Source of the DNA: a phage
Direction: 5' to 3' (one strand)
Sequence record: PZ019082.1
Length of the DNA: 40,613 nucleotides
The notes beneath the pieces are model-generated. The model had not been told where the DNA came from. It did not search any database and worked only from the letters and a program-made list of their open reading frames with translations. Both the position numbers and the translations under genes were made by a program. This document shows, in pieces, positions 1 through 40,613 of this stretch. The number at the start of each line of letters is the position of its first letter. Positions within the stretch are counted from its first letter, which is position 1.

Positions 1-561
1 ATGCAAGGGGATTCTATGAAGCTGAAACTTAAGCAGCCATCGCCAGAGGTGGTGCAAGCTGCACATGAAGAAGCTGTTAGCGCAAACCGTCGCCGTAAAC
101 GACCGCGCGGTAAACAGAGCCTTTATCAATCATCCCGTAATTCCGCCGCATTGTGGGACCCGGACTATTGTGACGCGTTAATCGAGTTCTTCGACCGCAC
201 GTCATGGGAACTTGTACCTACGTCCAAGGGCGACGAACGCCCGTTGATTCAGGATAAGCCACCATCGCTGGCCCGCTTCGCCTTACACATCGGCGTAACT
301 ATCCCAATTATTAAGCTATGGCTGCGTGAGATTCCCGCATTTGCGGAAGCCTATGAGACAGCACAGGCGCTGGAAGAGGCATACTTCACTGAGACGGGGG
401 CGGCGGGCATCTCTGCTACATTTGCTGCCGCGAAACTGGGCCTTAGCAAAGAGAAACCGGTTGAGTCCACCGAAGAAACAGCACCGACCGAGATTGTTTT
501 CAGTGTTGCAGAGCCTGTAGGTAAAATCGTAACAACTAACATGGGCGAGGTAGAGGAATGA
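1..561 (+). CDS. putative terminase small subunit (5-prime end may be cut by window edge)
   Basis: ORF directly upstream of large terminase with ATGA stop/start overlap at 558; basic stretch RRRKRPRGK; position typical of TerS. Confidence 0.45.
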   Translation: MQGDSMKLKLKQPSPEVVQAAHEEAVSANRRRKRPRGKQSLYQSSRNSAALWDPDYCDALIEFFDRTSWELVPTSKGDERPLIQDKPPSLARFALHIGVTIPIIKLWLREIPAFAEAYETAQALEEAYFTETGAAGISATFAAAKLGLSKEKPVESTEETAPTEIVFSVAEPVGKIVTTNMGEVEE

Positions 562-1808
562 GTATTCAGCTATCCGCGCCCCAGGCTCTGTTCCTGAATT
601 GCGATAACAAGTACAAGGCCTACGTCGGTGGCTTCGGCAGCGGTAAGACATTTGTTGGTTGCCTTGACCTGCTTACGTTTATGCTAAAGCACCCCGGTAC
701 GCGCCTGGGCTACTTCGGCCCCACATACCCAGCTATCCGCGACATCTTCTACCCAACATTCGAGGAAGCGGCTAACCTGCTTGGCCTTGATGTGCTGGTT
801 AAATCCGGCGACAAAGAAGTCGTGGTTACTCGTGGTAAGACGGTGCTCGGGACCATTATCTGCCGTTCGATGGATAATCCCGGCTCGATAGTCGGTTTCA
901 AAATCGCGGCTGCGGTCGTGGATGAGCTCGATGTATTGAGCCGCGAGAAAGCCGAGCTGGCGTGGAACAAAATTGTTGCTCGTATGCGTCTGGTTATACC
1001 AGGTGTAATTAACCACATCTCCGTTACCACGACACCGGAAGGATTCAAGTTCGTCTACGCCAAGTTCAAAGAGAATCCGACGCCGAGTTACTCGATGGTG
1101 CAGGCTTCCACCCACGAGAACGCGAGATTCCTGCCGCCGGATTACATCAGCTCGCTGACCGAGACTTACCCGGCGCAACTGATTAACGCGTATCTGAACG
1201 GTGAGTTTGTCAACCTGACATCCGGCAGCGTGTATTACGCGTATGACCGTCGCAAGCACCGCAGCAAAGAGACGATTCAACCTGGTGACACACTGTACAT
1301 CGGACAGGACTTCAACGTTACGAAGAACGCTAGCGCCGTGTATGTGCAACGTAAAGACGGCTGGCACGCGGTGGCAGAACTGAAAGGCCTGTTCGACACA
1401 CCAGACACCGTGCGCGTAATTACTGAGAGGTGGAAGTCACAAGGCCACCGCATAGTCATTTACCCCGACGCCAGCGGCAAGAACCGCAAAACCAACTCGG
1501 CATCAATCTCAGATATTGCATTACTCCAGCAGGCTGGGTTTGATGTTCGCGCTAAATCCGCCAACCCCCCGGTTAAAGACCGTGTTTTAGCCGTGAATAC
1601 CGCGCTGGAAAAAGGTAAGCTGTGGGTTAACGACCACTTATGCCCTGAGATAGCGAAGACGCTGGAGCAGCAGGCATACGACGATAACGGAGAGCCAGCT
1701 AAAGACGGCATCATTGACCATATGGCAGATGCTCTCGGCTATCCTGTAGTTTACGAGATGCCGGTGGTTAAACCAGTAATCAACATCCCGGTGACTTTCG
1801 CACTTTAA
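558..1808 (+). CDS. terL: terminase large subunit
   Basis: Walker A GGFGSGKT near N-terminus; 416 aa; followed by portal-sized ORF; RBS GAGGTAGAGGA upstream. Confidence 0.85.
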   Translation: MSIQLSAPQALFLNCDNKYKAYVGGFGSGKTFVGCLDLLTFMLKHPGTRLGYFGPTYPAIRDIFYPTFEEAANLLGLDVLVKSGDKEVVVTRGKTVLGTIICRSMDNPGSIVGFKIAAAVVDELDVLSREKAELAWNKIVARMRLVIPGVINHISVTTTPEGFKFVYAKFKENPTPSYSMVQASTHENARFLPPDYISSLTETYPAQLINAYLNGEFVNLTSGSVYYAYDRRKHRSKETIQPGDTLYIGQDFNVTKNASAVYVQRKDGWHAVAELKGLFDTPDTVRVITERWKSQGHRIVIYPDASGKNRKTNSASISDIALLQQAGFDVRAKSANPPVKDRVLAVNTALEKGKLWVNDHLCPEIAKTLEQQAYDDNGEPAKDGIIDHMADALGYPVVYEMPVVKPVINIPVTFAL

Positions 1809-1819
1809 GAGGACAACAA

Positions 1820-3313
1820 ATGGTTTCCGCAAACATTAACGCAGGGCAAGGGCAGAACGTTAAAACCCGCCACCGCCAGTACGAAGAATATTTTCCTAAG
1901 TGGCAGAAGGTGCGACATGCGCTTTCTGGTGACCTGACATCATATTTACGTGATGTCGGTAAGAACGAGCCAGACCCGGTTTACGGTCGCCAGCGTCAGG
2001 CCGAATATGAAGCGGGGGCTATTTGCTACAACTTCACCAAGCGAACGCTTTCCGGCATGGTAGGCAGCGTAATGCGCAAAGACCCTGAGATGATTATTCC
2101 GTCTCAGATGGAGTACCTGACCACTAACTGCGACGGCTCCGGCGTTGGCCTGTGGCAGCACGCGCAGGATACCCTGTATGAGATTGACGCCGTTGGGCGC
2201 GGCGGTTTGCTGGTGGACGCGCCCGCGGTAGAAGTCGCCACTATGGCGGAGCAAAACGAGGGCTTACTAAACCCTACAATTGCTTTCTACACAGCCGAGA
2301 ACATCATCAACTGGCGTCTTCAGCGCGTAGGGTCGGTCAATCGTGTTGTTATGGTAGTATTGCGTGAAGAATACGAGTACACCGACGGCACGGATGAGTT
2401 CAGCCCTAACTATGGTGAACAATACCGCGTCCTTGACATCTTCGAAGGCCAGTATCGCCAGCGTCTGTACCGCTTTAACCAGAAAGGCGCACTGATGGAA
2501 GGTGGCTATATCGAAATCTTCCCGAAACTCGGTAATATTCCGGTAGGGGTGATTCCGTTCACGTTCATCGGCGCGGGAAATAACGACTCAACCCCTGATG
2601 ATGCCCCTTTGCTGCCGTTGGCTGAACTTAATATCGGGCATTTCCGTAACAGCGCAGACAATGAGGAGTCCAGCTTCGTAGTAGGCCAGCCTACTTTGTT
2701 CATCGCCCCGGGCGAGAACATGAGCGCCGAGCAATGGGTGACAGCCAACCCTCACGGCGTGCGCATGGGGTCGCGTTCCGGCCATAACATCGGCTATGGC
2801 GGCAATGCGTTTCTGGTTCAGGCGGGGGAGAACAACCTCGCCAAACAGAACATGCTGGATAAAGAGAATCAGGCCATCCAGATTGGCGCACAGCTTATTA
2901 CCCCGACGCAGCAAATCACTGCTGAATCGGCGCGCCTGCAACGCGGCGCTGACACGTCCGTTATGGCAACAATCGCACGTAACGTAAGCATGGCGTATAC
3001 CGATGCGCTGAAATGGGTTGCGGGTATGCTTGGGATTAGTGACGGTACTGAAATTGAGTTCAAACTGAATATGGAGTTCTTCCTGCAGCCGATGACCGCT
3101 CAGGACCGCGCTCAGTGGATGGCAGATATTAACGCTGGCCTGCTACCTGCTACCGCTTACTACGCTGCGTTGCGTAAGGCGGGGGTAACAGACTGGACGG
3201 ACGAGGATATTCGGAACGCTATCGAGGATGCGCCACTGCCGTTAGGTGCTGCCGCGCAGGTGGCGGGAGAGATTCCGCAGTCGGCACAGCAACAAGACGC
3301 CGCTCAGCCGTAA
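1820..3313 (+). CDS. portal protein
   Basis: 497 aa ORF immediately after TerL, RBS AGAGGA, followed by hairpin terminator; size and position typical of portal. Confidence 0.7.
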   Translation: MVSANINAGQGQNVKTRHRQYEEYFPKWQKVRHALSGDLTSYLRDVGKNEPDPVYGRQRQAEYEAGAICYNFTKRTLSGMVGSVMRKDPEMIIPSQMEYLTTNCDGSGVGLWQHAQDTLYEIDAVGRGGLLVDAPAVEVATMAEQNEGLLNPTIAFYTAENIINWRLQRVGSVNRVVMVVLREEYEYTDGTDEFSPNYGEQYRVLDIFEGQYRQRLYRFNQKGALMEGGYIEIFPKLGNIPVGVIPFTFIGAGNNDSTPDDAPLLPLAELNIGHFRNSADNEESSFVVGQPTLFIAPGENMSAEQWVTANPHGVRMGSRSGHNIGYGGNAFLVQAGENNLAKQNMLDKENQAIQIGAQLITPTQQITAESARLQRGADTSVMATIARNVSMAYTDALKWVAGMLGISDGTEIEFKLNMEFFLQPMTAQDRAQWMADINAGLLPATAYYAALRKAGVTDWTDEDIRNAIEDAPLPLGAAAQVAGEIPQSAQQQDAAQP

Positions 3314-3323
3314 GTTCACCTAT

Positions 3324-3346
3324 AGCCCCGAAAGGGGCTTTCTTAT
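3324..3346 (+). terminator. rho-independent terminator-like hairpin
   Basis: AGCCCC-GAAA-GGGGCT stem-loop followed by TTCTTAT. Confidence 0.6.
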
Positions 3347-3349
3347 AGT

Positions 3350-4426
3350 ATGCTATTAACTTTAGCACCACAGGGTTTAACTATGAGCTTACTTACATCC
3401 CTAATCAGCCACCAGATATGGCTGCAACGAACCGCATCCGGCGAAGTGAAAGACCTCGCACCGTTCATTCAGGAAATGCGGGACGAAATCAAACGGCAGG
3501 TGCTGTTATTCGGTGACGACGGGCGAAGCACCGCGCGGCTGAATAAACTGTTACGCGACCTTGAAGAAGCGCTAACCGGACTTACCGGCGACTGGCAAAC
3601 AAAGCTGACAGAAGACCTCAAGGAGCTGGCGGCGTATGAGGCTGAGTGGAACGTAAAGACGCTGGCCACCAACGTAGATGCGGAATTTGTCACGCCTACC
3701 GCCGAACAGGTGTGGGCTGCCGCTGAGTTTCAACCCTTATCATTAAGCGACAAGCCTGTTGATTTCACTAAGCTGATGTCGGGATGGGGTGAAACCGAAG
3801 TAGCACGTCTCGTAACCGGCGTTAAGATGGGCTTTGTTCAGGGTAAGACAACACGGCAGATTGTTACAGAAGTAGTCGGTAAAGGTGGGCTGGCTGACGT
3901 ATCAGAGAAATATGCGGCTACAGTAATCCGCACCGCGCTGTCCCACGTATCCAACGAAGCCCGTAACGAGACGTACCGCCAGAACGACGACATCATCGAG
4001 AAGTACGAGTGGGTGTCGACGCTGGACAGCCGTACCAGTACGATTTGTAGGGCCAGAGACGGAATGACGTGGGAAATCGGTAAGGGGCCGATGCCGCCAG
4101 CACATCCGAATTGCCGGAGTACCACTGCACCAGTAATCAGTTCGGAGTTCGACTTCCTCGATAAGGGAGCAAAACGAGCAGCTAAGGGTGCGGACGGCGG
4201 TATGCAGGTAAGTGCAGACACCACCTATTATGAGTTCCTGAAACAACAACCGGCATGGTTTCAGGACCAGGCTCTAGGCCCTGTTCGCGGTAAGATTTTC
4301 CGTAACAGCGGTATATCGCCGGAAGAGTTTCGCGTAATATCTGTAGATGGTTTCGGGAATCCGCTCACGCTTAAGCAGATGGCGGAACTCGATAAACGTG
4401 TTGCTGATTATCTGAAAGGGGAATAA
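3350..4426 (+). CDS. head morphogenesis protein (Mu F / SPP1 gp7-like, inferred from position)
   Basis: 358 aa ORF following portal; alternative start at 3372; synteny only. Confidence 0.5.
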   Translation: MLLTLAPQGLTMSLLTSLISHQIWLQRTASGEVKDLAPFIQEMRDEIKRQVLLFGDDGRSTARLNKLLRDLEEALTGLTGDWQTKLTEDLKELAAYEAEWNVKTLATNVDAEFVTPTAEQVWAAAEFQPLSLSDKPVDFTKLMSGWGETEVARLVTGVKMGFVQGKTTRQIVTEVVGKGGLADVSEKYAATVIRTALSHVSNEARNETYRQNDDIIEKYEWVSTLDSRTSTICRARDGMTWEIGKGPMPPAHPNCRSTTAPVISSEFDFLDKGAKRAAKGADGGMQVSADTTYYEFLKQQPAWFQDQALGPVRGKIFRNSGISPEEFRVISVDGFGNPLTLKQMAELDKRVADYLKGE

Positions 4427-4887
4427 TGATGGGCTTTTTCAAAGTAACTGATGTACCGTCACGCCGCGTAGTACAGTACGCCCGTGTGTCTGGTTCCGGC
4501 GAGAACGTAACCTACGTTGAAGATGAAAGTGTACTAGGTACACCCGTAGACGAGATGCCCTACGCAGACAAGACAGGTATCGCGCTCTCTGCCGCTGGTA
4601 TGCTTTATGAGATTCCGTATCTGGCTGACGCAGGCGACGTGTACTTCTCGGCGCAACCGCAGGACGCTGAACTGGCAGACGGCAGCGCAACTATCACTGT
4701 CGAAGTTAAGGCGGGCAAAGCGCCGTATGCTCTTACCTGGTACAAAGACGGAAAGGAAGTTGTAAACGCACCTGAAGAGGCCTTGTCTCTGACGGTTAAC
4801 GCAGTAGGTGAATACTTCGTTAAAGTCACCGATGCCAATGGTGTGGAGACGGTAAGCAAAGCGGCGAAGGTCACTAAGCCAGAATAA
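4426..4887 (+). CDS. virion protein with C-terminal Ig-like domain (possible decoration protein)
   Basis: ATGATG overlap with upstream stop; C-terminal beta-rich segment TITVEVKAGKAPYALTWYKDGKEV resembling Ig-like folds. Confidence 0.4.
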   Translation: MMGFFKVTDVPSRRVVQYARVSGSGENVTYVEDESVLGTPVDEMPYADKTGIALSAAGMLYEIPYLADAGDVYFSAQPQDAELADGSATITVEVKAGKAPYALTWYKDGKEVVNAPEEALSLTVNAVGEYFVKVTDANGVETVSKAAKVTKPE

Positions 4888-4891
4888 ACTG

Positions 4892-4913
4892 AAGCCCCGA
4901 AAGGGGCTTTTTA
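4892..4913 (+). terminator. rho-independent terminator
   Basis: GCCCC-GAAA-GGGGC hairpin followed by TTTTT. Confidence 0.7.
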
Positions 4914-5184
4914 GTGCCTGTGATTATTCCAGTTATTCCACTCAATTGTAAATGTTGGAATAAACTATTCGAATAGCTGACTTTTCACTGAAAATATGAT
5001 AAGCTCCACCTGAGCTTGTGAAGTATGAACAAGCGACCGCGGCGCGGGCAGGTAACGGAGCGGGACGTAAGTCCTGAGTGTAGTTACGCTGACGCGTTCG
5101 GAAGGGCCATACTCTATTGCTTGTGTAAAAAGTAACGGGTTTACTGAGATTACGCCGTTTCTATGTTTAAATGATAAGGACTAG

Positions 5185-5212
5185 CGCCCCGCTTTAAGGC
5201 GGGGCTTTACTT
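5185..5212 (+). terminator. terminator-like hairpin
   Basis: GCCCCGC ... GCGGGGC stem followed by TTTACTT, just upstream of Rz-like gene. Confidence 0.5.
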
Positions 5213-5229
5213 ATCGAGAAAGGGGAAAC

Positions 5230-5616
5230 ATGAATCTTAAAGCAACTGTCGTAGCCGGAGCATGTTTCGTTGTCCTGGCCTACGCACACAGCATTTATCA
5301 GTATCGCAGCGGCTGGAACGAAGGCCGGGCGAATCTCGTTTCGCAGCAACAGCAGAAAGCACAGGCTGAGTTAGCGAAGAAAACACAACGGCAGCAGCAG
5401 GATGAATCAAAGGCCGCAGCCGCTGACAACGAAGGCAAGACGAAATCAGAGGTGATTACACGTGAAGTCGTTAAGTACATTAAAACGCCTGGTCGCAGCG
5501 TGTGCACTTTCGACGATGCTCGCGTCCTGCTCAAGTCCCGCGCTGTTGCCAACGCCAATTCCATCCCCGGATACGACAATGATGCAGCCGCCGTGCAAGT
5601 TGGCCCCGCCAAGTAG
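5230..5616 (+). CDS. Rz: i-spanin (Rz-like): N-terminal transmembrane helix plus Q-rich coiled coil
   Basis: N-terminal hydrophobic segment ATVVAGACFVVLAYAHSIY, Gln/Ala-rich coiled coil, embedded +1-frame lipoprotein ORF. Confidence 0.6.
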   Translation: MNLKATVVAGACFVVLAYAHSIYQYRSGWNEGRANLVSQQQQKAQAELAKKTQRQQQDESKAAAADNEGKTKSEVITREVVKYIKTPGRSVCTFDDARVLLKSRAVANANSIPGYDNDAAAVQVGPAK

Positions 5617-5725
5617 TGATGCTGACGAGGATTTGGCTATCGACGTTCAGAACGCAGAATGCGCCCGCCAGAATCGTCTGAAGGTATTCCGGTTGCAGGA
5701 TTACGTGAGGAATATTCTGGAATAG
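5462..5725 (+). CDS. Rz1: o-spanin (Rz1-like) outer-membrane lipoprotein, overlapping Rz in a different frame
   Basis: GTG start with RBS AGAGGTGA; signal peptide ending in lipobox LASC; proline-rich mature region; overlaps and extends past Rz. Confidence 0.6.
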   Translation: MKSLSTLKRLVAACALSTMLASCSSPALLPTPIPSPDTTMMQPPCKLAPPSSDADEDLAIDVQNAECARQNRLKVFRLQDYVRNILE

Positions 5726-5804
5726 TTGCCTTGTATGTTGGAATAATTTATTCTTGACATGTAAATCCGGGTGGCCCGGGTTCCAACGTCCAGGGGACAT
5801 ACTG

Positions 5805-6431
5805 ATGAGCGAAGAAGTGAAAGACGAAACTATCGAACAACAAGAGACTAAGACCACGTTTACCAAAGAGGAAGTTGACGCGCTGGTATCAGGTCTTAAA
5901 GCTAACAACGAGAAACTCTTGTCTGAAAAGAAAGCTGCTGCCGCTGCCGCTAAAGAAGCCGCAGATGCGAAGCTGAAAGCCGAACAGGAACGCGCAAAAC
6001 AGAACGGCGAACTTGAGGCATTCGAGAAAACGTTACGTAGTCAGTATGAGCCAGTACTAGCCGAGAAAGACGGTAAGATTAACAAAATGGCTGAGCGTAT
6101 CCTCGGCGCAGAACGTAAATCAGTTATCAGCCAGTTGTCTGGCATGTTGATTGATGAGAGCGCAGCGGATATCATCGCTATGATGGTCAAGACCGAATTC
6201 GACGGCGATGACGTTGTGACCAAGTTCACTGGTGCAGATGGTAACGTCATCACCACCGACGCAGAGCAATTTAAAAAGTATCTGCGTGAGCACAAAGCAT
6301 TCTCGCATCTGATTAAAGCAGATGCAGCAACCGGCGGCGGGGCTTCCGGTAACAAAAATTCTACTGGCGGGGCCGGTGGTACGGACGTAATCCAGCAAAA
6401 ACTTAACGCCAAATACGGCAAACGAGGATAA
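5805..6431 (+). CDS. putative capsid scaffolding protein
   Basis: ATG with RBS GGGGACA; Lys/Ala/Glu-rich predicted coiled coil; immediately upstream of major capsid gene; track ORF starts at TTG 5754. Confidence 0.5.
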   Translation: MSEEVKDETIEQQETKTTFTKEEVDALVSGLKANNEKLLSEKKAAAAAAKEAADAKLKAEQERAKQNGELEAFEKTLRSQYEPVLAEKDGKINKMAERILGAERKSVISQLSGMLIDESAADIIAMMVKTEFDGDDVVTKFTGADGNVITTDAEQFKKYLREHKAFSHLIKADAATGGGASGNKNSTGGAGGTDVIQQKLNAKYGKRG

Positions 6432-6437
6432 CAGAAT

Positions 6438-7406
6438 ATGTCTCTGTCAGATATGAAGGTTTATAACGACGATATCGTCGGTACCACTATCGAACTGCTT
6501 GGTCAGAAAACTGACCAGTTTAACGCGGCCTCTGGTGGGGCAATTGTACTGTCTACCGCTTCATGGCGCGGTGACTTCTCCCGTGAGTCTTTCTTTAACC
6601 AGATTGCCTCAGCTAAACGCCGCGTTGACCGTTACGCGGCTATCGCCTCTCAGGCCGCTACCGCTCTGACTCAGGGTGAGCATGTAGGCGTTAAAGTCGC
6701 TGGCGGCTTCGGTCCGGTACTGTTCGAGCCTGCGCAAATGACCTGGCTGAACGAAGACCCGGCAAGCGCGATTCGTGCTATTTCAGAAGGCTTCTCTGAC
6801 GCACTGTTGGCAGACCAGCTTAACACTGCTGTTGGTGCTGCGGTTGCCGCGGTATCCGGTCAGACCGCACTGGTTAACGACGTATCTGCGTCCGCGGGCC
6901 TGTCCCTGAACGTGCTGAACAACAGCCACGCTAAATTCGGCGACCAGTCTCAGTTGCTGATTACCGACATCATGACTGGCGCGGCTTACCACACTCTGGT
7001 AGACAAAGCGCTGACCAACGCAAACCAGCTGTTCGTTGCCGGTAACGTTATGGTTGTCGATGTTCTCGGTAAGCGTTACGTAATCTCCGACATCCCTGCG
7101 CTGTACGAAGCTGGTACTCCGAACAAGACTAAGGTCCTGTCCGTAGTTGCAAACGGCATCATCGTTGACAATGCTTCTGACATTATCAGCAACATTGACA
7201 CCAGCAACGGTAACACCCGCATCCAGACCACCTGGCAGGCGGACTACAGCTTCGGCCTGAAACTGAAAGGCTATAGCTGGGATGCTACCAACGGCGGTAA
7301 ATCTCCGCTGGATGCAGAACTGTTCACCGCATCCAACTGGGACAAAGCTGTTGCCGAGAACAAGCACACCCTCGGTACTCTGGCAATCGCTGACGCAGAC
7401 CTGTAA
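6438..7406 (+). CDS. major capsid protein
   Basis: 322 aa ORF after scaffold with RBS GAGGATAA, followed by strong terminator 7426-7448. Confidence 0.65.
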   Translation: MSLSDMKVYNDDIVGTTIELLGQKTDQFNAASGGAIVLSTASWRGDFSRESFFNQIASAKRRVDRYAAIASQAATALTQGEHVGVKVAGGFGPVLFEPAQMTWLNEDPASAIRAISEGFSDALLADQLNTAVGAAVAAVSGQTALVNDVSASAGLSLNVLNNSHAKFGDQSQLLITDIMTGAAYHTLVDKALTNANQLFVAGNVMVVDVLGKRYVISDIPALYEAGTPNKTKVLSVVANGIIVDNASDIISNIDTSNGNTRIQTTWQADYSFGLKLKGYSWDATNGGKSPLDAELFTASNWDKAVAENKHTLGTLAIADADL

Positions 7407-7425
7407 CACGGTTGATGGCAGAAAC

Positions 7426-7448
7426 AAAGGGGCTTCGGCCCCTTTTTA
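7426..7448 (+). terminator. rho-independent terminator
   Basis: GGGGC-TTCG-GCCCC hairpin followed by TTTTT. Confidence 0.75.
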
Positions 7449-7463
7449 CTAGGAGAAATTAAA

Positions 7464-7631
7464 GTGGAAATTAAATACGTACCAATGCCAATCACCATCG
7501 AGCAGAAGCGCGAATATAACCGTCAGGGGTTCCGCGTGGTAGATGCGCGTTTCGCACCAGAAGGTGCTGTGGTAGAATCGACTAAAGAAGAGACGCCACG
7601 CCGCCAGCGTCGGGCGAAATCAGAGGAATAA
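7464..7631 (+). CDS. small hypothetical protein (55 aa, GTG start)
   Basis: Not in ORF track (under 60 aa); strong RBS AGGAG 8 nt upstream of GTG; fills gap between capsid terminator and next gene. Confidence 0.4.
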   Translation: MEIKYVPMPITIEQKREYNRQGFRVVDARFAPEGAVVESTKEETPRRQRRAKSEE

Positions 7632-7634
7632 TTT

Positions 7635-8147
7635 ATGCCGCTAATCGTGGAAGATGGGTCGATAGTACCTGATGCCGACAGTTACGTTAGTCTGGCTGAC
7701 GCCCGCGCGTTAGCGGCTAATTATGGTCTTGAGCTACCTGCAGACGATACTGCCGCGGAGGTGGCCCTGCGCAACGGTGCTACTTATGTTGGGCTTGCGG
7801 AGCCGCAGATGTGCGGTCGCCGTGTATCCGCCGAGCAGTCTCTGGCATACCCACGTACCGGAACAACACTAAACGGCTTCACCGTAGCTGATAATGTTAT
7901 TCCGTCGCAGTTAATCCGGGCGCAAGTAATCGCTGCTGTTACGTACGGCGTAGGTACGGATGTTCGGGCTAACTCTGATGGACGTTCCGTGCAGACCGAA
8001 CGTGTCGAGGGCGCAGTGACCGTGACATACTTCAACAACGGCAACAGTGGCGCTACAACTGCGATTACCGCCGCGGACGACGCTTTACGCCCGTTACTGT
8101 GTGGCGGTCTTAACAATGGCTTCTCGTTTAATGTGTACCGGGGTTAA
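7635..8147 (+). CDS. putative head-tail connector / adaptor protein
   Basis: 170 aa ORF, RBS GAGGAA; position between capsid and tail genes. Confidence 0.35.
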   Translation: MPLIVEDGSIVPDADSYVSLADARALAANYGLELPADDTAAEVALRNGATYVGLAEPQMCGRRVSAEQSLAYPRTGTTLNGFTVADNVIPSQLIRAQVIAAVTYGVGTDVRANSDGRSVQTERVEGAVTVTYFNNGNSGATTAITAADDALRPLLCGGLNNGFSFNVYRG

Positions 8148-8149
8148 AA

Positions 8150-8764
8150 ATGGCGAAGACTAAATCCGAGATGTTCACCCTTATCGGGACAAATCTTCCC
8201 GATAACACCACCGGACTTATTACCCCAGCCGCATTGCGCGAGGTAATGACGCAGATGGCAGACTCCCCTATTTACGCCACTCCCGGGGTGAAAGAGGTTG
8301 AAGTTCTCCGTGCCGCGTCTACCGTAACACAAGCGCCTACCGCGGTAGATACGGCGTTGCAGTTAACTTTCGGTGCTGCTCAGGGTGGCGCATCCAACCC
8401 GGTAATGATTAATGCCGCCGGTTTGGTTACGTTCAACACTGCGGGTAACTATGCCGTTCGCATCAAGTTACAGGCAGGACGTACAGGGGCCAGCGGTACG
8501 TCCATACTATTATCTCGCATTCTTATTAATGGGGCCCAGTACGGTTCGCCCGCTGCCACGAAACTGGTAAGCTCAGATACTACAATTCCCATTGAATCAC
8601 GCGTAGTTATTAACCCTACCGCAGGCCAGACATTCGCCGTTCAGATTATGCGAGATAGCGCAGGAACTAACTTCGGTGGCGTATACCCGCAAGTGGCTAC
8701 GGTAACCGCATGGGGTACAGCACCTTCTGCGCTACTGGTTATTTCAAGACTGGAGGCCGCCTGA
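8150..8764 (+). CDS. hypothetical virion protein
   Basis: 204 aa ORF in head-tail joining region; no motif recognised. Confidence 0.35.
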   Translation: MAKTKSEMFTLIGTNLPDNTTGLITPAALREVMTQMADSPIYATPGVKEVEVLRAASTVTQAPTAVDTALQLTFGAAQGGASNPVMINAAGLVTFNTAGNYAVRIKLQAGRTGASGTSILLSRILINGAQYGSPAATKLVSSDTTIPIESRVVINPTAGQTFAVQIMRDSAGTNFGGVYPQVATVTAWGTAPSALLVISRLEAA

Positions 8765-9123
8765 TGAGCACCGCTTTCAGTAAACGTATGCAAGGCGTGG
8801 GGACACGCCTGCTAACCAAATTCGGGAGCACGGTATCTCTGATTCGCGCTGGCTCGAAAGTGTGGGATGAAGTTCTCGGTGAGTACGTCTGGTCTGCGGA
8901 TGAAGTGTCGCCGTTGAAAGCTGTTCCGGTTCCGGTAAACGTGGGACTGGTGAACGGTACGACGATTCAGGCGGGCGACATGATTGTTAAAGCCGATTGC
9001 AGCGTCGTTCCGGAGATGGAAGACAAGGTGCAATTCGGCGGCGAGCAATGGTCTGTCGTAGCCATTGAGAAGAAGATGGTTAACGATGATGTAGTGGCCT
9101 ACTTTATTCAGGTGAGAAAATGA
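8764..9123 (+). CDS. putative head-tail joining protein
   Basis: ATG overlapping upstream stop (TGATG); track ORF begins upstream at 8710; synteny. Confidence 0.35.
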   Translation: MSTAFSKRMQGVGTRLLTKFGSTVSLIRAGSKVWDEVLGEYVWSADEVSPLKAVPVPVNVGLVNGTTIQAGDMIVKADCSVVPEMEDKVQFGGEQWSVVAIEKKMVNDDVVAYFIQVRK

Positions 9124-9515
9124 GTTTCGCGCTTGATGTCTCTAAGTTCGTGGAAAAGGCGAAGAAGAATCCCGAGAAGGTGATGCGTCAGGTGTCTATC
9201 AAGCTGTTTTCCGCTATCATAAAGGCGAGTCCGGTTGATACAGGCCGCTTTCGTATGAACTGGATGGCATCTGGTGGTACTCCTGCTTCCGGGGTTACAG
9301 GTGCTACGGATAAATCAGGAAACACAGCAACCGGAAACGCTACGAGTTTCGTGCTGAAAGCCGCGGACTGGCACGAGTTCACGCTGACAAATAATCTGCC
9401 GTACGCGCAACGTCTGGAGTATGGCTGGTCGCAACAGGCGCCCGCCGGGATGGTCCGGACTAACGTGTCCCGCTTCCAGCAACTCATTAACGAAGAAGCC
9501 AACAAGGTGAAATGA
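9120..9515 (+). CDS. putative tail completion protein
   Basis: ATGA overlap coupling; synteny. Confidence 0.35.
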   Translation: MSFALDVSKFVEKAKKNPEKVMRQVSIKLFSAIIKASPVDTGRFRMNWMASGGTPASGVTGATDKSGNTATGNATSFVLKAADWHEFTLTNNLPYAQRLEYGWSQQAPAGMVRTNVSRFQQLINEEANKVK

Positions 9516-9928
9516 TGGGCTACTTTGAGGACTTAACAAAAGCGTTCGATGTGCCGCTGGTAGCCTTCGGAAACGCCAACGGCATCAAGGTAGCGCTTGA
9601 AAACATCGACGCGCCGACGTCAACCGATACCCCGTATCTGGCAAGTTACATATTGCTGGCAGATACGGAACAGGCGGATTTGTTCTTCACGGAACAACGC
9701 TCAGGTGTTTATCAGGTTGACATTAACTACGCATCGGTGAAAGGTAGCGCGCCAATCAATAAAATGGCAGACTTACTTAACACGGCGTTTAAAGCAGGTA
9801 AGACATTTTCACGTAACGACATCTGCGCCGAGGTACAATCGGTTAGCCTGGGGCCACTGATTGTAGAAAACGGATGGGCCAAACGACCATTGTCAATTAA
9901 CTTTATTGCATTCACCAAGAGGCTGTGA
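9512..9928 (+). CDS. putative tail terminator protein
   Basis: ATGA overlap coupling; synteny. Confidence 0.35.
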   Translation: MMGYFEDLTKAFDVPLVAFGNANGIKVALENIDAPTSTDTPYLASYILLADTEQADLFFTEQRSGVYQVDINYASVKGSAPINKMADLLNTAFKAGKTFSRNDICAEVQSVSLGPLIVENGWAKRPLSINFIAFTKRL

Positions 9929-9930
9929 AT

Positions 9931-11100
9931 ATGGCTACAACTCCTTTTAAGGGCGCGAATACCGCGCAATTCTATGTGGCGGAAACTACCCCGGGAGTAA
10001 CACCGACTAACCCGGTCTGGTCACCGTTGCGTAACACTGGCGGTGTTCCTGCGGTAACCCGCGATGCGCTTACTTCCAACGAACTGGATGGCAGCCGTGA
10101 AACTACATCCATCCGAACCGGTAACAAACAGGTTAGCGGGGAGTACGCCATTGAACTTAGCTCGCGTAGTCAGGATGATTTCCTCGCAGGCGCGATGACT
10201 TCTACGTGGCAGGATGGCGTAACTTTAACTGCGGTCGGTATTACGGTAGACCCGGTTCTTAAAACGTTCACCCGCGCCGCGGGAAGCTTCATTACCGACG
10301 GTGTAGAAGTCGGAGACCTTCTGTACTTCGATGGATTAACCGGCGACAACGCCAAACCGTTCATCGTTACCTCAGTAACGGCTACGGTTGTTACAGGGGC
10401 GGGTATCCAACACACCCTGACCGCTGAAGGCCCTATTGAGACCGACGGTAAAACGGGCGACAAGCTGGAAACCGGTAACGCGTGTAAGACATTCTCCATC
10501 CTGACGTGGTTCAAGGGCCAGTGCGGTAACCCTGACGCGTACATGCTTACCAAAGGCGTGGAAATCTCTGGCTTCACCGTAGAGCAGGCGGTTAACGCTA
10601 TGGTAACCGGTAGTTTCCCGTTCATCGGCTTGAGTCAGGAGATTCTTACCGCACCGCCGTCTGGCTCTGATTTCTCTCAGGTGACGTTCACCGATGAGCC
10701 ATTCTCGTCTGTAGATGTGTCTGTGTTCGACGGTTCTACGCCGTTGCGTTGCGATACTCTGACAATCACCAACGACAACAGTGCATCCGCGCAGTTCGAA
10801 CTCGGAAACAGTAGCGTTGCGTTCGTGGAACGTGGCCGCGCAGCTAACACCTTCTCCATCTCAGGAAAGCTGTACGACATGGCGATGATTCAGAAGTTTA
10901 TCAACGAGCAGCAGGTAGAGATTAACTCTATTCTGGCGGGGGTAAACGGGGCTATGTCTTTCAGTTTGAAACGCGCGGAACTCACCGCGGTTACACCTGA
11001 GATTGGCGGACCTGAGTCAATCACTCAGTCCATTGAAGGTCAGGCTACCGGCAACCAGTACCAGTCGTCTATTGTTATCCAGCGTATCACCTACGCATAA
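9931..11100 (+). CDS. putative major tail protein
   Basis: 389 aa ORF, ATG with RBS AGAGG (track start GTG 9925); last gene before tail chaperones; followed by strong hairpin. Confidence 0.5.
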   Translation: MATTPFKGANTAQFYVAETTPGVTPTNPVWSPLRNTGGVPAVTRDALTSNELDGSRETTSIRTGNKQVSGEYAIELSSRSQDDFLAGAMTSTWQDGVTLTAVGITVDPVLKTFTRAAGSFITDGVEVGDLLYFDGLTGDNAKPFIVTSVTATVVTGAGIQHTLTAEGPIETDGKTGDKLETGNACKTFSILTWFKGQCGNPDAYMLTKGVEISGFTVEQAVNAMVTGSFPFIGLSQEILTAPPSGSDFSQVTFTDEPFSSVDVSVFDGSTPLRCDTLTITNDNSASAQFELGNSSVAFVERGRAANTFSISGKLYDMAMIQKFINEQQVEINSILAGVNGAMSFSLKRAELTAVTPEIGGPESITQSIEGQATGNQYQSSIVIQRITYA

Positions 11101-11105
11101 AACTA

Positions 11106-11128
11106 AGGCCCCGAAAGGGGCCTTTTTC
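11106..11128. terminator. bidirectional terminator-like hairpin
   Basis: AGGCCCC-GAAA-GGGGCCT stem; TTTTT on plus side, TTAGTTTT on minus side; separates convergent genes. Confidence 0.65.
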
Positions 11129-11359
11129 TTACTCATCAATGTTACTCCTGTACTCCCGTAACTTCTCCAGACTTTCAATTGCTTCTGCTAAGTCGGTTCC
11201 GGTGTCCTTGTGTCCACGAAGGCCCATACACAATAGCTTCTTCAATGCGTGCTGTAACGCCGGGTCGCGGATGTCGAAGGCGCGGAGCACATCATAAACG
11301 TCTACTGTCATAGTGCTGCCGTGGGTGTTTGTCATTGTGCGGTTGTATTTTGAAGTCAT
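11129..11359 (-). CDS. hypothetical protein (76 aa), last gene of minus-strand cassette
   Basis: ATGA overlap with upstream phosphoesterase gene; ends at bidirectional terminator. Confidence 0.5.
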   Translation of the reverse strand: MTSKYNRTMTNTHGSTMTVDVYDVLRAFDIRDPALQHALKKLLCMGLRGHKDTGTDLAEAIESLEKLREYRSNIDE

Positions 11360-12486
11360 CCCAGCATCTCCGGTGAAATAGTTAAACGTGCCACCTCGCC
11401 ATATTCGGCGCTATAGGTAATTACGTTTGCACTACGGCCCGACATCCATCCTCCGCGCGATGCGTAGGCGTCTTTAGCCGCTAGGGTGCGGTGTTGCTCA
11501 ACAATCATGTTACGGCTTTCTACAATCTTTTGGTGGTGTAGATGTCCGACATGCGCGTAACTGTACTCGCTTTCGCCGAACGCTTTGCGGAACTTGGCAA
11601 TCATAACTGGCTCTATAGCGTCGAATCGTGCTTTATGTCCGTGGTGAAAGAACAGCGTCGTTTTGCCGTGTTGCACCATCTTGTAAACATCAGGCGACGT
11701 ATCGACGAAAACACGCGGCTCGTTGTCGTACAGCGTACTGAACATCTCAGCCAACCAAATCATACCCGATTCGTCATGGTTCCCTTGCACGATAAGCAAG
11801 CGAACATTTTTATGCTTAACCAGCGCCATATCAATAACACGGCGGACCATGCGAATCATGTAGCGGACAAGTTTCTGATAGCGCGTGTCAGCGTCAAGAA
11901 CATGACCACTCGCTGGCGTAACGGCATCCAGACTATCGAAGTGAGCGAGGTCGCCCAGCAGATTAATAACTCCTGTTCCTGCATCCGGTGCTTTCTGAAA
12001 TGCCGCGTCGAACCAGCGAGAGAACAGGTCTTCCGCAATCTTCATGTCCCAGTCGTCGCCGCTCTCGTCAGCCCATGCCAGCATACCGAGGTGGAAATCA
12101 GATACCGTGTAAAGATTGAGTAGCTTGTCGTCACGTTTGGCGCGAACGGCTTTAACAGGAGCAACGGGAGTAATCTCTGACTTCATGCCCTCGATTACGG
12201 CTTTCATCAACTCTACCTGACGTTCGGCGTCAGTGTCGGTCTTAACCCATTGCAACTTAGTGTTGCCGAACTCATCAACCAGTGACGACGTTCCTTTAAT
12301 CTTGTAGCCATCTGGTACGAGGTGGCTAACGTCACGCCCGTGACCTACGCCTTTCTTAGCCAGTTTCGCTTTACGGATACGAATAACTCGGTCTGAGATG
12401 CCGTATTTACGGGCGATGTCTACATTCTTCAACCCGGCGTTCAATTCTTCCTGTAACTGTTCGTCGGTTATTTTCTTCTGGGCCAT
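11356..12486 (-). CDS. metallophosphoesterase (calcineurin-like) with N-terminal HTH-like domain
   Basis: Motifs DFHLG, GDLAHFD, GNHDE, FFHHGH, GHLHH in canonical order; N-terminal NVDIARKYGISDRVIRIRK; strong RBS GAGGAA. Confidence 0.7.
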   Translation of the reverse strand: MAQKKITDEQLQEELNAGLKNVDIARKYGISDRVIRIRKAKLAKKGVGHGRDVSHLVPDGYKIKGTSSLVDEFGNTKLQWVKTDTDAERQVELMKAVIEGMKSEITPVAPVKAVRAKRDDKLLNLYTVSDFHLGMLAWADESGDDWDMKIAEDLFSRWFDAAFQKAPDAGTGVINLLGDLAHFDSLDAVTPASGHVLDADTRYQKLVRYMIRMVRRVIDMALVKHKNVRLLIVQGNHDESGMIWLAEMFSTLYDNEPRVFVDTSPDVYKMVQHGKTTLFFHHGHKARFDAIEPVMIAKFRKAFGESEYSYAHVGHLHHQKIVESRNMIVEQHRTLAAKDAYASRGGWMSGRSANVITYSAEYGEVARLTISPEMLG

Positions 12487-12516
12487 GCTTACTTCCTCGT
12501 GTTTAGGATTTGTCTT

Positions 12517-12544
12517 ATAGTAGCCTACTTATTATCTTGAACAA
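12517..12544 (-). promoter_or_regulatory. sigma70-like promoter (TTGTTC-N16-TACTAT), early-promoter family
   Basis: Minus-strand TTGTTCaagataataagtaggcTACTAT shares aagata..taggcTACTAT with promoter at 35301-35329; upstream of phosphoesterase gene. Confidence 0.4.
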
Positions 12545-12818
12545 ACTTTTCAAACGCGTCCGCCTTTTCTTTACTATTAGGCGAGAAACGTTTGTGATTA
12601 CCCTCTCTCACCCATTTAGCATTGAACGCGTCCCATAAATCTGCGTTAACTTTGATGCTCTCTTTGATTTCCGAATCTTCCGGTTTAGCGACAGCAGCCA
12701 GAATTTTATGCAGAAGCTGAATCTGTTCATTTGCTCTCGAGGCTTTACTAATTACGATAAACAGAAACGCGGTCTGAATGGCGAGCACTACTACGGCAGC
12801 GATTAATAGTTCGAACAT
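12525..12818 (-). CDS. small single-pass membrane protein (97 aa)
   Basis: ATG at 12818 with RBS AGAGGAA (track ORF starts at GTG 12851); hydrophobic N-terminus LLIAAVVVLAIQTAFLFIVI. Confidence 0.5.
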   Translation of the reverse strand: MFELLIAAVVVLAIQTAFLFIVISKASRANEQIQLLHKILAAVAKPEDSEIKESIKVNADLWDAFNAKWVREGNHKRFSPNSKEKADAFEKFVQDNK

Positions 12819-12850
12819 GGTTATTTCCTCTGTAAGTAAAATGTATATCA

Positions 12851-12890
12851 CCGATAAGTGAATAGTACCCTATTATATTGGGGTGCGCAA
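12851..12890 (-). promoter_or_regulatory. early-type promoter (TTGCGC-N17-TACTAT), near-identical copy of 34301-34340
   Basis: Reverse complement matches 34301-34340 at 37 of 40 positions, including TACTATTCACTTATCGG. Confidence 0.6.
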
Positions 12891-12998
12891 GTAATGTGAT
12901 AGAATAATTTTGCACCTAGTGTCGCGCACGAAAAGCGGTTGGTTACCGCCTGGTGCATTTCTCTTTAACCAACAACCTCTTAACCAAAGGATTAAAGA

Positions 12999-13415
12999 AT
13001 GAAACTTTCTGATTTTTATTTTGCCGATAAACACGCAGAAGGCAGCCGTATGCCAATCCTACTGCCGAGTGGTGAAGACTCCGGTGAATGGTTGCAGGTG
13101 ATGGGGCCGGAATGTGACGTTGCGGTTCGCGCGGGGCGTGCCTTTGTATCAGCTAACTTCGCGCTGAAAGAGCAACTCGAAGAGCTTGATGCGAAATGCA
13201 AGGCAAAGAATGACTGGACCGAGTACAACGCAAAATATAACTGGATGGCGGAAGACCTAAACCGGCAACTGGCGGTAGAAGTTGTGACAGGCTGGTCCTT
13301 TGACGACGCGTTCTCTAAAGAAGCTCTGGCAACGCTGCTCAGTCAGTACCGCGGCCTTGCGGAAGAAGTGGTTAAATATCACACCAAGCTTCGCGAAGAA
13401 TTATCGGTAAAGTAG
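12999..13415 (+). CDS. putative tail assembly chaperone
   Basis: 138 aa ORF with RBS AGGA immediately upstream of tape measure region. Confidence 0.45.
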   Translation: MKLSDFYFADKHAEGSRMPILLPSGEDSGEWLQVMGPECDVAVRAGRAFVSANFALKEQLEELDAKCKAKNDWTEYNAKYNWMAEDLNRQLAVEVVTGWSFDDAFSKEALATLLSQYRGLAEEVVKYHTKLREELSVK

Positions 13416-13423
13416 ACGCGCTG

Positions 13424-13777
13424 TTGAAATATTTTTCGTGGCTCTATATCGAACTGCAGAAGAAGCAGAAGTTTGATGATATATCTAAGGGCCATGAAGC
13501 GGCGTTAATAGCGATGGGTATTATCGAAAAGGCGGAACGTAAGGGGCTAAAAGGCCCGGAGTGTCCGCCTGTTTTTTACCCGTTACTCGCTAAATACCGC
13601 GCCATTAAATTTCAACAGCGCGAAACAGCAGACCAGGTAGTTGTCTACCCGAGGGGGATGCTATCATGGGGCGACTTACAGGACTTCAAAGCAGCTACCG
13701 GAACAGACGTTAGTTTCTTTGAAGCGGATTTAATTATGGCGCTAGACGCCGTGTTCGAGGGCCGAGACGATGGCTGA
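13424..13777 (+). CDS. putative second tail assembly chaperone ORF (possible frameshift extension product)
   Basis: Frame -1 relative to upstream chaperone, open from 13376; track start is TTG with no RBS; ends overlapping tape measure start. Confidence 0.3.
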   Translation: MKYFSWLYIELQKKQKFDDISKGHEAALIAMGIIEKAERKGLKGPECPPVFYPLLAKYRAIKFQQRETADQVVVYPRGMLSWGDLQDFKAATGTDVSFFEADLIMALDAVFEGRDDG

Positions 13778-15959
13778 TACCGCATCGCTGGTAGCGAGAG
13801 TAACGGCGGAAGGTGCCGCTACTGCCGCCAAGCAATTAGATAACTTTGCTGCAAGTGCAACAAAGGCCGAAGCCGCTACCGATAAAATGACACCAGCGGT
13901 TAAAGAAGCCGCGGCAACTACCCCTAAATTCGGAAGCGCGGTTACAAACGTTTCCTACCAGTTGCAGGACTTTATCGTCCAGGTAAGCAGCGGGCAGTCC
14001 GCTTTACTTGCATTTAGCCAACAGGCCCCCCAAATGCTGTCCGGCTTCGGCGCGCTCGGAGCGGTGCTTGGTATCGCCGCGGCTGCCACCAGTGTGCTGT
14101 ATAACGCTTTCGGCTCGACTAATGAAGCCACTAAAAACCTTGAGTCGTCTACTAAGGCCCTTAACGCCGTTATCCAGACATCTAAAACCGGGGTTACAGA
14201 GTTATCCGACAGCTACATCCAACTGGCTACCGGAGTAGAAACGGCAACCGCATCACAGGCGCAACTTGAAGCGGGAATCGCGGGCGCGGAAAACACTATT
14301 GCGGCTATGAACGCCAAGTTGAAAGAAACGGCAGACATTAGCTATTTGATGTCCGGTTCTATCACTGGTGCTAATGATTCTCTGCAAAAAGGGCAAACCA
14401 ACACCTCCAGCTATACCGGATTCCTGTCGAGTCTGGCGGACCAGTTCGGTGTAACAAAACAGCAGGCGGAAGAGTTAATCCCGTTACTGGCGAGCGTAGC
14501 CGAGAAGCCCACACAAGATAACGTGCTGGCGCTCACCACCCGTATGGGAGAGCTTAGCTCAGCTACAGACAGCAAAGTCACTCCGGCGTTCCGTAATTTC
14601 CGTGCAGAGCTTCTCAACGCAATCGCTACACAAGACACTGCTAAAAAGTCGTTAGATATTCTCAAGGCGGCGCAATTAGGCCAGGCAGAAGCAACTAACT
14701 CCAGCACCGAAGCAACTAAGCAGAACATCACTAAGATGATTGAGTATGCTCAGGCTCAGTTGCAGGGTGCTAAAGCTGTGCTTGCATTTAACGCCGCACA
14801 GGACAAACAGCAATTTGCGCAGTCCGGTGCTACCGCGGAGCAGATAGCGCAGTACAACGAATTAATCAACAAGCAGTACGAGAAAGACGTTGCTAACTAC
14901 GATGCCGCGCAGCAGAAGAAAGCAGAGGCCGAAGCTAAATCGGCAGCTGCCCGCGCTAAGTCCGAAGCCGACAGACAAGCCGCACAGGAAAAACAGGCGG
15001 ATGCTTTCCTTACGCTCGTTAAGAAACAGAACTCTTCGGAAGTAGAACAAGTAACTATTGCTGCCGCAGAGAAGCAAAAGCAGTTAGACGAGTATTATGC
15101 GAAAGGTCTCGTCTCTCAGCAAGAGTACGAAACGGCGTCGGCAGATATCGCCAACGCTGCGCAAGAGAAAAAAGACGCTATTGTTGCTAAAGAACAAGAG
15201 CAACAGGCAAAACGCCAGGAACAGGCTGACGCGTATCTGGCCCAGTTACAGGCCAACTTCGAAGGCGAATCGGCAGAGCTTGACCGCCAGTATCAGGTAA
15301 AACAGGATAAGCTGGACAAGTTCCATGAAGAAGGCTTGATTAGCGAGGAAGATTACCAGAACGCTCTTGCGGACCTGCGCCAACAAAAAGCAGATGCACT
15401 AATCGCCGCCGACCTGTCTACATGGGGTACTATCGCCGCCAACGTTAAAAGTGCTGCGAGCGAGAATACTGCTTTGTATAAAGCCGCGGCTATCACGGAG
15501 GCCACCATTTCAACGTACCTGGCAGCGACAAAAGCACTGGCAACTGGTGGCCCAATCCTCGGCCCAATTCTCGCGGCGTCAACTATCGCGCTAGGTCTGG
15601 CTAACGTGGCTAAAATAAGTTCCGCACGTGAACAGGGTGGTCAGTTATCCGCAGGGCAGGCTTCCACCATCGCTGAACGCGGCAAACCAGAAGTTATCAT
15701 GCCCGCTGGAGCATCGCGCGTACGAACTGCGCAGCAGATGAAGGAAATTATGGGGCAAAACGGGTCTTCTTCCGGCCCGTCTAATGTTACCATTGTAAAT
15801 AACACATCGAGTCAGATTGGCAACGTATCCACAGAACAAGATGATGAAGGCCGTCTGCGTATCATCATAGAGGAGCAAGTTGCCGCGTCTTTGCAGAACA
15901 GCAACAGTAAGATTAGCAAGGCCCGCAAGGCCACAAGAAACGCGCCGGGGTTTAAATAA
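13770..15959 (+). CDS. tail tape measure protein
   Basis: 729 aa, Ala/Gln/Lys-rich coiled coil, C-terminal hydrophobic and Gly-rich segments; follows chaperones. Confidence 0.75.
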   Translation: MADTASLVARVTAEGAATAAKQLDNFAASATKAEAATDKMTPAVKEAAATTPKFGSAVTNVSYQLQDFIVQVSSGQSALLAFSQQAPQMLSGFGALGAVLGIAAAATSVLYNAFGSTNEATKNLESSTKALNAVIQTSKTGVTELSDSYIQLATGVETATASQAQLEAGIAGAENTIAAMNAKLKETADISYLMSGSITGANDSLQKGQTNTSSYTGFLSSLADQFGVTKQQAEELIPLLASVAEKPTQDNVLALTTRMGELSSATDSKVTPAFRNFRAELLNAIATQDTAKKSLDILKAAQLGQAEATNSSTEATKQNITKMIEYAQAQLQGAKAVLAFNAAQDKQQFAQSGATAEQIAQYNELINKQYEKDVANYDAAQQKKAEAEAKSAAARAKSEADRQAAQEKQADAFLTLVKKQNSSEVEQVTIAAAEKQKQLDEYYAKGLVSQQEYETASADIANAAQEKKDAIVAKEQEQQAKRQEQADAYLAQLQANFEGESAELDRQYQVKQDKLDKFHEEGLISEEDYQNALADLRQQKADALIAADLSTWGTIAANVKSAASENTALYKAAAITEATISTYLAATKALATGGPILGPILAASTIALGLANVAKISSAREQGGQLSAGQASTIAERGKPEVIMPAGASRVRTAQQMKEIMGQNGSSSGPSNVTIVNNTSSQIGNVSTEQDDEGRLRIIIEEQVAASLQNSNSKISKARKATRNAPGFK

Positions 15960-17359
15960 TGAGTGACTTATATTTCCCACGTAGCCTTAAGCCTATTGTA
16001 TCGAAAGGCTACTCAATGACCAGACGCAACAACGTCTGGAGTGTCGATTTAGCCGGCGGCGGGGTGCGCCAGGGCCGTGACACATATTACGACGTGTTTC
16101 CGATAAGCGTAACCCTGATTACATCGGCGCTAGGACGGCAGGCGTTTCTGTCGTTCCTTGAGAAAGTAGACGGCGGTGCGTCAAGTTTCTGGATGGCGCA
16201 CGACTTCGGCATGGGGATTGAAGATTATCAAGTCACAATCACGTCCACGATAGCGGAGTCCACCGAAGACGGGATTAACTGGACAATTACCTTCACGGCA
16301 ACCGCCGAGAAATCGCCGTTCCAGGACCTCGAGAACCAATGCCTGATTAACAATCTTCCGGATTTGTACGGTTGCTATGGTGACTGCCTTGGTAGTTTCC
16401 TGAAAATATATGCCAACTATGAGACGACGTTCCCGCGCATCTGGAGCAATGAAGGGCCTGCGGGATACCCGCCGATTAACCTTCTGGCGTCGACTCTTGA
16501 TAGCCGCATTGTGTATGATGGGCCTCAGGTTTATTACATCAACCGTAACGGCAATCTTGTGCAGTCCGCTGCCAATGAATGGCCCCTTACGTTTATTGAT
16601 GGGGCCGCTGCGGGTCGTGTGCCACCGGAATATACATCTAAGAACGTCATACTACATAACACTAATCTGGCGGACGTAGTGTGGGCCACTACACGCATGT
16701 CAATAACCGCATCACCGCAAACAGGAATGTTGGTTAATGGTTGTTTTAAATTAACCCCAACGACAGATAACGGCATTCACTTAGTCGGTCAGTCCCCGGT
16801 ATTTGAAATTCTTGAGGGGGAAGTATGTACATTCAGTGTTATAGCTAAGGCAGACGGGTATCGCAATATCCGTATACGAATCGCCAATAACGCGGTATTT
16901 GTAGCGGATGTGACCGTAAACCTGCTTAGCGGAGTTATTATCGGCGGCAACGCCAACTCTTCTATAGAAAATCTTGGGGATGGGTGGTTCCGTTTCTCAG
17001 AAATAGTAACAGCCCCGGCAGGGGGATACAGCGCCATTACTATGCAGATTTGGGTCCATGACGATTCAAACTTGACCACATTTGCTGGTGATGGGGTCAA
17101 CGGAGTTCTCGTTTGCACCCCGCAAAGTGACTCCTCGGGCCTGTCTACGTCGCCGGTAGTAACTGGGGCGTCGCCAGTAACCAGACCTACCGCAACGGCA
17201 AAAGTAGTAATGAACGGCGCAACAAGCATCGACATTACCTATTCCGACGGCGCTGTGGTAAACGTTCAGGCTGTTGACGGTTACGCCACCATCCCACAGG
17301 CCGATTCTGCGTGGGGTAGTAAATACATCACTCGTATCGACTTTAATGTGGACGGTTAA
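15959..17359 (+). CDS. minor tail protein (distal tail / gpM-like N-terminus with large C-terminal extension)
   Basis: ATGA overlap with tape measure stop; 466 aa; position as first gene after TMP. Confidence 0.45.
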   Translation: MSDLYFPRSLKPIVSKGYSMTRRNNVWSVDLAGGGVRQGRDTYYDVFPISVTLITSALGRQAFLSFLEKVDGGASSFWMAHDFGMGIEDYQVTITSTIAESTEDGINWTITFTATAEKSPFQDLENQCLINNLPDLYGCYGDCLGSFLKIYANYETTFPRIWSNEGPAGYPPINLLASTLDSRIVYDGPQVYYINRNGNLVQSAANEWPLTFIDGAAAGRVPPEYTSKNVILHNTNLADVVWATTRMSITASPQTGMLVNGCFKLTPTTDNGIHLVGQSPVFEILEGEVCTFSVIAKADGYRNIRIRIANNAVFVADVTVNLLSGVIIGGNANSSIENLGDGWFRFSEIVTAPAGGYSAITMQIWVHDDSNLTTFAGDGVNGVLVCTPQSDSSGLSTSPVVTGASPVTRPTATAKVVMNGATSIDITYSDGAVVNVQAVDGYATIPQADSAWGSKYITRIDFNVDG

Positions 17360-17362
17360 CTT

Positions 17363-17878
17363 ATGAGCCAGGAATCAGTAGAAGCAGCCTATCGCCGTAA
17401 GCTGGCGTCAAATCCCGACGGCGAAATGGATTACATCACATTGCAAATCAGCCACCCGTTGCTATCGAAGACGTATTATCTTGTGCGTGGGCTACAGGAG
17501 CTAACGGCGACACTGGAGACGGGAGAAACAATCACATTCGAACCAACCCCGATGGAGGCGTCGGGGGCCGCTAATAATAGCGATATGGACCAGACGACCA
17601 CGTTTACCCTACCGGATATTCTCAATCAACTGGACGATGAGATGGATAAAATCCCTATGAGTAACACCGAGTTGCCGAAATTCGTCTTCCGCCGTTATGT
17701 CAGCACCGACCTGTCTTACCCGGCTGACGGCCCGGTCGTGTACGAGTTACAGGCCATCAACCAGGAGAAGGGCGAGTTCTCCGCAGATGTCGGTACACCT
17801 ATGCTGAACCAACGAAGCACTGGTATACTTATGACACCTAAAGAGATACCGTTATTACGCGGCCTGTTGACCACATGA
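17363..17878 (+). CDS. minor tail protein (gpL-like, inferred)
   Basis: 171 aa; synteny within lambda-like tail tip gene order. Confidence 0.4.
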   Translation: MSQESVEAAYRRKLASNPDGEMDYITLQISHPLLSKTYYLVRGLQELTATLETGETITFEPTPMEASGAANNSDMDQTTTFTLPDILNQLDDEMDKIPMSNTELPKFVFRRYVSTDLSYPADGPVVYELQAINQEKGEFSADVGTPMLNQRSTGILMTPKEIPLLRGLLTT

Positions 17879-18240
17879 ATATTAACGACTACACGGGCAT
17901 TCCTTATGACTTTCGCAAACGTAATTGCTGGCATCACGTGCGCATTGTCCGCGCGGATGCCGGGTTAGACACCCCGGCTTTCGACGTTACAAGCCCGACG
18001 GCAATTAACGACGCGTTTGACGAAGGCCATCGCAACACGAAGGGGCTTACGAAGATTGATAAGCCTGAAAACTTCTGCGCGGTGCTTATGGGGTATCGCC
18101 GCGGCGGTCGTATCGTGTGGCACGCAGGAGTTTACTTCGACGGGATGGTGAGTCATTGCGAGCTTGCGTCCCGTCAGGTACGGTTTGACAGGCTGGCGGA
18201 CCTCAGAGACACGTACACGGAGATTGAATTTTGGCGATAA
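17875..18240 (+). CDS. tail assembly protein with NlpC/P60-like Cys/His motifs (gpK-like)
   Basis: ATGA overlap; Cys and His residues in NCWHH and SHCE contexts; synteny. Confidence 0.45.
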   Translation: MNINDYTGIPYDFRKRNCWHHVRIVRADAGLDTPAFDVTSPTAINDAFDEGHRNTKGLTKIDKPENFCAVLMGYRRGGRIVWHAGVYFDGMVSHCELASRQVRFDRLADLRDTYTEIEFWR

Positions 18241-20786
18241 TCCTGCACTACACGCGAAACGCTGATGGCGCTTTCGACCGTACAAAACACGTCGGTATGC
18301 CGATGGAATTTGTCGTTAACCGTATCCCGGACGGCGTTCCGGTGCGCGTCTACCTCGGTGAGATTGGTGACGATACTGACGTAACTGACGACTTCGAAGC
18401 GCTTAAAGACGAAGACGCTGTGTACCACATTATTGAGGGTGCGGGTAGCGGGGCGCTTGGTGCCGTTAGTAAGGTGTTCGGTTTTATCCTTAAGCCAATC
18501 GCTAAGTTGTTTGGTCTGAACATGTCCGCAAACGCCAACTATACGACGACTAACAACCAGACAACGTCACCGAATAACAGCCTTACAGACCGCTCCAACA
18601 AGCCGCGGCCTTACGAGCGCTCTTATGACATCTGCGGGACCGTACAGACAATCCCTAATGACCTGATGCAGACGTATAAGGCGTTCAACTCCACTGGTGC
18701 TTTGCTGGAGTATTCATACTACGACGCGGGGCGCGGGTATCTGCATATTGAGGCTGATGGCGTAACGGAAGGCGACACCCTGATAAGCGACATCACAGGC
18801 TCCTCTGTTGCCGTGTATGCGCCGTATACTTCCCCGAACAACACCACATCGCCGCAACTACAAATCGGCGACGTCATTGACCAGAAACTTTATGTGACAT
18901 ACTCCAACGACGACGTTGACGGTATTGTACTGAAAGCGCCCAACGACATCGGGGCTAACCCAAGCGCCGACGGCACAGCTAAACGTATTTCAAACACCGG
19001 CTACATCTATGACCCGTCAGGCGACTCTGCTTTTTCTGAGTTTCTTAGCGTTGGCGATGTCGCGGTGCTGAGCAACTTTGACGTTGCTGATGTCACTAAC
19101 CTGAACGGCTCGTTCGAGGTTTTATATGTTGACGACTTCGAAGTGAGATTAGCCGTAAACGGTGCGTCTAACTGGGCGGCGTTGACCAGCGGGCAGACGT
19201 ACACGCTAACAGAGCGTTCAGATACGTTTATCGGCCCGAGCAACACATATGACGTGTCCCTGACCGACTGGTACTACATGGTGCGGGGAGAAGTTGACCG
19301 TGTGCTTGCTAACGTTGCCGGGCAGAACGGCCTCTACAAATACGACGGAGGCTATAACCGCACCAGCGTAACCGTAGAACTCCAGTACCAGATGATTGAC
19401 TCTCAGCGTAACCCGTTGAGCGATATCTACACAGTACAGGCCACAATCACTGGTAATAACACGGATTACGTCGGTACGTCTATCTACGGGCAGTTGCCTA
19501 CTGCATCGCGTTTCCGCGCCCGTATGCGCCGTATAACGAATTTCGATAAGGACTACGACGGTACCGTAAGTGATGAGATAACGTTCATCAACCTGTACGG
19601 GCAGTCTCTGGACACAACCCCACACTACGGCAACAGAACCACCGTACATTGCGCCCGTAAACAGACGCCGCGGGCCGCCAGTATCGACAACCCGGAACTG
19701 CGCATGATTGCGACCGAGATGTGCTACAAATACCTTGGCAATGGGGTATTCGATACAGTAATGACGCCGAATACTCAGGCGGTGCAGTCGCTAATCAGAC
19801 TGGCTCGCGACCCGGCGGTGGGTAATCTGGAACTGACAACGGCAAACATGGATAAGTTGCTTGCTGTGCAGGAAGAAATTGAGTCCTATTTCGGAAGTGA
19901 ATTAGCGGGGCAGTTCTGCTACACATTCGACGACTACGACACAACCATGCAGGACATTGTTCAGACCATAGCGGAGGCCGTGTTCTGTACGGCATACCGT
20001 AAAGGCGCGGATATTATGCTGCGTTTCGACCGTCCGGTTGCAGGACCTGAAATGGTGTTCACCCACCGCAGCAAAACTACTGGTACAGAGAAATGGACGC
20101 GCACGTTCAACGATTCGACAACCTACGATAGCCTGTCGTTCTCATACATCGACCCGGATACGAACGTACAGGAAACTATTTATATCCCGGAAGAACTCGG
20201 AGCAAACACCGAGGAATATGAATCTAAGGGTGTGCGCAATTATCAGCAGGCGTACTGGCTGGCGTGGCGTCGCTACCAGCGCAATGCGTTAAGTAAAGTT
20301 GTTGTGGAGTTCGAAGCTACTGAAGAGGGGGCACTAGCTACACCGGGCGGCGTAATCAGTGTGGCCAAAGGCTCACGCATCGCGCCGCAGGATGGTTACG
20401 TTGTTGCCGTTAATGGGCTTACGCTGACACTGTCACAGCCGGTTACGTTTACCCCCGGCGATGACCACTCCATCATCCTCAAGAAGCGCGACGGCTCTGT
20501 GCAGAGTATCTCTGTTATCAAAGGAAGCCATGACCGCGAGGTGATTATGCTCTCTGCACCGGAGGAGGCAATCTACACGGGGAATAGTGCACTAAAAACT
20601 GAGTTTTCATTCGGCAACGAAGCAAGGCATAATGCTCAGAAGATAGTTGTTTCTTCAATCGACCCGGGCGACGACCGCACGGTCAAGATTACAGGCTACA
20701 ACTATGACGACGGATTCTATAAATACGACGGCGTCGCGCCATACGGCAGCGGTTTCTCCGACGGATTCAGCAATGGTTTTAATTAA
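18231..20786 (+). CDS. tail tip / central fibre protein (gpJ-like)
   Basis: 851 aa ORF after gpK-like gene; track start is TTG overlapping upstream stop, true start uncertain (ATG at 18297 possible). Confidence 0.55.
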   Translation: MAIILHYTRNADGAFDRTKHVGMPMEFVVNRIPDGVPVRVYLGEIGDDTDVTDDFEALKDEDAVYHIIEGAGSGALGAVSKVFGFILKPIAKLFGLNMSANANYTTTNNQTTSPNNSLTDRSNKPRPYERSYDICGTVQTIPNDLMQTYKAFNSTGALLEYSYYDAGRGYLHIEADGVTEGDTLISDITGSSVAVYAPYTSPNNTTSPQLQIGDVIDQKLYVTYSNDDVDGIVLKAPNDIGANPSADGTAKRISNTGYIYDPSGDSAFSEFLSVGDVAVLSNFDVADVTNLNGSFEVLYVDDFEVRLAVNGASNWAALTSGQTYTLTERSDTFIGPSNTYDVSLTDWYYMVRGEVDRVLANVAGQNGLYKYDGGYNRTSVTVELQYQMIDSQRNPLSDIYTVQATITGNNTDYVGTSIYGQLPTASRFRARMRRITNFDKDYDGTVSDEITFINLYGQSLDTTPHYGNRTTVHCARKQTPRAASIDNPELRMIATEMCYKYLGNGVFDTVMTPNTQAVQSLIRLARDPAVGNLELTTANMDKLLAVQEEIESYFGSELAGQFCYTFDDYDTTMQDIVQTIAEAVFCTAYRKGADIMLRFDRPVAGPEMVFTHRSKTTGTEKWTRTFNDSTTYDSLSFSYIDPDTNVQETIYIPEELGANTEEYESKGVRNYQQAYWLAWRRYQRNALSKVVVEFEATEEGALATPGGVISVAKGSRIAPQDGYVVAVNGLTLTLSQPVTFTPGDDHSIILKKRDGSVQSISVIKGSHDREVIMLSAPEEAIYTGNSALKTEFSFGNEARHNAQKIVVSSIDPGDDRTVKITGYNYDDGFYKYDGVAPYGSGFSDGFSNGFN

Positions 20787-20798
20787 AGAGGACTCTAT

Positions 20799-22826
20799 AT
20801 GTCAAGCGGATGCGGTGACGTTTTAAGCCTGGCGGACTTACAAACTGCCAAGAAACACCAGATTTTCGAAGCCGAGGTTATCACCGGTAAATCCGGCGGG
20901 GTTGCTGGTGGTGTCGATATCGAGTATGCGACCAATGCGGTTACGGGGCAGACCCAAAAGACGCTCCCAGCCGTGTTGCGTGATGCTGGTTTTAGGCCAG
21001 CATCGTTTACCTTTGAAACAGGCGGGACCGTAACTGATGCGGGTACTATTGTTTTATGGCCTGAGCCTGGTGGGGATGGGATGTGGTATTACTGGACAGG
21101 AAGTCTACCTAAAGTAATCCCTGCGTCATCATCCCCTATTGGAGACGCTAATTGGGTACCAATTGATATCAACGGTGCTGGTAACGACGAGGAGCTATGG
21201 CGAACTGTTTTGAGCTACGTGGGTATTAACCTAGTACCCGGCAGCTTCGAACGCGGTGGTACTTTAAACAATCTTCGCGACGCTATTTGGTCTGAAAAAG
21301 AGGCGAAAGCATACGTTAACTACAACGCACAATTGTCACCGGTGTTAATCCCATCTGGCAGTACACCGAACGACATAGTTGGTAGCGAAGATGTATCTAA
21401 ATTCGTAGGTCATGGGGTAAACATAATTTCATCACCCCGTAAAATGCGTCTGTCGGAGGTAATAGACTTTGGTTCATCTAATGCCCTCGATACCGGTGTA
21501 GACCGTGCGCAATTTAATGGTTTTTCTAAGACTACAAATACCACGGTAGCCGTCGGGGCGACTACGGTAGACTGTGCGCTTTATGTAGACCCTGCATGGT
21601 ACCAACTCCCCGGCGGTAGCTCCGGCGGTGTATACCCGCAAAAAGTACAGATAAGAAACACATCGGTGGTATGCGACGCCCCCGCAATCGGGCAAGCTGG
21701 CGTTTTTGTGGAGCAAGGTGGGTTTTTTAATTTCGAAAAAATGGATATTTATGACTTCACTAACGCCATCTGGTTAAAGGACGCCTGGATTACAACAATC
21801 AGAAAAGTTGTCTCTAACGGTCGTCTTAGAATAGAAAGCGGTACGTCAATAAAGGTTGAACAATGCTCATTCGGCGGTGCGTCAACTAAATTTTCAGCCA
21901 ACAACGGCGGTATCTACTTCACAGGGGTATCCTATAGCCACATAGATAACTGTACTAGTGACGGAGGGGCGTTAGCTCCATACAAATTTAATGGGTGTAA
22001 TGCCATTAAATTGACCGCATGCGGCTGCGAGGAGACAGGCTCATCTGATGCAAACGAGGGTAAAGCCCTGGCATTCGAGAGCAACAACCTTAACATTATA
22101 GTGGAGGGGTTTACTAACCGGCAGTTAGCACACGCCACCAAACCTGTAGCGTCATTTATATCTAACAATAAGGTTACATTCCGTAATTGCGTGTTCTCGC
22201 AGACAGGAACCAGCCTGTCTAACAGAGATTTTTATATTGCTGAAAACGGTAATGTGATAAATGTTATTGATTGCCAATTCAGCAACGATTCTCTCGATAG
22301 CCCTAGAATTAAATTCGAAAACGGCGTAACAACATCATCCGTCTATGTAACGGTAAACGGCAGAACATCAAGATACTATTCAAAGGGGGACGGGAAAACA
22401 TACCGCGCCCGATTATACGACCAGGAAGGCTCTGACGCTAACGGTTCCTTCATCAAACACTGGAACGGTACAAAGACATGCCGTCATGCTTTCAGCGCTG
22501 CACTTTTTACGGGTAACTCTAGCCAAGAGACAGTATCTGGCGTGACGATATATAAGTCTAATGGAGTGGCTTGGACGTTCCCGGATGGTGGTTTCTCCAC
22601 ACAACCCGTAATAACGGCTCAGATTTTATCAACGGGCGGGGCTGCGCCTGCGCTAACACAGGTCAATATCGACTCCACGGGTTTCGGTACTACATCCGCA
22701 GGCTCTTTTTTCCTTTCCGGGCTTAAATCATTTGCTTCTGGCGCCGGAGGTATATCCGCGGCGGTGCGTGTTATGGTAACTGCGTCCGGGACGTGGACTA
22801 ACGAGGAAGACGTTACCCCAGCCTAG
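20799..22826 (+). CDS. tailspike / receptor-binding protein
   Basis: 675 aa, RBS AGAGGA; last structural gene; Gly/Ser/Thr/Asn-rich repetitive beta-type sequence; followed by strong terminator. Confidence 0.6.
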   Translation: MSSGCGDVLSLADLQTAKKHQIFEAEVITGKSGGVAGGVDIEYATNAVTGQTQKTLPAVLRDAGFRPASFTFETGGTVTDAGTIVLWPEPGGDGMWYYWTGSLPKVIPASSSPIGDANWVPIDINGAGNDEELWRTVLSYVGINLVPGSFERGGTLNNLRDAIWSEKEAKAYVNYNAQLSPVLIPSGSTPNDIVGSEDVSKFVGHGVNIISSPRKMRLSEVIDFGSSNALDTGVDRAQFNGFSKTTNTTVAVGATTVDCALYVDPAWYQLPGGSSGGVYPQKVQIRNTSVVCDAPAIGQAGVFVEQGGFFNFEKMDIYDFTNAIWLKDAWITTIRKVVSNGRLRIESGTSIKVEQCSFGGASTKFSANNGGIYFTGVSYSHIDNCTSDGGALAPYKFNGCNAIKLTACGCEETGSSDANEGKALAFESNNLNIIVEGFTNRQLAHATKPVASFISNNKVTFRNCVFSQTGTSLSNRDFYIAENGNVINVIDCQFSNDSLDSPRIKFENGVTTSSVYVTVNGRTSRYYSKGDGKTYRARLYDQEGSDANGSFIKHWNGTKTCRHAFSAALFTGNSSQETVSGVTIYKSNGVAWTFPDGGFSTQPVITAQILSTGGAAPALTQVNIDSTGFGTTSAGSFFLSGLKSFASGAGGISAAVRVMVTASGTWTNEEDVTPA

Positions 22827-22840
22827 TTGACCTAAAACTA

Positions 22841-22863
22841 AGGCCCCAAACGGGGCCTTTTCT
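22841..22863 (+). terminator. rho-independent terminator
   Basis: GGCCCC-AAAC-GGGGCC hairpin followed by TTTT. Confidence 0.75.
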
Positions 22864-23001
22864 CTACTCTTCTGCTAACTTCTCCAGTACAAACGCCAGT
22901 TGCGCATTAGCGGCGTCTCTTTGCTGCCGTAGTCGTAGAACCTCTTCTTCGAGTTCCTTGATACGTTTTTGCAATGCTGGAATCGGCGCTACGATGTTCA
23001 T
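22864..23001 (-). CDS. small coiled-coil protein (45 aa)
   Basis: Not in ORF track; ATGA overlap with HNH stop; RBS GGAG 9 nt upstream; heptad-like KELEEEVLRLRQQRD. Confidence 0.3.
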   Translation of the reverse strand: MNIVAPIPALQKRIKELEEEVLRLRQQRDAANAQLAFVLEKLAEE

Positions 23002-23489
23002 GCGGTTTCTCCGTGGTTTTCATGAAATCCGTAAGCAGCTTCCGCGGCTTTACGCGCGGCAACAGCTTCGTTAAAATCATCAAACCTTCCAATAGTTTTT
23101 GTCTTTCTAAATTTGGTTATCTGCACCAACCACTTGCACCGCTCTTTGTCAAATGACACCCCTACCGCCCCAGACCTATTACGCCCAGTAGCCAGCCTGT
23201 TCATAGCGTTTTCTTGCTTAGTAACTACTCTTAAATTTGCGAGCCTGTTATCCGCGCGATTATGATTCTGGTGGTCTATTTCCATGCCGTCTGGTATAGG
23301 GCCATTGAACATTTCCCATATGACTCGGTGCGCGCGGTAGATAACTCCATTGTAGCGAAACTGAATGTAGCCGAACTTGTTTAGTGTTCCCGCTACCGCA
23401 CCTTTAGCAACATTTTTAGCGGGTTTTATGATCCATATCAGATTTCCAGTCTCTGGTTCATACCGTAGGACATTCTTCCAGATAAACAT
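22998..23489 (-). CDS. HNH endonuclease
   Basis: Motif EIDHQNHNRADNRLANLRVVTKQEN; TAATG overlap with upstream helicase stop. Confidence 0.8.
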   Translation of the reverse strand: MFIWKNVLRYEPETGNLIWIIKPAKNVAKGAVAGTLNKFGYIQFRYNGVIYRAHRVIWEMFNGPIPDGMEIDHQNHNRADNRLANLRVVTKQENAMNRLATGRNRSGAVGVSFDKERCKWLVQITKFRKTKTIGRFDDFNEAVAARKAAEAAYGFHENHGETA

Positions 23490-24910
23490 TATCGTTTCCT
23501 TCTCTTCATATAATTAAGTAGTTCGTCCTGTACAGACCTTTTCTCGTCTGTACGCGCGGCGACAACTTCATCAAGAGTATTTCGGGCTATTATTTGATAA
23601 ATGAATACAGACCGTTTGTATCCAGATTGCATCTGCCTTACCGGGCCTATACGCTCGATAACCTGCAGATAATGTTCCAGGTTCCACCCCTGACTAATAA
23701 ATGCCATGTGGTGTCCGCCATGTTGTAGCGACAGCCCGTGGCCCGCAGAAGCTGGGTGTATCAGGAGCATAGGTATCTCACCGCGGTTCCACGCTTCCAT
23801 CTGCTTATTGCCCTTAGCACCTTTTGCAAATGCCTGTGCTTGGGGGAATCGCTTAAGGATGCGCTCCAGTTCGTGCTTGAACTGATAGGCGACCAGTAAC
23901 GGCGCACCCTGTAACTCCTCAACAATTGACTCAAGCGCATCCAGTTTCGTGTCGTGCACTTTCTCCCATTCTTTGGTTGCTTCGCCGTCTTCGCCCGTCA
24001 CATACACAGCACCGGAAGCAATCTGCAAGCACTTAGCCGTTTTAGCGGCGGCGTTGGCGGCCTGCACCTCCCCACTCTCCAGTTCCGCGATTAACTTTTT
24101 CTCCATGTCGTCGTACGCCTGACGCGCTTTCTTCGGCAGGTCGATTTCAACCGGTACAATAATCGGCGCTTCACAACCAAACCACTCGGCGGGGTCGATG
24201 GTCAGGCTGATGTCTTTCATCTTCTGATGAATCTCATTATCGGCACCAGGTCGCGCGTGATATTCACGCGCCATAGCCGACTTACCTTTCTGTACCGAGT
24301 TAAACCAGCGGTCGGTGAATGCTGTGTACGATGAACCGAGTCGCTCACCGGCGTCGATAAACCAGTTCTGACCCCACAAGTCTTTGAGGCCGTTTGGCGA
24401 CGGCGTACCAGTCAGGTTGATGAAACGCCTAACCTTACCGAACGCCACTTTACTAAGCGCCTTTGCTCGCTTGCTTCCGCCAGAACGGCTACGGAATGAT
24501 TTAAGCTTCGTGCTTTCATCAGCAACAATAACGGTAAAAGGCCAGTCGTCTTTGCCGTAGTAGTCAATCAGCCACTCGATAACCTCGTAGTTGGTGCATA
24601 CCACGTTAGCGTCTGACTCCAGAGCCGCGATGCGGCGCTTCTCCGAACCTGTTGCATCGGCGACACTCAGACACGGGAAACCCCACTTAGTTTGTTCTGC
24701 GGGCCACGTACCAGACGCAACGCGCAACGGGGCAAGGATTAACACGCGGTCCTCTTCGGTAAGCTGCCCGTTGCGAAACAGTCGGTTGAGCACCCACATA
24801 GTAGAGGAGGTTTTACCCCCTCCCATGCCGCACCAGATATTACAGCGAGGGTGTTGCAACATGAACGAAGTCATGAGCTTCTGGTATTCACGCCTTTGAA
24901 ACTTACTCAT
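23489..24910 (-). CDS. SNF2/DEAD-like superfamily 2 helicase
   Basis: Walker A GMGGGKTSS, Walker B VIVADEST, motif III LTGTPSPNG. Confidence 0.8.
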   Translation of the reverse strand: MSKFQRREYQKLMTSFMLQHPRCNIWCGMGGGKTSSTMWVLNRLFRNGQLTEEDRVLILAPLRVASGTWPAEQTKWGFPCLSVADATGSEKRRIAALESDANVVCTNYEVIEWLIDYYGKDDWPFTVIVADESTKLKSFRSRSGGSKRAKALSKVAFGKVRRFINLTGTPSPNGLKDLWGQNWFIDAGERLGSSYTAFTDRWFNSVQKGKSAMAREYHARPGADNEIHQKMKDISLTIDPAEWFGCEAPIIVPVEIDLPKKARQAYDDMEKKLIAELESGEVQAANAAAKTAKCLQIASGAVYVTGEDGEATKEWEKVHDTKLDALESIVEELQGAPLLVAYQFKHELERILKRFPQAQAFAKGAKGNKQMEAWNRGEIPMLLIHPASAGHGLSLQHGGHHMAFISQGWNLEHYLQVIERIGPVRQMQSGYKRSVFIYQIIARNTLDEVVAARTDEKRSVQDELLNYMKRRKR

Positions 24911-25098
24911 TTTGCCACCAGAACTAACTCTTTACGTCCGAACGCCGTAACGTTACCGGTTACATCTTCAATAACCAGTTTACCGTTAGACTCGACGAAC
25001 ACCGTATCAACGGCAACAGGGCGACGGGTCTTAACGTTGAAAATCAGGTCACCAGGTACGATGTCACGTGCTGGTTTGCGGTCATATTCGTGTTTCAT
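24907..25098 (-). CDS. hypothetical protein (63 aa)
   Basis: ATGA overlap with helicase start; RBS AAGGA; preceded by promoter-like element 25132-25160. Confidence 0.45.
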   Translation of the reverse strand: MKHEYDRKPARDIVPGDLIFNVKTRRPVAVDTVFVESNGKLVIEDVTGNVTAFGRKELVLVAK

Positions 25099-25128
25099 TT
25101 CTCAATTCCTTATATTGTTGGTGTAGGG

Positions 25129-25413
25129 CTAACTATAATAGTTAGCTATTAGGTCGTCAACCTGTTTAAACGAACCAACGACAAAAACATTCGCGCCACG
25201 TTTACGCATCCGCGCGTGTTCACGTAGCTGGTGCGGGTCTGGCTTCGTGTTTTCGTCTTTCTTAACCTCGACGAACCAGACTATGCCGCCGGGGAGAATT
25301 ACCAGCAGGTCAGGAGCGCCTGAGCGCCCCTCGTAAGACAGCTTACGAACGAGGCCACCAATGGCCTCGAACATCTCTTTTGCGTATTTCTGAATCTTGC
25401 CTTCCGGGGTCAT
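25129..25413 (-). CDS. VRR-NUC domain nuclease
   Basis: PD-(D/E)XK-like motif PDLLV ... FVEVKK; 94 aa. Confidence 0.65.
   Translation of the reverse strand: MTPEGKIQKYAKEMFEAIGGLVRKLSYEGRSGAPDLLVILPGGIVWFVEVKKDENTKPDPHQLREHARMRKRGANVFVVGSFKQVDDLIANYYS
25132..25160 (-). promoter_or_regulatory. sigma70-like promoter TTGACG-N17-TATAGTTAG
   Basis: Minus-strand TTGACGacctaatagctaactatTATAGTTAG; lies within the 3-prime end of the VRR-NUC coding sequence; same architecture as 28687-28715 and 30806-30834. Confidence 0.5.
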
Positions 25414-25562
25414 GAGCGCAGAACCCAGGTTATAAACGCTCCTCCGAGAACGGCAACGCCAACAAACTTAAAGAACAGGCCGTAACAGAACATCGCAGCT
25501 ATTCCCGCGCCGAGTAACAGTGCGAGCATGGTTACTATCGCCCAAAATACAAACATTGTCAT
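25410..25562 (-). CDS. small hydrophobic membrane protein (50 aa)
   Basis: Not in ORF track; RBS GAGGGG 10 nt upstream; ATGA overlap with VRR-NUC start; sequence almost entirely hydrophobic. Confidence 0.35.
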   Translation of the reverse strand: MTMFVFWAIVTMLALLLGAGIAAMFCYGLFFKFVGVAVLGGAFITWVLRS

Positions 25563-25644
25563 AATACGCACCCCTCGCGTTTCGTGTGCTCAATACCGCA
25601 GCGCGGACAGATTCGGCAGTCTTCTTCGTAGAACCAGTAAATTT

Positions 25645-25776
25645 TCATTCCAGCACCCACAGATAAATTGCGATGAACATTCCCAATACCGCAGCCATCA
25701 TGCCGTATTGGCCCTCGTGACAATAGACACCGGCGGCAAATCCTGCCAGTAACGCGATAATCAGTTTACTTAGCAT
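25645..25776 (-). CDS. small hydrophobic membrane protein (43 aa)
   Basis: Not in ORF track; ATG overlaps last codons of DNA polymerase gene; RBS GGAG; hydrophobic throughout. Confidence 0.35.
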   Translation of the reverse strand: MLSKLIIALLAGFAAGVYCHEGQYGMMAAVLGMFIAIYLWVLE

Positions 25777-27946
25777 AGCGCTTCATCTCCGCACCTTCTG
25801 CCACAAGAGGGAACCCTTCGGCCCATTCCGGTAATTCGCACATTAATTTTTCCAGTTCAGCCACCGTGTACTCAGGTGTGTCTGGAGTTTCACACACTAA
25901 TTCATCGTGTACCGAAAGCACGATGGGGTACCCGCCGCCCTCAACATTAATCATCGCGTATGCGAGTAAATCACGGCACAGCGCCTGAGTGCAGTTTTCC
26001 ACCAGTTTACCGGAGTAGGTGTACTGGAAGCCCCACTGACGGGTTAACTGGTTTTCGCCCTGGTACTTGATGCGCACGTTAGTGGACACCTTCCCGTCTT
26101 CGTCTGCCTCTTTAGACACACTTAACCCGACGCCCGGATAAGACATAACGCGGCCCGACGGCAACGTCATGCGCAGCCACCAACCAGCGACTTTGTTGCC
26201 GTTGTTATCTGTTTCTACGTTACGCGAAAACTTAACTCCCCGCGGACCTGCAGTGAACTCTTTACCTGGGTTGCGGATAGCCGCCATAGCTGCGTCTTCA
26301 ATATCACGCCAGAATGCTACTGTTTCAGGGTGAGACTCCCGCCACATGCGCTTGATAGCGTCACAGGTGCGCCACACTTTCTTATCAAGAATATATGACG
26401 GCCGGTCGTCTTTTTCACCAGGACGTGGTTGTCGCTTGGCTTCCTGAATACGTGCCCACTCATATCCACGTGCGGTAGCGGTCCAGATGTGGTCGGGGAA
26501 AGTACCGTCCATTGTTTTAGCCATATCAACCAGGTCAAGGCCGAGGTTCTTGGCGAACTGTACGAATGCGCCGACACCGCCCGCGTAGCCAAGACCCAAT
26601 TCACAGGCTTTACCAATCTGGCGTAAGTCTTTACGTTCTTTCTTAATGTAATCCGGATCCATGCCAAACATCTTACCCGCGGTTACACAGTAAATATCCA
26701 GCCCAGCGCGGAACGTATCGAGCGCGGTTTCTTCTCCCGCCAGCCACGCAAGCCCACGGCCTTCAACGTTAGAGTAATCGGCAACGACAAACTTATGCCC
26801 TGCTTCCGGGATAATGCAGCTACGAACTGTCGATGCCGTCAGCTTGGCTACGTCAAATCGGCGGTGAGCACGACCCTTAAGTAACGCTGAAATGCCTTTA
26901 TCCAGTTCATCATCATGATAGTACCCGCGGGCCAGGTTCTGCGGCTGAAAGCCTTTACCCGCCCATCGCAAAGTACGTTTTGCCCCGCCGTACTGTAAAC
27001 AACCGCGGCGTCGGTCGTCCGACGAGCGGCCCAACAGCAGCGGGTTATATTTCGTTGATGCGGTGGATGCGGCCCCGAGGCGCATTTCGATAATCGTGCG
27101 AGCGTCGTCCGGTAAATCATCATCCGCCAGCAGGTCGTTAAGCGTCGACTTCTGCGCATTGTGGATGCGGTGCGCTGGCGCAAGTTCACGCAGAATCGGA
27201 AGGAAGTCTTTACCGGTAAGTGAGCCGCCGTATTTGCGTTGGGCTTCTTCCTGTAACTGTGCCTTGTGCTTCTCCACGGCTTCAATCGCTGCTTCTGCCA
27301 GCGCTACGTCAACCTTAAACCCGCGGTCGTTGATTAACTGGTCCAGTTCCAGTACACGGTCTTCAAACTCGGAGTTACCCCACCGCGGCAGCTTATGGAA
27401 GACTTCCCGCATCGCAGTGATGTCGCTCACGGCGTACTTGATGAACAGCGCCCACTCATCGGGATGTGTTTCAGCGGTGTAGCGGCGGATTTTGTAGTTC
27501 TTAGGTGTCGGTTTAGAAAAACGCTGAATCAGCGCCTTGCCGCGTTTGTCTTTTGCGTTGTCCGCAGACACGCCCAGCACTTCGCACAATGCGTCAAGTG
27601 AACCCGGCAGCGCGTGGCGAAACGCCCAAATCATCGTATCAATGGTGTTGCTTACCGGAATATCAAAGTCCCAGCAGTGTTTCATGATGAGCCTGTCGAA
27701 CATTGAGCCGTTGTGCCACACCATCTTAATGCGGCTGTTTGGCTTAACCAGACGGCGTAAGGCGCGGTGCAAATCCCCCGGCATGTCGCTGCCGTCTGTG
27801 CAATCCCATACCTGCACAGGCTCGTCGTCAAAAGCGTATGTGCAGATAAGCACTTCGGTAGTTGGGTGCTCTGCGTAAGCGTATGAACCGACTTTCTTTA
27901 AATCGGCTTCGGAGAATGTTTCAAAGTCTAAGAACAGGTAACTCAT
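25766..27946 (-). CDS. family A DNA polymerase with N-terminal 3-prime to 5-prime exonuclease domain
   Basis: Exo I FLDFETFS; motif A DYSNVEGR; motif B K..LGLGYAGG; motif C VHDE. Confidence 0.8.
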   Translation of the reverse strand: MSYLFLDFETFSEADLKKVGSYAYAEHPTTEVLICTYAFDDEPVQVWDCTDGSDMPGDLHRALRRLVKPNSRIKMVWHNGSMFDRLIMKHCWDFDIPVSNTIDTMIWAFRHALPGSLDALCEVLGVSADNAKDKRGKALIQRFSKPTPKNYKIRRYTAETHPDEWALFIKYAVSDITAMREVFHKLPRWGNSEFEDRVLELDQLINDRGFKVDVALAEAAIEAVEKHKAQLQEEAQRKYGGSLTGKDFLPILRELAPAHRIHNAQKSTLNDLLADDDLPDDARTIIEMRLGAASTASTKYNPLLLGRSSDDRRRGCLQYGGAKRTLRWAGKGFQPQNLARGYYHDDELDKGISALLKGRAHRRFDVAKLTASTVRSCIIPEAGHKFVVADYSNVEGRGLAWLAGEETALDTFRAGLDIYCVTAGKMFGMDPDYIKKERKDLRQIGKACELGLGYAGGVGAFVQFAKNLGLDLVDMAKTMDGTFPDHIWTATARGYEWARIQEAKRQPRPGEKDDRPSYILDKKVWRTCDAIKRMWRESHPETVAFWRDIEDAAMAAIRNPGKEFTAGPRGVKFSRNVETDNNGNKVAGWWLRMTLPSGRVMSYPGVGLSVSKEADEDGKVSTNVRIKYQGENQLTRQWGFQYTYSGKLVENCTQALCRDLLAYAMINVEGGGYPIVLSVHDELVCETPDTPEYTVAELEKLMCELPEWAEGFPLVAEGAEMKRYAK

Positions 27947-27963
27947 TATTTTCGACCCTTAGT

Positions 27964-27984
27964 AAAAAGGCCCAATGAAGGGCC
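27964..27984 (-). terminator. terminator-like hairpin (minus strand)
   Basis: GGCCC-TTCATT-GGGCC followed by TTTTT on minus strand, between DUF2815-like gene and DNA polymerase. Confidence 0.45.
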
Positions 27985-28005
27985 TTAGTTAAATTGATTC
28001 AGATA

Positions 28006-28632
28006 TTAGCGGCGACGACGTTCGCGGCGCGGTGCTTCATCTTCTTCGTCGTCTTCCAGGTCATTGACGCTTGCGGCGACTTTAGAACCACCAAACGCCT
28101 TACCTTCGCCGACGTATTTAATTCCCAGCAGTTTAACACCGAGGACTTTATATTTCTGGCTGAACCAGATTTCAACGCTTACGTTAGCGACGCATCCGCT
28201 GTAAACCTGTTCGCCTTCAATCTGTTCACCGTCTACATTGAAGTCCTGTTCTACCTGAGTCTCACCTTTTTTAGAGGTTATAATCAGCGGCTGTTTCTGC
28301 GCCTTCGCTTTGAAGTAGAAGCCTTCCGGGAAGTCTTCAAAGGGATTGTCACGCTCGGCAATGTCTTTAACAGCACATTTATCCATGTGCTTACCTTCGC
28401 CGTAGTTGGACCTCATCCACTTCTCTGCGGCGGCAGCACCTAACGCTTCTTCAACTACGGCGTAAACAGTGTCGTAAAGCGCATCGATTTGCGCATGGTC
28501 TGGCGGCAGGATAATAGTCGCGCTGTACTGGCCTTTAGTAATTGAGCCATCATCGTTTTCGCGGTCTTTTTCGCGTTCGAATACGTTAACCCAAGCAGTG
28601 TTTACTTTACGCAGATTTAATGTCAGTCCCAT
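28006..28632 (-). CDS. putative ssDNA-binding-like protein (DUF2815-like) with acidic/basic C-terminal tail
   Basis: 208 aa; position between DUF2800-like nuclease and PolA; C-terminus DLEDDEEDEAPRRERRRR. Confidence 0.35.
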   Translation of the reverse strand: MGLTLNLRKVNTAWVNVFEREKDRENDDGSITKGQYSATIILPPDHAQIDALYDTVYAVVEEALGAAAAEKWMRSNYGEGKHMDKCAVKDIAERDNPFEDFPEGFYFKAKAQKQPLIITSKKGETQVEQDFNVDGEQIEGEQVYSGCVANVSVEIWFSQKYKVLGVKLLGIKYVGEGKAFGGSKVAASVNDLEDDEEDEAPRRERRRR

Positions 28633-28686
28633 CTTGATTTCTCGCTTTTAAGTTTACTCCGGGAAGCTGCCCGGCCAGTGATTAGA

Positions 28687-28715
28687 ACTATAATAGCTAA
28701 CTATTCAGGTGTCAA
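28687..28715 (-). promoter_or_regulatory. sigma70 consensus-like promoter TTGACA-N17-TATAGT
   Basis: Minus-strand TTGACAcctgaatagttagctatTATAGTTC in intergenic region upstream of 28632 start. Confidence 0.6.
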
Positions 28716-28719
28716 CACT

Positions 28720-29961
28720 TTATTCTAAATCTTCTCCACTAACCTGATTCCACTCAGGCCGTTTGTCGTCTGCCGTTGCAACGCATGGCGCTCCCGGCTT
28801 ACGGGTAATGAAGTCTTTCAGTTCTTCTTCCGGTATTACTTTAACAGCTTCGGTCGGTGTCATTAGCACTTCTTTAGTTAGCTTGTCGCCGTAGAGTTCT
28901 GTTACTTTCTCCGCGTCTTTCCACGCACGATTACTGGGACGGCCTTCAACCAGTTTGTACCCAGGCACTTTCTTACCTGAATGCAAAGCGGCGGCCATCG
29001 CTTTTTCAACCTTGTCGATGTGCTGGCGCAACAGCGGCAACTTCTCATACTCAGCTACGAGTTGCTCAGGCGTAAGTTCCAGCGCAAAGTCGTCCTCCAG
29101 TTCTTCCGCCAGTACCGCGTTAACGGTTTTTGTACGCGCGGCGCACTGTTCTGAGAACCGACACCACTGACAACCATCTGCAGAAGGCTTGAAGTCCGAC
29201 GCTTTCAGGTTCTTCTTGCCGCGGGAATAAGCATCAAGAGCCAACAGCGCGCGTTTATGTGCGAACTTAGCGAACAGTTCCAGACCTTCAACCGAGATGT
29301 CCCACTCCGACGCACCGCCAGCATACGGCTGGAAGATTACCAGACGAACGGTTGTTATGTTATAACGTCTCTTGAGTCGGCGATAAACACCGAGAGCGTA
29401 AAGCATAAGCTGCTTGTTTTCTTTCGCTTCGACGCGATGTCGCCCGGTTTTAAGGTCCCCAATAATGAGCATGTGCTCGTCGGTGTTAGCCAGTTCCTGA
29501 ACGGCAACAAGGTCAGCGGTCCCGAACGTCTCAACGCCTTCATACCCAGGATGCAATACCTCAGTGAGATTGACGCGCATTTCCAGCTTGGCGTAAGTCG
29601 CAACGTCGATAATCGCTTTGCAGTAGTCGGTATACTTGCGCACCTGCTCAATCATGTCAGCCGTAATCAGTACCGCGCCTTTCACCGGGCTGATTAGAGC
29701 CTTAATCTGACCTTTGCCCTCATCCAACACGTAAGCACCAACTTCACGCTCTAATGGAAACGCAGTGCCTTTGATGTACTGGTTAAGGTGCATTTCCGCT
29801 ATGGTGTGCATAGTCGTACCTAATACTGCGGCCTTACCGGACGTGTTAGGAATATCTTTTTCACAGGCCAGTGATGCAGCACAGCTTAGCCACTTTTTAG
29901 CGCCAGACGGCGACAGCAGGGCGTGCACATCGTTATTGCCGCCGCGTTCTTTTAAAATCAT
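28720..29961 (-). CDS. PD-(D/E)XK nuclease with Fe-S cluster cysteines (DUF2800 / Cas4-like)
   Basis: N-terminal HALLSPSGAKKWLSC and C-terminal CQWCRFSEQC cysteine pattern; ATG at 29961 with ATGA coupling (track start GTG 29976). Confidence 0.55.
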   Translation of the reverse strand: MILKERGGNNDVHALLSPSGAKKWLSCAASLACEKDIPNTSGKAAVLGTTMHTIAEMHLNQYIKGTAFPLEREVGAYVLDEGKGQIKALISPVKGAVLITADMIEQVRKYTDYCKAIIDVATYAKLEMRVNLTEVLHPGYEGVETFGTADLVAVQELANTDEHMLIIGDLKTGRHRVEAKENKQLMLYALGVYRRLKRRYNITTVRLVIFQPYAGGASEWDISVEGLELFAKFAHKRALLALDAYSRGKKNLKASDFKPSADGCQWCRFSEQCAARTKTVNAVLAEELEDDFALELTPEQLVAEYEKLPLLRQHIDKVEKAMAAALHSGKKVPGYKLVEGRPSNRAWKDAEKVTELYGDKLTKEVLMTPTEAVKVIPEEELKDFITRKPGAPCVATADDKRPEWNQVSGEDLE

Positions 29962-30230
29962 ACCCTGTTCTCCCACTGGTCGATTAAATGTCGTGTCTTA
30001 TGCCCACAATGCATAGCCCACCCATACATCGACTCAAAAACATAAAAGTCAGGCTTGGCGAAAGTCGTGCGCTTAATCTGTGACACGTGACGGCCTAAAG
30101 ATATAGGCCGCGGTACTTTGCCTAAGTACGCCATCTCTTCCATCTGGTGCGCACCGGACGGCGCACGCAACAGCCATAGTGCCTCCGTGTTGTCCCGCCT
30201 GTCTACGGCCCGGTAGAGTTGGTAAATCAT
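29958..30230 (-). CDS. hypothetical protein (90 aa)
   Basis: RBS GAGGG; coupled to downstream nuclease gene; contains HCGHKTRH. Confidence 0.45.
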   Translation of the reverse strand: MIYQLYRAVDRRDNTEALWLLRAPSGAHQMEEMAYLGKVPRPISLGRHVSQIKRTTFAKPDFYVFESMYGWAMHCGHKTRHLIDQWENRV

Positions 30231-30250
30231 AATTCCGACCCTCAGTTAAA

Positions 30251-30266
30251 GCGGCCCGAAGGCCGC
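30251..30266 (-). terminator. weak terminator-like hairpin
   Basis: GCGGCC-CGAA-GGCCGC palindrome; only a short T-run on minus strand. Confidence 0.3.
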
Positions 30267-30273
30267 GAGATAG

Positions 30274-30774
30274 TTAGTCTTCTTCGAAATACTTGTTCTT
30301 GATTGCCGTCAGGCGTTCAAGGTATTCAGCAAGGTCTTCATCTTTAATCGCGGCAATCTTCATCTTCTTACCGGTGAACTCCTCCAGCAGTTCATCAGAA
30401 TCATCACACGCGGCATCGCTCGGACCTTCGTTAATGGCGTCGTCGATAGCCTGAATCTGGTCACGCAGAGACTGGTAATCGACTTCTTCTTTCTCTTCTT
30501 CCGGCTCTGGTGTCGGCTCCTCTACTTTAGCTTTACGCGGCTTGCGTTTTGGCTTCTCTTCTTCAACCGGTTTAGTATCAACTACGTCTTCACCTTCGAC
30601 CGGGATTTCTTTTGATCCTTCTTCTGCACACTTGGCTACTGCTTCTTTGGTATACGCTACCGTCTCTACTTCCAGAGGCGCGGAAACCTGAACAACTTGT
30701 TTCACGCTGTTCGCAGCAATCAGTTCATGAGCAACTACGAAACGTTCCAGTAATACTAAGAATTTCTCTAACAT
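30274..30774 (-). CDS. highly acidic early protein (166 aa), function unknown
   Basis: Strong RBS GAGGAGAGA; first gene after promoter 30806-30834; Glu/Asp-rich with one KPKRKPRKAK patch. Confidence 0.5.
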   Translation of the reverse strand: MLEKFLVLLERFVVAHELIAANSVKQVVQVSAPLEVETVAYTKEAVAKCAEEGSKEIPVEGEDVVDTKPVEEEKPKRKPRKAKVEEPTPEPEEEKEEVDYQSLRDQIQAIDDAINEGPSDAACDDSDELLEEFTGKKMKIAAIKDEDLAEYLERLTAIKNKYFEED

Positions 30775-30805
30775 TTGTTTCTCTCCTCTCGTTTGGTATG
30801 GGCTA

Positions 30806-30834
30806 ACTATAATAGCGAACTATTCACATGTCAA
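30806..30834 (-). promoter_or_regulatory. sigma70 consensus promoter TTGACA-N17-TATAGTTAGCCC
   Basis: Minus-strand TTGACAtgtgaatagttcgctatTATAGT followed by conserved leader AAACGAGAGGAGAGA. Confidence 0.65.
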
Positions 30835-30838
30835 TGGG

Positions 30839-30867
30839 CTTTTCTAAAATAATTAATATGGTACTAT
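30839..30867 (+). promoter_or_regulatory. putative promoter for XRE regulator gene (-10 TACTAT, weak -35)
   Basis: gTACTATTCACATATCAA upstream of RBS AAGGAG and ATG 30899; AT-rich upstream region. Confidence 0.35.
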
Positions 30868-30898
30868 TCACATATCAACTGACTAAGGAGTAATTGAC

Positions 30899-31114
30899 AT
30901 GCAACCATCTGAACTAGGCATTCGTGTAGAACAACGCCGTAAAGAACTCGGCATCTCCCAGCGCCGTCTGGCTGTCCTGACCGGGGTTTCCCAGGGCGCG
31001 ATTAACCAGCTTGCGCTCGGGGTAACTCAGGACGTCCGCCCGGCGACGCTGTTTAAACTGGCGGAAGTGCTGCAAGTAGACGCCAAGTGGCTGGCGTTAG
31101 GTGAAGGGGCTTAA
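30899..31114 (+). CDS. XRE-family helix-turn-helix transcriptional regulator (71 aa)
   Basis: HTH segment ISQRRLAVLTGVSQGAINQLALG; RBS AAGGAG; followed by terminator. Confidence 0.7.
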   Translation: MQPSELGIRVEQRRKELGISQRRLAVLTGVSQGAINQLALGVTQDVRPATLFKLAEVLQVDAKWLALGEGA

Positions 31115-31129
31115 CGCCCCTTTCTTTTT
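31104..31129 (+). terminator. rho-independent terminator
   Basis: GGGGC-TTAAC-GCCCC hairpin followed by TTTCTTTTT. Confidence 0.6.
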
Positions 31130-31131
31130 AT

Positions 31132-33402
31132 CTATTCCAAATCCTCCTCTGTCACCACCAGCATTTCATTCGGTTCGTATATTGTCTTCGGAATCTTGTT
31201 ATCGTTTATACCCCACGGCAATCGGTATTGCTTAGGGATAGGCCTGTTGTTGTTATCCAGACCTGAGACGATAACCCCGGCCTCGTGCATCTCTTCCAGT
31301 TTCTTTCGAAGGTCGTTATTAGCGTTAATCGGTACGCCGTAACTATCTTCTTTCGCTGCTTTGACGATAGCCGACATGGAAAACCCCCGCTTGTCGTCAC
31401 CCTGCTCCTGCAATTTACCTAACGCGTAAATAACCGTAGCTTCTTTGGTATCCAGTTTCTCGAACTGACCTACCTTTTCTTTAACAGCCGCTTTACCTTC
31501 CTTTGTCAGCCCTTCTTCCCGCTCTTTCTCCTCGTCGGTCTTGAATGGTTCGAAACCCCACGGCATCAGCACAAGCGCCTTGTGTGGTTCAGGCAGGTCG
31601 AGGTTTACGATTGTGCCGTATTCCTCCGTGCTTCCGAGGAACTCAACCGCGCGGTACTCTTTCGGTGGTGGCGCTTCACGGAACTGTACCGACTCCAGTA
31701 CCATGCCAACCGTCTTCTGTTGAGGCCCGTGCTTAAATTTCGAGTGGTATACATTTATTTGACGTTCGGTCGCGCGTTCGATTGTTAGTTCCACGTCGAC
31801 ACCAGCGTACAGCGCCCCACTGCCACGGGCTTTCTTTCCACCTTTCGGCGTATGGTGGACAACGCCTACCGCGGCTTTAGTTGCGTCGCGTACTTCTTTC
31901 AGGATGGCGATAACTTTACCCATGCCGATTGTCGTTGATGAACTGTTCTCGTCGAACTTATCAATCGTCAGGGCCAGCGTCTGGTTGAGGGTGTCGAACG
32001 CAACCATACCAATAGGCTCGTCGCCCGCAGTTTCGCGCATTAACTTAATCAGGCTTTTCAGTTTCCCGACTTCGCCCATGTCGATAACATGTACATAATC
32101 TTTACCTTCCTCGCCATATTTAGCCGCTAGTGCGTCGATACGTGTGCGCGTAGCTGCGCCACCTTCACCGTCAATATAGAAATGGTGGCAACGCTGGGTA
32201 TCTGCCCCGGCAAATCTGTATCCGGCGGCGCTAAGGTACATCATCCCCAGCGTATAAAACGATTTGTACGTTCCAGACTCCCCGACGATATCCCAGATGC
32301 AGTCTGTCGGCATGTATCCTTCTACGACGAAATCAGCCTTTACCGGTTCCGGTAACTCGTCCTCCTCTGAGTCCTCGTCGTCTTCCAGGTCGTCCAGACT
32401 GCATGAAACTGACTCACGCGCACCCCAGCCGATGGCCTCGGCGACTTCACTGAATGGAAGACCAGTCGCATCACACGCATACTTCCACACCTCTTTCGGT
32501 GACATGCCCTCGGTTGCCGTGATGTCTGTGTCGTGAATCATGGTTACGTTAGGTGCTTCGTACCCCTCGCGCGGGAAGCACAGCAGGAAGTCGTCCGGGC
32601 GCGGGGTCGGGTCGCTGTAGTTTTCTGCGTGTTCCGGTGTGGCGGGCATCTTAAGTCCACGCGGCGTCATGATGCCGCCGTATTCGAACGCCAGTGCCTC
32701 GAACGCATCAGTAAATGCCGTGCGCAGTTCTTCTGGTATCTGGTAATCCGATGCGCTGCTCACCTCGTAATCCGGGATGCCTTCCAGTAACTCGTCCGGG
32801 TCAATCAGGTCGTTACGGCGCGACCAGATAACGGTAGAGCCGACAGGCGGCAGGTACATCGGCTGCGACAGAGTGAACCCGCTGTGGTCCGCACCCATGC
32901 CTTTGAAGAAGTGCTCCAGCAATCCATGACGAACACGGATGATGCCACCACCTTCGACCGGGCGGCCCAGCGGCATGACGACGCGAAAGCGCGGTGACTC
33001 ATCGGTATGTGATGCCGTGGTGTAGAGGCACATAGCCAGGCGGCTACGCTTAACCAATCGCACCGCCTCCTGATACTCGTCAGGTGTTGCACTGTCGAAG
33101 TCCAGATACGCCAGCGACGATTTGTTTACAGACGCATCGCAGCGATAGAAGAAGCCTTTACGCGCCTGCTTAAAGTCCCCAGTTTCCGGGTCTTTTACGG
33201 TGCTGTGCGTTGAGTCGCACGCGGCGGTGATATACCCCGGCGCGGTCTTCGGGTTAATTCCGTCGCGAACAGCATCGAGCGGCTGGATTAACTCTTTCAG
33301 GTCGTCCAGTGTTGCCGTGTGTGTGGTTCTGACGTTTATATCCTTTTTCTCCGCCCGCGCGTTGCGACGAGACCACGAGTAGGATAAAATTACATCGGAC
33401 AT
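31132..33402 (-). CDS. putative replicative primase/helicase-like protein (756 aa)
   Basis: Central P-loop-like GESGTYKS and RecA-type layout; size and position in replication module; RBS GAAGGAAA; family assignment uncertain. Confidence 0.5.
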   Translation of the reverse strand: MSDVILSYSWSRRNARAEKKDINVRTTHTATLDDLKELIQPLDAVRDGINPKTAPGYITAACDSTHSTVKDPETGDFKQARKGFFYRCDASVNKSSLAYLDFDSATPDEYQEAVRLVKRSRLAMCLYTTASHTDESPRFRVVMPLGRPVEGGGIIRVRHGLLEHFFKGMGADHSGFTLSQPMYLPPVGSTVIWSRRNDLIDPDELLEGIPDYEVSSASDYQIPEELRTAFTDAFEALAFEYGGIMTPRGLKMPATPEHAENYSDPTPRPDDFLLCFPREGYEAPNVTMIHDTDITATEGMSPKEVWKYACDATGLPFSEVAEAIGWGARESVSCSLDDLEDDEDSEEDELPEPVKADFVVEGYMPTDCIWDIVGESGTYKSFYTLGMMYLSAAGYRFAGADTQRCHHFYIDGEGGAATRTRIDALAAKYGEEGKDYVHVIDMGEVGKLKSLIKLMRETAGDEPIGMVAFDTLNQTLALTIDKFDENSSSTTIGMGKVIAILKEVRDATKAAVGVVHHTPKGGKKARGSGALYAGVDVELTIERATERQINVYHSKFKHGPQQKTVGMVLESVQFREAPPPKEYRAVEFLGSTEEYGTIVNLDLPEPHKALVLMPWGFEPFKTDEEKEREEGLTKEGKAAVKEKVGQFEKLDTKEATVIYALGKLQEQGDDKRGFSMSAIVKAAKEDSYGVPINANNDLRKKLEEMHEAGVIVSGLDNNNRPIPKQYRLPWGINDNKIPKTIYEPNEMLVVTEEDLE

Positions 33403-33460
33403 GTTGTATTTCCTTCAGCAAGTAATTTGGCCTCGGCGTTCACCGCGTCGGGGCTTTCTT

Positions 33461-33736
33461 TTATTCCAGGTCGCGGGAGATATTACCCTCGGGGACCAAC
33501 ACTTTTCCAATACTTCTCGCTTTCCCGTTAAGCGGCGTTGCTCTTGTTGCCCGATAAAACTTTCCTTTATTAAGAACCTCTCCGTGTTGCTCAAGAACAC
33601 TTAAAGCATGTTTAATCGGATTTACACCGTAATTATCTAACCGGTATCTACGAAGCCCGTCTAGTGTAAAAGCGCCGTTCGCCTCGGTCAGTCTGCGTGC
33701 GCACATTAATACGTGTTTCTGGAATTTAGTTAGCAT
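33461..33736 (-). CDS. hypothetical protein (91 aa)
   Basis: RBS AAGGAG 10 nt upstream; overlaps end of upstream regulator gene. Confidence 0.45.
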   Translation of the reverse strand: MLTKFQKHVLMCARRLTEANGAFTLDGLRRYRLDNYGVNPIKHALSVLEQHGEVLNKGKFYRATRATPLNGKARSIGKVLVPEGNISRDLE

Positions 33737-33905
33737 CTTTTACGTTCTCCTTAATCCAAGCCTCCACGGTAGCGCGGTCAAATGTGCCTGGCTGCCGGTA
33801 GCCGTTAATAACCCGGCAACACTCGGGGAACTTACCTGACCGAAGCCAGCGATTAAGTGTCATAGGGGAAACTCCGATTAAGTCTGCTACTTCTTTCTGT
33901 GTCAT
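33726..33905 (-). CDS. AlpA-like / excisionase-like HTH DNA-binding protein
   Basis: MTQKEVADLIGVSPMTLNRWLRSGKFPE matches AlpA-type HTH pattern; ATG at 33905 with RBS AGAGGG (track start TTG 33935). Confidence 0.55.
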   Translation of the reverse strand: MTQKEVADLIGVSPMTLNRWLRSGKFPECCRVINGYRQPGTFDRATVEAWIKENVKDAN

Positions 33906-33934
33906 TTTACACACCCTCTTTATCAAGTGAAACA

Positions 33935-33963
33935 ACTATAACACCTACAATAACTAAACACAA
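33935..33963 (-). promoter_or_regulatory. putative promoter TTGTGT-N17-TATAGT for minus-strand regulatory/primase operon
   Basis: Minus-strand motif 29 nt upstream of ATG 33905; divergent from plus promoter 33968-33995. Confidence 0.4.
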
Positions 33964-33967
33964 CCTA

Positions 33968-33995
33968 TTGACAAAATAAAATGTAGCTGTAAAAT
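33968..33995 (+). promoter_or_regulatory. putative promoter TTGACA-N16-TAAAAT
   Basis: Consensus -35 and good -10 on plus strand, about 370 nt upstream of the first plus-strand early gene. Confidence 0.4.
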
Positions 33996-34200
33996 CAACG
34001 TATCGAAGGACCTTAGTTCAGAATTACTTAGAAACATTATTCTTAAGTCTCTGGTGACCAAAGCCCGGCCCATAAAGGACGGGCGCTGAGAGTCACTTCG
34101 ACAACGTTAGTATCTAAGTTTCCTCAAAGTAACAGCAAGTAGCAAGAAAGCCCCCGTCTATTTAAATTTTGCCATATGGTATAAATCATTGATTTGCAAG

Positions 34201-34215
34201 CTCACTCACTCACTC
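34201..34215. repeat. short tandem repeat (CTCA)n, about 3.75 units
   Basis: ctcactcactcactc directly visible. Confidence 0.6.
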
Positions 34216-34300
34216 TTGGTGCCTTCGGCACCACGTTCGTTTCGTTTCGCTCGCTACCCCCATTAAACGAAAGAATCACAACGGCAACGTAACTATTCTC

Positions 34301-34329
34301 TTGCACACCCCAACATAATAGGATACTAT
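34301..34329 (+). promoter_or_regulatory. early promoter TTGCAC-N17-TACTAT
   Basis: Followed by TCACTTATCGG and leader AACGAGACAGAGGAG; 40-bp element repeated on minus strand at 12851-12890. Confidence 0.6.
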
Positions 34330-34363
34330 TCACTTATCGGAACGAGACAGAGGAGTGAGGGTT

Positions 34364-34549
34364 ATGTTTAAGAAGGGTCAGTTGGTGAGAATTTTGGAGA
34401 CAGGGGGGTTAGCGGTTATTTCATTCGCACACCACAAAGAATGTAGTGTTTATTTTGCAAAATCTTTAACGGGGTCCTATCTCACCGTGTTATACGCACA
34501 AGATATGAAACTCATCGGCAACAATTTTAAATTCAAAGGGGCGAAGTGA
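34364..34549 (+). CDS. hypothetical early protein (61 aa)
   Basis: ATG with RBS AGGAG 8 nt upstream (track ORF starts at GTG 34355). Confidence 0.5.
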   Translation: MFKKGQLVRILETGGLAVISFAHHKECSVYFAKSLTGSYLTVLYAQDMKLIGNNFKFKGAK

Positions 34550-34752
34550 TGGAAGAATTATTTGAAGAACTGAAACATCATGAGTTCGAGGAGATATATT
34601 TTGTAGCTGAACGCTACGAGGTGCATTTAGTGGACGGGGTTACAATTATTACAATGGATAGCCAGCAAATGCTAAATAGCTTACGGGCTATACGAACGGC
34701 ATCTAATCATGATGCTCGTGCCGACGACTCCGAGGGAGGTTGCCGTGAATAA
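34549..34752 (+). CDS. hypothetical early protein (67 aa)
   Basis: TGATG overlap with upstream stop. Confidence 0.45.
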   Translation: MEELFEELKHHEFEEIYFVAERYEVHLVDGVTIITMDSQQMLNSLRAIRTASNHDARADDSEGGCRE

Positions 34753-34812
34753 TTACCCGTTCATTTTAATTGTCAGCGCCGTTTATGTGGTGCACGCGTT
34801 GCGGGGGTTGGT

Positions 34813-35007
34813 ATGAGTCCATATAACGAATCCCGCTTACGCCGTCTGATTGGTGGTCTGCGCGCCGCCGAGTTTGTTGTTGAATGTTGGGAGAAGGTGC
34901 AATATGCCCCATGGAAGTCGTGGCATTTGGCTCATGCTAAGGAGGTAGCACAGTACCGTGAGTACAAGTTAAACAGTTTCCTTAAACACCACGGGGTTGA
35001 GTTATGA
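34813..35007 (+). CDS. hypothetical early protein (64 aa)
   Basis: ORF with G-rich RBS. Confidence 0.45.
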   Translation: MSPYNESRLRRLIGGLRAAEFVVECWEKVQYAPWKSWHLAHAKEVAQYREYKLNSFLKHHGVEL

Positions 35008-35153
35008 GAGAAGCATTTGAACGGTGGGCCGTAGTCGAGGGTCTGCCGGTTAACAAGGGTTCAAAGAAAGAGTACCTGAACGTTAAGACGCGTCTCGCGT
35101 GGCGGGCGTGGAAAGCTGGTGTGCAAGCCCGAGCTGGTGTAACAGGTCAATAG
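35004..35153 (+). CDS. hypothetical small protein (49 aa)
   Basis: Not in ORF track; ATGA overlap with upstream stop. Confidence 0.35.
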   Translation: MREAFERWAVVEGLPVNKGSKKEYLNVKTRLAWRAWKAGVQARAGVTGQ

Positions 35154-35208
35154 GTTACTATTTGGCTTAGTGACTTACGCTGCTACACAGCAGCGTACAA
35201 CTTTAACT

Positions 35209-35281
35209 TAGTGTCGTCAAAAAGCGACACTTCCCTAAGACACTGTTGGGTCAGGAATAAAGTGTCTCCAGTTAGCGACAC
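35209..35281. promoter_or_regulatory. array of AGTGTC / GACACT half-sites forming two inverted repeats plus an extra half-site
   Basis: AGTGTCG-N8-CGACACT (35209-35230), AGACACT-N16-AGTGTCT (35237-35266), CGACACT (35275-35281); just upstream of promoter 35301. Confidence 0.45.
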
Positions 35282-35300
35282 TTTGCACCAATAAAATTTA

Positions 35301-35329
35301 CTTGCACACTAAGATAGAATAGGCTACTA
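35301..35329 (+). promoter_or_regulatory. early promoter TTGCAC-N17-TACTAT
   Basis: Same architecture as 34301-34329; followed by TCATTTACAC and leader AAACGAGAGGAGAGA. Confidence 0.6.
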
Positions 35330-35361
35330 TTCATTTACACAAACGAGAGGAGAGACAGAAG

Positions 35362-35481
35362 ATGGGTTGGTACGGTAGCTGGACATTAGGCGAACTGGTA
35401 GACGCTTACGAAATAATGGGTAGCACTTCGGTGTGCGACGGCGACACTAAAGCGATAACAATGGGGGTTGATGATGAGTAA
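35362..35481 (+). CDS. small early peptide (39 aa)
   Basis: Not in ORF track; ATG directly after conserved leader AAACGAGAGGAGAGACAGAAG. Confidence 0.35.
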   Translation: MGWYGSWTLGELVDAYEIMGSTSVCDGDTKAITMGVDDE

Positions 35482-35992
35482 CAAAAACGAAGTATTCGAG
35501 TGCCTGATTGACCAACTACGGCAGCAGGTAAATAACAACCAGTGTGAAGACCTGGCGCATGAGGTGCTGTCACTTAAGAATCAGTTACGTGATGCTTCGG
35601 CGCTGGTGGCCGAGTTACAGCGAGAGCCGCAACATCAGATTGACCTGGCGTCGGGTGTGTATAGATGGTCTACCGCACATTTCGACGAGAAAGGTAAAGT
35701 CACCAAGGTCGAGAGTGGGGTTAAGACAGAGCAATCCGGTTGCCGTAAAGAAGACGTGCAGGAATGTGAGCACGATTGGGTTGAGTTTCACGGTTTGTTT
35801 ATTGCAGAGGGGGACCTGCGAAATGAACCTGGGTATACCTTCTGCCGTAAATGCGGGCTGAAAGAATACTCCCGTAAATGTGAACATGAATGGTCCATGG
35901 TAACTGGCGACGGCCCAAGTTTCTATGAGTGCGATGTGTGCGGAGCCCGTAGTAAAGATTTACCGTACGACTTACGGTGGTTGGCACTATGA
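35471..35992 (+). CDS. cysteine-rich protein with two zinc-ribbon-like CEH[DE]W ... C..CG modules
   Basis: ECEHDWVEF...FCRKCG and KCEHEWSMV...CDVCG; track ORF starts at TTG 35468. Confidence 0.5.
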   Translation: MMSNKNEVFECLIDQLRQQVNNNQCEDLAHEVLSLKNQLRDASALVAELQREPQHQIDLASGVYRWSTAHFDEKGKVTKVESGVKTEQSGCRKEDVQECEHDWVEFHGLFIAEGDLRNEPGYTFCRKCGLKEYSRKCEHEWSMVTGDGPSFYECDVCGARSKDLPYDLRWLAL

Positions 35993-36192
35993 CCAGCATC
36001 TTATTTATCTGGGTATTGTCCGCAGGCCAGATGCAACTCGCAGCATCAGAAACGTTTTATTCGATGGGGGCGTGCCAGTCAGCGGCACGCGCCGCGGAGA
36101 ACGCGCACTTCATGTTTCAGGGCGACAAACCAAACGATTCAGAGGTACGCGCTATCTGCTCACCTAAGCGACTTGGTAAACAGGAGAAGTGA
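35989..36192 (+). CDS. small protein with N-terminal signal-peptide-like segment (67 aa)
   Basis: ATGA coupling; hydrophobic N-terminus MTSILFIWVLSAGQMQLAA; three cysteines. Confidence 0.4.
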   Translation: MTSILFIWVLSAGQMQLAASETFYSMGACQSAARAAENAHFMFQGDKPNDSEVRAICSPKRLGKQEK

Positions 36193-36194
36193 TT

Positions 36195-36377
36195 ATGGTT
36201 GCTCGTAAAGGCTTTTATGAAGATGGTCATTTCGATAGCAAAGTAAACGGTGAATACGTCACATACGAAGACTACGCGAAACTTGAAGCCGAGTTACAGA
36301 AATACAAAGACCAGTTCCCGGATTACGTCGAGTGCGCGAACTGTGGGTCAGTTACACATGTGGAGGGGGTGGAGTGA
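36195..36377 (+). CDS. hypothetical early protein (60 aa)
   Basis: ATG with RBS GGAG 8 nt upstream; C-terminal CANCGS motif. Confidence 0.45.
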   Translation: MVARKGFYEDGHFDSKVNGEYVTYEDYAKLEAELQKYKDQFPDYVECANCGSVTHVEGVE

Positions 36378-36670
36378 TGTCTCTGGCTACTGATATCCTG
36401 AAACGTAGCGGCCTCGCGCCGCTGTCACCGAGAGCGAACACCCGGATATACAAGCGCCGCCGTAATGCGCTGTACCCTGAGATTCAGGCCAGGCGCAAAG
36501 CGGTACGCGCCTGTGGATTCCAGAACGGGAAGGCCGTGAATCTTGGTGAGTTTAAAACCCAGGAACGCGCAGCAATCGCTAATCGGTTATTTAATTACTG
36601 GAAGTCGCTGGGGTACGATGATATTCCAACGAAACCACAGAGACGACAATACATCTGGCGTCATAAATAA
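36377..36670 (+). CDS. basic hypothetical protein (97 aa)
   Basis: TGATG coupling; Arg/Lys-rich; track ORF starts upstream at 36332. Confidence 0.4.
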   Translation: MSLATDILKRSGLAPLSPRANTRIYKRRRNALYPEIQARRKAVRACGFQNGKAVNLGEFKTQERAAIANRLFNYWKSLGYDDIPTKPQRRQYIWRHK

Positions 36671-36745
36671 ACCGTTATTAAGATAATTCCTAACCGTGCT
36701 ATCCTCCAGTTACTGCATACTTAATACGCACCTGGAGGATTCATC

Positions 36746-37054
36746 TTGGATAAATTTACTGAAACAGTGACGGGGTGGCTTCTCGCTGCCGCACTGGTCG
36801 GTGGATTGGTCGGACTAAGACAACATAAAAAGTCTATATCCGGGCCGATTGACGGACTGGTATTTCTTCTAACCGGCTTTGCGTGTGCCATTTTCGGTGC
36901 ACCTCTTGCCGCTCAATGGTTCGGTATTACCGGTGAGCGTGAGATAGCTGGCCTCGGATTCATCATTGCCATTCTCTGGATGCCTATCTATTCCCGCCTT
37001 TCTGGCATCGTATCGGGTGGAGATATTTCCCGTCCGGGAGGACCTCATGACTGA
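36746..37054 (+). CDS. putative holin (three predicted transmembrane segments)
   Basis: TTG start 6 nt after RBS GGAGGA; three hydrophobic segments; immediately upstream of endolysin cluster. Confidence 0.5.
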   Translation: MDKFTETVTGWLLAAALVGGLVGLRQHKKSISGPIDGLVFLLTGFACAIFGAPLAAQWFGITGEREIAGLGFIIAILWMPIYSRLSGIVSGGDISRPGGPHD

Positions 37055-37319
37055 GCTATTCTGGTTTGTCGTAATGCTTTCAATGGGCGCTTCGTCCCTG
37101 TTCAACGTGTATAATGAGCGTGTGGACGACGGGCTGTTCGGGCGTGTTCTCTATATCCTGACCGCTATTGTCTGCGCCGCCGGGTGTATCCACCTGTTAC
37201 AGGGCGGCATGTCGCCTACGTTGCCCGAGACATTAATCACATTAGTTGCGCTGCGTCAGATTCGTCAGGCGTGGCTGTCGTACGGAGGACATAAGCGTGT
37301 CTCGAAACATTTCAGATAA
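37047..37319 (+). CDS. second small membrane protein (possible antiholin or holin partner)
   Basis: ATG with RBS GGAGGA overlapping holin end; two hydrophobic segments. Confidence 0.4.
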   Translation: MTELFWFVVMLSMGASSLFNVYNERVDDGLFGRVLYILTAIVCAAGCIHLLQGGMSPTLPETLITLVALRQIRQAWLSYGGHKRVSKHFR

Positions 37320-37782
37320 TGGATTGCATTTTACCTCTGCATTTGAGGGATTCCGCGGAACTGCGTATCGTGCTACCCCAAACGAGAAGTACCTTACTAT
37401 TGGGTACGGACATTACGGGCCGGACGTAACCCCGGGTAAGACCATCACACCGGGGCAGGGCTTGCTGTTACTGAATCGCGATATGGCTAAGGCTGTAGCT
37501 GCGGTTGACGCGGCAGCACACCATTCGCTGACACAGGCACAGTTTGATGCAGTGTGCGACCTGGTCTATAACGCGGGTGCTGGTGTGATTGCAGCTACTA
37601 CAGGCACGGGTAAGGCGCTGCGTTCTGGTGATATTGCAACGCTGCGGGCTAAGCTGGCGCTGTTTATCAACCAGAACGGCAAACCGTTACTCGGCCTGCG
37701 TCGCCGTACAGCCGGACGCCTTGCACTGTTCGACGGTAAACCGTGGCAGGAGGCTGAGGCTATTGGGAGGGCTGTTAAATGA
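37297..37782 (+). CDS. endolysin, glycoside hydrolase family 24 (T4-type lysozyme)
   Basis: Motif FEGFRGTAYRATPNEKYLTIGYGHYG; GTG start with RBS GGAGGA (track ORF starts at 37246). Confidence 0.75.
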   Translation: MSRNISDNGLHFTSAFEGFRGTAYRATPNEKYLTIGYGHYGPDVTPGKTITPGQGLLLLNRDMAKAVAAVDAAAHHSLTQAQFDAVCDLVYNAGAGVIAATTGTGKALRSGDIATLRAKLALFINQNGKPLLGLRRRTAGRLALFDGKPWQEAEAIGRAVK

Positions 37783-37816
37783 TGGAAGAGAACTGGGACG
37801 TATAGTACAATTGCAG

Positions 37817-37902
37817 CGCCGCTTGTGCTTGCGAAGGATTGAAGTGATGATGGACGAATACGAAGGCGTTTAGTAAACTTACATCACGCCGCTTGTGCTT
37901 GC
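37817..37902. repeat. 16-bp direct repeat CGCCGCTTGTGCTTGC (37817-37832 and 37887-37902)
   Basis: Exact repeat in noncoding region downstream of endolysin. Confidence 0.6.
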
Positions 37903-37906
37903 ACCA

Positions 37907-37934
37907 CCCCGAAACCCGGACCCCGAAACCCGGA
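37907..37934. repeat. tandem duplication of 14-bp unit CCCCGAAACCCGGA
   Basis: Two exact adjacent copies; second copy forms the 5-prime arm of the terminator hairpin. Confidence 0.65.
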
Positions 37935-37956
37935 CCGCGAATCCGGGTTTTATTTT
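37928..37956 (+). terminator. rho-independent terminator
   Basis: ACCCGGA-CCGCGAA-TCCGGGT hairpin followed by TTTTATTTT. Confidence 0.7.
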
Positions 37957-38085
37957 GCCCGCAGTTTGATAGACTAACGGCAACAGAAGATTAAACAACA
38001 TTGAGGGCACTCCGGGTATCATCACCCTCATGGACCTGTAACAAGGTCTGGCCAAAGTGCGGTAACGCGTGCCGGAGAATCTCTG

Positions 38086-38114
38086 TTGACACCTAAGACT
38101 AATCCGACGATACT
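38086..38114 (+). promoter_or_regulatory. putative promoter TTGACA-N17-GATACT
   Basis: Consensus -35 with moderate -10; about 45 nt upstream of terminator 38156-38186. Confidence 0.3.
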
Positions 38115-38155
38115 TAAATCACCTCCTGTTCCATCCCTCTACTCTCCAGTTTTAT

Positions 38156-38186
38156 CCCGGCCCTGACCCAGCCGGGATTTTTTTTA
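38156..38186 (+). terminator. rho-independent terminator
   Basis: CCCGGC-CCTGACCCA-GCCGGG hairpin followed by ATTTTTTTT. Confidence 0.7.
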
Positions 38187-38207
38187 TTTATTTTCTGCAA
38201 TGACTAG

Positions 38208-38236
38208 TTGACTATTACCTTCGACCCTATTATATT
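38208..38236 (+). promoter_or_regulatory. promoter TTGACT-N17-TATATT
   Basis: Followed by leader AACGAGAACGGAGTAGAGAGA and ATG 38271. Confidence 0.55.
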
Positions 38237-38270
38237 TACTCCATCGACAACGAGAACGGAGTAGAGAGAA

Positions 38271-38411
38271 ATGAGAATTTACAAGGTTGAGCTTCACGGT
38301 AAAGTACTTGGTCATTATAACTTTGGCGAGTACATCTCCGCCGATTGCGCACGTGACATCCTGATTAGCGAAGGTTTTAGTCAATACATCAAAGTCACGG
38401 AGATTAAATAA
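38271..38411 (+). CDS. small hypothetical protein (46 aa)
   Basis: Not in ORF track; RBS GGAGTAGAGAGA; first gene after promoter. Confidence 0.4.
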   Translation: MRIYKVELHGKVLGHYNFGEYISADCARDILISEGFSQYIKVTEIK

Positions 38412-38560
38412 TGAAAATCACAGATACCGAAGCATTCAAAGACGCACAACTGATGGCACGCATCGCCGTTAGTAACCTGAGCAACAGCATTCCGGCTGAC
38501 GCGTTCTGGTTCGCTGCGATGCAGACACTGAAAGCAGCTTATGCAGGAGAGAAGAAATGA
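38411..38560 (+). CDS. small hypothetical protein (49 aa)
   Basis: Not in ORF track; TAATG overlap coupling. Confidence 0.35.
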   Translation: MKITDTEAFKDAQLMARIAVSNLSNSIPADAFWFAAMQTLKAAYAGEKK

Positions 38561-38718
38561 GCGAACAAGGTCAAGTAAGCCAGCCATTACGAGTAGGCCG
38601 TAAAGTAAATCACACCCCGTTCCCAACACGCGAGGAACTGATGAAACGTAACAGTTTCCCTGGGCCAGACAAGAACAAGTATCTCAATCGCATGTGGGGA
38701 GAGCGTAAAAATGACTGA
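38557..38718 (+). CDS. small hypothetical protein (53 aa)
   Basis: Not in ORF track; ATGA overlap coupling. Confidence 0.35.
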   Translation: MSEQGQVSQPLRVGRKVNHTPFPTREELMKRNSFPGPDKNKYLNRMWGERKND

Positions 38719-38896
38719 CCGCGACTACGAAAAGATGATGGTAGAGGCCGTTAACAGCGGCATAGACATTGGCCACGTGATGCACGTCCTGAATACTAAA
38801 ATCGCGGTAGCCGAGCAAATGGTAGAGTCGCTATATGAGACGCGCCGCGAGCTGATTAACCGCTTCAACCTGAACAAAGGTGACACCAATGCCTAA
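38711..38896 (+). CDS. hypothetical protein (61 aa)
   Basis: ORF overlapping upstream stop. Confidence 0.45.
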   Translation: MTDRDYEKMMVEAVNSGIDIGHVMHVLNTKIAVAEQMVESLYETRRELINRFNLNKGDTNA

Positions 38897-39137
38897 AATA
38901 ACAATCGCATCACTCGAGCGCCGTATTCTGGTGCTTGAGTCAGAGAAACAGACGTTAGGCGGGCAACTGTCAATTAACGGTGAGTACCAGTTAGCCGCAT
39001 TTAAGGTTCTTCTCATGTTGTTGAGAGGAGAAGAGGAAAAGATGAACGCCTGCGAGCATGATTACCGCCTGCATTTAGTTGATGGGGTACATCGAGTCAC
39101 ATGCTTAAAATGTGGTAAAGCGTATGGAGTCGCCTGA
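38889..39137 (+). CDS. zinc-ribbon-like protein (82 aa)
   Basis: C-terminal ACEHDYRLHLVDGVHRVTCLKCG, same module as in 35471..35992; RBS AAAGGTGA. Confidence 0.45.
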   Translation: MPKITIASLERRILVLESEKQTLGGQLSINGEYQLAAFKVLLMLLRGEEEKMNACEHDYRLHLVDGVHRVTCLKCGKAYGVA

Positions 39138-39306
39138 GCCGGTAGTTATTGACGGTGTCCTGTGGAAACCTTACTCGGTTAACCACATCGACGCCGACGG
39201 GAAGAAGTTCAGCTTCTACATTTTTGCAATTAGCCGTGAGCACGCCGCCTGTGTGGTTGACGATATACGAGAAACGGCGTGGCTTGGTGATGAGATAGTG
39301 GGGTGA
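39124..39306 (+). CDS. hypothetical protein (60 aa, start uncertain)
   Basis: Track ORF starts at GTG 39112; internal ATG 39124 more plausible; weak RBS. Confidence 0.3.
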   Translation: MESPEPVVIDGVLWKPYSVNHIDADGKKFSFYIFAISREHAACVVDDIRETAWLGDEIVG

Positions 39307-39310
39307 GAGT

Positions 39311-39403
39311 ATGAGTCTTGAGGTTGTTATTGGTCTTGTAGCCACCGGTTATTTTATCGGCGTATTGATTGGCTTTCTGTGGGGTAAAGACAGTGTTCAG
39401 TGA
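39311..39403 (+). CDS. small hydrophobic peptide (30 aa)
   Basis: Not in ORF track; RBS GGGTGAG; hydrophobic core VIGLVATGYFIGVLIGFLW. Confidence 0.3.
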   Translation: MSLEVVIGLVATGYFIGVLIGFLWGKDSVQ

Positions 39404-39563
39404 CATCAACGCAGCAATCGAAGAAGCAATCTGGCGTCGCTACAATGGCGAGCAACAGCGGCACTTTTGCCTCGTGCAACGCGGTAACATGGTTGCCGTG
39501 GTGCAGGACCGCGATAACAAATACCCGAATGCGATGTGGACAACGAGGAATTTCTTAGGATGA
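39369..39563 (+). CDS. hypothetical protein (start uncertain)
   Basis: Track ORF with TTG start overlapping previous small ORF. Confidence 0.35.
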   Translation: MAFCGVKTVFSDINAAIEEAIWRRYNGEQQRHFCLVQRGNMVAVVQDRDNKYPNAMWTTRNFLG

Positions 39564-39757
39564 AACATTTCTTAATTGGTTTCAATTGGGCGGACAATAC
39601 CGGACGTAGTGGTTTCGGGAATAGCGAACGTACACCTACCAACGGCGATAAATTTACATACGACGAACTAAGGAAAATTGAACAGAGCATCGCAAAGTCT
39701 CTCCCCTACAGTGCCGAAGTGATTATTCTTAGCGTATCGGAGATTGCCGCAGAATGA
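39560..39757 (+). CDS. hypothetical protein (65 aa)
   Basis: ATGA coupling; track ORF starts at GTG 39536. Confidence 0.4.
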   Translation: MKHFLIGFNWADNTGRSGFGNSERTPTNGDKFTYDELRKIEQSIAKSLPYSAEVIILSVSEIAAE

Positions 39758-39990
39758 TTACCAGCATTCCTAACCTGATTAAAGAATTCGGCACGATGGC
39801 GGAGACATGCCGACAAACCGGCATCAACGAAATGACGATTGCGAAGTACAGCAAAGACGTGAACTGCGAGCGCCACGTAATTTATAACAACCGTCTCATG
39901 ACGCACGTTAAGACAAGCCCGGTATTATTCACGCGCCGTGGTATCACTAAAACAGAGCAACGCATTGCTAAAGAGGAGAGCGGAGAATGA
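39754..39990 (+). CDS. hypothetical protein (78 aa)
   Basis: ATGA coupling. Confidence 0.45.
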   Translation: MITSIPNLIKEFGTMAETCRQTGINEMTIAKYSKDVNCERHVIYNNRLMTHVKTSPVLFTRRGITKTEQRIAKEESGE

Positions 39991-40169
39991 TTGAGGTTTT
40001 AGAGTTTCTTAGCCGTTTTGGAAATAATGTATTTATTATGGCGTTCGCATGGGCGCTTATATCAAGTTGGTCTGTAGTGAAGCAACTACCAAAGATTCAA
40101 TTATGGATGATTGTTGGTGGGTTATATGTATCTGGTATCGCGGGCATCCTTTTGTGGTTTTTCAAATGA
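39987..40169 (+). CDS. small membrane protein (60 aa, two hydrophobic segments)
   Basis: ATGA coupling; VFIMAFAWALISSW and MIVGGLYVSGIAGILLWFF. Confidence 0.45.
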   Translation: MIEVLEFLSRFGNNVFIMAFAWALISSWSVVKQLPKIQLWMIVGGLYVSGIAGILLWFFK

Positions 40170-40281
40170 GATTATTAATCATCCCTAACGCCTGGACCAT
40201 TCCTGTAGCTAACGACCATTACGGCGGCGATGGTAAAAGAGCGCCACGACACGGCCTGTATAACTGATTGGAGAGTAAGAG

Positions 40282-40503
40282 ATGAAAATTCAGCTAATAT
40301 CAGATGATGATGTTATGAATTGTGTAGGTAAGATGCACCACGGAGAGCCTACTTATTACATCCGTAACGTATTAAAATACACATATCCGAATTTAGACAC
40401 ACCATCAGTTCTCCGTAAGCTTAAGGATATGGAGAAAAGAGGCCTCGTAAAGCGAACTAAAAGTCCGCTCTTCAAAAATAACATAACCTGGACCTCGGTA
40501 TAG
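40282..40503 (+). CDS. hypothetical protein (73 aa)
   Basis: RBS GGAGAG; followed by terminator. Confidence 0.5.
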   Translation: MKIQLISDDDVMNCVGKMHHGEPTYYIRNVLKYTYPNLDTPSVLRKLKDMEKRGLVKRTKSPLFKNNITWTSV

Positions 40504-40512
40504 CCGCTACTT

Positions 40513-40534
40513 GCCCTCTACGGAGGGCTTTTCT
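40513..40534 (+). terminator. rho-independent terminator
   Basis: GCCCTC-TACG-GAGGGC hairpin followed by TTTTCT. Confidence 0.7.
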
Positions 40535-40613
40535 GTACATCCCGCCCAATCCCCTTATATAATCCATTTAGACGCGTAGGGCGCGTCTGGTGCGCTCTGA
40601 TGGTCAGACGCAT

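Follow-up and report, generated by a model that had tools for sequence, protein, structure and literature searches.

The window analysed here, 40,613 nucleotides in length, is the complete genome of a K1H-like Kagunavirus (Guernseyvirinae), a virulent E. coli siphovirus that carries neither a lysogeny module nor an RNA polymerase of its own. A block of portal, head-morphogenesis and Hoc-like genes ends at an intrinsic terminator, followed by a first cluster of TTATTCC/GGAATAA motifs (cluster 1) just upstream of a predicted promoter (P1), a conserved leader and the spanin genes. A second cluster (cluster 2) lies at the end of the o-spanin gene, at a predicted promoter (P2) that precedes the scaffold and capsid genes (Table 1). 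An 18-mer of the terminator recurs at 3324 and 11108, and in Sciku a terminator is annotated at the equivalent place.

Table 1. Features of the two clusters, their predicted promoters and transcripts, and one candidate binding protein.
Feature	Position	Strand	Remarks
Intrinsic terminator hairpin	4892-4909	both	terminator scan; closes the portal/head-morphogenesis/Hoc-like gene block
Candidate leftward extended -10 promoter, TTTACA/18/TGG-AATAAT	4923-4952	-	10 of 12 matches, TG present (promoter scan)
Direct repeat TTATTCC-AG-TTATTCC	4924-4939		-88 to -73 from the inferred P1 start
IR-1, GGAATAA-A-cTATTCg	4957-4971		12 of 14 positions of the 7-1-7 unit GGAATAAnTTATTCC; centre at about -48 of P1
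Cluster 1 composite sites	4924-4939, 4957-4971		direct repeat plus 7-1-7 inverted repeat
Perfect palindrome CTATTCGAATAG	4965-4976		overlaps IR-1, abuts the P1 -35
P1 (predicted): -35 CTGACT, 17-nt spacer, extended -10 TGa-TAAGCT	4977-5005	+	read from sequence; inferred start near 5012
Putative structured leader or small RNA	5012-5229	+	conserved, covarying, about 200 nt; precedes the spanin genes
GGAATA-TTCT-GGAATA-G	5709-5725		two GGAATA copies 10 bp apart; dyads GAATATTC and TATTC-TG-GAATA
Cluster 2 composite sites	5709-5724, 5740-5754		GGAATATTCTGGAATA plus inverted repeat
P2 (predicted; scaffold, capsid): -35 TTGCCT (5726-5731), 17-nt spacer, -10 TATTCT (5749-5754)	5726-5754	+	inferred start near 5761
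IR-2, GGAATAA-T-TTATTCt	5740-5754		13 of 14 positions of GGAATAAnTTATTCC; covers the P2 spacer and -10, about -21 to -7
Stem-loop at 5′ end of P2 transcript, ATCCGGG-TGG-CCCGGGT	5765-5781	+	compensatory changes in Jerseyvirus (CACCGGG...CCCGGTG), variable loop
NinH-like helix-turn-helix protein, 78 aa	39754-39990	+	speculative TTATTCC-binder candidate

The initial annotation had drawn attention to dense half-site arrays in this region, and a direct check of the sequence located all of its motifs. Cluster 1 contains a tandem pair, ATTATTCCA (4923-4931) and GTTATTCCA (4932-4940), an inverted partner, TTGGAATAA (4955-4963), 14 nt downstream of the pair, and CTATTCGAATAG, which equals its own reverse complement and is therefore a perfect 12-bp palindrome. 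Cluster 2 contains ATATTCTGGAATAG (5712-5725) and a further copy of TTGGAATAA (5738-5746). That description is corrected here in that GGAATATTCTGGAATAG (5709-5725) also encodes the final six codons and the stop codon of the o-spanin, and in that the GTATTCC copy at 5684-5690 is not conserved in relatives.

Scanned against shuffled sequence, the motifs were more frequent than expected. GGAATA occurs 27 times genome-wide (15.0 expected), TTATTCC 11 times (4.9 expected) and TATTC 91 times (69.9 expected), and none of 100 shuffles reached any of these counts. Clustering provides stronger evidence than genome-wide enrichment and is not due to chance: at a threshold of at least 3 copies of TATTC or TATTCC per 60 nt, only 4925-4975 and 5685-5753 were found in 40.6 kb, with 5 copies each, as against a maximum per 60 nt of 3 TATTC or 2 TATTCC in 100 first-order Markov simulations. 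Both clusters share the 19-mer ATGTTGGAATAAnnnATTC, which gave 2 matches even with 3 mismatches allowed (0.32 expected); in genome scans GAATAnnnTATTC occurs exactly only at 4958 and 5741, and the direct repeat has no exact match outside cluster 1. A short-word BLAST of 4888-5805 against the window returned only the terminator 18-mer and a 12-mer common to both clusters. A third inverted repeat, at 7625-7639, was set aside: a stop codon, a ribosome-binding site and a start codon account for it, and phage phiEap-2 does not keep it. Where a stop codon follows a ribosome-binding site, as at 4420 and 7625, GGAATAA can arise for trivial reasons, which counts against reading the word as an operator. 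TG-N3-GAATAA was likewise rejected as a common late-promoter word (3 matches versus 1.1 expected, the third being the extended -10 of the tail-operon promoter).

Comparison with relatives, which the initial annotation had proposed as a check, separated the motifs from their surroundings. The motif blocks are invariant in about 45 Kagunavirus and Jerseyvirus relatives and persist in phiEap-2, in contrast to the divergent spacers and flanking genes; identity is 96-100% in non-coding blocks, compared with 83-93% for adjacent genes. Among 42 distinct cluster 1 sequences, conservation is complete or reaches at least 90% in the direct repeat, TGTAAAT (4947-4953, conserved in the Kagunavirus and Jerseyvirus groups), GGAATA, TATTC, and the -35 and extended -10 of P1, whereas 4940-4945 and the left flank vary freely. 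Within the direct repeat, TATTCC(a/g)GTTATTC is invariant or nearly so in the 42 relatives, and the repeat is identical in Jerseyvirus and in array B of phiEap-2. Jerseyvirus keeps TTATTCCAGTTATTCC exactly, with flanking genes 66-73% identical. IR-1 reads GGAATACTTTATTC in Jerseyvirus, retaining GGAATA and TATTC, and the corresponding unit of phiEap-2 is perfect (GGAATAAATTATTCC). In one relative (L028) the spacing of IR-1 is shifted by 1 bp, an observation that counts against the operator reading.

In cluster 2, 5708-5732 and 5739-5756 are invariant, whereas 5733-5738 and upstream synonymous sites vary. Only 1 of 6 third codon positions varies in 5709-5725, compared with 21 of 23 in the 23 preceding codons. 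This segment is identical in the Kagunavirus and Jerseyvirus groups; phiEap-2 and contig L063 have tGAATAAATTATTCC instead. IR-2 is invariant except for one variable column and has the same sequence in phiEap-2 and L063, and its left half is absent in L243, a relative lacking TTATTCC. The palindrome CTATTCGAATAG proved to be Kagunavirus-specific and not the core element, being absent in Jerseyvirus (TTATTCAAAAAG), phiEap-2 and L063. These comparisons point to the 7-mer TTATTCC, and not to the 12-bp palindrome, as the putative functional unit; the conserved units are TTATTCC-AG-TTATTCC and the 7-1-7 inverted repeat GGAATAAnTTATTCC. A repeated or dyad word that is more conserved than its surroundings is the pattern expected of an operator, and the clusters are operator-like, strongly conserved putative protein-binding sites adjoining predicted late promoters.

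The P1 hexamer positions are themselves conserved. The -35 is TTGACT in most relatives, and GAC(T)T and TG.TA.GCT are invariant in 42 of them; the equivalents are TAGACT/17/TGtTACGCT in Jerseyvirus and TGGACT/17/TGaTAACCT in phiEap-2. P1 has the features of a sigma-70 extended -10 promoter, namely a -35-like hexamer, a spacer of 16-18 bp, A2 and T6 of the -10, and TG one base upstream, and this pattern is kept in three lineages. At P2 both hexamers are invariant in relatives, with TTGCAA/17/TATTCT in phiEap-2, and the order of sigma-70 promoter, hairpin and ribosome-binding site recurs at this position in about 70 diverse relatives; a hairpin equivalent to that at 5765-5781 is found throughout the wider family. 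The overlapping TGG-AATAAT (5739-5747) may instead serve as the P2 -10. A generic promoter scan called neither P1 nor P2, which counts against placing the operators at promoters; P1 was missed because its -10 matches at only 3 of 6 positions, and P2, with 8 of 12 matches, falls under the threshold of the scan. TATTCT and AATAAT are themselves -10-like, a property that also counts against the operator reading. From the conserved hexamers we infer that P1 and P2 fire at the positions given in Table 1.

The leader downstream of P1 is 97-99% identical among relatives, versus 83-93% in flanking genes. Its 5′ end (5015-5024) pairs with 5209-5218, and an intrinsic terminator hairpin with compensatory changes (5186-5205) lies just before the i-spanin ribosome-binding site. 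Across the alignment 98.1% of cells are paired, compared with 88.3% in shuffles (0 of 500 as high) and 32-52% in slid controls, and 9 of 33 pairs show changes on both sides. An ORF at 5025-5135 was rejected as a gene: Jerseyvirus lacks its start codon, and relatives show 1-nt indels in it. Rfam gave no leader or cluster match, either for the whole window at gathering thresholds or for 4850-5850 at E up to 10, where only chance-level matches appeared.

Arrays outside the Kagunavirus and Jerseyvirus groups extend this picture. The direct repeat and perfect GGAATAA-n-TTATTCC units are both retained in phiEap-2 and L063, including where the array has been inverted and sits on the far side of the terminator. 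In L063 and in array A of phiEap-2 the sites lie between the stop codon of the upstream gene and its terminator and adjoin no promoter, so a purely promoter-proximal role is incomplete. The Klebsiella phage 37P2, a more distant relative, has no TTATTCC cluster; the same intergenic gap contains six TTGCGAG/CTCGCAA copies, including a perfect CTCGCAAAATTTTGCGAG, and other lineages have still other repeated words at that position. This replacement of the word at the same place favours a phage-encoded regulator: it is the expected outcome if regulator and operators co-evolve, and not one that a shared enterobacterial host factor would yield. An exact scan of IMG/VR with the 16-mer TTATTCCAGTTATTCC yielded matches that were mostly coding (e.g. 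collagen-like GGA-ATA-ACT repeats) or due to chance.

The initial annotation had suggested a dimeric regulator or a recombination or architectural protein. Footprint-like conservation at promoters favours the first of these, and no evidence points to recombination. We put at about an even chance the reading that the clusters are operators of a dimeric or oligomeric, most likely phage-encoded regulator of late promoters that recognises TTATTCC. Two composite sites make up each cluster, and their centres are separated by about 33 bp, or three helical turns. P1 would drive the structured, terminator-containing leader and then the spanin genes, and P2 the scaffold and capsid genes. Since the arrays lie at P1 and P2, their occupancy would determine when, or how strongly, the late lysis and head genes are transcribed. 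From the geometry of the sites, repression by promoter occlusion is predicted at P2, and a protein bound at about -48 and -80 of P1 would either activate or modulate that promoter. Looping of the intervening DNA could also bring together the two clusters, which are about 780 bp apart. The combination of direct and inverted arrangements of one 7-mer is awkward for a rigid symmetric dimer and counts against this reading.

Two further suggestions of the initial annotation fared less well. The consensus sequences of IHF and Fis, named as possible binders, fit poorly. The resemblance to a CTATTCA core of the early promoters reduces to a shared pentamer, as the early element is a different palindrome, AATAG-N4-CTATT, that overlaps the -10; a PHIRE early-promoter consensus, tgAATAGTa-ccTATTat-T, has already been reported (PMC9825357). 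That consensus was all that we found in the literature on promoters or small RNAs of Kagunavirus, Guernseyvirinae, Jerseyvirus and MB78. The literature searched gave no binding or transcription data for this phage group apart from one transcriptome paper giving gene-level timing only.

The sites could instead be read by a host transcription factor or nucleoid protein common to Escherichia, Salmonella and Enterobacter, such as a factor like ArgR, IclR/AllR, RcsB, NanR, CpxR or Fis, which would tie the late genes to host physiology. Although phages of three host genera use the same 7-mer, and non-coding TTATTCC arrays also occur in a few unrelated viral contigs (L108, L154 and L162) with which the window shares no protein detectable by tblastx or HMM searches, we regard this as rather unlikely. 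AT-rich dyads of a similar kind are the ARG box, TGAAT-wwww-ATTCA or TGAAT-N4-ATTCA, which commonly occurs as a pair with 3 bp between the boxes, and the IclR box, TGGAAAT-n-ATTTCCA. However, the sites here read GGAAT-N5-ATTC(C/T), with spacing 1 bp longer than in the ARG box and paired sites about 33 bp apart, and the spacing of the IclR box is 2 bp shorter. GGAATAACTGGAATAA resembles the NanR operator, with GGTATA repeats at a 9-bp period, but NanR requires three copies of GGTATA. The RcsAB box is a 14-bp element, TaAGaatatTCctA, upstream of a promoter; CCAGAATATTCCTC, the reverse complement of 5706-5719, agrees with the box TAAGAATATTCCTA in 11 of 14 positions, the AG and TC cores among them, and lacks the outer T and A; it is o-spanin coding sequence that is absent in phiEap-2. 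Fis prefers pyrimidine-purine steps at -4/-3 and +3/+4, where the sites here have purine-pyrimidine. Finally, 37P2 infects Klebsiella, which has the same global regulators, yet the word is replaced at the same locus.

Conservation might also arise with no dedicated regulator if overlapping sigma-70 elements (-10-like, extended -10 and UP-like contacts) formed weak bidirectional promoters. In the promoter scan the direct repeat and TGTAAAT together do supply a leftward TTTACA/18/TGG-AATAAT promoter, the P2 -10 is formed by the right half of IR-2, TGGAATAAT at 5739-5747 is a good extended -10, and TAGAATAA and TGtTATTCT act as the -10 of the tail-operon promoter, the latter in SETP3. The leftward promoter, itself a weak candidate, overlaps the direct repeat and faces the terminator, which is the slot occupied by morons in relatives; its -10 is destroyed in moron-carrying variants, yet the core of the repeat is kept. 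Sigma-70 has no need of the invariant GG/CC ends, or of one exact 7-mer in two orientations. The second repeat GGAATAAC and the left half of IR-1, GGAATAAA, lack the essential final T of a -10 and are nevertheless invariant, and arrays without promoter context persist in phiEap-2 (array A) and L063. With these points against it, we judge a purely sigma-70 origin unlikely. Less likely again, and the poorest in our ranking, are architectural, non-transcriptional sites: origin iterons for the helicase-primase (cf. the P4 ori/crr pair), a pac site, or recombination at a module boundary or moron hot spot. Two clusters of the same word some 780 bp apart would suit such a function, and morons lie directly beside the array in K1H, phiSD1 and phiEap-2, where the moron is flanked by inverted array copies. 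The scaffold gene has two alleles with a breakpoint just after P2, and 37P2 has a second copy of the TTGCGAG element immediately 3′ of the helicase-primase gene, where origins are typically found. In the window, however, clusters of the word are confined to the structural module, with the helicase-primase gene more than 26 kb away, and the divergent early region around 34 kb, the expected place for an origin, contains nothing comparable. Direct copies number only two and form no iteron series of the P4/SaPI style (at least 3 direct repeats flanking an AT-rich stretch and adjoining an initiator gene). Genes for an integrase, invertase or transposase are absent from the window, the footprints fall on promoter hexamers, and homogenisation by recombination would leave no variable spacer between invariant words.

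Returning to a phage-encoded regulator, whose binding to the clusters we infer from their conservation, the small DNA-binding proteins encoded are of the XRE, HTH_17, NinH-like and weak winged-helix types. The XRE gene lies at 30899-31114, that for HTH_17 at 33726-33935 and that for the winged-helix protein at 40282-40503. The XRE protein is an unlikely binder, as its recognition helix differs in each lineage with a TTATTCC array; HTH_17, the winged-helix protein, p63 and p91 are also unlikely, all four being absent from phiEap-2, which bears the array. Among 20 small proteins scanned, no ribbon-helix-helix protein and no member of a Q-like family was detected. The NinH-like protein matches Pfam NinH at E = 1.6e-4, below the curated cut-off, and has homologues with a precomputed PF06322 match. 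Its helix-turn-helix is near-invariant and the protein is present in every array-bearing phage examined, and no homologue was found in 37P2, a correlation in which one complete genome only is without the gene. In one Klebsiella phage that encodes a 50%-identical homologue, no cluster of TTATTCC is present. Structure prediction yielded a weak model (pLDDT 68) without a significant structural match in the PDB. A NinH/Fis-like phage protein is thus a weak candidate for the binder.

Lambda NinH forms a homodimer with a preference for a 15-bp G-N13-C site and has been described as a nucleoid-protein mimic, not as an operator-specific regulator (PMC7166090). Sites of Fis and NinH are 15-bp pseudo-palindromes with G/C ends and an AT-rich core (PMC7166090), the length and ends of GGAATAAnTTATTCC; GGAATAATTTATTCt here and the perfect GGAATAAATTATTCC of phiEap-2 fit this pattern. 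In contrast, Fis/NinH sites are degenerate and favour pyrimidine-purine steps, where A-T is found here, and a direct repeat is not expected for NinH. We think it quite improbable that the TTATTCC arrays, a NinH/Fis-like protein and the leader RNA together form an undescribed Guernseyvirinae late-gene switch, in which a nucleoid-protein mimic turned operator-specific regulator would govern initiation at P1/P2 as well as transcription past the leader terminator into the lysis and head genes, other lineages having swapped protein/word pairs (TTGCGAG in 37P2).

Kagunaviruses and jerseyviruses are widely isolated and used as therapeutic or biocontrol phages, and no late-gene promoter, operator or regulator has yet been defined for them. 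The present analysis yields two predicted promoters, four composite predicted operators, a leader RNA and a short list of candidate binders. If confirmed, these would explain the timing of spanin, scaffold and capsid expression in a virulent siphovirus that relies on no RNA polymerase of its own, and would supply parts for engineering these phages. Word replacement at the same locus would constitute a clean example of regulator/operator co-evolution outside lysogeny modules.

Several known systems share parts of this arrangement. As in the OR/OL regions of lambdoid phages (cI, Cro), and in repressor or activator operators of phages more generally, the distances between several short dyad sites are whole numbers of helical turns, the sites overlap or lie beside sigma-70 hexamers, two clusters less than 1 kb apart could loop, and the words differ between related phages like immunity specificities. 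The phage here, however, is virulent, its half-site is direct as well as inverted, and the promoters are those of late lysis and head genes. In phi29 the small protein p4 binds several sites among divergent promoters, repressing one set and acting from upstream as an activator of the late promoter, but p4 sites are CTTTTT-N15-AAAATG and p4 acts with p6; no homologue was detected in the window. The ribbon-helix-helix protein omega of pSM19035 reads a 7-bp word, direct or inverted, in arrays of at least 2 upstream of or overlapping promoters. Omega heptads are contiguous, whereas the words here lie 1-2 bp apart with a period of 8-9 bp. P1 and its leader recall lambda PR'-6S RNA-tR' (Q) and Pseudomonas AlpA (PMC9371919), with a constitutive-looking promoter, a transcript of about 200 nt and an intrinsic terminator just upstream of the lysis genes; the hairpin at 5186-5205 likewise lies between a predicted late promoter and lysis genes. 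Q and AlpA elements, however, lie between or beside the -35 and -10, whereas the sites here span -36 to -88, and those of L063 lie beyond a terminator, at a distance of more than 130 bp. The leader is structurally conserved, in which it differs from 6S RNA.

Both clusters of TTATTCC/GGAATAA words lie within the head-gene module of the window, which is a complete K1H-like Kagunavirus (Guernseyvirinae) genome with ∼93% identity to several E. coli phages. The motif positions in the initial annotation were all confirmed, and comparison with relatives defined the recurring word as the 7-mer TTATTCC (GGAATAA on the opposite strand), arranged as tabulated below. In both clusters the centres of the composite sites are ∼33 bp, or three helical turns, apart (4931.5/4964 and 5713.5/5747). 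The 19-mer ATGTTGGAATAAnnnATTC is common to both, and GAATAnnnTATTC has exact matches in the window only at 4958 and 5741.

Coordinates of the two arrays, neighbouring features and proteins with DNA-binding signatures
Feature	Position	Strand	Description
Hoc-like decoration gene	4426-4887		
Terminator hairpin	4892-4909		after Hoc-like gene
Cluster 1	4923-4976		342-nt gap, Hoc-like gene to i-spanin gene
Direct repeat	4924-4939		TTATTCC-AG-TTATTCC
IR-1 (7-1-7 inverted repeat)	4957-4971		GGAATAA-n-TTATTCC, 12/14 positions
P1, predicted extended -10 promoter	4977-5005		directly downstream of cluster 1; -35 CTGACT 4977-4982, 17-nt spacer, TGa-TAAGCT 4997-5005
Structured leader RNA	5012-5229	+	∼200 nt, P1 to i-spanin start; 97-99% conserved
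Intrinsic terminator in leader	5186-5205		just ahead of i-spanin ribosome-binding site
i-spanin gene	5230-5616		
o-spanin gene	5462-5725		embedded
Cluster 2	∼5709-5754		final o-spanin codons and 79-nt gap ahead of scaffold gene
Repeat in cluster 2	5709-5724		GGAATA-TTCT-GGAATA
P2, predicted promoter	5726-5754		-35 TTGCCT 5726-5731, 17-nt spacer, -10 TATTCT 5749-5754
IR-2 (7-1-7 inverted repeat)	5740-5754		GGAATAA-n-TTATTCC, 13/14 positions
5′ stem-loop	5765-5781	+	directly after P2; compensatory changes
Scaffold gene	5805-6431		ATG at 5805; major capsid gene next
Tail-operon promoter	12879-12912	+	TTGGGG/16/TGa-TAGAAT, then long 5′ hairpin
XRE-type protein	30899-31114		domain scan
HTH_17/excisionase-like protein	33726-33935		domain scan
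NinH-like protein	39754-39990		Pfam E = 1.6e-4, below cut-off
Winged-helix protein, weak	40282-40503		domain scan

Measured against 100 dinucleotide-preserving shuffles, GGAATA (27 observed vs. 15 expected), TTATTCC (11 vs. 4.9) and TATTC (91 vs. ∼70) were all enriched, with no shuffle as high in any case. Their clustering is more telling than the counts: three or more copies of TATTC or TATTCC per 60-nt window were found only at 4925-4975 and 5685-5753, with 5 each, while first-order Markov simulations reached a maximum of 3 for TATTC and 2 for TATTCC.

In 47 IMG/VR loci retrieved with the i-spanin protein, the non-coding blocks were 96-100% identical to the window, as compared with 83-90% for the Hoc-like gene and 81-96% for the spanin genes; a query with the intergenic region alone hit 181 phage records, almost all of them 95-99% identical. 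Among 42 distinct cluster 1 sequences, the direct repeat, TGTAAAT, GGAATA, TATTC, the P1 -35 and the extended -10 were invariant or at least 90% conserved, whereas positions 4940-4945 and the left flank varied freely. At cluster 2, third codon positions were variable at 21 of 23 upstream codons vs. 1 of the 6 final o-spanin codons; TTGCCTT and GGAATAATTTATTCTTG were essentially invariant, the six intervening bases varied, and a TATTCC copy at 5684-5690 was not conserved. The half-site words are also kept outside Kagunavirus. Jerseyvirus loci, whose flanking genes are 66-73% identical, retain TTATTCCAGTTATTCC exactly, as well as GGAATAnnnTATTC, and perfect GGAATAA-n-TTATTCC units persist in Enterobacter phage phiEap-2 and contig L063. 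Taken together, clustering and conservation indicate that both clusters are real arrays of operator type, kept by selection, at predicted promoters for the spanin and scaffold/capsid genes. The proposal that they bind a regulator is supported for the arrays but not for the perfect palindrome CTATTCGAATAG, found in the Kagunavirus group alone; its position is occupied by TTATTCAAAAAG in Jerseyviruses and by unrelated sequence in phiEap-2. The segment GGAATAATTTATGCC at 7625-7639 resembles a further 7-1-7 unit (1 mismatch, 12 nt in common with IR-2), yet is probably coincidental, as it spans a stop codon, ribosome-binding site and start codon and, although present in SETP3, has no counterpart in phiEap-2.

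Relative to predicted P1, the centre of IR-1 falls near -48, with the direct repeat at -88 to -73. The P1 -35 reads TTGACT in most relatives, and equivalents are TAGACT/17/TGtTACGCT in Jerseyvirus and TGGACT/17/TGaTAACCT in phiEap-2. IR-2 spans the spacer and -10 of P2. Prediction of P2 is supported by the invariance of both hexamers, by TTGCAA/17/TATTCT in phiEap-2, by the -10 of the SETP3 tail-operon promoter (TGtTATTCT), and by a clear sigma-70 promoter followed by a 5′ hairpin and a ribosome-binding site (CCAGGGG type) at the equivalent position before the scaffold gene in ∼70 diverse relatives (loci L235-L314), Vibrio and other marine phages included. Neither P1 nor P2 was picked up by a generic promoter scan, whose minus-strand output included TTTACA/18/TGG-AATAAT, composed of TGTAAAT and the direct repeat. 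The scaffold gene occurs as two alleles in loci L004-L050, ∼98% and ∼72% identical to the window, with a mosaic boundary directly after the P2 5′ untranslated region.

The leader RNA downstream of P1 matched no Rfam family. Its consensus fold, from 14 Kagunavirus and Jerseyvirus sequences, contains 33 pairs, of which 9 show compensatory double changes, and its closing helix adjoins the ribosome-binding site. Pairing was possible in 98.1% of cells vs. 88.3% in shuffles (0 of 500 as high) and 32-52% in slid-partner controls, figures to be read with caution, since the sequences belong to only two clades and the structure was taken from the same alignment. A 36-codon ORF at 5025-5135 (+), which Sciku and other relatives list as a hypothetical protein, is without a start codon in Jerseyvirus and is interrupted by 1-nt indels in phiSD1, L006 and L028; the region is therefore probably RNA and not protein-coding. 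It may act as a small RNA or as a leader/attenuator for the late genes. The layout is like that of lambda PR′-6S RNA-tR′ ahead of the lysis genes, although the Q/AlpA binding element differs in position from the TTATTCC sites.

The array is mostly, but not always, tied to a promoter. In phiEap-2, array B has precisely the placement seen in the window, ahead of P1, and array A is an inverted copy located after the stop codon of the preceding gene and before that gene's terminator, so that the two bracket a minus-strand moron. L063 has the A arrangement only, ∼130 bp and one terminator from its P1, and in K1H and phiSD1 morons are inserted right beside the direct repeat. This tolerance of inversion and of changes in distance argues for a protein-binding module as opposed to a fixed promoter element. 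Positions 4910-4923, which separate the Hoc terminator from the direct repeat, form an insertion hot spot, occupied in K1H, phiSD1 and phiEap-2 (L001 1990-2190; L003 990-1600; L173 1150-1445) by minus-strand morons that each have their own promoter. The terminator hairpin itself, AGCCCCGAAAGGGGCTTT (4893-4910), has near-identical copies at 3324-3341 and 11108-11126, all three closing structural gene blocks.

As to what reads the arrays, a host factor common to Klebsiella and Escherichia is argued against by 37P2, a Klebsiella phage more distantly related within the subfamily (capsid 77% identical). This phage is without a TTATTCC cluster, and the corresponding gap ahead of its spanin gene holds six TTGCGAG/CTCGCAA copies, including perfect CTCGCAAAATTTTGCGAG. 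Other lineages have different repeated words at this slot, or P2 without the GGAATAA half. Such word swaps at a fixed locus are predicted by co-evolution of a phage-encoded regulator with its operator. The consensus sites of host regulators (ArgR, IclR, RcsAB, NanR, Fis) fit only in part, each failing on spacing or a core base. The most likely mechanism would be a phage-encoded oligomeric regulator that occludes P2 when bound to cluster 2, modulates P1 from cluster 1, and might bridge the two. Elements of this kind are familiar, but no earlier description appears to exist of the TTATTCC word, of the way it is arranged or of its association with a structured, unannotated leader RNA.

Among 20 small proteins subjected to domain scans, four showed DNA-binding signatures. 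The HTH_17 and winged-helix proteins are both missing from phiEap-2, and the recognition helix of the XRE protein differs in each TTATTCC lineage. Every array-bearing phage examined encodes the NinH-like protein, with a near-invariant helix-turn-helix; the protein was not found in the complete 37P2 genome, profile search included. Lambda NinH, a Fis-like homodimer, binds preferentially to a 15-bp G-N13-C site (PMC7166090), the same length and end bases as GGAATAAnTTATTCC. However, the structure model has a modest pLDDT of 68 and no significant structural match, TTATTCC clusters are missing from a Klebsiella phage whose homologue is 50% identical, and a symmetric dimer would not be expected to use a direct-repeat site. 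The NinH-like protein is thus a lead and not a finding, and an unlikely binder on present evidence.

A second, paralogous ∼280-bp TTGCGAG element lies directly 3′ of the 37P2 helicase-primase gene (elements at L177 1605-1820 and 10945-11190, six copies each); the pair could be origin-like or a duplicated regulatory region. Non-coding TTATTCC arrays also occur in unrelated viral contigs (L108 4325-4365; L154 4981-5040; L162, reverse strand, 5540-5690; also L074, L068, L109 and L129), in L162 ahead of a consensus TTGACA/17/TATAAT promoter. The flanks examined yielded no protein common to these contigs and the window.

The suggested likeness of the half-site to the early-promoter core amounts to a shared pentamer; the early palindrome is a different one, AATAG-N4-CTATT, and overlaps the early -10. 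The pentamer CTATT/AATAG common to both motifs is confined here to the non-conserved palindrome and the o-spanin stop region, and no evidence was found for one protein reading both. The early palindrome was already noted in a Kagunavirus paper as a PHIRE consensus and ascribed to a phage RNA polymerase (PMC9825357); Kagunavirus-type phages do not appear to encode such an enzyme. Its sites are at 12865 (-), 25146, 28701, 30820, 30864 and 34326, and those at 25146, 28701 and 30820 can be read on the minus strand as promoters of the leftward replication genes, with a -35 of TTGACA type (in the case of 25146, TTGACG) separated by 17 nt from TATAGT.

Follow-up and report, generated by a model that had tools for sequence, protein, structure and literature searches.

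The 40,613-nucleotide stretch of phage DNA analysed here (sequence record PZ019082.1; hereafter the window) comprises the nearly complete genome of a Kagunavirus (Guernseyvirinae), and it raises the question of what three minus-strand genes do inside a plus-strand tail module. The open reading frames at 12525..12818, 11356..12486 and 11129..11359, first noticed as a co-oriented group in the original prediction, indeed lie between the plus-strand tail tube gene (9925..11100) and the plus-strand genes of the tail assembly chaperones and the tape measure (12999..13415, 13424..13777 and 13770..15959). The flanking genes are named after the Pfam matches of their counterparts in a near-identical contig. 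The slot that the cassette occupies is identical in Kagunavirus and Jerseyvirus, and the cassette has already been annotated, under inconsistent names, in hundreds of genomes of these genera. It is a standard, already annotated feature of the Guernseyvirinae rather than a new acquisition, and it constitutes a self-contained transcription unit, bounded by a promoter and a terminator of its own, that the Guernseyvirinae keep within the tail module.

The cassette promoter (12851..12890, minus strand) is sigma-70-like, with TTGCGC at 12890-12885, a 17-nt spacer and TACTAT at 12867-12862. This 40-bp element is identical to the element at 34301-34340 on the plus strand at 37 of 40 positions, the three mismatches agreeing with the count reported originally; in shuffled sequences 0 such matches are expected. 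A third copy of the promoter form, TTGCRC-N17-TACTAT, is present at 35302-35330 on the plus strand. Both the -35 and the -10 hexamers are conserved in fBC-Eco01, Bas71 and the Jerseyvirus SETP7, the SETP7 version being TTGCAT-N17-TATTAT. In type, the cassette promoter matches those of the non-structural region. Together with the terminator described below, it agrees with the proposal that the cassette is transcribed independently of the late genes around it.

A palindromic, operator-like element (12861..12874; AATAG-N4-CTATT, with the longer form TGAATAGT-N3-CTATTAT) overlaps the -10 hexamer of this promoter. Scanning the window for the palindrome gave 10 matches against 0.09 expected. Removal of the opposite-strand reading of 34317 and of a weak match at 3344 left eight sites, at 12861, 25137, 28692, 30811, 30855, 34317, 35149 and 35318, and all of these other than 12861 are located within the non-structural region. 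In fBC-Eco01 the same palindromic motif was reported seven times by PHIRE (PMC9825357). The SETP7 palindrome occupies the same place in the cassette promoter, with inverted orientation.

The opposite end of the cassette is closed by a bidirectional intrinsic terminator (11105..11124) common to the tail tube gene on the plus strand and the cassette on the minus strand. As predicted, it is a hairpin, with an 8-bp stem containing 6 G-C pairs and a U-run on both strands. The U-run is the stronger on the plus strand, where the hairpin is followed by UUUUUCUU. The folding energy is lower on the minus strand (-18.7 kcal/mol, z-score -4.5) than on the plus strand (-16.3 kcal/mol, z-score -3.6), and fBC-Eco01 carries a terminator annotation for both strands at this site. 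An Rfam search of the whole window returned no matches. A second promoter-like element (12517..12544, minus strand; TTGTTC-N16-TACTAT), which extends across the first gene's stop codon, is present as originally noted but is weak as a promoter, because its -35 half lies within the variable first gene and relatives roughly keep only the -10 region.

Judged by promoter similarity alone, expression of the cassette is most likely early or middle. A sigma-70-type promoter whose -10 hexamer overlaps a shared palindrome, combined with a terminator, points to such expression followed by shut-off: host RNA polymerase would transcribe the cassette alongside the early or middle genes, and whatever binds the palindrome would then silence it. 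A literature search yielded nothing usable on Guernseyvirinae transcriptomes, on a host-DNA-degradation gene of T1, or on essentiality in CM001 and seszw. Phage seszw is a Skatevirus.

The central gene (11356..12486, minus strand) encodes a 376-aa protein with three recognizable parts: a LuxR/GerE-like helix-turn-helix (HTH) at residues 8-44, a conserved β-hairpin and helix at residues 61-104, and a binuclear metallophosphoesterase domain at residues 119-376. The N-terminal HTH resembles GerE/FixJ/LuxR, the Pfam GerE match having an E-value of 0.03, and the protein also weakly matches a late transcriptional activator PHROG (E 0.003). All five calcineurin-like metallophosphoesterase motifs (D-x-H, G-D, G-N-H-[DE], H and G-H-x-H) occur in order, as SDFH (130-132), GD (178-179), GNHD (235-238), HHGH (281-284) and GHLH (314-317). 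Across an alignment of 51 diverse family members, residues D130, H132, G178, D179, N236, H237, H282, G314 and H317 never vary. The HTH and the five motifs put forward originally are both present.

Profile searching and fold comparison, the checks proposed along with the original prediction, returned a phrog_704 match and a metallophosphoesterase fold. The phrog_704 match (E 1.2e-167) extends over residues 3-375 and thus takes in the N-terminal HTH, the hairpin (KG.S.LY..DG....QWVKT) and the phosphoesterase domain. The AF2 model (pLDDT 91.8, pTM 0.78) exhibits the β-sandwich metallophosphoesterase fold, and a Foldseek comparison with the PDB gave 137 matches at E ≤ 0.001, with a probability of 1.0 for PolD DP1, Mre11, Rv0805, GpdQ, YfcE and LpxH. 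Scores against PF00149 and PF12850 are below the gathering cut-offs (19.2 vs 21.5 bits and 22.2 vs 27 bits, respectively); the family has diverged too far to be recognized by the Pfam Metallophos and Metallophos_2 models. An NCBIfam search gave nothing significant. On the basis of the model, the 376-aa protein is a fusion of an HTH with a metallophosphoesterase domain and a predicted enzyme.

The HTH-metallophosphoesterase family is present in 2053 of 50,697 phage records (~4%) and comprises 4670 representatives at 50% identity. Members of PHROG 704, including Bas01_0050 and Tls gp66, have the same architecture and length and keep the catalytic motifs. The genomic settings differ. The Guernseyvirinae gene is located within the tail module, runs on the opposite strand and has a promoter and terminator of its own, whereas the gene of the Drexlerviridae, Dhillonvirus and PP99 is found in a replication, DNA-metabolism or lysis-proximal region. 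In the Drexlerviridae it ends the helicase operon; in PP99 it lies between endonuclease VII and polynucleotide kinase (PNK), dNMP kinase and ligase genes; in another Kagunavirus contig it is followed by genes for a PNK-like HAD phosphatase and a dNMP kinase; and in other viral contigs it is beside genes for dGTP_diPhyd_N, DUF3310 and DUF6378 proteins and NinB/NinG. The usual neighbourhood consists of DNA or nucleotide metabolism genes, as found by a related-locus search with a single distant homolog as the query. The Guernseyvirinae slot holds two divergent alleles of the gene.

Bas01_0050 of Escherichia phage AugustePiccard (Drexlerviridae) is 46% identical to the 376-aa protein over residues 1-376 (BLASTP E 2e-117). 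Its expression is reportedly toxic in E. coli, and it is dispensable, frameshift mutants being viable. These mutants escape the DRT7/UG10 defence, a behaviour that parallels the loss of the RecBCD inhibitor Gam by lambda (bioRxiv 10.64898/2026.02.16.706125). Toxicity and the DRT7 link are properties of this 46%-identical Drexlerviridae ortholog.

From the observed anatomy, fold, motifs, family membership, synteny and composition, we infer that the 376-aa protein is most likely an early or middle DNA-directed nuclease that probably attacks host DNA. The N-terminal HTH would hold a metal-dependent DNA nuclease or phosphodiesterase on DNA, with the host chromosome or free DNA ends as the favoured target. 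Such an attack could bring about host shutdown, supply nucleotides for salvage and perturb RecBCD-type end surveillance. The reading as a whole, that of a separately regulated cassette with an HTH-tethered metal-dependent DNA nuclease or phosphodiesterase for which host DNA is the favoured target, is assigned a probability of roughly one half. Its substrate, timing and physiological role are inferred; toxicity, dispensability and the DRT7 link are taken from the literature on the ortholog.

T5 A1 provides a known system for comparison. This predicted metallophosphatase is both required and sufficient for the breakdown of host DNA, is toxic, and interacts with retron Ec67 according to the discussion of the source paper. 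The 376-aa protein resembles it in the metallophosphoesterase superfamily, the early-type promoter and toxicity in E. coli (here via the ortholog), and each side is linked to a reverse-transcriptase defence, Ec67 for T5 A1 and DRT7 for Bas01_0050. Moreover, the T5 operon pairs A1 with the HTH protein A2 and a small membrane protein. In contrast, T5 A1, at 556 aa, has no HTH fused to it; it is essential, unlike the dispensable Bas01_0050. Homology beyond the superfamily was considered and rejected because hhalign gave a probability of approximately 15% (14.8%, the alignment covering 21 columns near motif III). Bxb1 gp47, with an hhalign probability of 13%, is likewise related at the superfamily level only. 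The cluster A mycobacteriophage metallophosphoesterase (A10ZJ24 gp48, Bxb1 gp47, L5 gp54) differs in its length of about 255 aa and in having no HTH. A10ZJ24 gp48 is early and toxic, damages host DNA and has been proposed as a counter-defence factor (PMC12287305).

A wider proposal, advanced tentatively and with more doubt than belief, is that the family represents the host-chromosome-degrading nuclease of small siphoviruses, having converged with T5 A1 and carrying an A2-like DNA-binding part in fused form, and that DNA damage or RecBCD swamping is the signal for DRT7-type defences. If so, the two divergent Guernseyvirinae alleles would reflect an arms race with reverse-transcriptase-based sensors, and the reading would cover the Guernseyvirinae, the Drexlerviridae, Dhillonvirus and thousands of family genes.

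The nuclease might instead serve the phage's own DNA. An SbcD/Mre11-like enzyme that processes the ends of phage replication or recombination intermediates, partnered by this phage's T7-like gp2.5-type SSB, exonuclease and helicase, is unlikely but has several observations in its favour. The database annotation of the family is 'DNA repair exonuclease'; genes for a gp2.5-like annealing protein, an exonuclease and a resolvase-like endonuclease are present in the window, with the palindrome in nearby promoters; and the family gene is near NinB and NinG in lambdoid-like contigs. Bxb1 requires its gp47 metallophosphoesterase in order to replicate its DNA. Mre11/SbcD and archaeal PolD DP1, the top fold matches, share with the 376-aa protein both their fold and the arrangement of motifs (D-x-H, GD, GNHD, H, GHxH); the N-terminal HTH and hairpin module, however, is specific to the phage family. 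The similarity to Mre11/SbcD is also non-significant at the sequence level, as the family profile searched against PDB sequences had metallophosphoesterase matches only to Mre11/SbcD (T. maritima) and the P. putida nuclease MPE, at E-values of 0.36-0.96. No Rad50/SbcC-like ATPase or DP2 partner was found adjacent to the gene or among the scanned non-structural genes of the window; in this check, open reading frames of at least 400 aa were judged structural or replicative by position and synteny, and the structural ones lay outside the family scan. Finally, the strong toxicity of the ortholog in uninfected E. coli is more readily explained by an attack on host DNA.

Repair of damaged nucleic acids is an improbable role. 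As an end-healing phosphoesterase (3'-phosphatase or 2',3'-cyclic phosphodiesterase), the protein would act with a polynucleotide kinase and a ligase to mend nucleic acids cut by host defence nucleases. Bacterial Pnkp possesses a metallophosphoesterase domain for end healing, and genes for a PNK-type HAD phosphatase, a kinase and a ligase are linked to the family gene in PP99 and the Kagunavirus contig. Nevertheless, the kinase in locus L080 and in PP99 matches dNMP kinase (phrog_139) and not polynucleotide kinase, neither a PNK nor a ligase gene is beside the gene in the window, most family members occur without them, and toxicity would be unexpected for a repair enzyme.

There is a similarly small chance that the protein serves chiefly to regulate transcription, its HTH binding the palindromic operator at phage promoters and its phosphoesterase domain being secondary. 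The LuxR/GerE-like HTH with its weak late transcriptional activator match fits such a role, as do the eight palindromes near promoters, that of the cassette itself included; T5 A1, too, modulates transcription. Yet the active-site residues are invariant in the family, which argues for catalysis. The HTH-phosphoesterase fusion is also found in phages with unrelated promoters, and other small HTH proteins, such as the one encoded at 33726..33935, are equally good candidates for operator binding.

Of the enzymes suggested originally, a DNA nuclease is favoured, while a cyclic-nucleotide phosphodiesterase and a Ser/Thr phosphatase are disfavoured because of the HTH, the DNA-metabolism neighbours, the missing PPP motifs and the toxicity of the ortholog. 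A phosphodiesterase acting on cyclic-nucleotide immune signals (anti-CBASS, anti-Pycsar or anti-type III CRISPR) is very improbable: the promoter is of the early type and the fold is like that of the phosphodiesterases Rv0805 (a cyclic-nucleotide enzyme) and GpdQ (ranks 4 and 16, with E-values similar to those of the nuclease matches), but the DNA-binding HTH is conserved family-wide, the neighbours are DNA and nucleotide metabolism genes rather than anti-defence islands, the ortholog is toxic in E. coli, and PADLOC returned no family match for any of the three cassette proteins. Equally hard to credit is an identity as a Ser/Thr/Tyr protein phosphatase of the kind represented by the Ser/Thr phosphatase lambda NinI (PP-lambda), a phage accessory gene product of the same superfamily whose gene sits in lambda between NinG and Q, as the family gene does in lambdoid-like contigs; here the PPP signatures GDxHG/GDxVDRG/GNHE are replaced by SDFHLG, GDLAHFD and GNHDE, the phosphate-binding arginine after motif II is missing, and no PPP phosphatase is among the top 50 fold matches of the model.

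Although routine for the Guernseyvirinae, the cassette has wider value through its enzyme family, which about 4% of sequenced phages carry and whose member Bas01_0050 the 2026 preprint ties to toxicity and DRT7 sensing. The Guernseyvirinae isolate the gene in a small, self-contained, dispensable-looking unit, which is therefore convenient for testing the nuclease, the HTH target, the timing conferred by the operator and the exchangeable membrane proteins. The present analysis also sets right misleading labels in the databases, among them 'DNA polymerase II small subunit', 'transcriptional regulator' and 'phage RNA polymerase promoter'.

The third gene (11129..11359, minus strand) is translationally coupled to the phosphoesterase gene, whose stop codon overlaps its start codon (ATGA). 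Its 76-aa product is a free-standing phage domain of unknown function that matches the C-terminal 60-70 positions of phrog_2452, phrog_17613, phrog_13223 and phrog_18443, is present in 774 phage records and also recurs as the C-terminal part of two longer proteins, the 252-aa bas20_0033 and a 193-aa one from an Acinetobacter phage. AF2 models the 76-aa protein with confidence (pLDDT 87.8); no PDB fold match had an E-value below 1, and no Pfam family matched the protein or the 24 homologs checked. Assignment to DUF3310 was rejected, with 0 of 24 homologs Pfam-positive and an hhalign probability of 6% against phosphoesterase-neighbouring DUF3310 proteins. The role of an obligate partner was rejected as well. 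By HMM, the domain adjoins the phosphoesterase in 3 of 77 loci, those of the Guernseyvirinae only, and because of this limited adjacency it is not a general partner. It may act as a translationally coupled accessory.

The cassette had been proposed to be a moron. The whole unit has its own promoter (12862-12890) and terminator (11105-11124), as a moron would, but the atypical composition and patchy presence are not seen in the phosphoesterase and 76-aa genes, which have GC contents of 50.8% and 48.9% (51.0% for the window) and are present in both Kagunavirus and Jerseyvirus. The native GC, the constant slot in two genera and the widespread phosphoesterase family, usually encountered in DNA-metabolism modules, argue against the moron reading of the cassette as a whole and of the phosphoesterase in particular. 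Moron-like behaviour is limited to the first gene (12525..12818, minus strand), for which the proposal stands. The GC content of this gene is 41.8% and its GC3 44%, compared with 51% and about 56-60% for the neighbouring genes. It starts at an ATG preceded by a GAGGA ribosome-binding site, the mechanical open reading frame extending to a GTG at 12851, and encodes a 97-aa protein with a single N-terminal transmembrane helix. A tblastn search of 50,697 phage records, plasmids and E. coli genomes gave no match to this protein, and only 7 matching clusters, all at least 87% identical, were found among 5.8 billion proteins; in the contigs examined, the homologs occupy the same slot of Kagunavirus-like genomes. 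The protein weakly resembles YebO, the Pfam match (PF13974; E 7e-4, 20.2 bits, under the curated 27-bit cut-off) spanning the transmembrane helix and the following ASRANEQIQLL segment, and is regarded as YebO-like in this limited sense only. In relatives, the slot instead holds one of two small proteins unrelated to the 97-aa protein: a hydrophobic 'superinfection immunity' protein of 63 aa, or one of 108 aa whose N-terminus resembles a signal peptide. The slot directly behind the promoter may be an expression site for exchangeable small envelope proteins, and the 97-aa protein plausibly acts in superinfection exclusion or at the cell surface.

The window is organised as a plus-strand structural block (1 to 22826), a minus-strand replication block (22998 to 33935) and a plus-strand block of small genes that begins at 34355, as seen in the ORF map. 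The replication block encodes an HNH endonuclease, a helicase, a resolvase-like endonuclease, a DNA polymerase, a gp2.5-like SSB, an exonuclease, a primase-helicase and a small HTH protein. Megablast of 11000-13000 matched 439 phage records with ~90% identity over ~83% of the query, nearly all of them Kagunavirus (Escherichia) or Jerseyvirus (Salmonella) of the subfamily Guernseyvirinae. Thus, the window is a near-complete Kagunavirus genome.

The three minus-strand genes of the cassette (12525..12818, 97 aa; 11356..12486, 376 aa; 11129..11359, 76 aa) lie exactly where the original prediction placed them. The cassette is flanked by the tail tube gene (Phage_tube_2) and, on the other side, by the genes for two tail assembly chaperones and, after these, for the tape measure protein. 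The 97-aa gene probably starts with an ATG at 12818 preceded by a GAGGA ribosome-binding site; the mechanically assigned GTG start at 12851 falls within the promoter. The 376-aa gene has the ribosome-binding site GAGGAAG, and the start of the 76-aa gene sits in its stop codon (ATGA), suggesting that the two genes are translationally coupled. The proposed terminator hairpin at 11105-11124 is convincing in both directions and stronger on the plus strand, where the tail tube gene precedes it; the record of the related phage fBC-Eco01 annotates the same hairpin as a terminator on both strands. With its own promoter and a bidirectional terminator, the cassette qualifies as an independent transcription unit.

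The cassette promoter (TTGCGC-N17-TACTAT) was predicted to be of the early type, and this holds as a promoter similarity: the 40-bp element is identical to 34301-34340 at 37 of 40 positions, with 0 such matches expected by chance. A pattern search of the window located the same form at 34301 and 35302, ahead of rightward small-gene operons. The TTGTTC-N16-TACTAT pattern of the second promoter-like element (12517-12544) does exist, but its conservation in relatives is poor.

The cassette promoter also contains a palindrome, AATAG-N4-CTATT, with the longer form TGAATAGT-N3-CTATTAT. Scanning the window for this pattern returned 10 matches against 0.09 expected, from which eight sites were kept, one match being the opposite-strand reading of 34317 and another (3344) being set aside as weak. 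The sites are 12861-12874, 25137-25150, 28692-28705, 30811-30824, 30855-30868, 34317-34330, 35149-35162 and 35318-35331, all near promoters of non-structural genes, the cassette promoter included. Four of the sites (25137, 28692, 30811 and, less strongly, 30855) place the palindrome in the spacer of near-consensus minus-strand promoters (TTGACA or TTGACG, 17-nt spacer, TATAGT) that adjoin the helicase, SSB and exonuclease operons. In the TTGCRC-N17-TACTAT promoters it covers the -10 hexamer. PHIRE analysis of fBC-Eco01 found the same motif seven times and attributed it to a phage RNA polymerase (PMC9825357). [quoted passage not shown] The cassette promoter of Jerseyvirus SETP7 (TTGCAT-N17-TATTAT) carries the palindrome at the same position in inverted orientation, as expected if the operator is symmetric. 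The cassette control element is common to non-structural genes and not to any surrounding structural gene, which supports the proposed expression independent of the late genes. Judging from the promoter similarity, the cassette would be expressed early.

A rightward promoter candidate (12878-12905, plus strand) stands back-to-back with the cassette promoter. Its -35 (TTGGGG) is weak and its -10 (TGATAGAAT, 12897-12905) is of the extended type; the TGnTAnnnT pattern is retained in fBC-Eco01, Bas71 and SETP7. Relative to this candidate the palindrome lies at about -45, and a highly conserved hairpin (GGCGGT-AACCA-ACCGCT) follows just downstream at 12939-12957. From such a promoter, transcription of the genes for the tail chaperones and the tape measure could resume after the terminator at 11105-11124.

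In the 376-aa protein, Pfam detected a metallophosphoesterase domain below cut-offs only and a weak GerE-type HTH, and the PHROGs match to phrog_704 has an E value of 1e-167. An exhaustive search recovered 4670 family representatives at 50% identity, 1156 with E <= 1e-30; a length of about 370-420 aa and the same architecture are common to nearly all of them. All five motifs keep their catalytic residues unchanged across a 51-sequence alignment, in which a linker motif, KG.S.LY..DG....QWVKT, is conserved too. The confident AF2 model (pLDDT 91.8, pTM 0.78) begins with a three-helix HTH (residues 8-44); a flexible linker joins this to a β-hairpin (61-85) and a helix (87-104), after which comes the phosphoesterase sandwich. 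Profile matches and the predicted structure with its fold comparison thus agree with the original assignment as an HTH-metallophosphoesterase. By its sequence the protein belongs to a known, widely annotated family of predicted enzymes, and the significance of the finding attaches to this family more than to the cassette locus.

Foldseek comparison with the PDB placed the model in the metallophosphoesterase superfamily, the top matches being the PolD DP1 exonuclease and Mre11, along with Rv0805 and GpdQ; the first 50 matches contained no PPP protein phosphatase. When the family profile was compared with PDB sequences, the sole matches to the catalytic domain were Mre11/SbcD and the nuclease MPE of P. 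putida, all of them non-significant (E 0.36-0.96). Modelled fold and motifs settle the superfamily and lean toward its nuclease branch, leaving the substrate unfixed. Phosphodiesterase action on nucleotide signals and protein phosphatase action, both suggested earlier for this enzyme, are probably wrong. We place the probability that the central protein is a DNA nuclease in general at about one half; host DNA is the favoured target, a narrower claim held with less confidence. The mechanism with the most support is a metal-dependent DNA nuclease that is tethered by its HTH and would be produced alongside the non-structural gene products.

An ortholog, Bas01_0050 of Escherichia phage AugustePiccard (Bas01), is also 376 aa long and is 46% identical over the full length (E 2e-117). 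According to a 2026 preprint on DRT7/UG10 (bioRxiv 10.64898/2026.02.16.706125), missense or frameshift mutations in this ORF are present in Bas1 mutants that escape DRT7, lambda escapers of DRT7 instead lose the RecBCD inhibitor Gam, and co-expression of Bas01_0050 with DRT7 was impossible because Bas01_0050 is toxic in E. coli. Bas01_0050 is therefore dispensable in the laboratory, harms the host cell and is tied to a defence that reacts when DNA metabolism is disturbed. The metallophosphoesterase gp48 of a mycobacteriophage is likewise early and toxic, and damages host DNA (PMC12287305). T5 A1 is both required and sufficient for the degradation of host DNA, has high toxicity, and appears with Ec67 in a list of retron-interacting proteins. 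Neither T5 A1 nor the mycobacteriophage metallophosphoesterases have detectable homology to the central protein beyond the superfamily level, so T5 A1 and gp48 serve as functional analogies rather than family members. In the T5 pre-early operon (1706-4134 of the T5 comparison locus), the gene for A2, a DNA-binding protein with an HTH, comes first, then that for a small membrane protein with two TM segments, and last that for the metallophosphatase A1. The cassette mirrors this parts list, with a small membrane protein and an HTH fused to a metallophosphoesterase, but without detectable sequence homology. Sensitivity to P2 Old varies among Kagunavirus and other small siphoviruses (BASEL paper). 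Old is associated with RecBCD inhibition, which makes this variation a lead rather than evidence.

The central protein is carried by 2053 of 50,697 phage records (tblastn), with hosts that include Escherichia, Klebsiella, Salmonella, Vibrio, Campylobacter and Rhodobacter. Outside Guernseyvirinae the gene position varies. The gene ends a helicase and methylase operon just ahead of the lysis genes in Drexlerviridae (Tls gp66, Bas01, AKS96), lies between the lysin and terminase genes in Dhillonvirus, and in the T7-like Pectobacterium phage PP99 separates endonuclease VII from polynucleotide kinase, dNMP kinase and ligase. Among 68 viral contigs retrieved with one 35%-identical homolog, the commonest neighbours are NinB, NinG, an antiterminator Q-like protein, lysozyme and small nucleotide-pyrophosphohydrolase-like proteins (dGTP_diPhyd_N, DUF3310, DUF6378). 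The recurrent neighbours belong to DNA and nucleotide metabolism, not to defence or anti-defence islands, and PADLOC returned zero matches for the cassette proteins.

The view that the whole cassette is a moron is wrong. The 76-aa gene has native base composition, and its product occurs in 774 phage records. Among 77 loci compared, it adjoins the phosphoesterase only in Guernseyvirinae (3 loci). The 76-aa protein corresponds to the C-terminal part of several PHROG families that are otherwise unrelated; for example, it forms the C-terminus of the 252-aa bas20_0033 of Escherichia phage FritzHoffmann (1916-2674 of that locus), whose gene sits between QueE and Gat-QueC in a Nonagvirus 7-deazaguanine DNA-modification cluster. 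The 76-aa protein has no Pfam family and no PDB fold match, and a link to DUF3310 was not supported. Two divergent phosphoesterase alleles (56-60% protein identity) occupy the same Guernseyvirinae slot, as seen on comparing the window with BUCT823 and GRNsp50, beside a 76-aa protein that is 91-100% identical. This disparity points to recombination that exchanged alleles or to diversifying selection acting on the enzyme.

The 97-aa protein resembles YebO weakly and carries a single transmembrane helix at its N-terminus; its gene has a GC content of 41.8% against 51% for the window. It had no match in the phage, plasmid and E. coli collections and only seven matching clusters, near-identical, in 5.8 billion proteins; the contigs examined carry it in the same slot of Kagunavirus-like genomes. 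By blastn, conservation of the slot is limited to its flanks (37% coverage). What relatives encode here instead is either a hydrophobic protein of 63 aa (phrog_1039, annotated 'superinfection immunity') or one of 108 aa whose N-terminus resembles a signal peptide (phrog_14165). The slot, directly after a constitutive-looking promoter, is a classic exchange site for small envelope proteins.

The cassette 3' end is variable among relatives as well. In one Kagunavirus contig that shares the first gene, the 76-aa gene is replaced by genes for a PNK-type HAD phosphatase and a dNMP kinase and by a 57-aa gene (L080, 4460-5680). A further contig carries an HNH homing endonuclease insertion that separates the phosphoesterase gene from the 76-aa gene (L078, 4460-4930). 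GRNsp50 adds a Roi-like DNA-binding protein (L085, 3768-4439) and fBC-Eco01 extra small ORFs (L001, 3099-3685).

In the replication block, residues 445-538 of the DNA polymerase ORF (25766-27946, minus strand) match the endonuclease family phrog_93. A separate 94-aa ORF downstream of the polymerase (25129-25413, minus strand) matches phrog_93 and a Holliday-junction resolvase family. The phrog_93-like stretch may represent a nuclease module that either entered the polymerase gene or was split off from it.

Follow-up and report, generated by a model that had tools for sequence, protein, structure and literature searches.

The leftward replication genes of this phage contain, at three places on the minus strand, short sequences that resemble bacterial promoters and have related spacers. 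This raises the questions of whether these elements are promoters, what the likeness of their spacers reflects, and whether they divide the replication genes into separate units. The window, 40,613 nucleotides of DNA (PZ019082.1), is a complete Kagunavirus genome (Guernseyvirinae). The pattern TTGAC(A/G)-N17-TATAGT has three minus-strand matches: P1 (30834-30806, TTGACA TGTGAATAGTTCGCTAT TATAGT), P2 (28715-28687, TTGACA CCTGAATAGTTAGCTAT TATAGT) and P3 (25160-25132, TTGACG ACCTAATAGCTAACTAT TATAGT). The first-pass annotation had placed all three correctly, on the correct strand, and the exact 17-nt spacer that it claimed is found in each. With at most one mismatch allowed, the pattern gives three matches against 0.10 expected, a number reached in 0 of 100 shuffles. 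P1 and P2 score 11/12 and P3 10/12 against the sigma-70 hexamer consensus, and the three are among the top five sigma-70-like matches in a scan of the 20-kb region 20700-40613. Their hexamers are near consensus, the -10 having A as its second and T as its sixth base, and their spacers lie within the 17 +/- 1 bp of sigma-70 promoters, being 17 bp here and, among the orthologs of P1, 17 or 18 bp. Their mutual likeness is slightly weaker than first described: the TTGACA -35 holds for P1 and P2, but P3 reads TTGACG; the -10 sequence TATAGTTAG is common to P1 and P3, but P2 reads TATAGTTCT; and the spacer consensus AATAG(T/C)T(C/A)GCTAT fits P1 and P2 but is one base off in P3 (AATAGCTAACTAT). A Shine-Dalgarno sequence and an ATG lie 25-55 nt downstream of each element. 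P1, with a predicted transcription start near 30799, precedes the gene of an acidic 166-aa protein (ATG at 30774, minus strand). P2, which starts 4 nt past the exonuclease stop codon (28722-28720), precedes the gene of a gp2.5-like SSB (PF10991, the former DUF2815; ATG at 28632, minus strand), and P3 precedes a 63-aa ORF (ATG at 25098, minus strand) followed by an SNF2-type helicase, so that the gene labels given earlier were accurate.

These elements are conserved. In about 40 related genomes from two genera, the orthologous sites retain the hexamers, a spacing of 17-18 nt and the leader with its Shine-Dalgarno sequence and ATG. All three elements are found at matching locations in Kagunavirus and in Jerseyvirus, whose P1 ortholog reads TTGCAT-17-TATAGT, and P2 and P3 are also retained in the Serratia phage Tsm2. 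Sequence and conservation together support well the proposal that P1-P3 are promoters, and they look like ordinary host-type promoters lying within replication genes. The promoter prediction itself is not new, as the P2 and P3 orthologs and a shared 20-mer were already predicted in relatives. The record of Salmonella phage Jersey (KF148055.1) has a 'promoter' at 32925-32953, which is the P2 ortholog, and another at 29238-29266 inside the VRR-NUC gene Jersey_39, which is the P3 ortholog; these annotations were based on similarity to TTGACA(N15-18)TATAAT, a consensus match and not experiment, and the record leaves the P1 ortholog unannotated and does not mention the palindrome described below. 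We found no transcription-start, footprint or binding data in the literature for any Guernseyvirinae member, and the sole RNA-seq study of the subfamily has coarse timing and no 5'-end information.

The proposal that these promoters split the replication genes into separate units is unsupported, because no terminator precedes P2 or P3. On the minus strand no credible intrinsic terminator was found upstream of either promoter, and the only strong one of the leftward array is at its end (22840..22859, minus strand). P2 and P3 are more aptly seen as additive promoters internal to a single co-directional array. Promoters embedded in upstream coding sequence are known from ftsQAZ of Escherichia coli and from T7, where class II/III promoters overlap gene ends. 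P3 resembles them in occupying the 3' end of the ORF before it, without an intervening terminator, and it differs in that substitutions among 40 genomes show the DNA motif overriding both the amino acids and the placement of the stop codon.

The gene that houses P3 encodes a 94-aa VRR-NUC nuclease (25129..25413, minus strand; Pfam VRR_NUC; PHROG endonuclease / Holliday junction resolvase). As had been noted, P3 lies within its end: it occupies the final 10 codons (85-94), and the stop codon of the gene is the TAG within the TATAGTTAG of P3. Eight third-codon positions coincide with bases of the motif, and in a set of 40 distinct sequences 7 of them are invariant, while the amino acid varies at codons 87, 90 and 91 and the stop codon shifts. 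The P3 codons are minority choices (joint probability ~0.004, given the codon usage of this genome), and in lineages that lack P3 the C-terminus of VRR-NUC differs. The idea of a joint coding and regulatory constraint on this sequence is thus borne out by the comparison of synonymous sites, since motif bases are fixed there while amino acids vary. In the P3 region the DNA motif rather than the protein limits change, and, if P3 works as proposed, recoding VRR-NUC synonymously or tagging its C-terminus would ruin the promoter that serves the helicase operon.

What relates the spacers of P1-P3 is a 14-bp palindrome, AATAG-N4-CTATT, which lies at -25 to -12 in P1 (AATAGTTCGCTATT, 30811-30824), P2 (28692-28705) and P3 (25137-25150). 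The window contains seven perfect copies of it, compared with 0.01-0.03 expected, and it ranks first when all 5-mer palindromes with gaps of 0-8 are scanned without bias. Six of the seven perfect copies overlap sigma-70-like core promoters. Its arms, unlike its centre, never vary across the copies in the genome or across orthologs, and the register relative to the -10 is -25 to -12, -19 to -6 or, in Jersey, -22 to -9. Among P1 orthologs the gap between the -35 and the palindrome is 4 or 5 nt while that between the palindrome and the -10 is constant; the P1 ortholog of Tsm2 has a degenerate palindrome only. In TS6 and TS33 the P2 hexamers and their spacing are present and the palindrome is absent, from which it follows that the palindrome is dispensable for RNA polymerase.

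The spacers of the three promoters are indeed related, but the palindrome that they share is found at at least four further sites as well, which suggests a common DNA-binding regulator, beyond three similar promoters. Two plus-strand promoters of what we call class B, both TTGCAC-17-TACTAT, precede plus-strand ATGs: one (34301..34330), with the palindrome (34317-34330) over its -10, faces small genes (ATG 34364) and has a Jersey ortholog with TTGACA that is annotated as a promoter, and the other (35302..35331) has its palindrome at 35318-35331 and an ATG at 35362. A third class B promoter, TTGCGC-17-TACTAT (12861..12890, minus strand, palindrome 12861-12874), lies in a divergent intergenic region upstream of a minus-strand gene starting at 12818. 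Over at least these three promoters, the palindrome covers part of the -10. The remaining perfect palindrome (35149..35162) has no recognisable -35, and a 49-aa ORF has its stop codon within the AATAG. Copies with one mismatch are found over the -35 of a promoter-like sequence, TTGACT-17-TATATT (38203..38236, plus strand; palindrome 38203-38216), whose Jersey ortholog is an annotated promoter, and close to P1 (AATATGGTACTATT, 30855..30868). The latter is imperfect in the window and more so in its Jerseyvirus version, and its centre is 44 bp from that of the P1 palindrome.

A candidate binder of the palindrome is encoded next to P1. The gene at 30899..31114 (plus strand) specifies a 71-aa Cro/C1-type protein (Pfam HTH_3, E 1e-12), whose best matches among solved structures, over its full length, are phage 434 Cro and the N-terminal domain of 434 repressor (E 7e-6 to 1e-5). 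It is divergent from P1, 65 bp from the P1 -35, and is syntenic in all Guernseyvirinae genomes examined, including Jersey, Tsm2, TS6 and TS33. Its putative promoter, TTCACA-16-TAAAAT (30823..30850, plus strand), interdigitates with P1, each -35 lying within the opposite spacer, and is flanked by two palindromes, that at 30855..30868 covering its predicted start. Operators of 434 Cro and repressor are 14 bp long; their outer bases are conserved and their centre is not contacted. An HTH_3 gene next to the sites and dyads of about 14 bp over core promoters, two features of a 434-type system, are both found here, and the geometry of the palindrome is that of a 434 operator: the small HTH_3 protein is of equal length to its 434 counterparts and similar throughout (E ~1e-5), the 14-bp dyads, whose outer bases are conserved and whose centre varies, lie over core promoters, as in OR and OL, and more than one site is present at the regulator's own divergent promoter. 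The system differs from 434 in its half-site (AATAG instead of ACAA), in the dispersal of candidate sites over at least seven promoters instead of their clustering in two tripartite operators, and in the phage itself, which is virulent and has neither an integrase nor a long cI-type repressor. We propose, with a probability of roughly 0.6, that P1-P3 are sigma-70 promoters in which the palindrome serves as operator for a dimeric phage helix-turn-helix protein, most likely the 71-aa Cro-like protein.

Against this proposal stand the imperfect second site at the promoter of the Cro-like gene, the degenerate palindrome of the P1 ortholog in Tsm2 and the recognition helices, which do not clearly track the palindrome. 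The helices read QSAISH in TS6, QSLITH in Jersey and QGAINQ in the window, and that of TS6, which lacks the palindrome, is as near to Jersey's as Jersey's is to the window's. Cro-like proteins diverge most in the TS6/TS33 lineage (36-39% identity), which lacks the palindrome, and no helix residues cleanly separate the lineages with and without the palindrome. The lack of clean tracking would suit plain sigma-70 promoters without a separate binder, their shared spacer being a duplicated cassette or reflecting a DNA-shape preference of RNA polymerase, and so would the likeness of P1 and P3, which extends well beyond the palindrome, through TATAGTTAGCCC..ACCAAAC, in the manner of a duplicated cassette. 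This explanation is nevertheless unlikely, as the drift seen in the 4-bp centre and in the linker to the -35, across genera and within-genome copies, spares the arms, and as the palindrome adopts any of three registers with respect to the -10 and in one copy has no -35 at all; moreover, the P2 hexamers persist without it in TS6 and TS33, and at P3 it is maintained at the price of rare codons.

The lack of clear covariation between the Cro-like recognition helix and the palindrome could also mean that the palindrome is a genuine protein site with a different binder, possibly an activator: a host factor, the NinH-like 78-aa product of 39754-39990 or an unannotated early protein. A number of the small early ORFs could be assigned to no family, and the Escherichia, Salmonella and Serratia hosts are related, which would allow a common host factor, but TS6 infects Salmonella and yet lacks the palindrome. 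MerR-type activation from a spacer site requires spacers of 19-20 bp, and those seen here are of 17-18 bp. The 14-bp dyad suits a dimer of the 434 type, and of the strong HTH genes none but the Cro-like gene, which adjoins the pair of sites, is syntenic throughout the genomes examined; the other recognisable HTH gene (HTH_17, 33726-33935) is missing from Tsm2, where palindromes persist. A different binder seems to us somewhat less probable still than the absence of any.

The motif has a published interpretation of another kind. In the Kagunavirus phages fBC-Eco01 (PMC9825357) and Golestan (PMC7203180), PHIRE returned a 20-mer, tgAATAGTa-ccTATTat-T, in seven copies per genome, which is the same motif as the one described here, although its dyad symmetry, its overlap with sigma-70 hexamers and the Cro-like neighbour were not noted, and the fBC-Eco01 paper attributes it to a phage RNA polymerase. 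That TGAATAGT-N3-CTATTAT is a promoter for a phage-encoded RNA polymerase or sigma factor, as the seven copies in each genome and this label would have it, is highly improbable and contradicted by gene content, the copies having varied registers and both orientations relative to the genes downstream and coinciding with good sigma-70 hexamers, and no RNA polymerase or sigma domain being found in the large ORFs or in the ~30 small ORFs scanned. All ORFs above 450 aa but one have a Pfam match or an annotated structural or replication counterpart in a relative; the exception, a 466-aa ORF among the tail genes (15959-17359), gave no match. A T7-type polymerase is of ~880 aa, so this ORF is too short to be one. 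The attribution to a phage RNA polymerase is very probably wrong, no such polymerase having turned up among the ORFs scanned.

If P1-P3 are operator-bearing sigma-70 promoters, the host sigma-70 RNA polymerase would read all three in the leftward replication array. P1 would open the array, past the oppositely oriented Cro-like gene, while P2 would supply extra transcripts for the SSB and the DNA polymerase, and P3 for the 63-aa ORF, the helicase and the HNH gene. The operator binder would be a phage-encoded dimeric helix-turn-helix protein, and early and replication promoters would be shut down as the Cro-like protein builds up. Since the palindrome lies in the promoter core and the spacers are of 17-18 bp, binding would be expected to repress; we infer repression rather than activation from position alone. 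A broader view, which we put forward tentatively, is that in a strictly virulent family of phages a single 434-Cro-like protein may govern most early and replication transcription, with operators in at least seven sigma-70 cores, one of them imposed on the C-terminus of a nuclease, and that the interdigitated promoters of P1 and the Cro-like gene may act as a timing switch. What is newly seen here is the palindrome shared by most promoters of the phage, which is probably the binding site of the candidate Cro-like repressor.

General principles are unaltered by these findings. They are of use for annotation, since they correct the label of "phage RNA polymerase promoter" given in the literature. 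Kagunavirus and Jerseyvirus phages are common in phage therapy, in biocontrol and as chassis for synthetic biology, and their transcription programme is uncharted. If the proposed reading is true, it would provide a compact map of how their replication genes are expressed and later silenced, as well as strong, phage-native and possibly switchable promoters for engineering.

The sites P1, P2 and P3, three minus-strand TTGAC(A/G)-N17-TATAGT sequences, all lie within a leftward (minus-strand) gene array. In transcription order this array comprises the genes for a helicase-primase (31132-33402), the 71-aa HTH protein (30899-31114, on the plus strand, opposite to the array), an acidic 166-aa protein, a 90-aa ORF, a DUF2800/PD-(D/E)XK exonuclease, a gp2.5-like SSB (PF10991, the former DUF2815) and a family A DNA polymerase, followed by small ORFs, then by VRR-NUC, a 63-aa ORF, an SNF2-type helicase and an HNH endonuclease. 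Across 24000-32000, identity to the Kagunavirus phages K1G, K1H, K1ind and Bas70-76 (subfamily Guernseyvirinae) is ~90%, and several hundred Salmonella Jerseyvirus genomes match this region at 80-90%. The 40,613-bp window has the ATG of a terminase small-subunit gene as its start and closes just ahead of that same gene, and therefore looks like a whole phage genome. The DNA polymerase gene (25766-27946) is uninterrupted; several Jerseyvirus relatives align to it in two pieces ~900 bp apart, and an intein is annotated at that split in the phage Ent3 record.

The first-pass annotation described three minus-strand elements with an exact 17-nt spacing, and this observation is correct and non-random. 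P1 (30834-30806), P2 (28715-28687) and P3 (25160-25132) share a 17-nt spacer and a TATAGT -10, and matching with up to one mismatch gives three sites vs 0.10 expected, a number reached in none of 100 shuffles. A scan of the 20-kb region 20700-40613 places all three among its five best sigma-70-like matches. Details needed amending: the TTGACA -35 holds for P1 and P2, P3 having TTGACG, the proposed spacer consensus AATAG(T/C)T(C/A)GCTAT fails at one base in P3, and after the -10 P2 continues TATAGTTCT, unlike what had been described. We put the probability that P1–P3 are promoters at about 0.8. As such they are of an ordinary kind and already predicted in relatives, since the GenBank record of Salmonella phage Jersey (KF148055.1) carries, by consensus similarity, a promoter annotation at both the P2 ortholog and the ortholog of the intragenic P3.

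All three sites recur at orthologous positions across a set of 45 related viral contigs. In Jerseyvirus and Cornellvirus-like contigs P1 is kept as TTGCAT-17-TATAGT, P2 as TTGACA-17-TATATT and P3 as TTGATA-17-TATATT, still at the gene end. The spacer of P1 orthologs is 17 or 18 nt, the added base lying between the -35 and the palindrome AATAG-N4-CTATT, the 14-bp spacer element common to P1–P3. Variation is centred on the 4-bp centre of this palindrome and on the linker between it and the -35, the arms and the -10 being almost invariant. Two leaders show further features. In the SSB mRNA leader (28659-28674, minus strand), ~7-22 nt past the predicted P2 start, lies a GC hairpin (CCGGG-loop-CCCGG) that all Guernseyvirinae loci retain, its loop varying between them. 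The arms are swapped in Serratia phage Tsm2 (CCCGG..CCGGG) and read CGGGG..CCCCG in Dhillonvirus SSL-2009a, changes that look compensatory; the hairpin may stabilise the mRNA or serve in autoregulation. Directly after the P1 leader and RBS, ahead of the 166-aa gene, many relatives (15 loci) carry different inserted accessory ORFs, one HNH endonuclease-like and the others small and of no assigned function, each preceding a second RBS, AAATAAACAGGAGAACAAATAATG. This interval is a gene-insertion hot spot directly under a strong promoter.

P3 coincides with codons 85-94 of VRR-NUC, whose stop codon is the TAG of TATAGTTAG, and the proposal that it is constrained as both coding and regulatory sequence is borne out by a comparison of 40 distinct VRR-NUC 3' ends. 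Mean third-codon-position diversity drops from 0.31 over codons 1-84 to 0.13 over the final ten, which rank second lowest among 85 sliding windows. Eight third positions coincide with specified motif bases, and seven of them are invariant. Changes fall on the free positions of the motif, where the amino acid is altered (D87 to T, K or A; A90 to E; N91 to S, D, H or G), and in several genomes the stop shifts (YYS*, YYSK.., YYSS..) with the DNA motif in place. In addition, the motif imposes the minority codons CTA, ATA, TAT and TAT, a combination with a joint probability of ~0.004 given the codon usage of this genome. Frozen motif sites, changing amino acids, a moving stop and minority codons show that the dual constraint is real, and that the DNA constraint dominates in this tail. 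In Salmonella phage TS6, Hafnia phage TS33 and SSL-2009a, which lack P3, VRR-NUC ends in a different peptide (..ELVKELF) with no -10; they keep a Q-V/I-D tripeptide, which happens to spell TTGAC. P3 illustrates cleanly how a regulatory motif can override a protein C-terminus.

The idea that these promoters split the replication genes into separate units is not supported by terminators. Terminator-like hits are mostly weak 5-bp stems, present at chance level (29 found vs 21.5 +/- 4.9 expected), and the sole convincing minus-strand intrinsic terminator (22859-22840) lies past the HNH gene. With the P2 -35 beginning 4 nt past the exonuclease stop codon, P3 intragenic and the only terminator at the end of the array, P1–P3 are most plausibly a series of additive promoters within one co-directional array and not bounds of insulated units.

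The palindrome extends beyond these three sites. Its perfect form is present in seven copies (12861, 25137 in P3, 28692 in P2, 30811 in P1, 34317, 35149 and 35318) vs 0.01-0.03 expected, with one-mismatch copies at 3344, 4972, 30855 and 38203, and when all 5-mer palindromes with gaps of 0-8 are scanned without bias it is by far the most over-represented match. A second type of promoter, class B, accounts for three of the additional copies; it has the form cTTGC(A/G)CAC-N8-AATAGGnTACTATTCA, laid out as TTGCAC-17-TACTAT with a leader, a Shine-Dalgarno sequence and ATG downstream; the Jersey class B ortholog has a consensus TTGACA and is an annotated promoter. The palindrome spans -25 to -12 in P1–P3, -19 to -6 in class B and -22 to -9, a third register, in the Jersey_25 promoter. 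It slides relative to the hexamers and keeps its own sequence, as a separate binding site set over core promoters would and an RNA polymerase contact would not. Tsm2 keeps P2, P3 and one class B promoter, palindrome included; TS6 and TS33 have the P2 hexamers and spacing and no palindrome. Promoters of TS6 at 54, 872 and 29675 carry another dyad, TATTA-N6-TAATA (three perfect copies vs 0.03 expected), spanning the spacer and the -10 (TAATAT), which suggests a lineage-specific counterpart. Among the matches listed in a viral-contig scan for TGAATAGNNNNCTATTAT, Kagunavirus contigs were mixed with single chance matches.

Other copies have a different setting. The perfect palindrome at 35149 has no recognisable -35, and its AATAG provides the TAG stop of a 49-aa ORF (35004-35153); next come ~130 non-coding nt that contain three hairpins, and then a class B promoter at 35302. 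The one-mismatch copies at 3344-3357 and 4972-4985 lie directly past terminator hairpins in the structural-gene module, have no good -35, and one of them matches the PHIRE site 'Before ORF3' of phage Golestan. Downstream of the best plus-strand promoter match (TTGACA-16-TAAAAT, 33968-33995), ~300 nt lack a convincing ORF and include a terminator-like hairpin (34217-34233); the stretch 33968-34300 may be a leader or small RNA, with a fold z-score of just -1.45 and no Rfam match (the Rfam search of the whole window gave 0 hits).

That the palindrome is a protein-binding site seems to us an even bet or slightly better. Clear HTH domains are found in two ORFs, one encoding the 71-aa protein (HTH_3, E 1e-12) and the other, at 33726-33935, a 69-aa protein with HTH_17, with weak NinH-like and MarR-like matches at 39754-39990 and 40282-40503. 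The best solved structures for the 71-aa protein are 434 Cro and the N-terminal domain of 434 repressor, matched over the full length (E 7e-6 to 1e-5). These 434 proteins bind 14-bp dyad operators in which the outer bases are conserved and the centre is uncontacted, and the palindrome, a 14-bp dyad with invariant arms and a variable centre, has the same anatomy. The 71-aa gene is divergent from P1, and its candidate promoter (TTCACA 30823-30828, TAAAAT 30845-30850) interlocks with P1. Over the predicted start of this candidate promoter, 44 bp from the P1 palindrome, lies a second palindrome, with one mismatch. Within 30806-30850 each -35 lies inside the spacer of the other promoter, with predicted starts ~58 bp apart, and RNA polymerase probably cannot hold both simultaneously. 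Homologs occupy the same position in Jersey (48% identity), Tsm2 (42%), TS6 (39%) and TS33 (37%), and SSL-2009a lacks both palindrome and homolog. Counting against this candidate, the recognition helix does not separate palindrome-bearing from palindrome-less lineages (Kagunavirus, Jerseyvirus, Tsm2, TS6, TS33), and we consider the 71-aa protein a tentative binder, a little short of even odds. Repression is the likelier direction of regulation, because the palindromes sit in the core of promoters whose 17-18 bp spacers are optimal; MerR-type activation requires spacers of 19-20 bp.

The excisionase-like HTH_17 protein is an unlikely binder, since its gene is missing from Tsm2, where palindromes are kept. 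To our knowledge, none of the CRP, ArgR, Fur, Fis and LexA sites fits the palindrome. PHIRE found a 20-mer, tgAATAGTa-ccTATTat-T, in seven copies in phage fBC-Eco01, where it was taken for the promoter of a phage RNA polymerase (PMC9825357), and related 20-mers in Golestan (PMC7203180); we reject that reading, as no polymerase or sigma domain was found among the ORFs scanned. One 466-aa ORF of the tail-gene region has no match at all, and is too short for a T7-type polymerase. An RNA hairpin is dismissed, the palindrome folding at just -2.5 kcal/mol and lying upstream of the predicted starts.

A search of the Guernseyvirinae literature found no start-site mapping, footprinting or repressor study, and the sole Kagunavirus RNA-seq paper, on K1B4, gives just coarse temporal classes (PMC12645636). 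What our analysis adds is a 14-bp operator-like palindrome common to most non-structural promoters, the likely binder of which would be the product of the adjoining 434-Cro-like gene. The proposed circuit is a new instance of a well-known type.

Follow-up and report, generated by a model that had tools for sequence, protein, structure and literature searches.

Two very small open reading frames (ORFs), both almost entirely hydrophobic, lie on the minus strand between the DNA polymerase and the VRR-NUC nuclease genes in the window, that is, the whole stretch of 40,613 nt of phage record PZ019082.1 analysed here. They raise the question of whether they are genes at all and, if they are, what small membrane proteins would do inside a replication operon. 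The initial annotation described them as two unannotated proteins, unexpected at this site, and suggested that they could be superinfection-exclusion, membrane-anchoring or toxin-like factors.

Judged by its DNA identity, the window belongs to a Kagunavirus-like E. coli phage of the subfamily Guernseyvirinae. Positions 25000-26200 are 88-90% identical to many Escherichia Kagunavirus (Guernseyvirinae) phages, including vB_EcoS-22664BS2, P AB-2017, K1G and the BASEL phages Bas70-76, and approximately 80-83% identical to Salmonella Jerseyviruses; this region has matches in 430 phage records under high stringency and in 626 when the stringency is lowered. The minus-strand replication operon runs in the order ssDNA-binding protein, DNA polymerase A, the small ORFs, the VRR-NUC/resolvase-like nuclease, a 63-aa ORF and an SNF2-type helicase. 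The Pfam VRR_NUC match of the 94-aa nuclease is weak, and the relatives annotate it as a nuclease of this kind. Going upstream from the genes for the ssDNA-binding protein, the polymerase, the small proteins and the nuclease, the first strong promoter-like site (28687..28715) would serve the polymerase, the small genes and the nuclease as one unit. The consensus scan gave no strong minus-strand terminator-like site between this promoter and the small genes, and no convincing terminator between the polymerase and the nuclease.

Both ORFs, which we call A43 and C50 by their lengths, were found on the minus strand exactly where the initial annotation had placed them, and the ribosome-binding sequences that it had noted ahead of their starts are there as well (Table 1). 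The GGAG upstream of A43 is kept in every common upstream variant among 44 relatives, and the GAGGGG upstream of C50 is also conserved in relatives. The overlaps with the stop and start of the neighbouring genes could be confirmed too: the polymerase 3' end and the A43 start share 11 nt (25766..25776), and the C50 stop and the nuclease start share the 4 nt of an ATGA (25410..25413). What had been overlooked is that the 83 nt separating the two ORFs are no spacer but contain another gene of the chain, B29, whose start overlaps the A43 stop in an ATGA at 25648..25645 and whose stop overlaps the C50 start in another at 25562..25559. There is consequently an overlap at each junction from the polymerase through A43, B29 and C50 to the nuclease. 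The mechanical ORF list puts the C50 start at a GTG at 25571, but we take it as 25562 because the relatives and the ATGA overlap favour this position.

Table 1. Position of the small genes, their neighbours and the putative signals in the window.
Feature	Position	Strand	Basis and remarks
DNA polymerase A (726 aa)	25766..27946	-	ORF list; relatives annotate DNA polymerase I
A43 (43 aa, MLSKLIIALLAGFAAGVYCHEGQYGMMAAVLGMFIAIYLWVLE)	25645..25776	-	ORF, ATG start, TGA stop; phrog_10404
B29 (29 aa, MKIYWFYEEDCRICPRCGIEHTKREGCVL), Cys/His-rich soluble mini-protein	25559..25648	-	sequence; phrog_38225
C50 (50 aa, MTMFVFWAIVTMLALLLGAGIAAMFCYGLFFKFVGVAVLGGAFITWVLRS)	25410..25562	-	ORF, ATG start; phrog_14925
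VRR-NUC / Holliday-junction-resolvase-like nuclease (94 aa)	25129..25413	-	ORF; phrog_93 and phrog_5702
GGAG ribosome-binding site of A43	25787..25790	-	sequence; 10 nt before ATG, within polymerase CDS
GAGGGG ribosome-binding site of C50	25571..25576	-	sequence; 8 nt before ATG, within B29
Sigma-70-like promoter, TTGACA-17-TATAGT, 11/12	28687..28715	-	consensus scan only
Second sigma-70-like site, 11/12	30834-30806	-	consensus scan
Terminator-like hairpin	22859-22840		consensus scan

The label "unannotated" holds for the ORF track that the initial annotation relied on, and it arose from the 60-aa cut-off of that track alone; in GenBank the relatives carry all three as CDSs of 132, 90 and 153 nt, annotated as hypothetical proteins. 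Examples are 22664BS2_055 to 057, Bas70_0039 to 0041 and CPT_Snoke_039 to 041, with the same order, lengths and overlaps, although the Snoke annotation gives C50 a shorter start. In PHROGs, A43 matches phrog_10404 (E 2.3e-30, positions 1-43 of 43), C50 matches phrog_14925 (E 2.6e-33, positions 1-50 of 50) and B29 matches phrog_38225 over its full length (E 2.5e-22), all three being families without an assigned function. The place of A43 and C50, between DNA polymerase and VRR-NUC, is the same as that of the Guernseyvirinae family members in the annotated relatives and in 53 loci described below. A43, B29 and C50 are the same genes as those catalogued in Kagunavirus and Jerseyvirus genomes, with no difference in kind. 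A Kagunavirus transcriptome (RNA-seq) paper with 57 annotated genes does not mention the A43 and C50 ORFs, and neither the Snoke genome announcement nor the BASEL paper speaks of them.

Selection on the two ORFs was studied in 79 loci around VRR-NUC homologues fetched from IMG/VR together with three GenBank loci, and ORFs were extracted from the window and from the 53 loci whose nuclease reached 80% identity or more. In this set, 44 sequences have A43 as an intact ORF of 43 codons and 25 have C50 as one of 50 codons, always with ATG or GTG as the start and TGA as the stop. Damage is rare, with one locus (L044) lacking an intact A43 start and one C50 (P0179) being frameshifted. Pooled pairwise Nei-Gojobori estimates, with overlap codons trimmed and 95% codon-bootstrap intervals, gave a dN/dS of 0.176 for A43 (0.10-0.29, n=40) and 0.171 for C50 (0.09-0.30, n=24), next to 0.122 (0.076-0.182) for the nuclease and 0.090 (0.050-0.144) for the polymerase C-terminus as flanking controls, and 0.048 (0.015-0.106) for B29. 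When the A43 and C50 nucleotides were read in the two alternative frames, dN/dS was about 0.8-3.2. Diversity at codon positions 1, 2 and 3 was 0.063, 0.022 and 0.178 in A43 and 0.093, 0.031 and 0.21 in C50, the third-position diversity being 7-8 times that of the second position. Rfam had no match in 24500-26500 at E up to 1, and a structured RNA instead of a coding region was rejected on this result. Protein-level conservation, as against synonymous drift, thus holds up in the relatives (0.18 and 0.17 in frame, above 0.8 in the other frames, and C50 homologues down to 44% identity). By the pattern of these substitutions A43 and C50 are protein-coding and under purifying selection, and we consider it very probable that both are genuine membrane-protein genes.

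The near-total hydrophobicity that first drew attention to the two proteins was substantiated. When the ATG-initiated ORFs of 35 aa or longer were ranked by GRAVY across all six frames of the window, C50 came first (1.82) and A43 second (1.40), and taking the top two ranks of 190 indicates more than chance. The residues A, I, L, M, F, V, W, C and G make up 79% of A43 and 86% of C50, charged residues number only three and two, respectively, in the whole proteins, and both end without a charged hydrophilic tail (...WVLE in A43, ...WVLRS in C50). For A43, AF2 with an alignment of 71 sequences predicted a two-helix hairpin with helices at residues 2-18 and 23-42 and a four-residue turn between them (pLDDT 79). 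Y18 and Y24 of this polar turn are invariant and H20, G22, Q23 and G25 nearly so; among the packing residues G12 is invariant and A11, A14 and A15 are nearly invariant, and the highest conservation falls on Gly/Ala with small-xxx-small spacing (A8-G12-G16 and A28-G32-A36).

C50 is hydrophobic across residues 3-48. In its homologues down to 43% identity, M1, F6, V10, G18, G20, A23, F33 and G35 are invariant and F4, A14, A22, M24, G40 and G41 nearly invariant, so that the best-kept residues are Gly/Ala at i, i+4 spacing (A14-G18-A22 at small-xxx-small spacing, plus G20, A23, G35, G40 and G41), which is the usual signature of tight packing between membrane helices. C50 is probably a two-helix hairpin with N-in/C-in topology; we prefer the hairpin because distant homologues are basic at both ends (MR... 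and ...RRK, ...LRK or ...VLK) and because the CYG-L region is a conserved break. Against the hairpin count the AF2 model, which draws C50 as all-helical in one continuous 48-residue helix (pLDDT 90, with a dip at residues 21-30), and natural 45-aa variants without CYGLF, five residues at the proposed turn. Several assignments were tried for the pair and dropped. A bacterial lipoprotein, such as a T5 Llp-type exclusion factor, does not fit, as the lipobox [LVI][ASTVI][GAS]C is absent from both (the residues up to and including the cysteine read G-V-Y-C in A43 and A-M-F-C in C50). The two are not paralogues of each other (hhalign probability 1%), and profile searches of Pfam, NCBIfam, PADLOC and PDB gave no homology to a characterised protein; matches to EMC6, MARVEL, PufX and COX7C are sub-threshold noise, and so is the name "PufX" on one database entry.

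The distribution of the three genes differs. With tblastn against 50,697 phage records, B29 was found in 445 records, A43 in 219 (196 of them near full length) and C50 in 121, all of them in Guernseyvirinae or unclassified look-alikes. Escherichia-phage records account for 103, 103 and 61 of these and Salmonella-phage records for 324, 101 and 50, for B29, A43 and C50, respectively. B29 is effectively core to the lineage, because its 445 records are about as numerous as the whole-region matches (430/626). A43 and C50, on the other hand, occur in all four combinations of presence and absence. In the 53 close loci and the window, the three genes stand together (A-B-C) 17 times and A43 and B29 without C50 14 times. 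A 64-aa soluble ORF (phrog_25645) is inserted between B29 and C50 five times and follows A43 and B29 without C50 three times, a mini-TM ORF of 23-25 aa follows A43 and B29 three times, B29 is alone five times, B29 and C50 are found without A43 twice, and versions with HNH endonuclease genes occur four times. A methyltransferase also occupies the junction in relatives. According to DNA alignments, A43 was lost by a 116-nt deletion between ATT repeats that leaves its ribosome-binding site and six initial codons fused to codon 3 of B29, and the resulting form (MLSKLIIYYF...EEDCRIC) is typical of Jerseyviruses. Where C50 is lost, the gap runs exactly from ATGA junction to ATGA junction, leaving B29 coupled straight to the nuclease. 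In distant phages with the same polymerase-nuclease synteny the slot holds unrelated genes, some of them candidate small hydrophobic ORFs.

To judge from these layouts, A43 and C50 are accessory and dispensable genes that vary independently as cassettes, and the polymerase-nuclease junction is a hot spot that appears to tolerate and express small cargo. The view that small membrane proteins are unexpected here is not supported, as the junction is a recurrent insertion slot for HNH endonucleases and other small genes. Since A43 and C50 are dispensable and vary independently, and since the slot takes varied cargo, location in the replication operon is weak evidence on function.

Searches for deeper homologues separated the two proteins. 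In an index of 5.8 billion proteins the matches were at least 78% identical, save a few partial or frameshifted ones, and lay mostly on contigs of 40-45 kb; A43 homologues below 79% identity were absent from this search, and an HMM run locally over every fetched locus gave nothing significant for distant ones. A resemblance in one locus (...IYLWVVE, L067) did not score as an A43 homologue. B29, searched as a padded 40-aa query, returned nine close relatives only. A C50 profile run against 1.84 billion cluster representatives gave three distant homologues (P0189, P0190 and P0191; E 8e-9 to 3e-4) from metagenomic phages, 44-52% identical to C50. Their genes lie directly after a DNA polymerase A 58-70% identical to that of the window, with stop and start overlapping, and a VRR-NUC homologue (49-55% identical) is found further downstream behind variable inserts. 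With P0189 and P0191 as queries, tblastn found no distant C50 homologues in cultured phages, and an IMG/VR scan with a diverse C50 alignment returned close relatives only. C50 thus predates the split of Kagunavirus and Jerseyvirus, with its position tied to the polymerase 3' end. This coupling in three divergent phages might mean that the role of C50 is linked to the polymerase and is not that of an independent accessory. It is quite improbable, in our estimation, that a partnership of C50 with the phage DNA polymerase is ancient, in which case C50 and the core Cys-rich B29 would form a hitherto unrecognised minimal membrane-tethering or -signalling module in the replication of siphoviruses of Gram-negative hosts.

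Of the other explanations for A43 and C50, we rank holin-like proteins ahead of counter-defence factors, replisome tethers and mere spacers, in this order. As lysis timers of the holin, antiholin or pinholin kind, or as depolarising type I toxin-like peptides, they would form glycine-zipper oligomers, and their short hydrophobic helices with conserved (G/A)xxx(G/A) zippers are indeed typical of pore-forming or oligomerising peptides. Truncated single-helix versions of 23-25 aa persist in the slot, and C50 begins with M-T-M here and with M-K-M or M-R-M in relatives, which recalls the dual-start motif of lambda S. Class II holins and pinholins, e.g. S21 68, have two transmembrane helices with both ends in the cytoplasm. 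A43, modelled as a hairpin, would resemble them in having two hydrophobic helices, and so would C50 if it folds as the hairpin deduced from its homologues and not as the one long helix of its model. Small-residue packing motifs are shared, but at approximately 65-95 aa the holins are longer than the 43-50 aa found here, and A43 and C50 are accessory, lie outside the lysis cassette and lack a charged C-terminal domain, ending after one or two residues where a charged cytoplasmic tail would be expected. The close relative Bas70 has its two holins and endolysin in a cassette of their own at 40179-41218, and its spanins at a third site; its small genes, at 27118-27484, are approximately 13 kb from the holin/endolysin cassette. 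A43 and C50 would also appear in mid-infection alongside replication proteins, and many relatives lack one or the other. No holin family was matched in Pfam, NCBIfam or PHROGs. The pairing with an antisense RNA antitoxin that marks type I toxins such as Hok/Gef, TisB or Ldr was not found: there was no Pfam Hok match and no Rfam match at E up to 1 in 24500-26500, and A43 and C50 belong to an operon in which translational coupling links them to their neighbours. We therefore regard a holin-like role as unlikely. Counter-defence, in which the proteins would neutralise a membrane-embedded abortive-infection or other defence effector of the host, seems to us no more probable. The patchy, cassette-like spread in close relatives, differing by host, agrees with it, as does the presence of variable small genes at a hot spot, which is where phage anti-defence genes are typically found; against it, neither protein is similar to a known anti-defence or defence protein, PADLOC gave no match, and the phenotypes of the BASEL Kagunavirus isolates are described as similar.

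The two remaining explanations would place the genes closer to the operon itself. C50, maybe with A43 and B29, might tether the replisome to the inner membrane in the manner of phi29 p16.7 or p1, as the C50 homologues (44-52% identity) that overlap the polymerase stop in three divergent contigs, the translational chaining of three small genes between polymerase and nuclease, and the near-core status of B29 would suggest. The replication membrane anchor p16.7 has one N-terminal transmembrane helix and a soluble dimeric DNA-binding domain. It shares with A43 and C50 the membrane character and a gene that lies among those for replication, but A43 and C50 are hydrophobic throughout, have helix-only models and are dispensable in relatives. 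The membrane-anchoring idea of the initial annotation is weakened because A43 and C50 lack a soluble domain to hold a replication protein, having essentially no soluble residues to bind DNA or polymerase. Moreover, counted gene by gene, half or more of the close relatives with the same polymerase and nuclease do without them, so they cannot be needed for replication; unrelated inserts occupy the same junction, and the two genes vary independently of each other. A tether is for these reasons doubtful, and less likely than a lysis or counter-defence role. Last, the peptides could be inert and the ORFs translational-coupling spacers or decaying remnants. Overlaps at every junction would make the hand-over of ribosomes to the nuclease dependent on the preceding ORF, and deletion derivatives, the frameshifted C50 (P0179) and the one locus without an A43 start could be taken as signs of decay. 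Yet a dN/dS of 0.17-0.18 and frame-specific third-position variation are not expected of a spacer, specific Gly/Ala residues and the A43 turn (Y18, H20, G22, Q23, Y24, G25) are kept, C50 can still be recognised in distant phages with 44% identity, and B29 couples directly to the nuclease in relatives without C50. The selection analysis contradicts and, to the extent that substitution patterns can decide, largely refutes the spacer reading, which we hold to be very improbable.

Instead, the best explanation seems to be that A43 and C50 are dispensable inner-membrane accessory proteins acting on a membrane target, and we give this explanation as a whole about an even chance. An accessory inner-membrane factor fits best because the proteins are almost pure membrane helix, conservation centres on their packing residues and on the polar turn of A43, they are dispensable and vary independently, and they would be made with the middle genes and not with the lysis cassette. 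In a virulent phage of the Kagunavirus type, A43 and C50 would be translated as part of the replication (middle) operon, with translational coupling handing ribosomes along the polymerase, A43, B29, C50 and the nuclease and with Shine-Dalgarno sites of their own for A43 and C50. They would insert into the host inner membrane, C50 presumably with both ends in the cytoplasm, given the basic termini of its homologues. Helix-helix packing within the membrane may produce self-oligomers or engage a membrane protein of the host or of an incoming phage, and the likeliest roles would be to block the entry of a second phage genome or to inhibit a host envelope or division protein. Assignment to the envelope-directed accessory factors of the superinfection-exclusion or host-inhibition class is made by analogy and is tentative, its probability falling somewhat short of even. 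On the best reading, neither protein belongs to the DNA replication machinery.

A43 and C50 are real but ordinary, being conserved and already catalogued small membrane-protein genes in a variable slot of a well-sampled lineage, and the findings do not challenge current understanding. The analysis adds a corrected model of three genes, puts figures on the selection, describes how A43 and C50 behave as cassettes and traces C50 beside the polymerase into more distant phages. The case demonstrates that genes below common ORF cut-offs can be real, as they are here, and its practical value is modest: the model with three mini-genes could help to annotate several hundred genomes of Kagunavirus and Jerseyvirus better, in which calls for B29 in particular are often missing. 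Natural near-isogenic variants with both genes, either or neither exist, which makes A43 and C50 easy candidates for tests of exclusion, envelope takeover and lysis timing, and the matter is relevant for phages that are in development for therapy and synthetic biology.

Small membrane proteins that phages make ahead of lysis act on targets in the envelope in known systems, and two of these are parallels for the proposed envelope-directed role. T4 Imm is a superinfection immunity protein of 83 aa with two predicted transmembrane helices that blocks DNA entry. Like A43 and C50, it is a small membrane protein of a virulent coliphage; it resides in the inner membrane, where it acts, is produced ahead of lysis and can be dispensed with in the laboratory. 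There is no sequence relationship, A43 and C50 are approximately half its size without long loops or tails, and neither had a Pfam or PHROGs match beyond its own orphan family that would make it a member of the Imm family. The other parallel is Gp11 of the staphylococcal phage PhiNM1, a small early membrane protein that stops cell division and has MurG and DivIC as binding partners (PMC11237401). Although its host is Gram-positive and its sequence unrelated, Gp11 resembles A43 and C50 in being a small phage membrane protein, one that is made before lysis and binds membrane-associated proteins of the host.

The junction between the DNA polymerase A gene and the VRR-NUC nuclease gene is an insertion hot spot. 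Among the related phages it may hold a gene for an HNH homing endonuclease, a soluble ORF or a very short ORF with a single predicted helix (see the table), and at least one of these single-helix ORFs looks like an internally deleted form of C50, the 50-aa hydrophobic ORF. The nearest outgroup phages, in which the C-terminal segment of the polymerase is 64-71% identical, have an ORF of 111-133 aa at the junction instead, and its HExxH-like motif (AHECYHAMNA, AHEAMHVV or VHECVHVA) suggests a small metallopeptidase-like protein.

Between the two ORFs reported in the initial annotation, A43 (43 aa, hydrophobic) and C50, lies a third mini-gene, B29, which shows the strongest constraint of the trio with the lowest dN/dS (0.05). 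It is contained in 445 phage records and is thus effectively core to the lineage, yet many of those records, such as K1G, K1ind2 and vB_SenS-Ent1, do not annotate it. Its CxxCxxC...H...C pattern suggests zinc binding. In the phages without A43, a 116-nt deletion between ATT repeats joins the A43 start (MLSKLI), together with the A43 ribosome-binding site, in frame to codon 3 of B29, and the resulting fusion product has 33-36 aa (MLSKLIIYYF(R/H)EEDCRIC...).

Features at the junction and elsewhere in the window and in related loci
Feature	Locus	Position	Strand	Remark
B29	window	25559..25648	-	29 aa, MKIYWFYEEDCRICPRCGIEHTKREGCVL
C50 N-terminus	window	25554..25562	-	M-T-M
C50 homologue, distant	L084	318-470
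C50 homologue, distant	L085	4001-4150
C50 homologue, distant	L086	475-678
A43 deletion	L039, L043, L045, L047, L051, L009, L036	about 2898-3008		compared with window 25645..25776
HNH homing endonuclease	L005, L029, L044, L046	junction		168-235 aa
Soluble ORF	L010, L018, L020, L026, L031, L034, L048, L049	junction		64 aa, MSNKPFSKK..., phrog_25645
Mini-TM ORF	L008, L017, L053	junction		23-25 aa, single-helix
Outgroup ORF	L052, L054, L055	about 2610-3011		111-133 aa
Sigma-70-like promoter	window	28687..28715	-	near-consensus, 11/12; upstream of ssDNA-binding protein gene
Sigma-70-like promoter	window	30806..30834	-	near-consensus, 11/12; at 30.8 kb
Sigma-70-like site	window	25132..25160	-	10/12; just after nuclease gene
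Terminator-like hairpin	window	22840..22859	-	strong; at operon end

Another small hydrophobic ORF was observed at 39987..40169 (+), its 60 aa (GRAVY 1.12) coinciding with the length limit of the ORF track. It matches phrog_10956, a family with no assigned function (E 5e-14), and probably encodes one more small membrane protein.

Distant homologues of C50 (44-52% identical) were found in three metagenomic contigs, in all of which they are located directly 3' of DNA polymerase A with a stop/start overlap. In L085 the homologue is followed by a terminator-like hairpin, so that the polymerase and C50 may be the last genes of a transcript there. The M-T-M start of C50 is M-K-M, M-R-M or M-M-M in the relatives, and this M-x-M arrangement is reminiscent of the dual start found in holins of the lambda S type.

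Follow-up and report, generated by a model that had tools for sequence, protein, structure and literature searches.

The 71-aa XRE protein of this phage is, by sequence and modelled fold, a relative of 434 Cro, and the conserved element in its control region is a 14-bp palindrome, AATAG-N4-CTATT, found again at six further sites in the genome. Five of these (12861, 25137, 28692, 34317 and 35318) are promoter-like, so the regulator looks global. Judging from the sequences, we lean towards the view that the XRE protein acts as a repressor of the Cro type that lacks a CI partner and would turn down its own promoter, the divergent promoter of the acidic-protein and exonuclease genes, and other early and replication promoters. 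The window, that is the whole stretch of DNA that was analysed (40,613 nt), is the genome of a Kagunavirus-like virulent siphophage of the subfamily Guernseyvirinae.

A 434 Cro-like protein encoded among the replication genes

An earlier note on this DNA had described a 71-aa XRE helix-turn-helix gene as the only plus-strand gene within a block of minus-strand genes, convergent with the primase genes, and this description was borne out. The gene (30899..31114, plus strand) was recognised by its open reading frame, its translation and a match to Pfam HTH_3, and it is convergent with the gene of the replicative helicase-primase (31132-33402, minus strand; AAA_25 match and annotation in relatives). 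In the annotation of relatives and of the Jerseyvirus SETP3, the region reaching from the helicase and polymerase genes to the HTH_17 gene is otherwise encoded on the minus strand, and in our genome the remaining plus-strand ORFs of this region overlap minus-strand genes with Pfam support. The minus-strand genes comprise those of DNA polymerase A (25766-27946), an Enc34-type SSB (28006-28632) and a DUF2800/PD-(D/E)XK exonuclease (28720-29976), followed by a gene for a 90-aa protein and, next to it, the gene of an acidic 166-aa protein (30274-30774; phrog_3127, '13.88 kDa late protein'). Beyond the helicase-primase gene lie the minus-strand genes of a 91-aa protein and of an HTH_17/excisionase-like protein (33726-33935; Pfam match). 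The same layout is found in annotated relatives, where the plus-strand gene is named 'repressor' or 'transcriptional repressor'. In a megablast search, positions 29900-31900 matched 434 phage records with 80-93% identity, mostly Escherichia Kagunavirus and Salmonella Jerseyvirus. Neither the scanned ORFs of the genome nor the annotation of relatives contained a CI, an integrase or another repressor.

The match of the XRE protein to HTH_3 (PF01381) covers residues 11-65 and scores 48.2 bits against a gathering cut-off of 23 (E=1.1e-12). Its best sequence matches in the PDB are 434 Cro and the N-terminal domain of the 434 repressor (phmmer E=5.6e-6 to 1.4e-5, residues 6-68). Foldseek analysis of the AF2 model (pLDDT 82) gave 2cro and 1pra as top matches (TM 0.71-0.77), with 40% identity to 2cro. 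Sequence and predicted fold agree in placing the full domain within the 434 Cro/repressor-type DNA-binding domains. Codon variants of the gene in 37 relatives (77 synonymous versus 11 non-synonymous) point to purifying selection, and as far as these sequences go the recognition helix is essentially invariant.

Signals for independent expression surround the gene. Its Shine-Dalgarno sequence AAGGAG (30885-30890, plus strand; read from the sequence) is nearly invariant in relatives, with AAGGAA in one or two of 39 sequences. Between the stop codons of the XRE and helicase-primase genes, a hairpin (31103-31123) with a T run on the plus strand resembles an intrinsic terminator (31103-31131 in total), and in SETP3 a terminator is annotated at the homologous position. 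The minus strand has no T run after the hairpin, so that transcription of the helicase-primase gene probably continues into the XRE gene on its antisense strand.

The palindrome is enriched and coincides with promoter-like sites

Judged from the sequences compared, the conserved element of the XRE control region is the palindrome AATAG-N4-CTATT. In a genome-wide, unbiased count of all perfect 5-N(2-6)-5 palindromes it ranked first with seven copies. The same palindrome ranked first in SETP3 with five copies, where it outranked the terminator stems. Allowing one mismatch, we found 12 matches versus 0.89 expected, O2 (see below) included, and none of 100 shuffles reached this number. The core alone, TGAATAGT/ACTATTCA, occurs seven times in the genome, compared to about 1.1 expected occurrences, and six of these share the longer inverted-repeat pattern.

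Two candidate operators lie upstream of the XRE gene, with a centre-to-centre distance of 44 bp. The first, O1 (AATAGcgaaCTATT, 30811-30824), is an exact copy located in the spacer of P_L, at about -25 to -12. P_L is a sigma-70-like promoter on the minus strand (TTGACA-N17-TATAGT, 30806-30834, 11/12) for the acidic-protein/exonuclease operon, whose first gene encodes the acidic protein, and both its -10 (TATAGT, 30806-30811) and its -35 (TTGACA, 30829-30834) are invariant in relatives. The second, O2 (AATATggtaCTATT, 30855-30868), carries one mismatch and overlaps the -10 TACTAT of the predicted XRE promoter, which is preceded by an extended TG at 30859-30860 (TGgTACTAT, 30859-30867, plus strand). 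SETP3 has a full TTGCAC-N17-TACTAT at this position. An alternative XRE promoter, TTCACA-N16-TAAAAT (30823-30850, plus strand, 10/12), would have its -35 overlapped by O1. On both readings, the promoter is overlapped by O1 and O2.

The remaining promoter-associated copies are all exact and fall, together with O1, into two classes. In class I, TTGAC(A/G)-N17-TATAGT on the minus strand, the palindrome sits in the spacer at about -25 to -12. Besides P_L (site 30811), this class contains the copy at 28692-28705 within TTGACA-N17-TATAGT (28687-28715), upstream of the SSB and DNA polymerase genes, and the copy at 25137-25150 within TTGACG-N17-TATAGT (25132-25160), upstream of a second helicase block. 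In class II, TTGC(A/G)C-N17-TACTAT, the palindrome covers the -10 at about -19 to -6, and each site lies directly upstream of a gene with a Shine-Dalgarno sequence. This class comprises 12861-12874 (TTGCGC-N17-TACTAT, minus strand, upstream of 12525-12851), 34317-34330 and 35318-35331 (both TTGCAC-N17-TACTAT, plus strand, upstream of the genes starting at 34355 and 35362). The predicted XRE promoter, too, has the -10 of class II, TACTAT. We had at first read the class II sites in the opposite orientation, with a poor -35 (CCGATA), and rejected this reading in favour of the orientation that has adjacent genes and TTGCAC-N17-TACTAT. In SETP3, promoters are annotated at the homologues of the 28692 and 12861 sites.

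All exact copies except 35149, and O2 as well, overlap the spacer or the -10 of promoter-like sites. Of the ten sigma-70-like sequences that score best in the genome, five overlap a palindrome. Several strong promoter-like sites, for example 33968-33995, are free of it. The exception is an orphan copy at 35149-35162, which has no recognisable -35 or -10 and overlaps the stop codon of 35004-35153. Two registers and a promoterless orphan are what would be expected of an independent operator and not of a fixed promoter element.

Several further observations concern these regions. The modules at 12840-12900 (minus strand) and 34295-34345 (plus strand) are nearly identical over about 40 nt (CTTGCrCACCCCAAyATAATAGGrTACTATTCACTTATCGG), a similarity suggesting that a whole control module was duplicated and came to lie at either end of the early region. 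The leaders of the transcripts from P_L, 34317 and 35318 would have a motif in common, AAACGAGAGGAG, which includes the Shine-Dalgarno sequence (30775-30799, 34341-34364 and 35340-35361). The orphan copy is kept in several relatives and is followed by two perfect hairpins (35179-35196, the next from about 35211). At 38203-38236, a palindrome with one mismatch, ACTAGttgaCTATT, overlaps TTGACT-N17-TATATT on the plus strand, upstream of a cluster of small genes starting at 38271; going by its sequence, this may be an additional operator of lower strength. The palindrome-free site at 33968-33995 is a strong plus-strand promoter-like sequence (TTGACA-N16-TAAAAT, 11/12). The approximately 320 nt that follow it, up to 34316, contain no convincing ORF and several hairpins, including a stem with a UUCG loop (34218-34232). 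The fold z-score is -1.9, and an Rfam search, which covered the whole genome, gave no matches. The region 33968-34316 could encode a small RNA or form a long leader that precedes the early genes to its right.

Half-sites are conserved while their surroundings vary

We examined conservation in 37 Kagunavirus loci from IMG/VR together with this genome. In O1, the ten half-site positions were invariant in 38 of 38 genomes, while all four central positions varied among relatives. On its flank, the three to four bases between CTATTCA and TGTCAA were hypervariable and included a 1-nt indel. O2 was nearly invariant. The other syntenic sites were located from flanking anchors, hence without bias, and the exact palindrome was present in 29 of 32 relatives at 25137, 32 of 34 at 28692, 34 of 34 at 34317 and 24 of 27 at 35318. 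This pattern of fixed half-sites around a variable centre fits a protein-binding site, as far as can be told from the alignments. Some of this conservation could be due to promoter function, as the sites coincide with AT-rich sequence of the -10 type. A mosaic junction marks the left end of the conserved intergenic region, as comparison of 30760-30790 with loci L001-L039 showed. Among relatives, at least four unrelated 5' ends occur in the gene that comes first after P_L on the minus strand, next to a nearly invariant promoter/operator region.

Kagunavirus and Jerseyvirus differ in the base that flanks the half-site: in Jerseyvirus it is T in 58 of 58 half-sites, whereas Kagunavirus has either T or G. 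As its right half, Kagunavirus has CTATTC at six of the seven orthologous sites, in both promoter classes, as against CTATTA in Jerseyvirus. The recognition helix of the XRE protein differs as well (SQGAINQ in Kagunavirus versus SQSLITH in Jerseyvirus), that is at four of seven positions. In locus L078, with 77% XRE identity, the recognition helix is the same and CTATTC is kept. Going by these alignments, the concerted difference between the genera is one that host sigma-70 cannot explain. Both genera share an identical 5-bp motif core, which, on the same alignments, would be unexpected if the recognition helix reads the core. In the XRE promoter region of Jerseyvirus both palindromes are imperfect (AATCG and ATTAC), as would be expected for a self-limiting regulator.

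More distant relatives point to the origin of the unusual gene order. In Serratia phage Tsm2 (L081), the palindrome is present at three syntenic promoters and the XRE orthologue has 42% identity; no HTH_17 homologue was found in Tsm2, and no canonical palindrome in the region upstream of its own XRE gene. Salmonella phage TS6 (L041) encodes an XRE-like protein with 39% identity. It lacks the exact palindrome and HTH_17 and has only degenerate sites, such as ATTAG-N4-GTATT at promoters, whose sequences possibly represent a diverged operator set. TS6 was therefore too divergent to serve as a covariation test and was discarded for this purpose. Its positions 842-1204 contain a tandem GAATAACTATTCAC (two copies) in a long non-coding region. 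In both phages (Tsm2 6799-9567, TS6 1205-4095), the helicase-primase operon begins with the XRE homologue, which diverges from the operon of the acidic protein and the exonuclease. Given this order, the convergent lone-gene layout of our phage looks like the product of an inversion: with the replication block inverted in Kagunavirus and Jerseyvirus, the XRE gene became monocistronic and convergent with the helicase-primase gene. From the gene content compared, it looks as if the inversion also brought in the HTH_17 gene.

The XRE protein is the favoured binder

The operators of 434 are 14 bp long and two-fold symmetric (ACAAG-N4-CTTGT-like), with contacted half-sites of about 5 bp and four uncontacted central base pairs, and the operators of P22 c2 have the same 5-N4-5 core. 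AATAG-N4-CTATT has this geometry and therefore fits a Cro-type dimer as its binder. In the alignment to the 434 repressor, the equivalents of Gln28 and Gln33 are kept while Gln29 is replaced by Gly. Compared with ACAAG, the 434 half-site, the motif matches at positions 1, 4 and 5 (A..AG) and differs at positions 2 and 3. By analogy with 434, this correspondence of glutamines and operator positions is suggestive. The two sites flanking the regulator's own promoter, as read from the sequence, also count towards the XRE protein as binder. Points against it are the core that both genera share in spite of four helix substitutions, the lack of a canonical palindrome upstream of the XRE gene in Tsm2, the lack of the exact motif in TS6 and the strong promoter-like sites that are free of the palindrome. 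Our literature search found no functional work on this regulator or on Guernseyvirinae promoters, and the sole Kagunavirus RNA-seq study (K1B4) is too coarse for transcript timing. Papers from the 1990s on phage MB78 reportedly describe promoters that lack a -35 and require a phage factor.

Alternatively, the palindrome could be a real operator for another protein, namely the HTH_17/excisionase-like protein, a small early protein or a host regulator, and the XRE protein could have its targets elsewhere or none at all. We consider this unlikely. HTH_17 is 71% conserved between Kagunavirus and Jerseyvirus, compared to 48% for the XRE protein, which would match the identical motif core; TS6 has neither HTH_17 nor an exact copy of the motif; and in Tsm2 the region upstream of the XRE gene is without the motif. 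However, Tsm2 carries the motif at syntenic promoters and an XRE orthologue while having no HTH_17 homologue, and HTH_17 was set aside as binder for this reason. In addition, the usual targets of small HTH_17/Xis-type proteins are direct repeats, while the motif here is two-fold symmetric and, at 14 bp, fits a Cro-type dimer. Two of the sites lie in the control region of the XRE gene itself, and among the scanned ORFs no clear DNA-binding domain was found besides XRE and HTH_17. As for host regulators, the palindrome is not known to match the consensus of ArgR, CRP or MarA boxes convincingly.

A second alternative, which seems improbable to a similar degree, dispenses with an operator. The repeats would be paralogous phage promoter modules, in the form of a tandem P_L1/P_L2, and the palindrome would reflect the needs of RNA polymerase, that is an AT-rich -10 and an extended -10 on either strand. 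Such an origin would account for the coincidence of every site except 35149 with a sigma-70-like promoter, for the left arm, which lies within TATAATAG, a sequence with a consensus -10, and for the near-duplication of the 12861 and 34317 modules. The second repeat copy can moreover be read as TTGATA-N18-AATTAT on the minus strand. We rejected this leftward P_L2, which is a weak match (9/12) and whose putative -35 is broken up in Jerseyvirus by an insertion (TTAGATA). A promoter spacer is not normally constrained in sequence, yet GAATAG is invariant in that of P_L while its neighbours vary. Two registers relative to the -10 and an orphan without promoter likewise speak against a pure promoter element, and so does the concerted C/A difference between genera whose hosts have essentially the same sigma-70.

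The 16-bp direct repeat is a probable by-product of the operator

The earlier note had pointed to a 16-bp direct repeat upstream of the XRE gene and had read it as part of an autoregulated switch for the acidic-protein/replication transcript. Copy 2 (ACTATTCACATATCAA) lies where it had been placed (30863-30878, plus strand) and covers the right half of O2 and the start of the XRE leader. Copy 1 (ACTATTCACATGTCAA), covering the right half of O1 and the -35 of P_L, lies at 30819-30834 (plus strand), one base off the 30820-30835 given before. The 16-mers are identical at 15 of 16 positions, a value reached in one of 2,000 shuffles of the intergenic region, and their likeness spans 25 nt (30810-30834 versus 30854-30878, 84%). 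The overlaps with promoters were found as described: copy 1 contains the -35 TTGACA (30829-30834) of the minus-strand promoter, and copy 2 overlaps the -10-like TACTAT (30862-30867) of the XRE gene's own candidate promoter.

As a functional unit the repeat did not survive the comparison with relatives. Among relatives, a 1-nt indel and hypervariable bases occur between ACTATTCA and TGTCAA, and the spacing of the 16-mers ranges from 43 to 45 nt. Because its middle is variable in this way, the two copies match at only 9-15 of 16 positions in 36 relatives. In our motif search, matches to ACTATTCACATRTCAA with up to three mismatches led to the core TGAATAGT and then to the palindrome, upon which the 16-mer was dropped. 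The repeat is a by-product, to go by the sequences, composed of the right half-site of the operator (ACTATTCA) and the adjacent promoter or leader sequence. A local two-promoter switch that is restricted to the region between the XRE and acidic-protein genes and has the two 16-bp repeats for operators is very unlikely. In spite of the rare identity of the repeats and their position over the P_L -35 and the XRE -10, copy 1 is interrupted by indel and hypervariable bases in relatives, the invariant part is a palindrome that reaches outside the 16-mers and marks six other sites, and Cro-type dimers bind two-fold symmetric sites and not 16-bp direct repeats.

What stands of the proposed switch is that candidate operators overlap both promoters, and from their positions autoregulation together with control of the acidic-protein/exonuclease transcript is plausible. 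The arrangement is not local, given the six further sites, and it has no second regulator of the CI type.

Comparison with known systems

The closest known counterpart is 434 Cro, which is likewise 71 aa long, has the five-helix HTH_3 fold and is the best PDB match in both sequence and structure; the candidate operator resembles those of 434 in being a 14-bp, two-fold 5-N4-5 site that overlaps promoters. The two proteins have 37-41% identity. In contrast to the 434 system, neither a CI nor an integrase, a tripartite OR/OL or lysogeny functions were found in our phage, and single operators are predicted at about eight promoters with AATAG in place of ACAAG. Like Cro of lambda and P22, the XRE protein would be a small early repressor that damps early and replication promoters as well as its own synthesis. 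The lambdoid order, with cro followed by the replication genes, resembles that of Tsm2 and TS6, where the homologue heads the helicase-primase operon. In the virulent phage studied here, by contrast, the replication block is inverted and the regulator is monocistronic and convergent. The bistable CI/Cro switch of lambdoid phages also differs in that the divergent gene here encodes the acidic protein and not a CI-type repressor.

Other small XRE-fold proteins are less similar in context. The C proteins of restriction-modification systems (C.AhdI and C.BclI, at Foldseek ranks 4 and 13) are also XRE-fold dimers that autoregulate via two adjacent upstream palindromes. However, no restriction or methylase genes adjoin the XRE gene, whose neighbours are those of the helicase-primase and of the acidic protein/exonuclease, and site sequence and spacing are unlike C-boxes, with 44 bp between O1 and O2. 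The antitoxins HigA and HipB have the same fold. Unlike them, the XRE gene has its own predicted promoter and is monocistronic, with a terminator-like hairpin at its stop codon, and neither a co-transcribed toxin partner nor a plus-strand neighbour was found.

A Cro-without-CI model for Guernseyvirinae

We infer binding of the motif by the XRE protein, repression and timing from the gene and its family, from the enrichment and conservation of the motif, and from its overlap with promoters. In the model of a Cro-like repressor, the XRE protein would be made from a host-sigma-70 promoter and would accumulate after infection. As a dimer, it would occupy the 14-bp operators AATAG-N4-CTATT. At O1 it would fill the spacer of the strong divergent P_L and repress the acidic-protein/exonuclease operon. 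Further targets would be the promoters of the helicase, of SSB and polymerase, of the leftward 12.8-kb cluster and of two rightward clusters of early genes. Last, at higher concentration, the protein would turn down its own promoter via the weaker, imperfect O2 as negative feedback. Since no CI-type partner, integrase or lysogeny function was found among the scanned ORFs, such a protein would be a Cro-without-CI feedback regulator and not a bistable switch.

A more far-reaching version is conceivable, which we regard as rather doubtful. Most early and replication transcription of the strictly lytic Guernseyvirinae would then be governed by a single Cro-like protein that acts on about eight scattered individual operators, which co-evolved with it (CTATTC in Kagunavirus, CTATTA in Jerseyvirus). 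In these two genera the inversion would have stranded the regulator gene in antisense within the leftward replication transcript, and read-through from the helicase-primase operon, for want of a terminator on the minus strand, could oppose its synthesis, forming a timing circuit of interference and feedback.

The regulator itself is of an ordinary kind, a variation on Cro that introduces no new principle, and it seems to be wired more globally than the earlier note had assumed. For the biocontrol of E. coli and Salmonella, phages of both Kagunavirus and Jerseyvirus are commonly isolated; they are in use as small chassis for phage engineering, and their gene regulation is essentially unstudied. 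The GenBank labels of the XRE gene vary between 'repressor', 'Cro' and 'hypothetical', and some papers take the absence of a repressor as evidence for a lytic lifestyle. Our analysis offers a reason why such a phage may carry a repressor-like gene without being temperate. The compact repressor/operator pair could be reused in engineering, and the candidate operator together with the map of about eight promoters provides a model for the temporal programme of these phages that is open to direct testing.

Follow-up and report, generated by a model that had tools for sequence, protein, structure and literature searches.

An ORF-less structured early region with a predicted Shine-Dalgarno-sequestering helix in the central control region of a Guernseyvirinae phage

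The DNA analyzed here (the window, 40,613 nt, record PZ019082.1) is the 40.6-kb genome of a Kagunavirus-like (Guernseyvirinae) virulent phage, with K1G, K1H and LM02P1 as its nearest relatives. The locus under study is its central divergent control region, from which the HTH_17-ORF91-helicase/primase operon is read on the minus strand and a series of small early genes on the plus strand. The true ATG of the HTH gene lies at 33905 on the minus strand and is preceded by the RBS AGAGGG. On the other side, the first early-right gene gave no family when compared with Pfam, and its stop codon overlaps the start of the next gene. The GenBank records contain at this control region nothing, spurious small ORFs, or bare promoter/terminator predictions, and the ORF-less element described below is unannotated in Kagunavirus and Jerseyvirus records. 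The authors of the fBC-Eco01 study labelled the counterpart of the inner promoter P2 as a “phage promoter” (PMC9825357). Transcript maps, origins and sRNAs were looked for in the literature on Guernseyvirinae phages and not found; the sole RNA-seq paper located gives genes only (PMC12645636). The features of the locus are the following:

33936..33964, minus strand: promoter of the HTH-ORF91-primase/helicase operon, read from the sequence
33968..33995, plus strand: outer promoter P_strong, TTGACA-16-TAAAAT, an 11/12 consensus match with a predicted start at A34002
34003..34101, plus strand: 5′ structured domain, from the MFE and centroid structures
34182..34194, minus strand: IHF-core-like motif AATCAATGATTTA (WATCAR-N4-TTR), at the junction of the 5′ and 3′ modules
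34196..34216, plus strand: 5′ (anti-SD) arm of a predicted helix, GCAAGC U C A CUCACUC A CUCU, containing (CTCA)3
34217..34233, plus strand: T1 hairpin, UGGUGCC-UUC-GGCACCA, terminator-like in the scan
34239..34249, plus strand: 3′ arm GUUUCGUUUCG, part of a (CGTTT)n repeat and of the U-rich tail
34270..34293, plus strand: conserved box AAAGAATCACAACGGCAACGTAAC, 24 nt, from sequence comparison
34301..34329, plus strand: inner promoter P2, TTGCAC-17-TACTAT, a weak sigma70 match with a predicted start at A34336
34338..34367, plus strand: 3′ partner of the predicted helix, comprising the P2 leader, the SD and the AUG at 34364, from the target scan and folding
34364..34549, plus strand: first early-right gene, 61 aa, from the ORF list (phrog_12538)

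The quality and conservation of the outer plus-strand promoter were established computationally. P_strong, which the first-pass annotation had already placed at these positions, proved to be a real candidate of high quality: it combines a TTGACA -35 and a TATAAT-like -10 with a spacer within the 16–18 bp of the sigma70 test, and both strands of the 40.6 kb together contain three sites matching at least 11/12 positions, where Markov shuffles predict 0.35. A promoter of the form TTGAC(A/T)...TAnnnT was found at the equivalent position in all four types of related locus (A, B, C, and D). From the -10 of P_strong to the first plus-strand ATG (34364) there are 369 nt, in agreement with the distance of about 370 nt reported earlier. 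The minus-strand promoter also held up when read from the sequence, with a -35 TTGTGT (33964..33959), a 17-nt spacer and an extended -10 TGtTATAGT (33944..33936), although it had originally been assigned to 33935-33963, one position off. Both hexamers were kept in 9/9 type-A relatives, with a variable spacer; the consensus scan of the minus strand returned instead a weaker, overlapping alternative (33974..33947, 9/12). The two promoters had been described as overlapping, with -35 regions about 10 bp apart. The spacing was nearly right, the centers of the -35 hexamers being about 9 bp apart, but 3 bp lie between the hexamers, and therefore the promoters are back-to-back and not overlapping. The genetic switch that had been read into this layout is not supported, the operator-like palindrome AATAGnnnnCTATT being absent from both back-to-back promoters. 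An internal extended -10 promoter (TGgTATAAAt, ~34178) picked out by eye was rejected, as it was not conserved in the closest relatives with the same A and T1 modules.

The palindrome family was found elsewhere, with 12 sites versus 0.89 expected, on P2 and around the XRE gene; at P2 the operator-like palindrome AATAGGATACTATT (34317-34330) covers the -10. The claim that the first gene has its own promoter at 34301 was retained with a qualification: P2 matches sigma70 promoters weakly, but it lies in a 44-nt module with three genomic copies, at 34301(+), 35302(+), and 12890(-), each preceded by at least one hairpin. The box upstream of P2 is ~93–100% identical over the Kagunavirus and Jerseyvirus records and occurs once per genome. 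The window also has a degenerate copy of it, 25 nt long, at 34089-34113.

The ~370 nt that follow P_strong contain no conserved ORF. Single-nucleotide indels are frequent, and the positions and lengths of ORFs vary among relatives of every module type, which confirms by comparison the earlier remark that no credible ORF was present. Short ORFs of both strands, two of them annotated in phage Schulenburg, were discarded on the same grounds, being unconserved in position and length and broken by indels. Comparison of the window with Rfam (4227 models) gave 0 matches at the gathering score; at E≤10 the top match was a 16-bit ctRNA fragment and nothing relevant was obtained, as was also the case for seven related loci that included module types B, C, and D. 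A tRNA/tmRNA scan detected none, and 33996-34262 showed no homology to E. coli genomes and plasmids. Folding models of the 5′ domain contain two stem-loops: SL1, formed by ACUUAGAA/UUCUUAAGU (34026-34048), and a two-tier SL2 with a predicted outer stem GGUGAC (34053-58)/GUCACU (34092-97) and a predicted inner stem GCCCG (34063-67)/CGGGC (34080-84). SL2 was retained in three sequence variants whose stems differ (z -2.7 to -3.8). When 34002-34250 was folded alone, the minus strand gave z-scores of -3.35 to -4.07 and the plus strand about -1, values that are not decisive for the strand because both strands are structured. Putative IHF-core-like sites, defined by their sequence only, number 5 in the window versus 2.2 expected, and a perfect or WATCAG-type match lies 90–126 bp upstream of the box in most type A, B, and C relatives.

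The same layout was recovered in all 58 distinct related loci, in the constant order promoter, ORF-less stretch, GC hairpin, box, and P2, with a structured ORF-less stretch of about 200–270 nt. Within this frame the sequence is a mosaic: at least four unrelated 5′ modules (A–D) reassort with three or four hairpin modules (T1, T1b, T2, and T3), every module combination was observed, and some phages have additional genes or non-coding modules inserted at this site. In the rod domain of type B, 97.4% of the cells were paired and double changes were found in 7 pairs (34 cells); covariation reached 0.316 versus 0.117 when shuffled (0/500), and slid controls did not exceed 0.121. The hypervariable hairpin of type B folded in 15/15 variants, each more stable on the plus strand, and the G.U intermediates of the covarying pairs also lie on the plus strand. 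RNAalifold runs on the type A and type C alignments were hampered by MAFFT register shifts. As for the hairpin modules, the scoring makes T3 a plausible intrinsic terminator, and the extended T2 ends in UUUU. The conserved structure that was to be sought in related genomes is therefore present, its stems maintained through compensatory changes. The earlier proposal of a noncoding RNA or regulatory leader is likewise sustained by the promoter, the ORF-less stretch and the terminal hairpin found in every relative examined, and the best reading of the P_strong region, as far as folding and comparison can tell, is an ORF-less early RNA or leader made from the plus strand.

The hairpin that closes this region in the window had been given as GGTGCC-TTC-GGCACC at 34218-34232, with a UUCG-type loop. 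The stem is real and extends to 7 bp (5 G-C pairs, dG -10.5), but the loop is a UUC triloop: the string CTTCGG of the supposed cUUCGg tetraloop is present, but its C(UUCG)G closing pair (C6-G11) falls out of the stem register and would set C5 opposite C12. T1 has the GC-rich stem-loop of an intrinsic terminator, and 5 of 8 positions in its tail CGUUCGUUUCGUUUCG are T, enough to pass a simple scan. The U runs after it do not exceed three, whereas an Hfq-type sRNA would be expected to end in a poly-U tail. A d'Aubenton-Carafa-style scoring gave a U-tail score of 0.94 versus 1.4–4.7 for three control terminators, a poorly calibrated measure that was used only qualitatively, since 2/3 of the control terminators scored negative. 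T1 is proposed as a weak terminator or as a branch of a three-way junction. The simple repeats noticed around it were both found again: on its 5′ side the (CTCA)n at 34201-34215 is a tandem repeat of 3.8 copies, which relatives carry in 2, 3, or 6 copies, mostly 3, and on its 3′ side CGTTTCGTTTCG at 34238-34249 contains (CGTTT)2. In the centroid structure computed for the free RNA, the (CUCA)n arm takes part in no pairing. These flanks are near-invariant in 13 T1 variants although the stem can be swapped; in one relative (L158), T1 is replaced by AGGCCCC-UGC-GGGGCCU with identical flanks and compensation of the full stem.

When the region was folded together with the leader of the first gene, these repeats were predicted to form the two arms of a helix sequestering the SD and the AUG. 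The SD is GGAG (34352-34355), inside GAGGAGUGAGGG. In the MFE and centroid structures the 5′ arm (34196-34216) pairs with 34349-34367, and the 3′ arm GUUUCGUUUCG forms 11 consecutive pairs, 2 of them G.U, with CGGAACGAGAC (34338-34348), which brings the helix to 29 bp, 4 of them G.U, uninterrupted by any mismatch. Folding of 34193-34372 gave a z-score of -3.74 (0/200 shuffles). In a target scan with the T1 region based on cofold ddG, the leader-SD-AUG segment took rank 1 among the 40,421 windows of both strands, with -31.1 kcal/mol against a mean of -5.8 (sd 3.1) for all windows; the next-best target (-25.1) lies within a coding region. A previous RNAduplex scan that ignored intramolecular folding was dropped, as it let GC-rich windows break up the T1 hairpin and so gave misleading results. 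How specific and how well conserved the helix is was established by computation. Four T1 phages were tested: in the three with at least three CTCA repeats, 0/1481 background segments matched the ddG of the helix; in the fourth (L001), with two CTCA repeats, the helix reached only -19.7 and was equalled by 6/1481 segments. The RNAalifold consensus of 13 T1 phages recovered the 29-bp helix, with G.U-compatible single changes, a few breaks and no double compensatory change. The modeled probability that the SD is unpaired was 0.00 in the read-through RNA versus 0.96 in the P2-initiated RNA, and transcripts starting at P2, which do not carry the anti-SD arm, are predicted to be open; computationally, the helix covers the SD and the AUG in the long transcript only. 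Its extension to other modules was tried and rejected. T2 modules have a similar topology but a weak one (ddG -6 to -14), T3 barely shows it, and nothing comparable was found at the other two P2 copies. Since the helix is strong with T1 only and weak or absent elsewhere, anti-SD sequestration is not what the conserved layout generally serves for.

Transcription itself, how efficiently it terminates, how translation is affected and whatever the 5′ domain does are inferred from these features. With moderate confidence, the locus is taken to produce an ORF-less early RNA or leader in this virulent Guernseyvirinae phage, ending at a weak terminator, with read-through transcripts silenced in translation. 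The host sigma70 RNA polymerase would initiate at P_strong, at ~34002, and transcribe the structured 5′ domain (34003-34101) and then the A/U-rich middle, until it meets the short GC hairpin T1 (34217-34233) with its interrupted U-tail. As T1 would be weak, part of the transcripts would stop as a non-coding RNA of ~240 nt and the rest would read through. In the read-through RNA, (CUCA)3CUCU and GUUUCGUUUCG would pair with 34338-34367, leaving T1 as a side branch, and the 29-bp helix over the leader, SD and AUG would render these transcripts translationally silent for the first early gene. P2, with its operator-like palindrome, would start at ~34336, a position enclosed by the loop. Because nearly all of its 28-nt leader is the 3′ side of the helix, the P2 mRNA should be open and translatable. 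The released RNA could also act in trans on the P2 mRNA through its exposed (CUCA)n arm.

Kagunavirus and Jerseyvirus phages are common candidates for therapy and chassis for synthetic biology. If this reading is true, the main immediate-early promoter would be identified and the odd simple repeats around the hairpin explained; the first early genes would be translated only from the operator-controlled inner promoter, with the constitutive outer promoter yielding a silent RNA. This would be relevant to genome engineering, in the choice of payload insertion sites and safe deletions. Moreover, a mosaic of modules unrelated in sequence and conserved in structure is a clean natural data set for the evolution of phage RNA structure.

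Other explanations of the region were considered. It seems rather unlikely that the locus encodes an independent trans-acting small RNA of ~240 nt that ends at the hairpin module, read-through being irrelevant, and that may target the P2 mRNA via (CUCA)n, other RNAs or proteins, or host targets, or serve as a host-defence decoy. Such an RNA would fit the ORF-less unit bounded by a promoter and a hairpin in all relatives, the terminator-like T3 and the UUUU end of the extended T2, the (CUCA)n arm left free after release, and the hypervariable rod tips and four unrelated 5′ modules, which suggest diversifying or relaxed selection. However, the U-tract of T1 in the window is poor and without an Hfq-type poly-U tail, the scan yielded no target besides the adjacent leader, its second-ranked site lying in a coding region, and no similarity to host or plasmid sequences was detected. 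A broader version of this idea is that all Guernseyvirinae phages carry, at the head of the early-right operon, a gene for a highly expressed trans-acting non-coding RNA, in at least four unrelated and reassorting types with hypervariable rod tips; we consider it unlikely. Such an RNA might, e.g., act on a factor of host defence or RNA processing as its decoy or inhibitor, or regulate early genes in an anti-SD manner; if true, it would add to the phage small RNAs a class not recognised before and subject to diversifying selection. It is very improbable that the functional transcript comes from the opposite strand, where an unrecognised promoter near 34310 would give the HTH-primase operon a 5′ leader that is long and structured. 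The strongly negative minus-strand z-scores over 34002-34250 speak for it, and SL2 of the window is marginally more stable on that strand, but no credible promoter was found rightward (the best by eye, TTCCGA-16-TATTAT, has 3/6 in its -35), U-rich hairpin tails occur on the plus strand only, the type B hairpins and the G.U intermediates favor the plus strand, and the 29-bp helix would hold four A.C mismatches.

That the region acts as DNA was also weighed, as a replication origin or as ssi hairpins for the helicase-primase, activated or primed by transcription from P_strong; this is quite unlikely in our view. The region adjoins the replication operon near the minimum of the cumulative GC skew (~34000), both strands fold well versus shuffles in most module types, the IHF-core-like motif is conserved, and an AT-rich stretch occupies 34155-34195. 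Moreover, the helicase is RepA(RSF1010)-like in the Schulenburg annotation and carries AAA_25. The oriV of RSF1010 works with ssi hairpins (ssiA/ssiB), the RepA helicase and the RepB' primase, and the phage locus resembles it in having a RepA-like helicase gene beside a region rich in hairpins on both strands. Unlike RSF1010 oriV, however, it has no iterons, the repeats being limited to the tandem (CTCA)3.8 and one degenerate 25-nt repeat pair, and no DnaA box was found within 33900-34365. Nor does the 5′ module type co-vary with the N-terminal half of the primase, whose residues 1–340 are 95–98% identical across the unrelated modules A, B, and C. The change in gene orientation explains the GC-skew switch equally well, and the clear polarity of promoter and hairpin, together with deviations that are G.U only, fits an RNA made from one strand. 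The origin mentioned as an option in the first-pass annotation is therefore not supported. We think it similarly doubtful that the region has no dedicated function and is a recombination hotspot holding promoter/terminator cassettes, where P_strong would add early-right transcription, the hairpins would insulate, and the complementarity between T1 and the leader would be the relic of an inverted duplication. The mosaicism with all module combinations, the extra genes and non-coding modules at the same spot in some phages, and the hairpin-plus-P2 cassettes repeated in the genome, comparable to the PeSL cassettes of T4-type phages (PMC2839356), are consistent with it. Against it stand the ORF-less unit present in 58/58 loci, the compensatory changes that maintain the stems, the T1 flanks kept near-invariant around a swappable stem, and helix deviations limited to G.U instead of random decay.

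The preferred reading, an ORF-less early leader with silenced read-through, has partial counterparts in known systems. In the lambda pL-N leader, Kameyama et al. reportedly described in 1991 nutL and an RNase III-sensitive structure covering the N ribosome-binding site. The phage locus is similar in its strong early sigma70 promoter, its untranslated structured leader of a few hundred nt, and a long-range leader helix, here predicted, that masks the first early gene's SD and start codon. It differs in showing no sequence or Rfam kinship and no N-like protein, and in its second promoter within the loop, which is predicted to give an open mRNA; lambda nut boxA/boxB, searched for by eye, were rejected, as order and sequence do not fit. 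The early region of T7 has promoters A1–A3 and a leader of ~430 nt with the RNase III site R0.3 before gene 0.3. Here too a virulent phage uses near-consensus host promoters and a long non-coding leader with rod-like hairpins before small early genes, which in T7 serve host takeover. In place of tandem promoters and defined RNase III sites, however, there is a single strong promoter, a hairpin module and a repeated operator-bearing promoter, and the two regions share no homology. Lambda 6S RNA (pR'-tR') is a short non-coding RNA from a constitutive promoter, with a terminator just upstream of a long operon. A short non-coding RNA stopping before a long operon is likewise predicted here, but neither a Q-like antiterminator nor a qut site was found, the genes that follow are early ones, and the presumed terminator is weak.

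In T4-type phages, promoter-early stem-loop (PeSL) elements are mobile regulatory cassettes (Arbiol et al., 2010; PMC2839356). Like these, repeated units of a hairpin and an early promoter flank hyperplastic, mosaic segments in the present phage, with three P2 modules; the phage family and the sequence, however, are others, and the bounded segment is ORF-less. Recombination at the P2 cassettes is suggested by the mosaicism. The HK022 put RNA is a cis-acting antiterminator in which two stem-loops lie just after an early promoter and structure is conserved over sequence (PMC9378689). The two stem-loops of the phage, at about +25 to +96, resemble it in this outline, and the 5′ domain is longer (~100 nt) than put elements (~70 nt). 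Finally, the inner stem of SL2 in K1G-type relatives, CCCCGC/GCGGGG, resembles by eye the stem of the type I-E CRISPR repeat, a feature that is not present in the variant of the window.

The region under study lies in the central divergent control region of the window, and the cumulative GC skew reaches its minimum at ~34000, the point where gene orientation flips. The matches of the surrounding 861 bp were Guernseyvirinae siphophages, the closest relatives being Escherichia phages K1G, K1H and K1ind2/3 and the Kagunavirus LM02P1; zero matches were obtained against 5,426 complete E. coli genomes. The neighboring genes are:

ATG at 33905, minus strand: HTH_17/excisionase-like protein, 59 aa (HTH gene)
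Leftward operon, after the HTH gene, minus strand: 91-aa protein, function unknown
Leftward operon, minus strand: helicase-primase, 756 aa (AAA_25, phrog_3228)
Rightward, plus strand: four small proteins of unknown function, then lysis genes, then structural genes that run across the window end

Homologous intergenic regions were gathered from GenBank phages, IMG/VR contigs and metagenome contigs, giving 58 distinct sequences. Their layout was constant and their sequence mosaic, with the following elements, in this order, in all 58 loci:

TTGAC(A/T)...TAnnnT promoter, ~60-110 bp from the left gene (P_strong in the window)
~200-270 nt without conserved ORF
GC-rich hairpin
24-nt box AAAGAATCACAACGGCAACGTAAC, kept from Kagunavirus to Salmonella Jerseyvirus
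P2, the inner plus-strand promoter

This order is matched by the independent annotation of fBC-Eco01, where a host promoter is followed by a terminator and then by a "phage promoter" (PMC9825357). The stretch after the promoter exists in at least four types that are not alignable to one another: A (the window and the K1G group), B (many E. coli phages and Jerseyviruses), C (Schulenburg, RP180 and others) and D (fBC-Eco01). The hairpin module is T1 in the window and T1, T1b, T2 or T3 elsewhere, and the combinations seen were A+T1, A+T2, B+T1b, B+T2, B+T3, C+T1, C+T2, C+T3 and D+T3. A motif conserved where the two modules join, (T/C)AAGnnn(C/T)TGAT(A/T), agrees with the IHF core consensus WATCAR-N4-TTR and is perfect at the predicted site 34182-34194 in the window. 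The absence of a credible ORF, noted in the first-pass annotation, was upheld, as ORFs within each type vary in position and length from one member to another and are missing altogether in some.

P_strong (33968-33995, plus strand) was confirmed as TTGACA-16-TAAAAT, an 11/12 consensus match. Counting both strands, the entire window has only three sites of this quality (0.35 expected), all of them intergenic. The minus promoter upstream of the HTH gene was also read from the sequence, with a -35 TTGTGT (33964..33959), a 17-nt spacer and TGtTATAGT (33944..33936), and is kept in close relatives. The pair had been described as overlapping and as a genetic switch. Since the -35 hexamers are 3 bp apart, the arrangement is back-to-back, and the switch at 33935-33995 was not borne out: an operator-like palindrome, AATAGnnnnCTATT, is absent from P_strong and the HTH promoter and overlaps the -10 in P2 (34317-34330) as well as in its other copies. 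Therefore, the operator-controlled element would be P2 and not the back-to-back pair. The second promoter proposed at 34301 does exist (TTGCAC-17-TACTAT); it is a weak sigma70 match, yet part of a repeated 44-nt module. The related features are:

34297-34342, plus strand: 44-nt promoter module TTGCRCACCCCAAYATAATAGGRTACTATTCACTTATCGG, copy 1 (P2 at 34301)
35298-35345, plus strand: copy 2 (35302)
12893-12850, minus strand: copy 3 (12890)
12861, 25137, 28692, 30811, 30855, 34317, 35149, 35318: 14-nt AATAGnnnnCTATT sites
30899-31114: XRE/Cro-like protein gene
30834..30806, minus strand: near-consensus promoter TTGACA-17-TATAGT
30823-30850, plus strand: promoter TTCACA-16-TAAAAT

The palindrome occurs 12 times (8 perfect, 0.89 expected), in every case at or beside a promoter -10 element, including the promoters at 25137, 28692 and 30811/30855. 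Judged from sequence, these sites look like operators for a single dimeric regulator. The XRE/Cro-like protein is the probable candidate, because sites 30811 and 30855 flank the start of its gene. Directly upstream of that gene, 30800-30900 forms a second compact divergent control region, in which the -35 regions of the two promoters interleave and two operator palindromes lie 44 bp apart; this layout fits the term genetic switch better than the 33935-33995 pair. All three copies of the 44-nt module have one or more hairpins ahead, and the minus-strand copy drives a gene island within the structural region. Two tandem 23-nt hairpins (AGTGTCG...CGACACT, 35210-35283) separate the fourth small gene from the second P2 copy and are not complementary to the leader downstream.

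The region is most likely structured as plus-strand RNA. No Rfam family matched any module type. Type B begins, a few nucleotides past the predicted start site, with a rod of ~115 nt. In a 17-sequence alignment, 97.4% of its cells were paired and both-sided changes were found in 7 pairs (34 cells); the covariation score was 0.316, against 0.117 ± 0.014 when shuffled (0/500) and ≤0.121 when the partners were slid. The helix closing its hypervariable tip appears as GUAAG/CUUAC, GUAAU/AUUAC, GUAAA/UUUAC, GUGAG/CUUAC (G.U) and GUGAG/CUCAC, and the tip variants (15/15) fold to one shape, in each case with greater stability on the plus strand than on the minus. Type A carries SL2, a two-tier hairpin with an outer stem GGUGAC/GUCACU and an inner stem GCCCG/CGGGC in the window, which is retained in three variants with differing stems (e.g., GGGUACU/AGUACUC, GCCCCGC/GCGGGGC; z-scores -2.7 to -3.8). 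Judged by MFE z-score, both strands are structured in most module types, and over 34002-34250 the minus strand (z -3.4 to -4.1) folds better against shuffles than the plus strand, which the favored plus-strand model does not explain. Part of this signal is a minus-strand pairing of (UGAG)n with (CUUGCU)2 via G.U.

The hairpin at 34217-34233 (T1) is present with a 6-7 bp stem, but its loop is a UUC triloop and not the cUUCGg tetraloop proposed, the CUUCGG string being out of register for C(UUCG)G. In one relative (L158) the stem is swapped for AGGCCCC-UGC-GGGGCCU between identical flanks. By its score, T3 is a plausible intrinsic terminator, and extended T2 ends in UUUU. Because the U-rich tail of T1 is interrupted, partial termination with substantial read-through would be expected in the window phage. 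The RNA downstream is C-rich and G-poor (C/G 2-3 over 34206-34340), which would also suit Rho acting on untranslated RNA.

The repeats (CTCA)3.8 at 34201-34215 and CGTTTCGTTTCG at 34238-34249 were both confirmed. The read-through RNA 34193-34372 folds with a long-range helix (z -3.74, 0/200 shuffles), in which the T1 5' flank GCAAGC-U-C-A-CUCACUC-A-CUCU (34196-34216) pairs with AGAG-GAGUGAG-G-GUU-(A)-UGU (34349-34367) and the 3' flank GUUUCGUUUCG (34239-34249) with CGGAACGAGAC (34338-34348), T1 staying as a side branch. Its 29 pairs (25 Watson-Crick, 4 G.U) are interrupted by single-nucleotide bulges only, with no internal mismatch. When the T1 region 34193-34250 was cofolded with every 34-nt window on both strands, subtracting the partners' own fold energies, the leader/SD/AUG of the adjacent gene ranked 1 of 40,421 (ddG -31.1 kcal/mol; runner-up -25.1; mean -5.8, sd 3.1). 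Modules of 115 nt were also compared with their own leaders against 1,481 random segments. Three of four T1 phages gave ddG -26.5 to -28.0 (0/1481), T1 with fewer repeats -19.7 (6/1481), T1b -17.6 (4/1481), T2 -6 to -14 (topology unchanged, but in competition with its own extended stem), and T3 -2 to -10. RNAalifold recovered the helix from 13 T1 phages; as the variation consists mostly of single, G.U-compatible changes, this is conservation and not covariation. The first-gene SD is predicted to be fully paired in the read-through RNA (unpaired probability 0.00) and open in RNA from the predicted P2 start at 34336 (0.96), two nucleotides ahead of the helix 3' arm. No upstream complement of this kind accompanies the other two P2 copies. 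In A+T2 phages (L002-L004, K1G group), the segment UUUUACCCUCCUUCAUAAGCC (window 34166-34185) carries ACCCUCCUUC in place of GCCAUAUGGUAUAAAUC; ACCCUCCUUC mimics the 16S rRNA anti-SD and pairs with the first-gene SD in the MFE fold (SD unpaired probability 0.26).

A noncoding RNA, a leader or an origin had initially been suggested, and an ORF-less, structured plus-strand unit is the part supported here. A replication origin would agree with the location, the GC-skew minimum, the IHF-like site, an AT-rich stretch and hairpins on both strands. By contrast, iterons and DnaA boxes were not found in the region, the N-terminal 340 residues of the primase are 95-98% identical among phages with modules A, B or C, and the box is kept in Jerseyviruses although the primase N-terminal half there is only ~56% identical; an origin, if present, may be of a structure-only or R-loop type. 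The reading with the best support is an ORF-less plus-strand unit transcribed early, which would have a strong constitutive promoter, give a structured RNA and carry a weak hairpin terminator. In the window phage, the built-in anti-SD helix would prevent translation of the first early gene from read-through transcripts, and that gene's translatable mRNA would come from P2. Experimental transcript data were not found in the literature on these phages. The lambda pL-N and T7 early leaders are similar in mechanism, and the PeSL elements of T4-type phages in cassette-like mosaicism, with no sequence homology to any of them.

Additionally, the box has a 25-nt degenerate direct repeat directly after SL2 (34089-34113 vs. 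34272-34296, 76% identity), weaker in the K1G-type variant (~60%). In two Jerseyviruses (L113, Salmonella phage Kenya-K6, 770-985; L022), a degenerate P2 is followed by an extra ~120-nt non-coding module with its own hairpin, CACTTGCC...GGCAAG, and then, ahead of the first gene, by another P2-like promoter. In four loci (L006, L013, L021 and L026, ~480-720 of each intergenic sequence), an insertion after P2 adds a ~70-aa gene, MNKATASVVSAIKEVYGIDISERV..., which has an RBS of its own and precedes the usual first gene; the usual SD is still present farther downstream. In L015 and L025/L080, an unrelated left-hand gene replaces the HTH_17 gene and the type C module is kept; therefore, this module is independent of one particular HTH protein.
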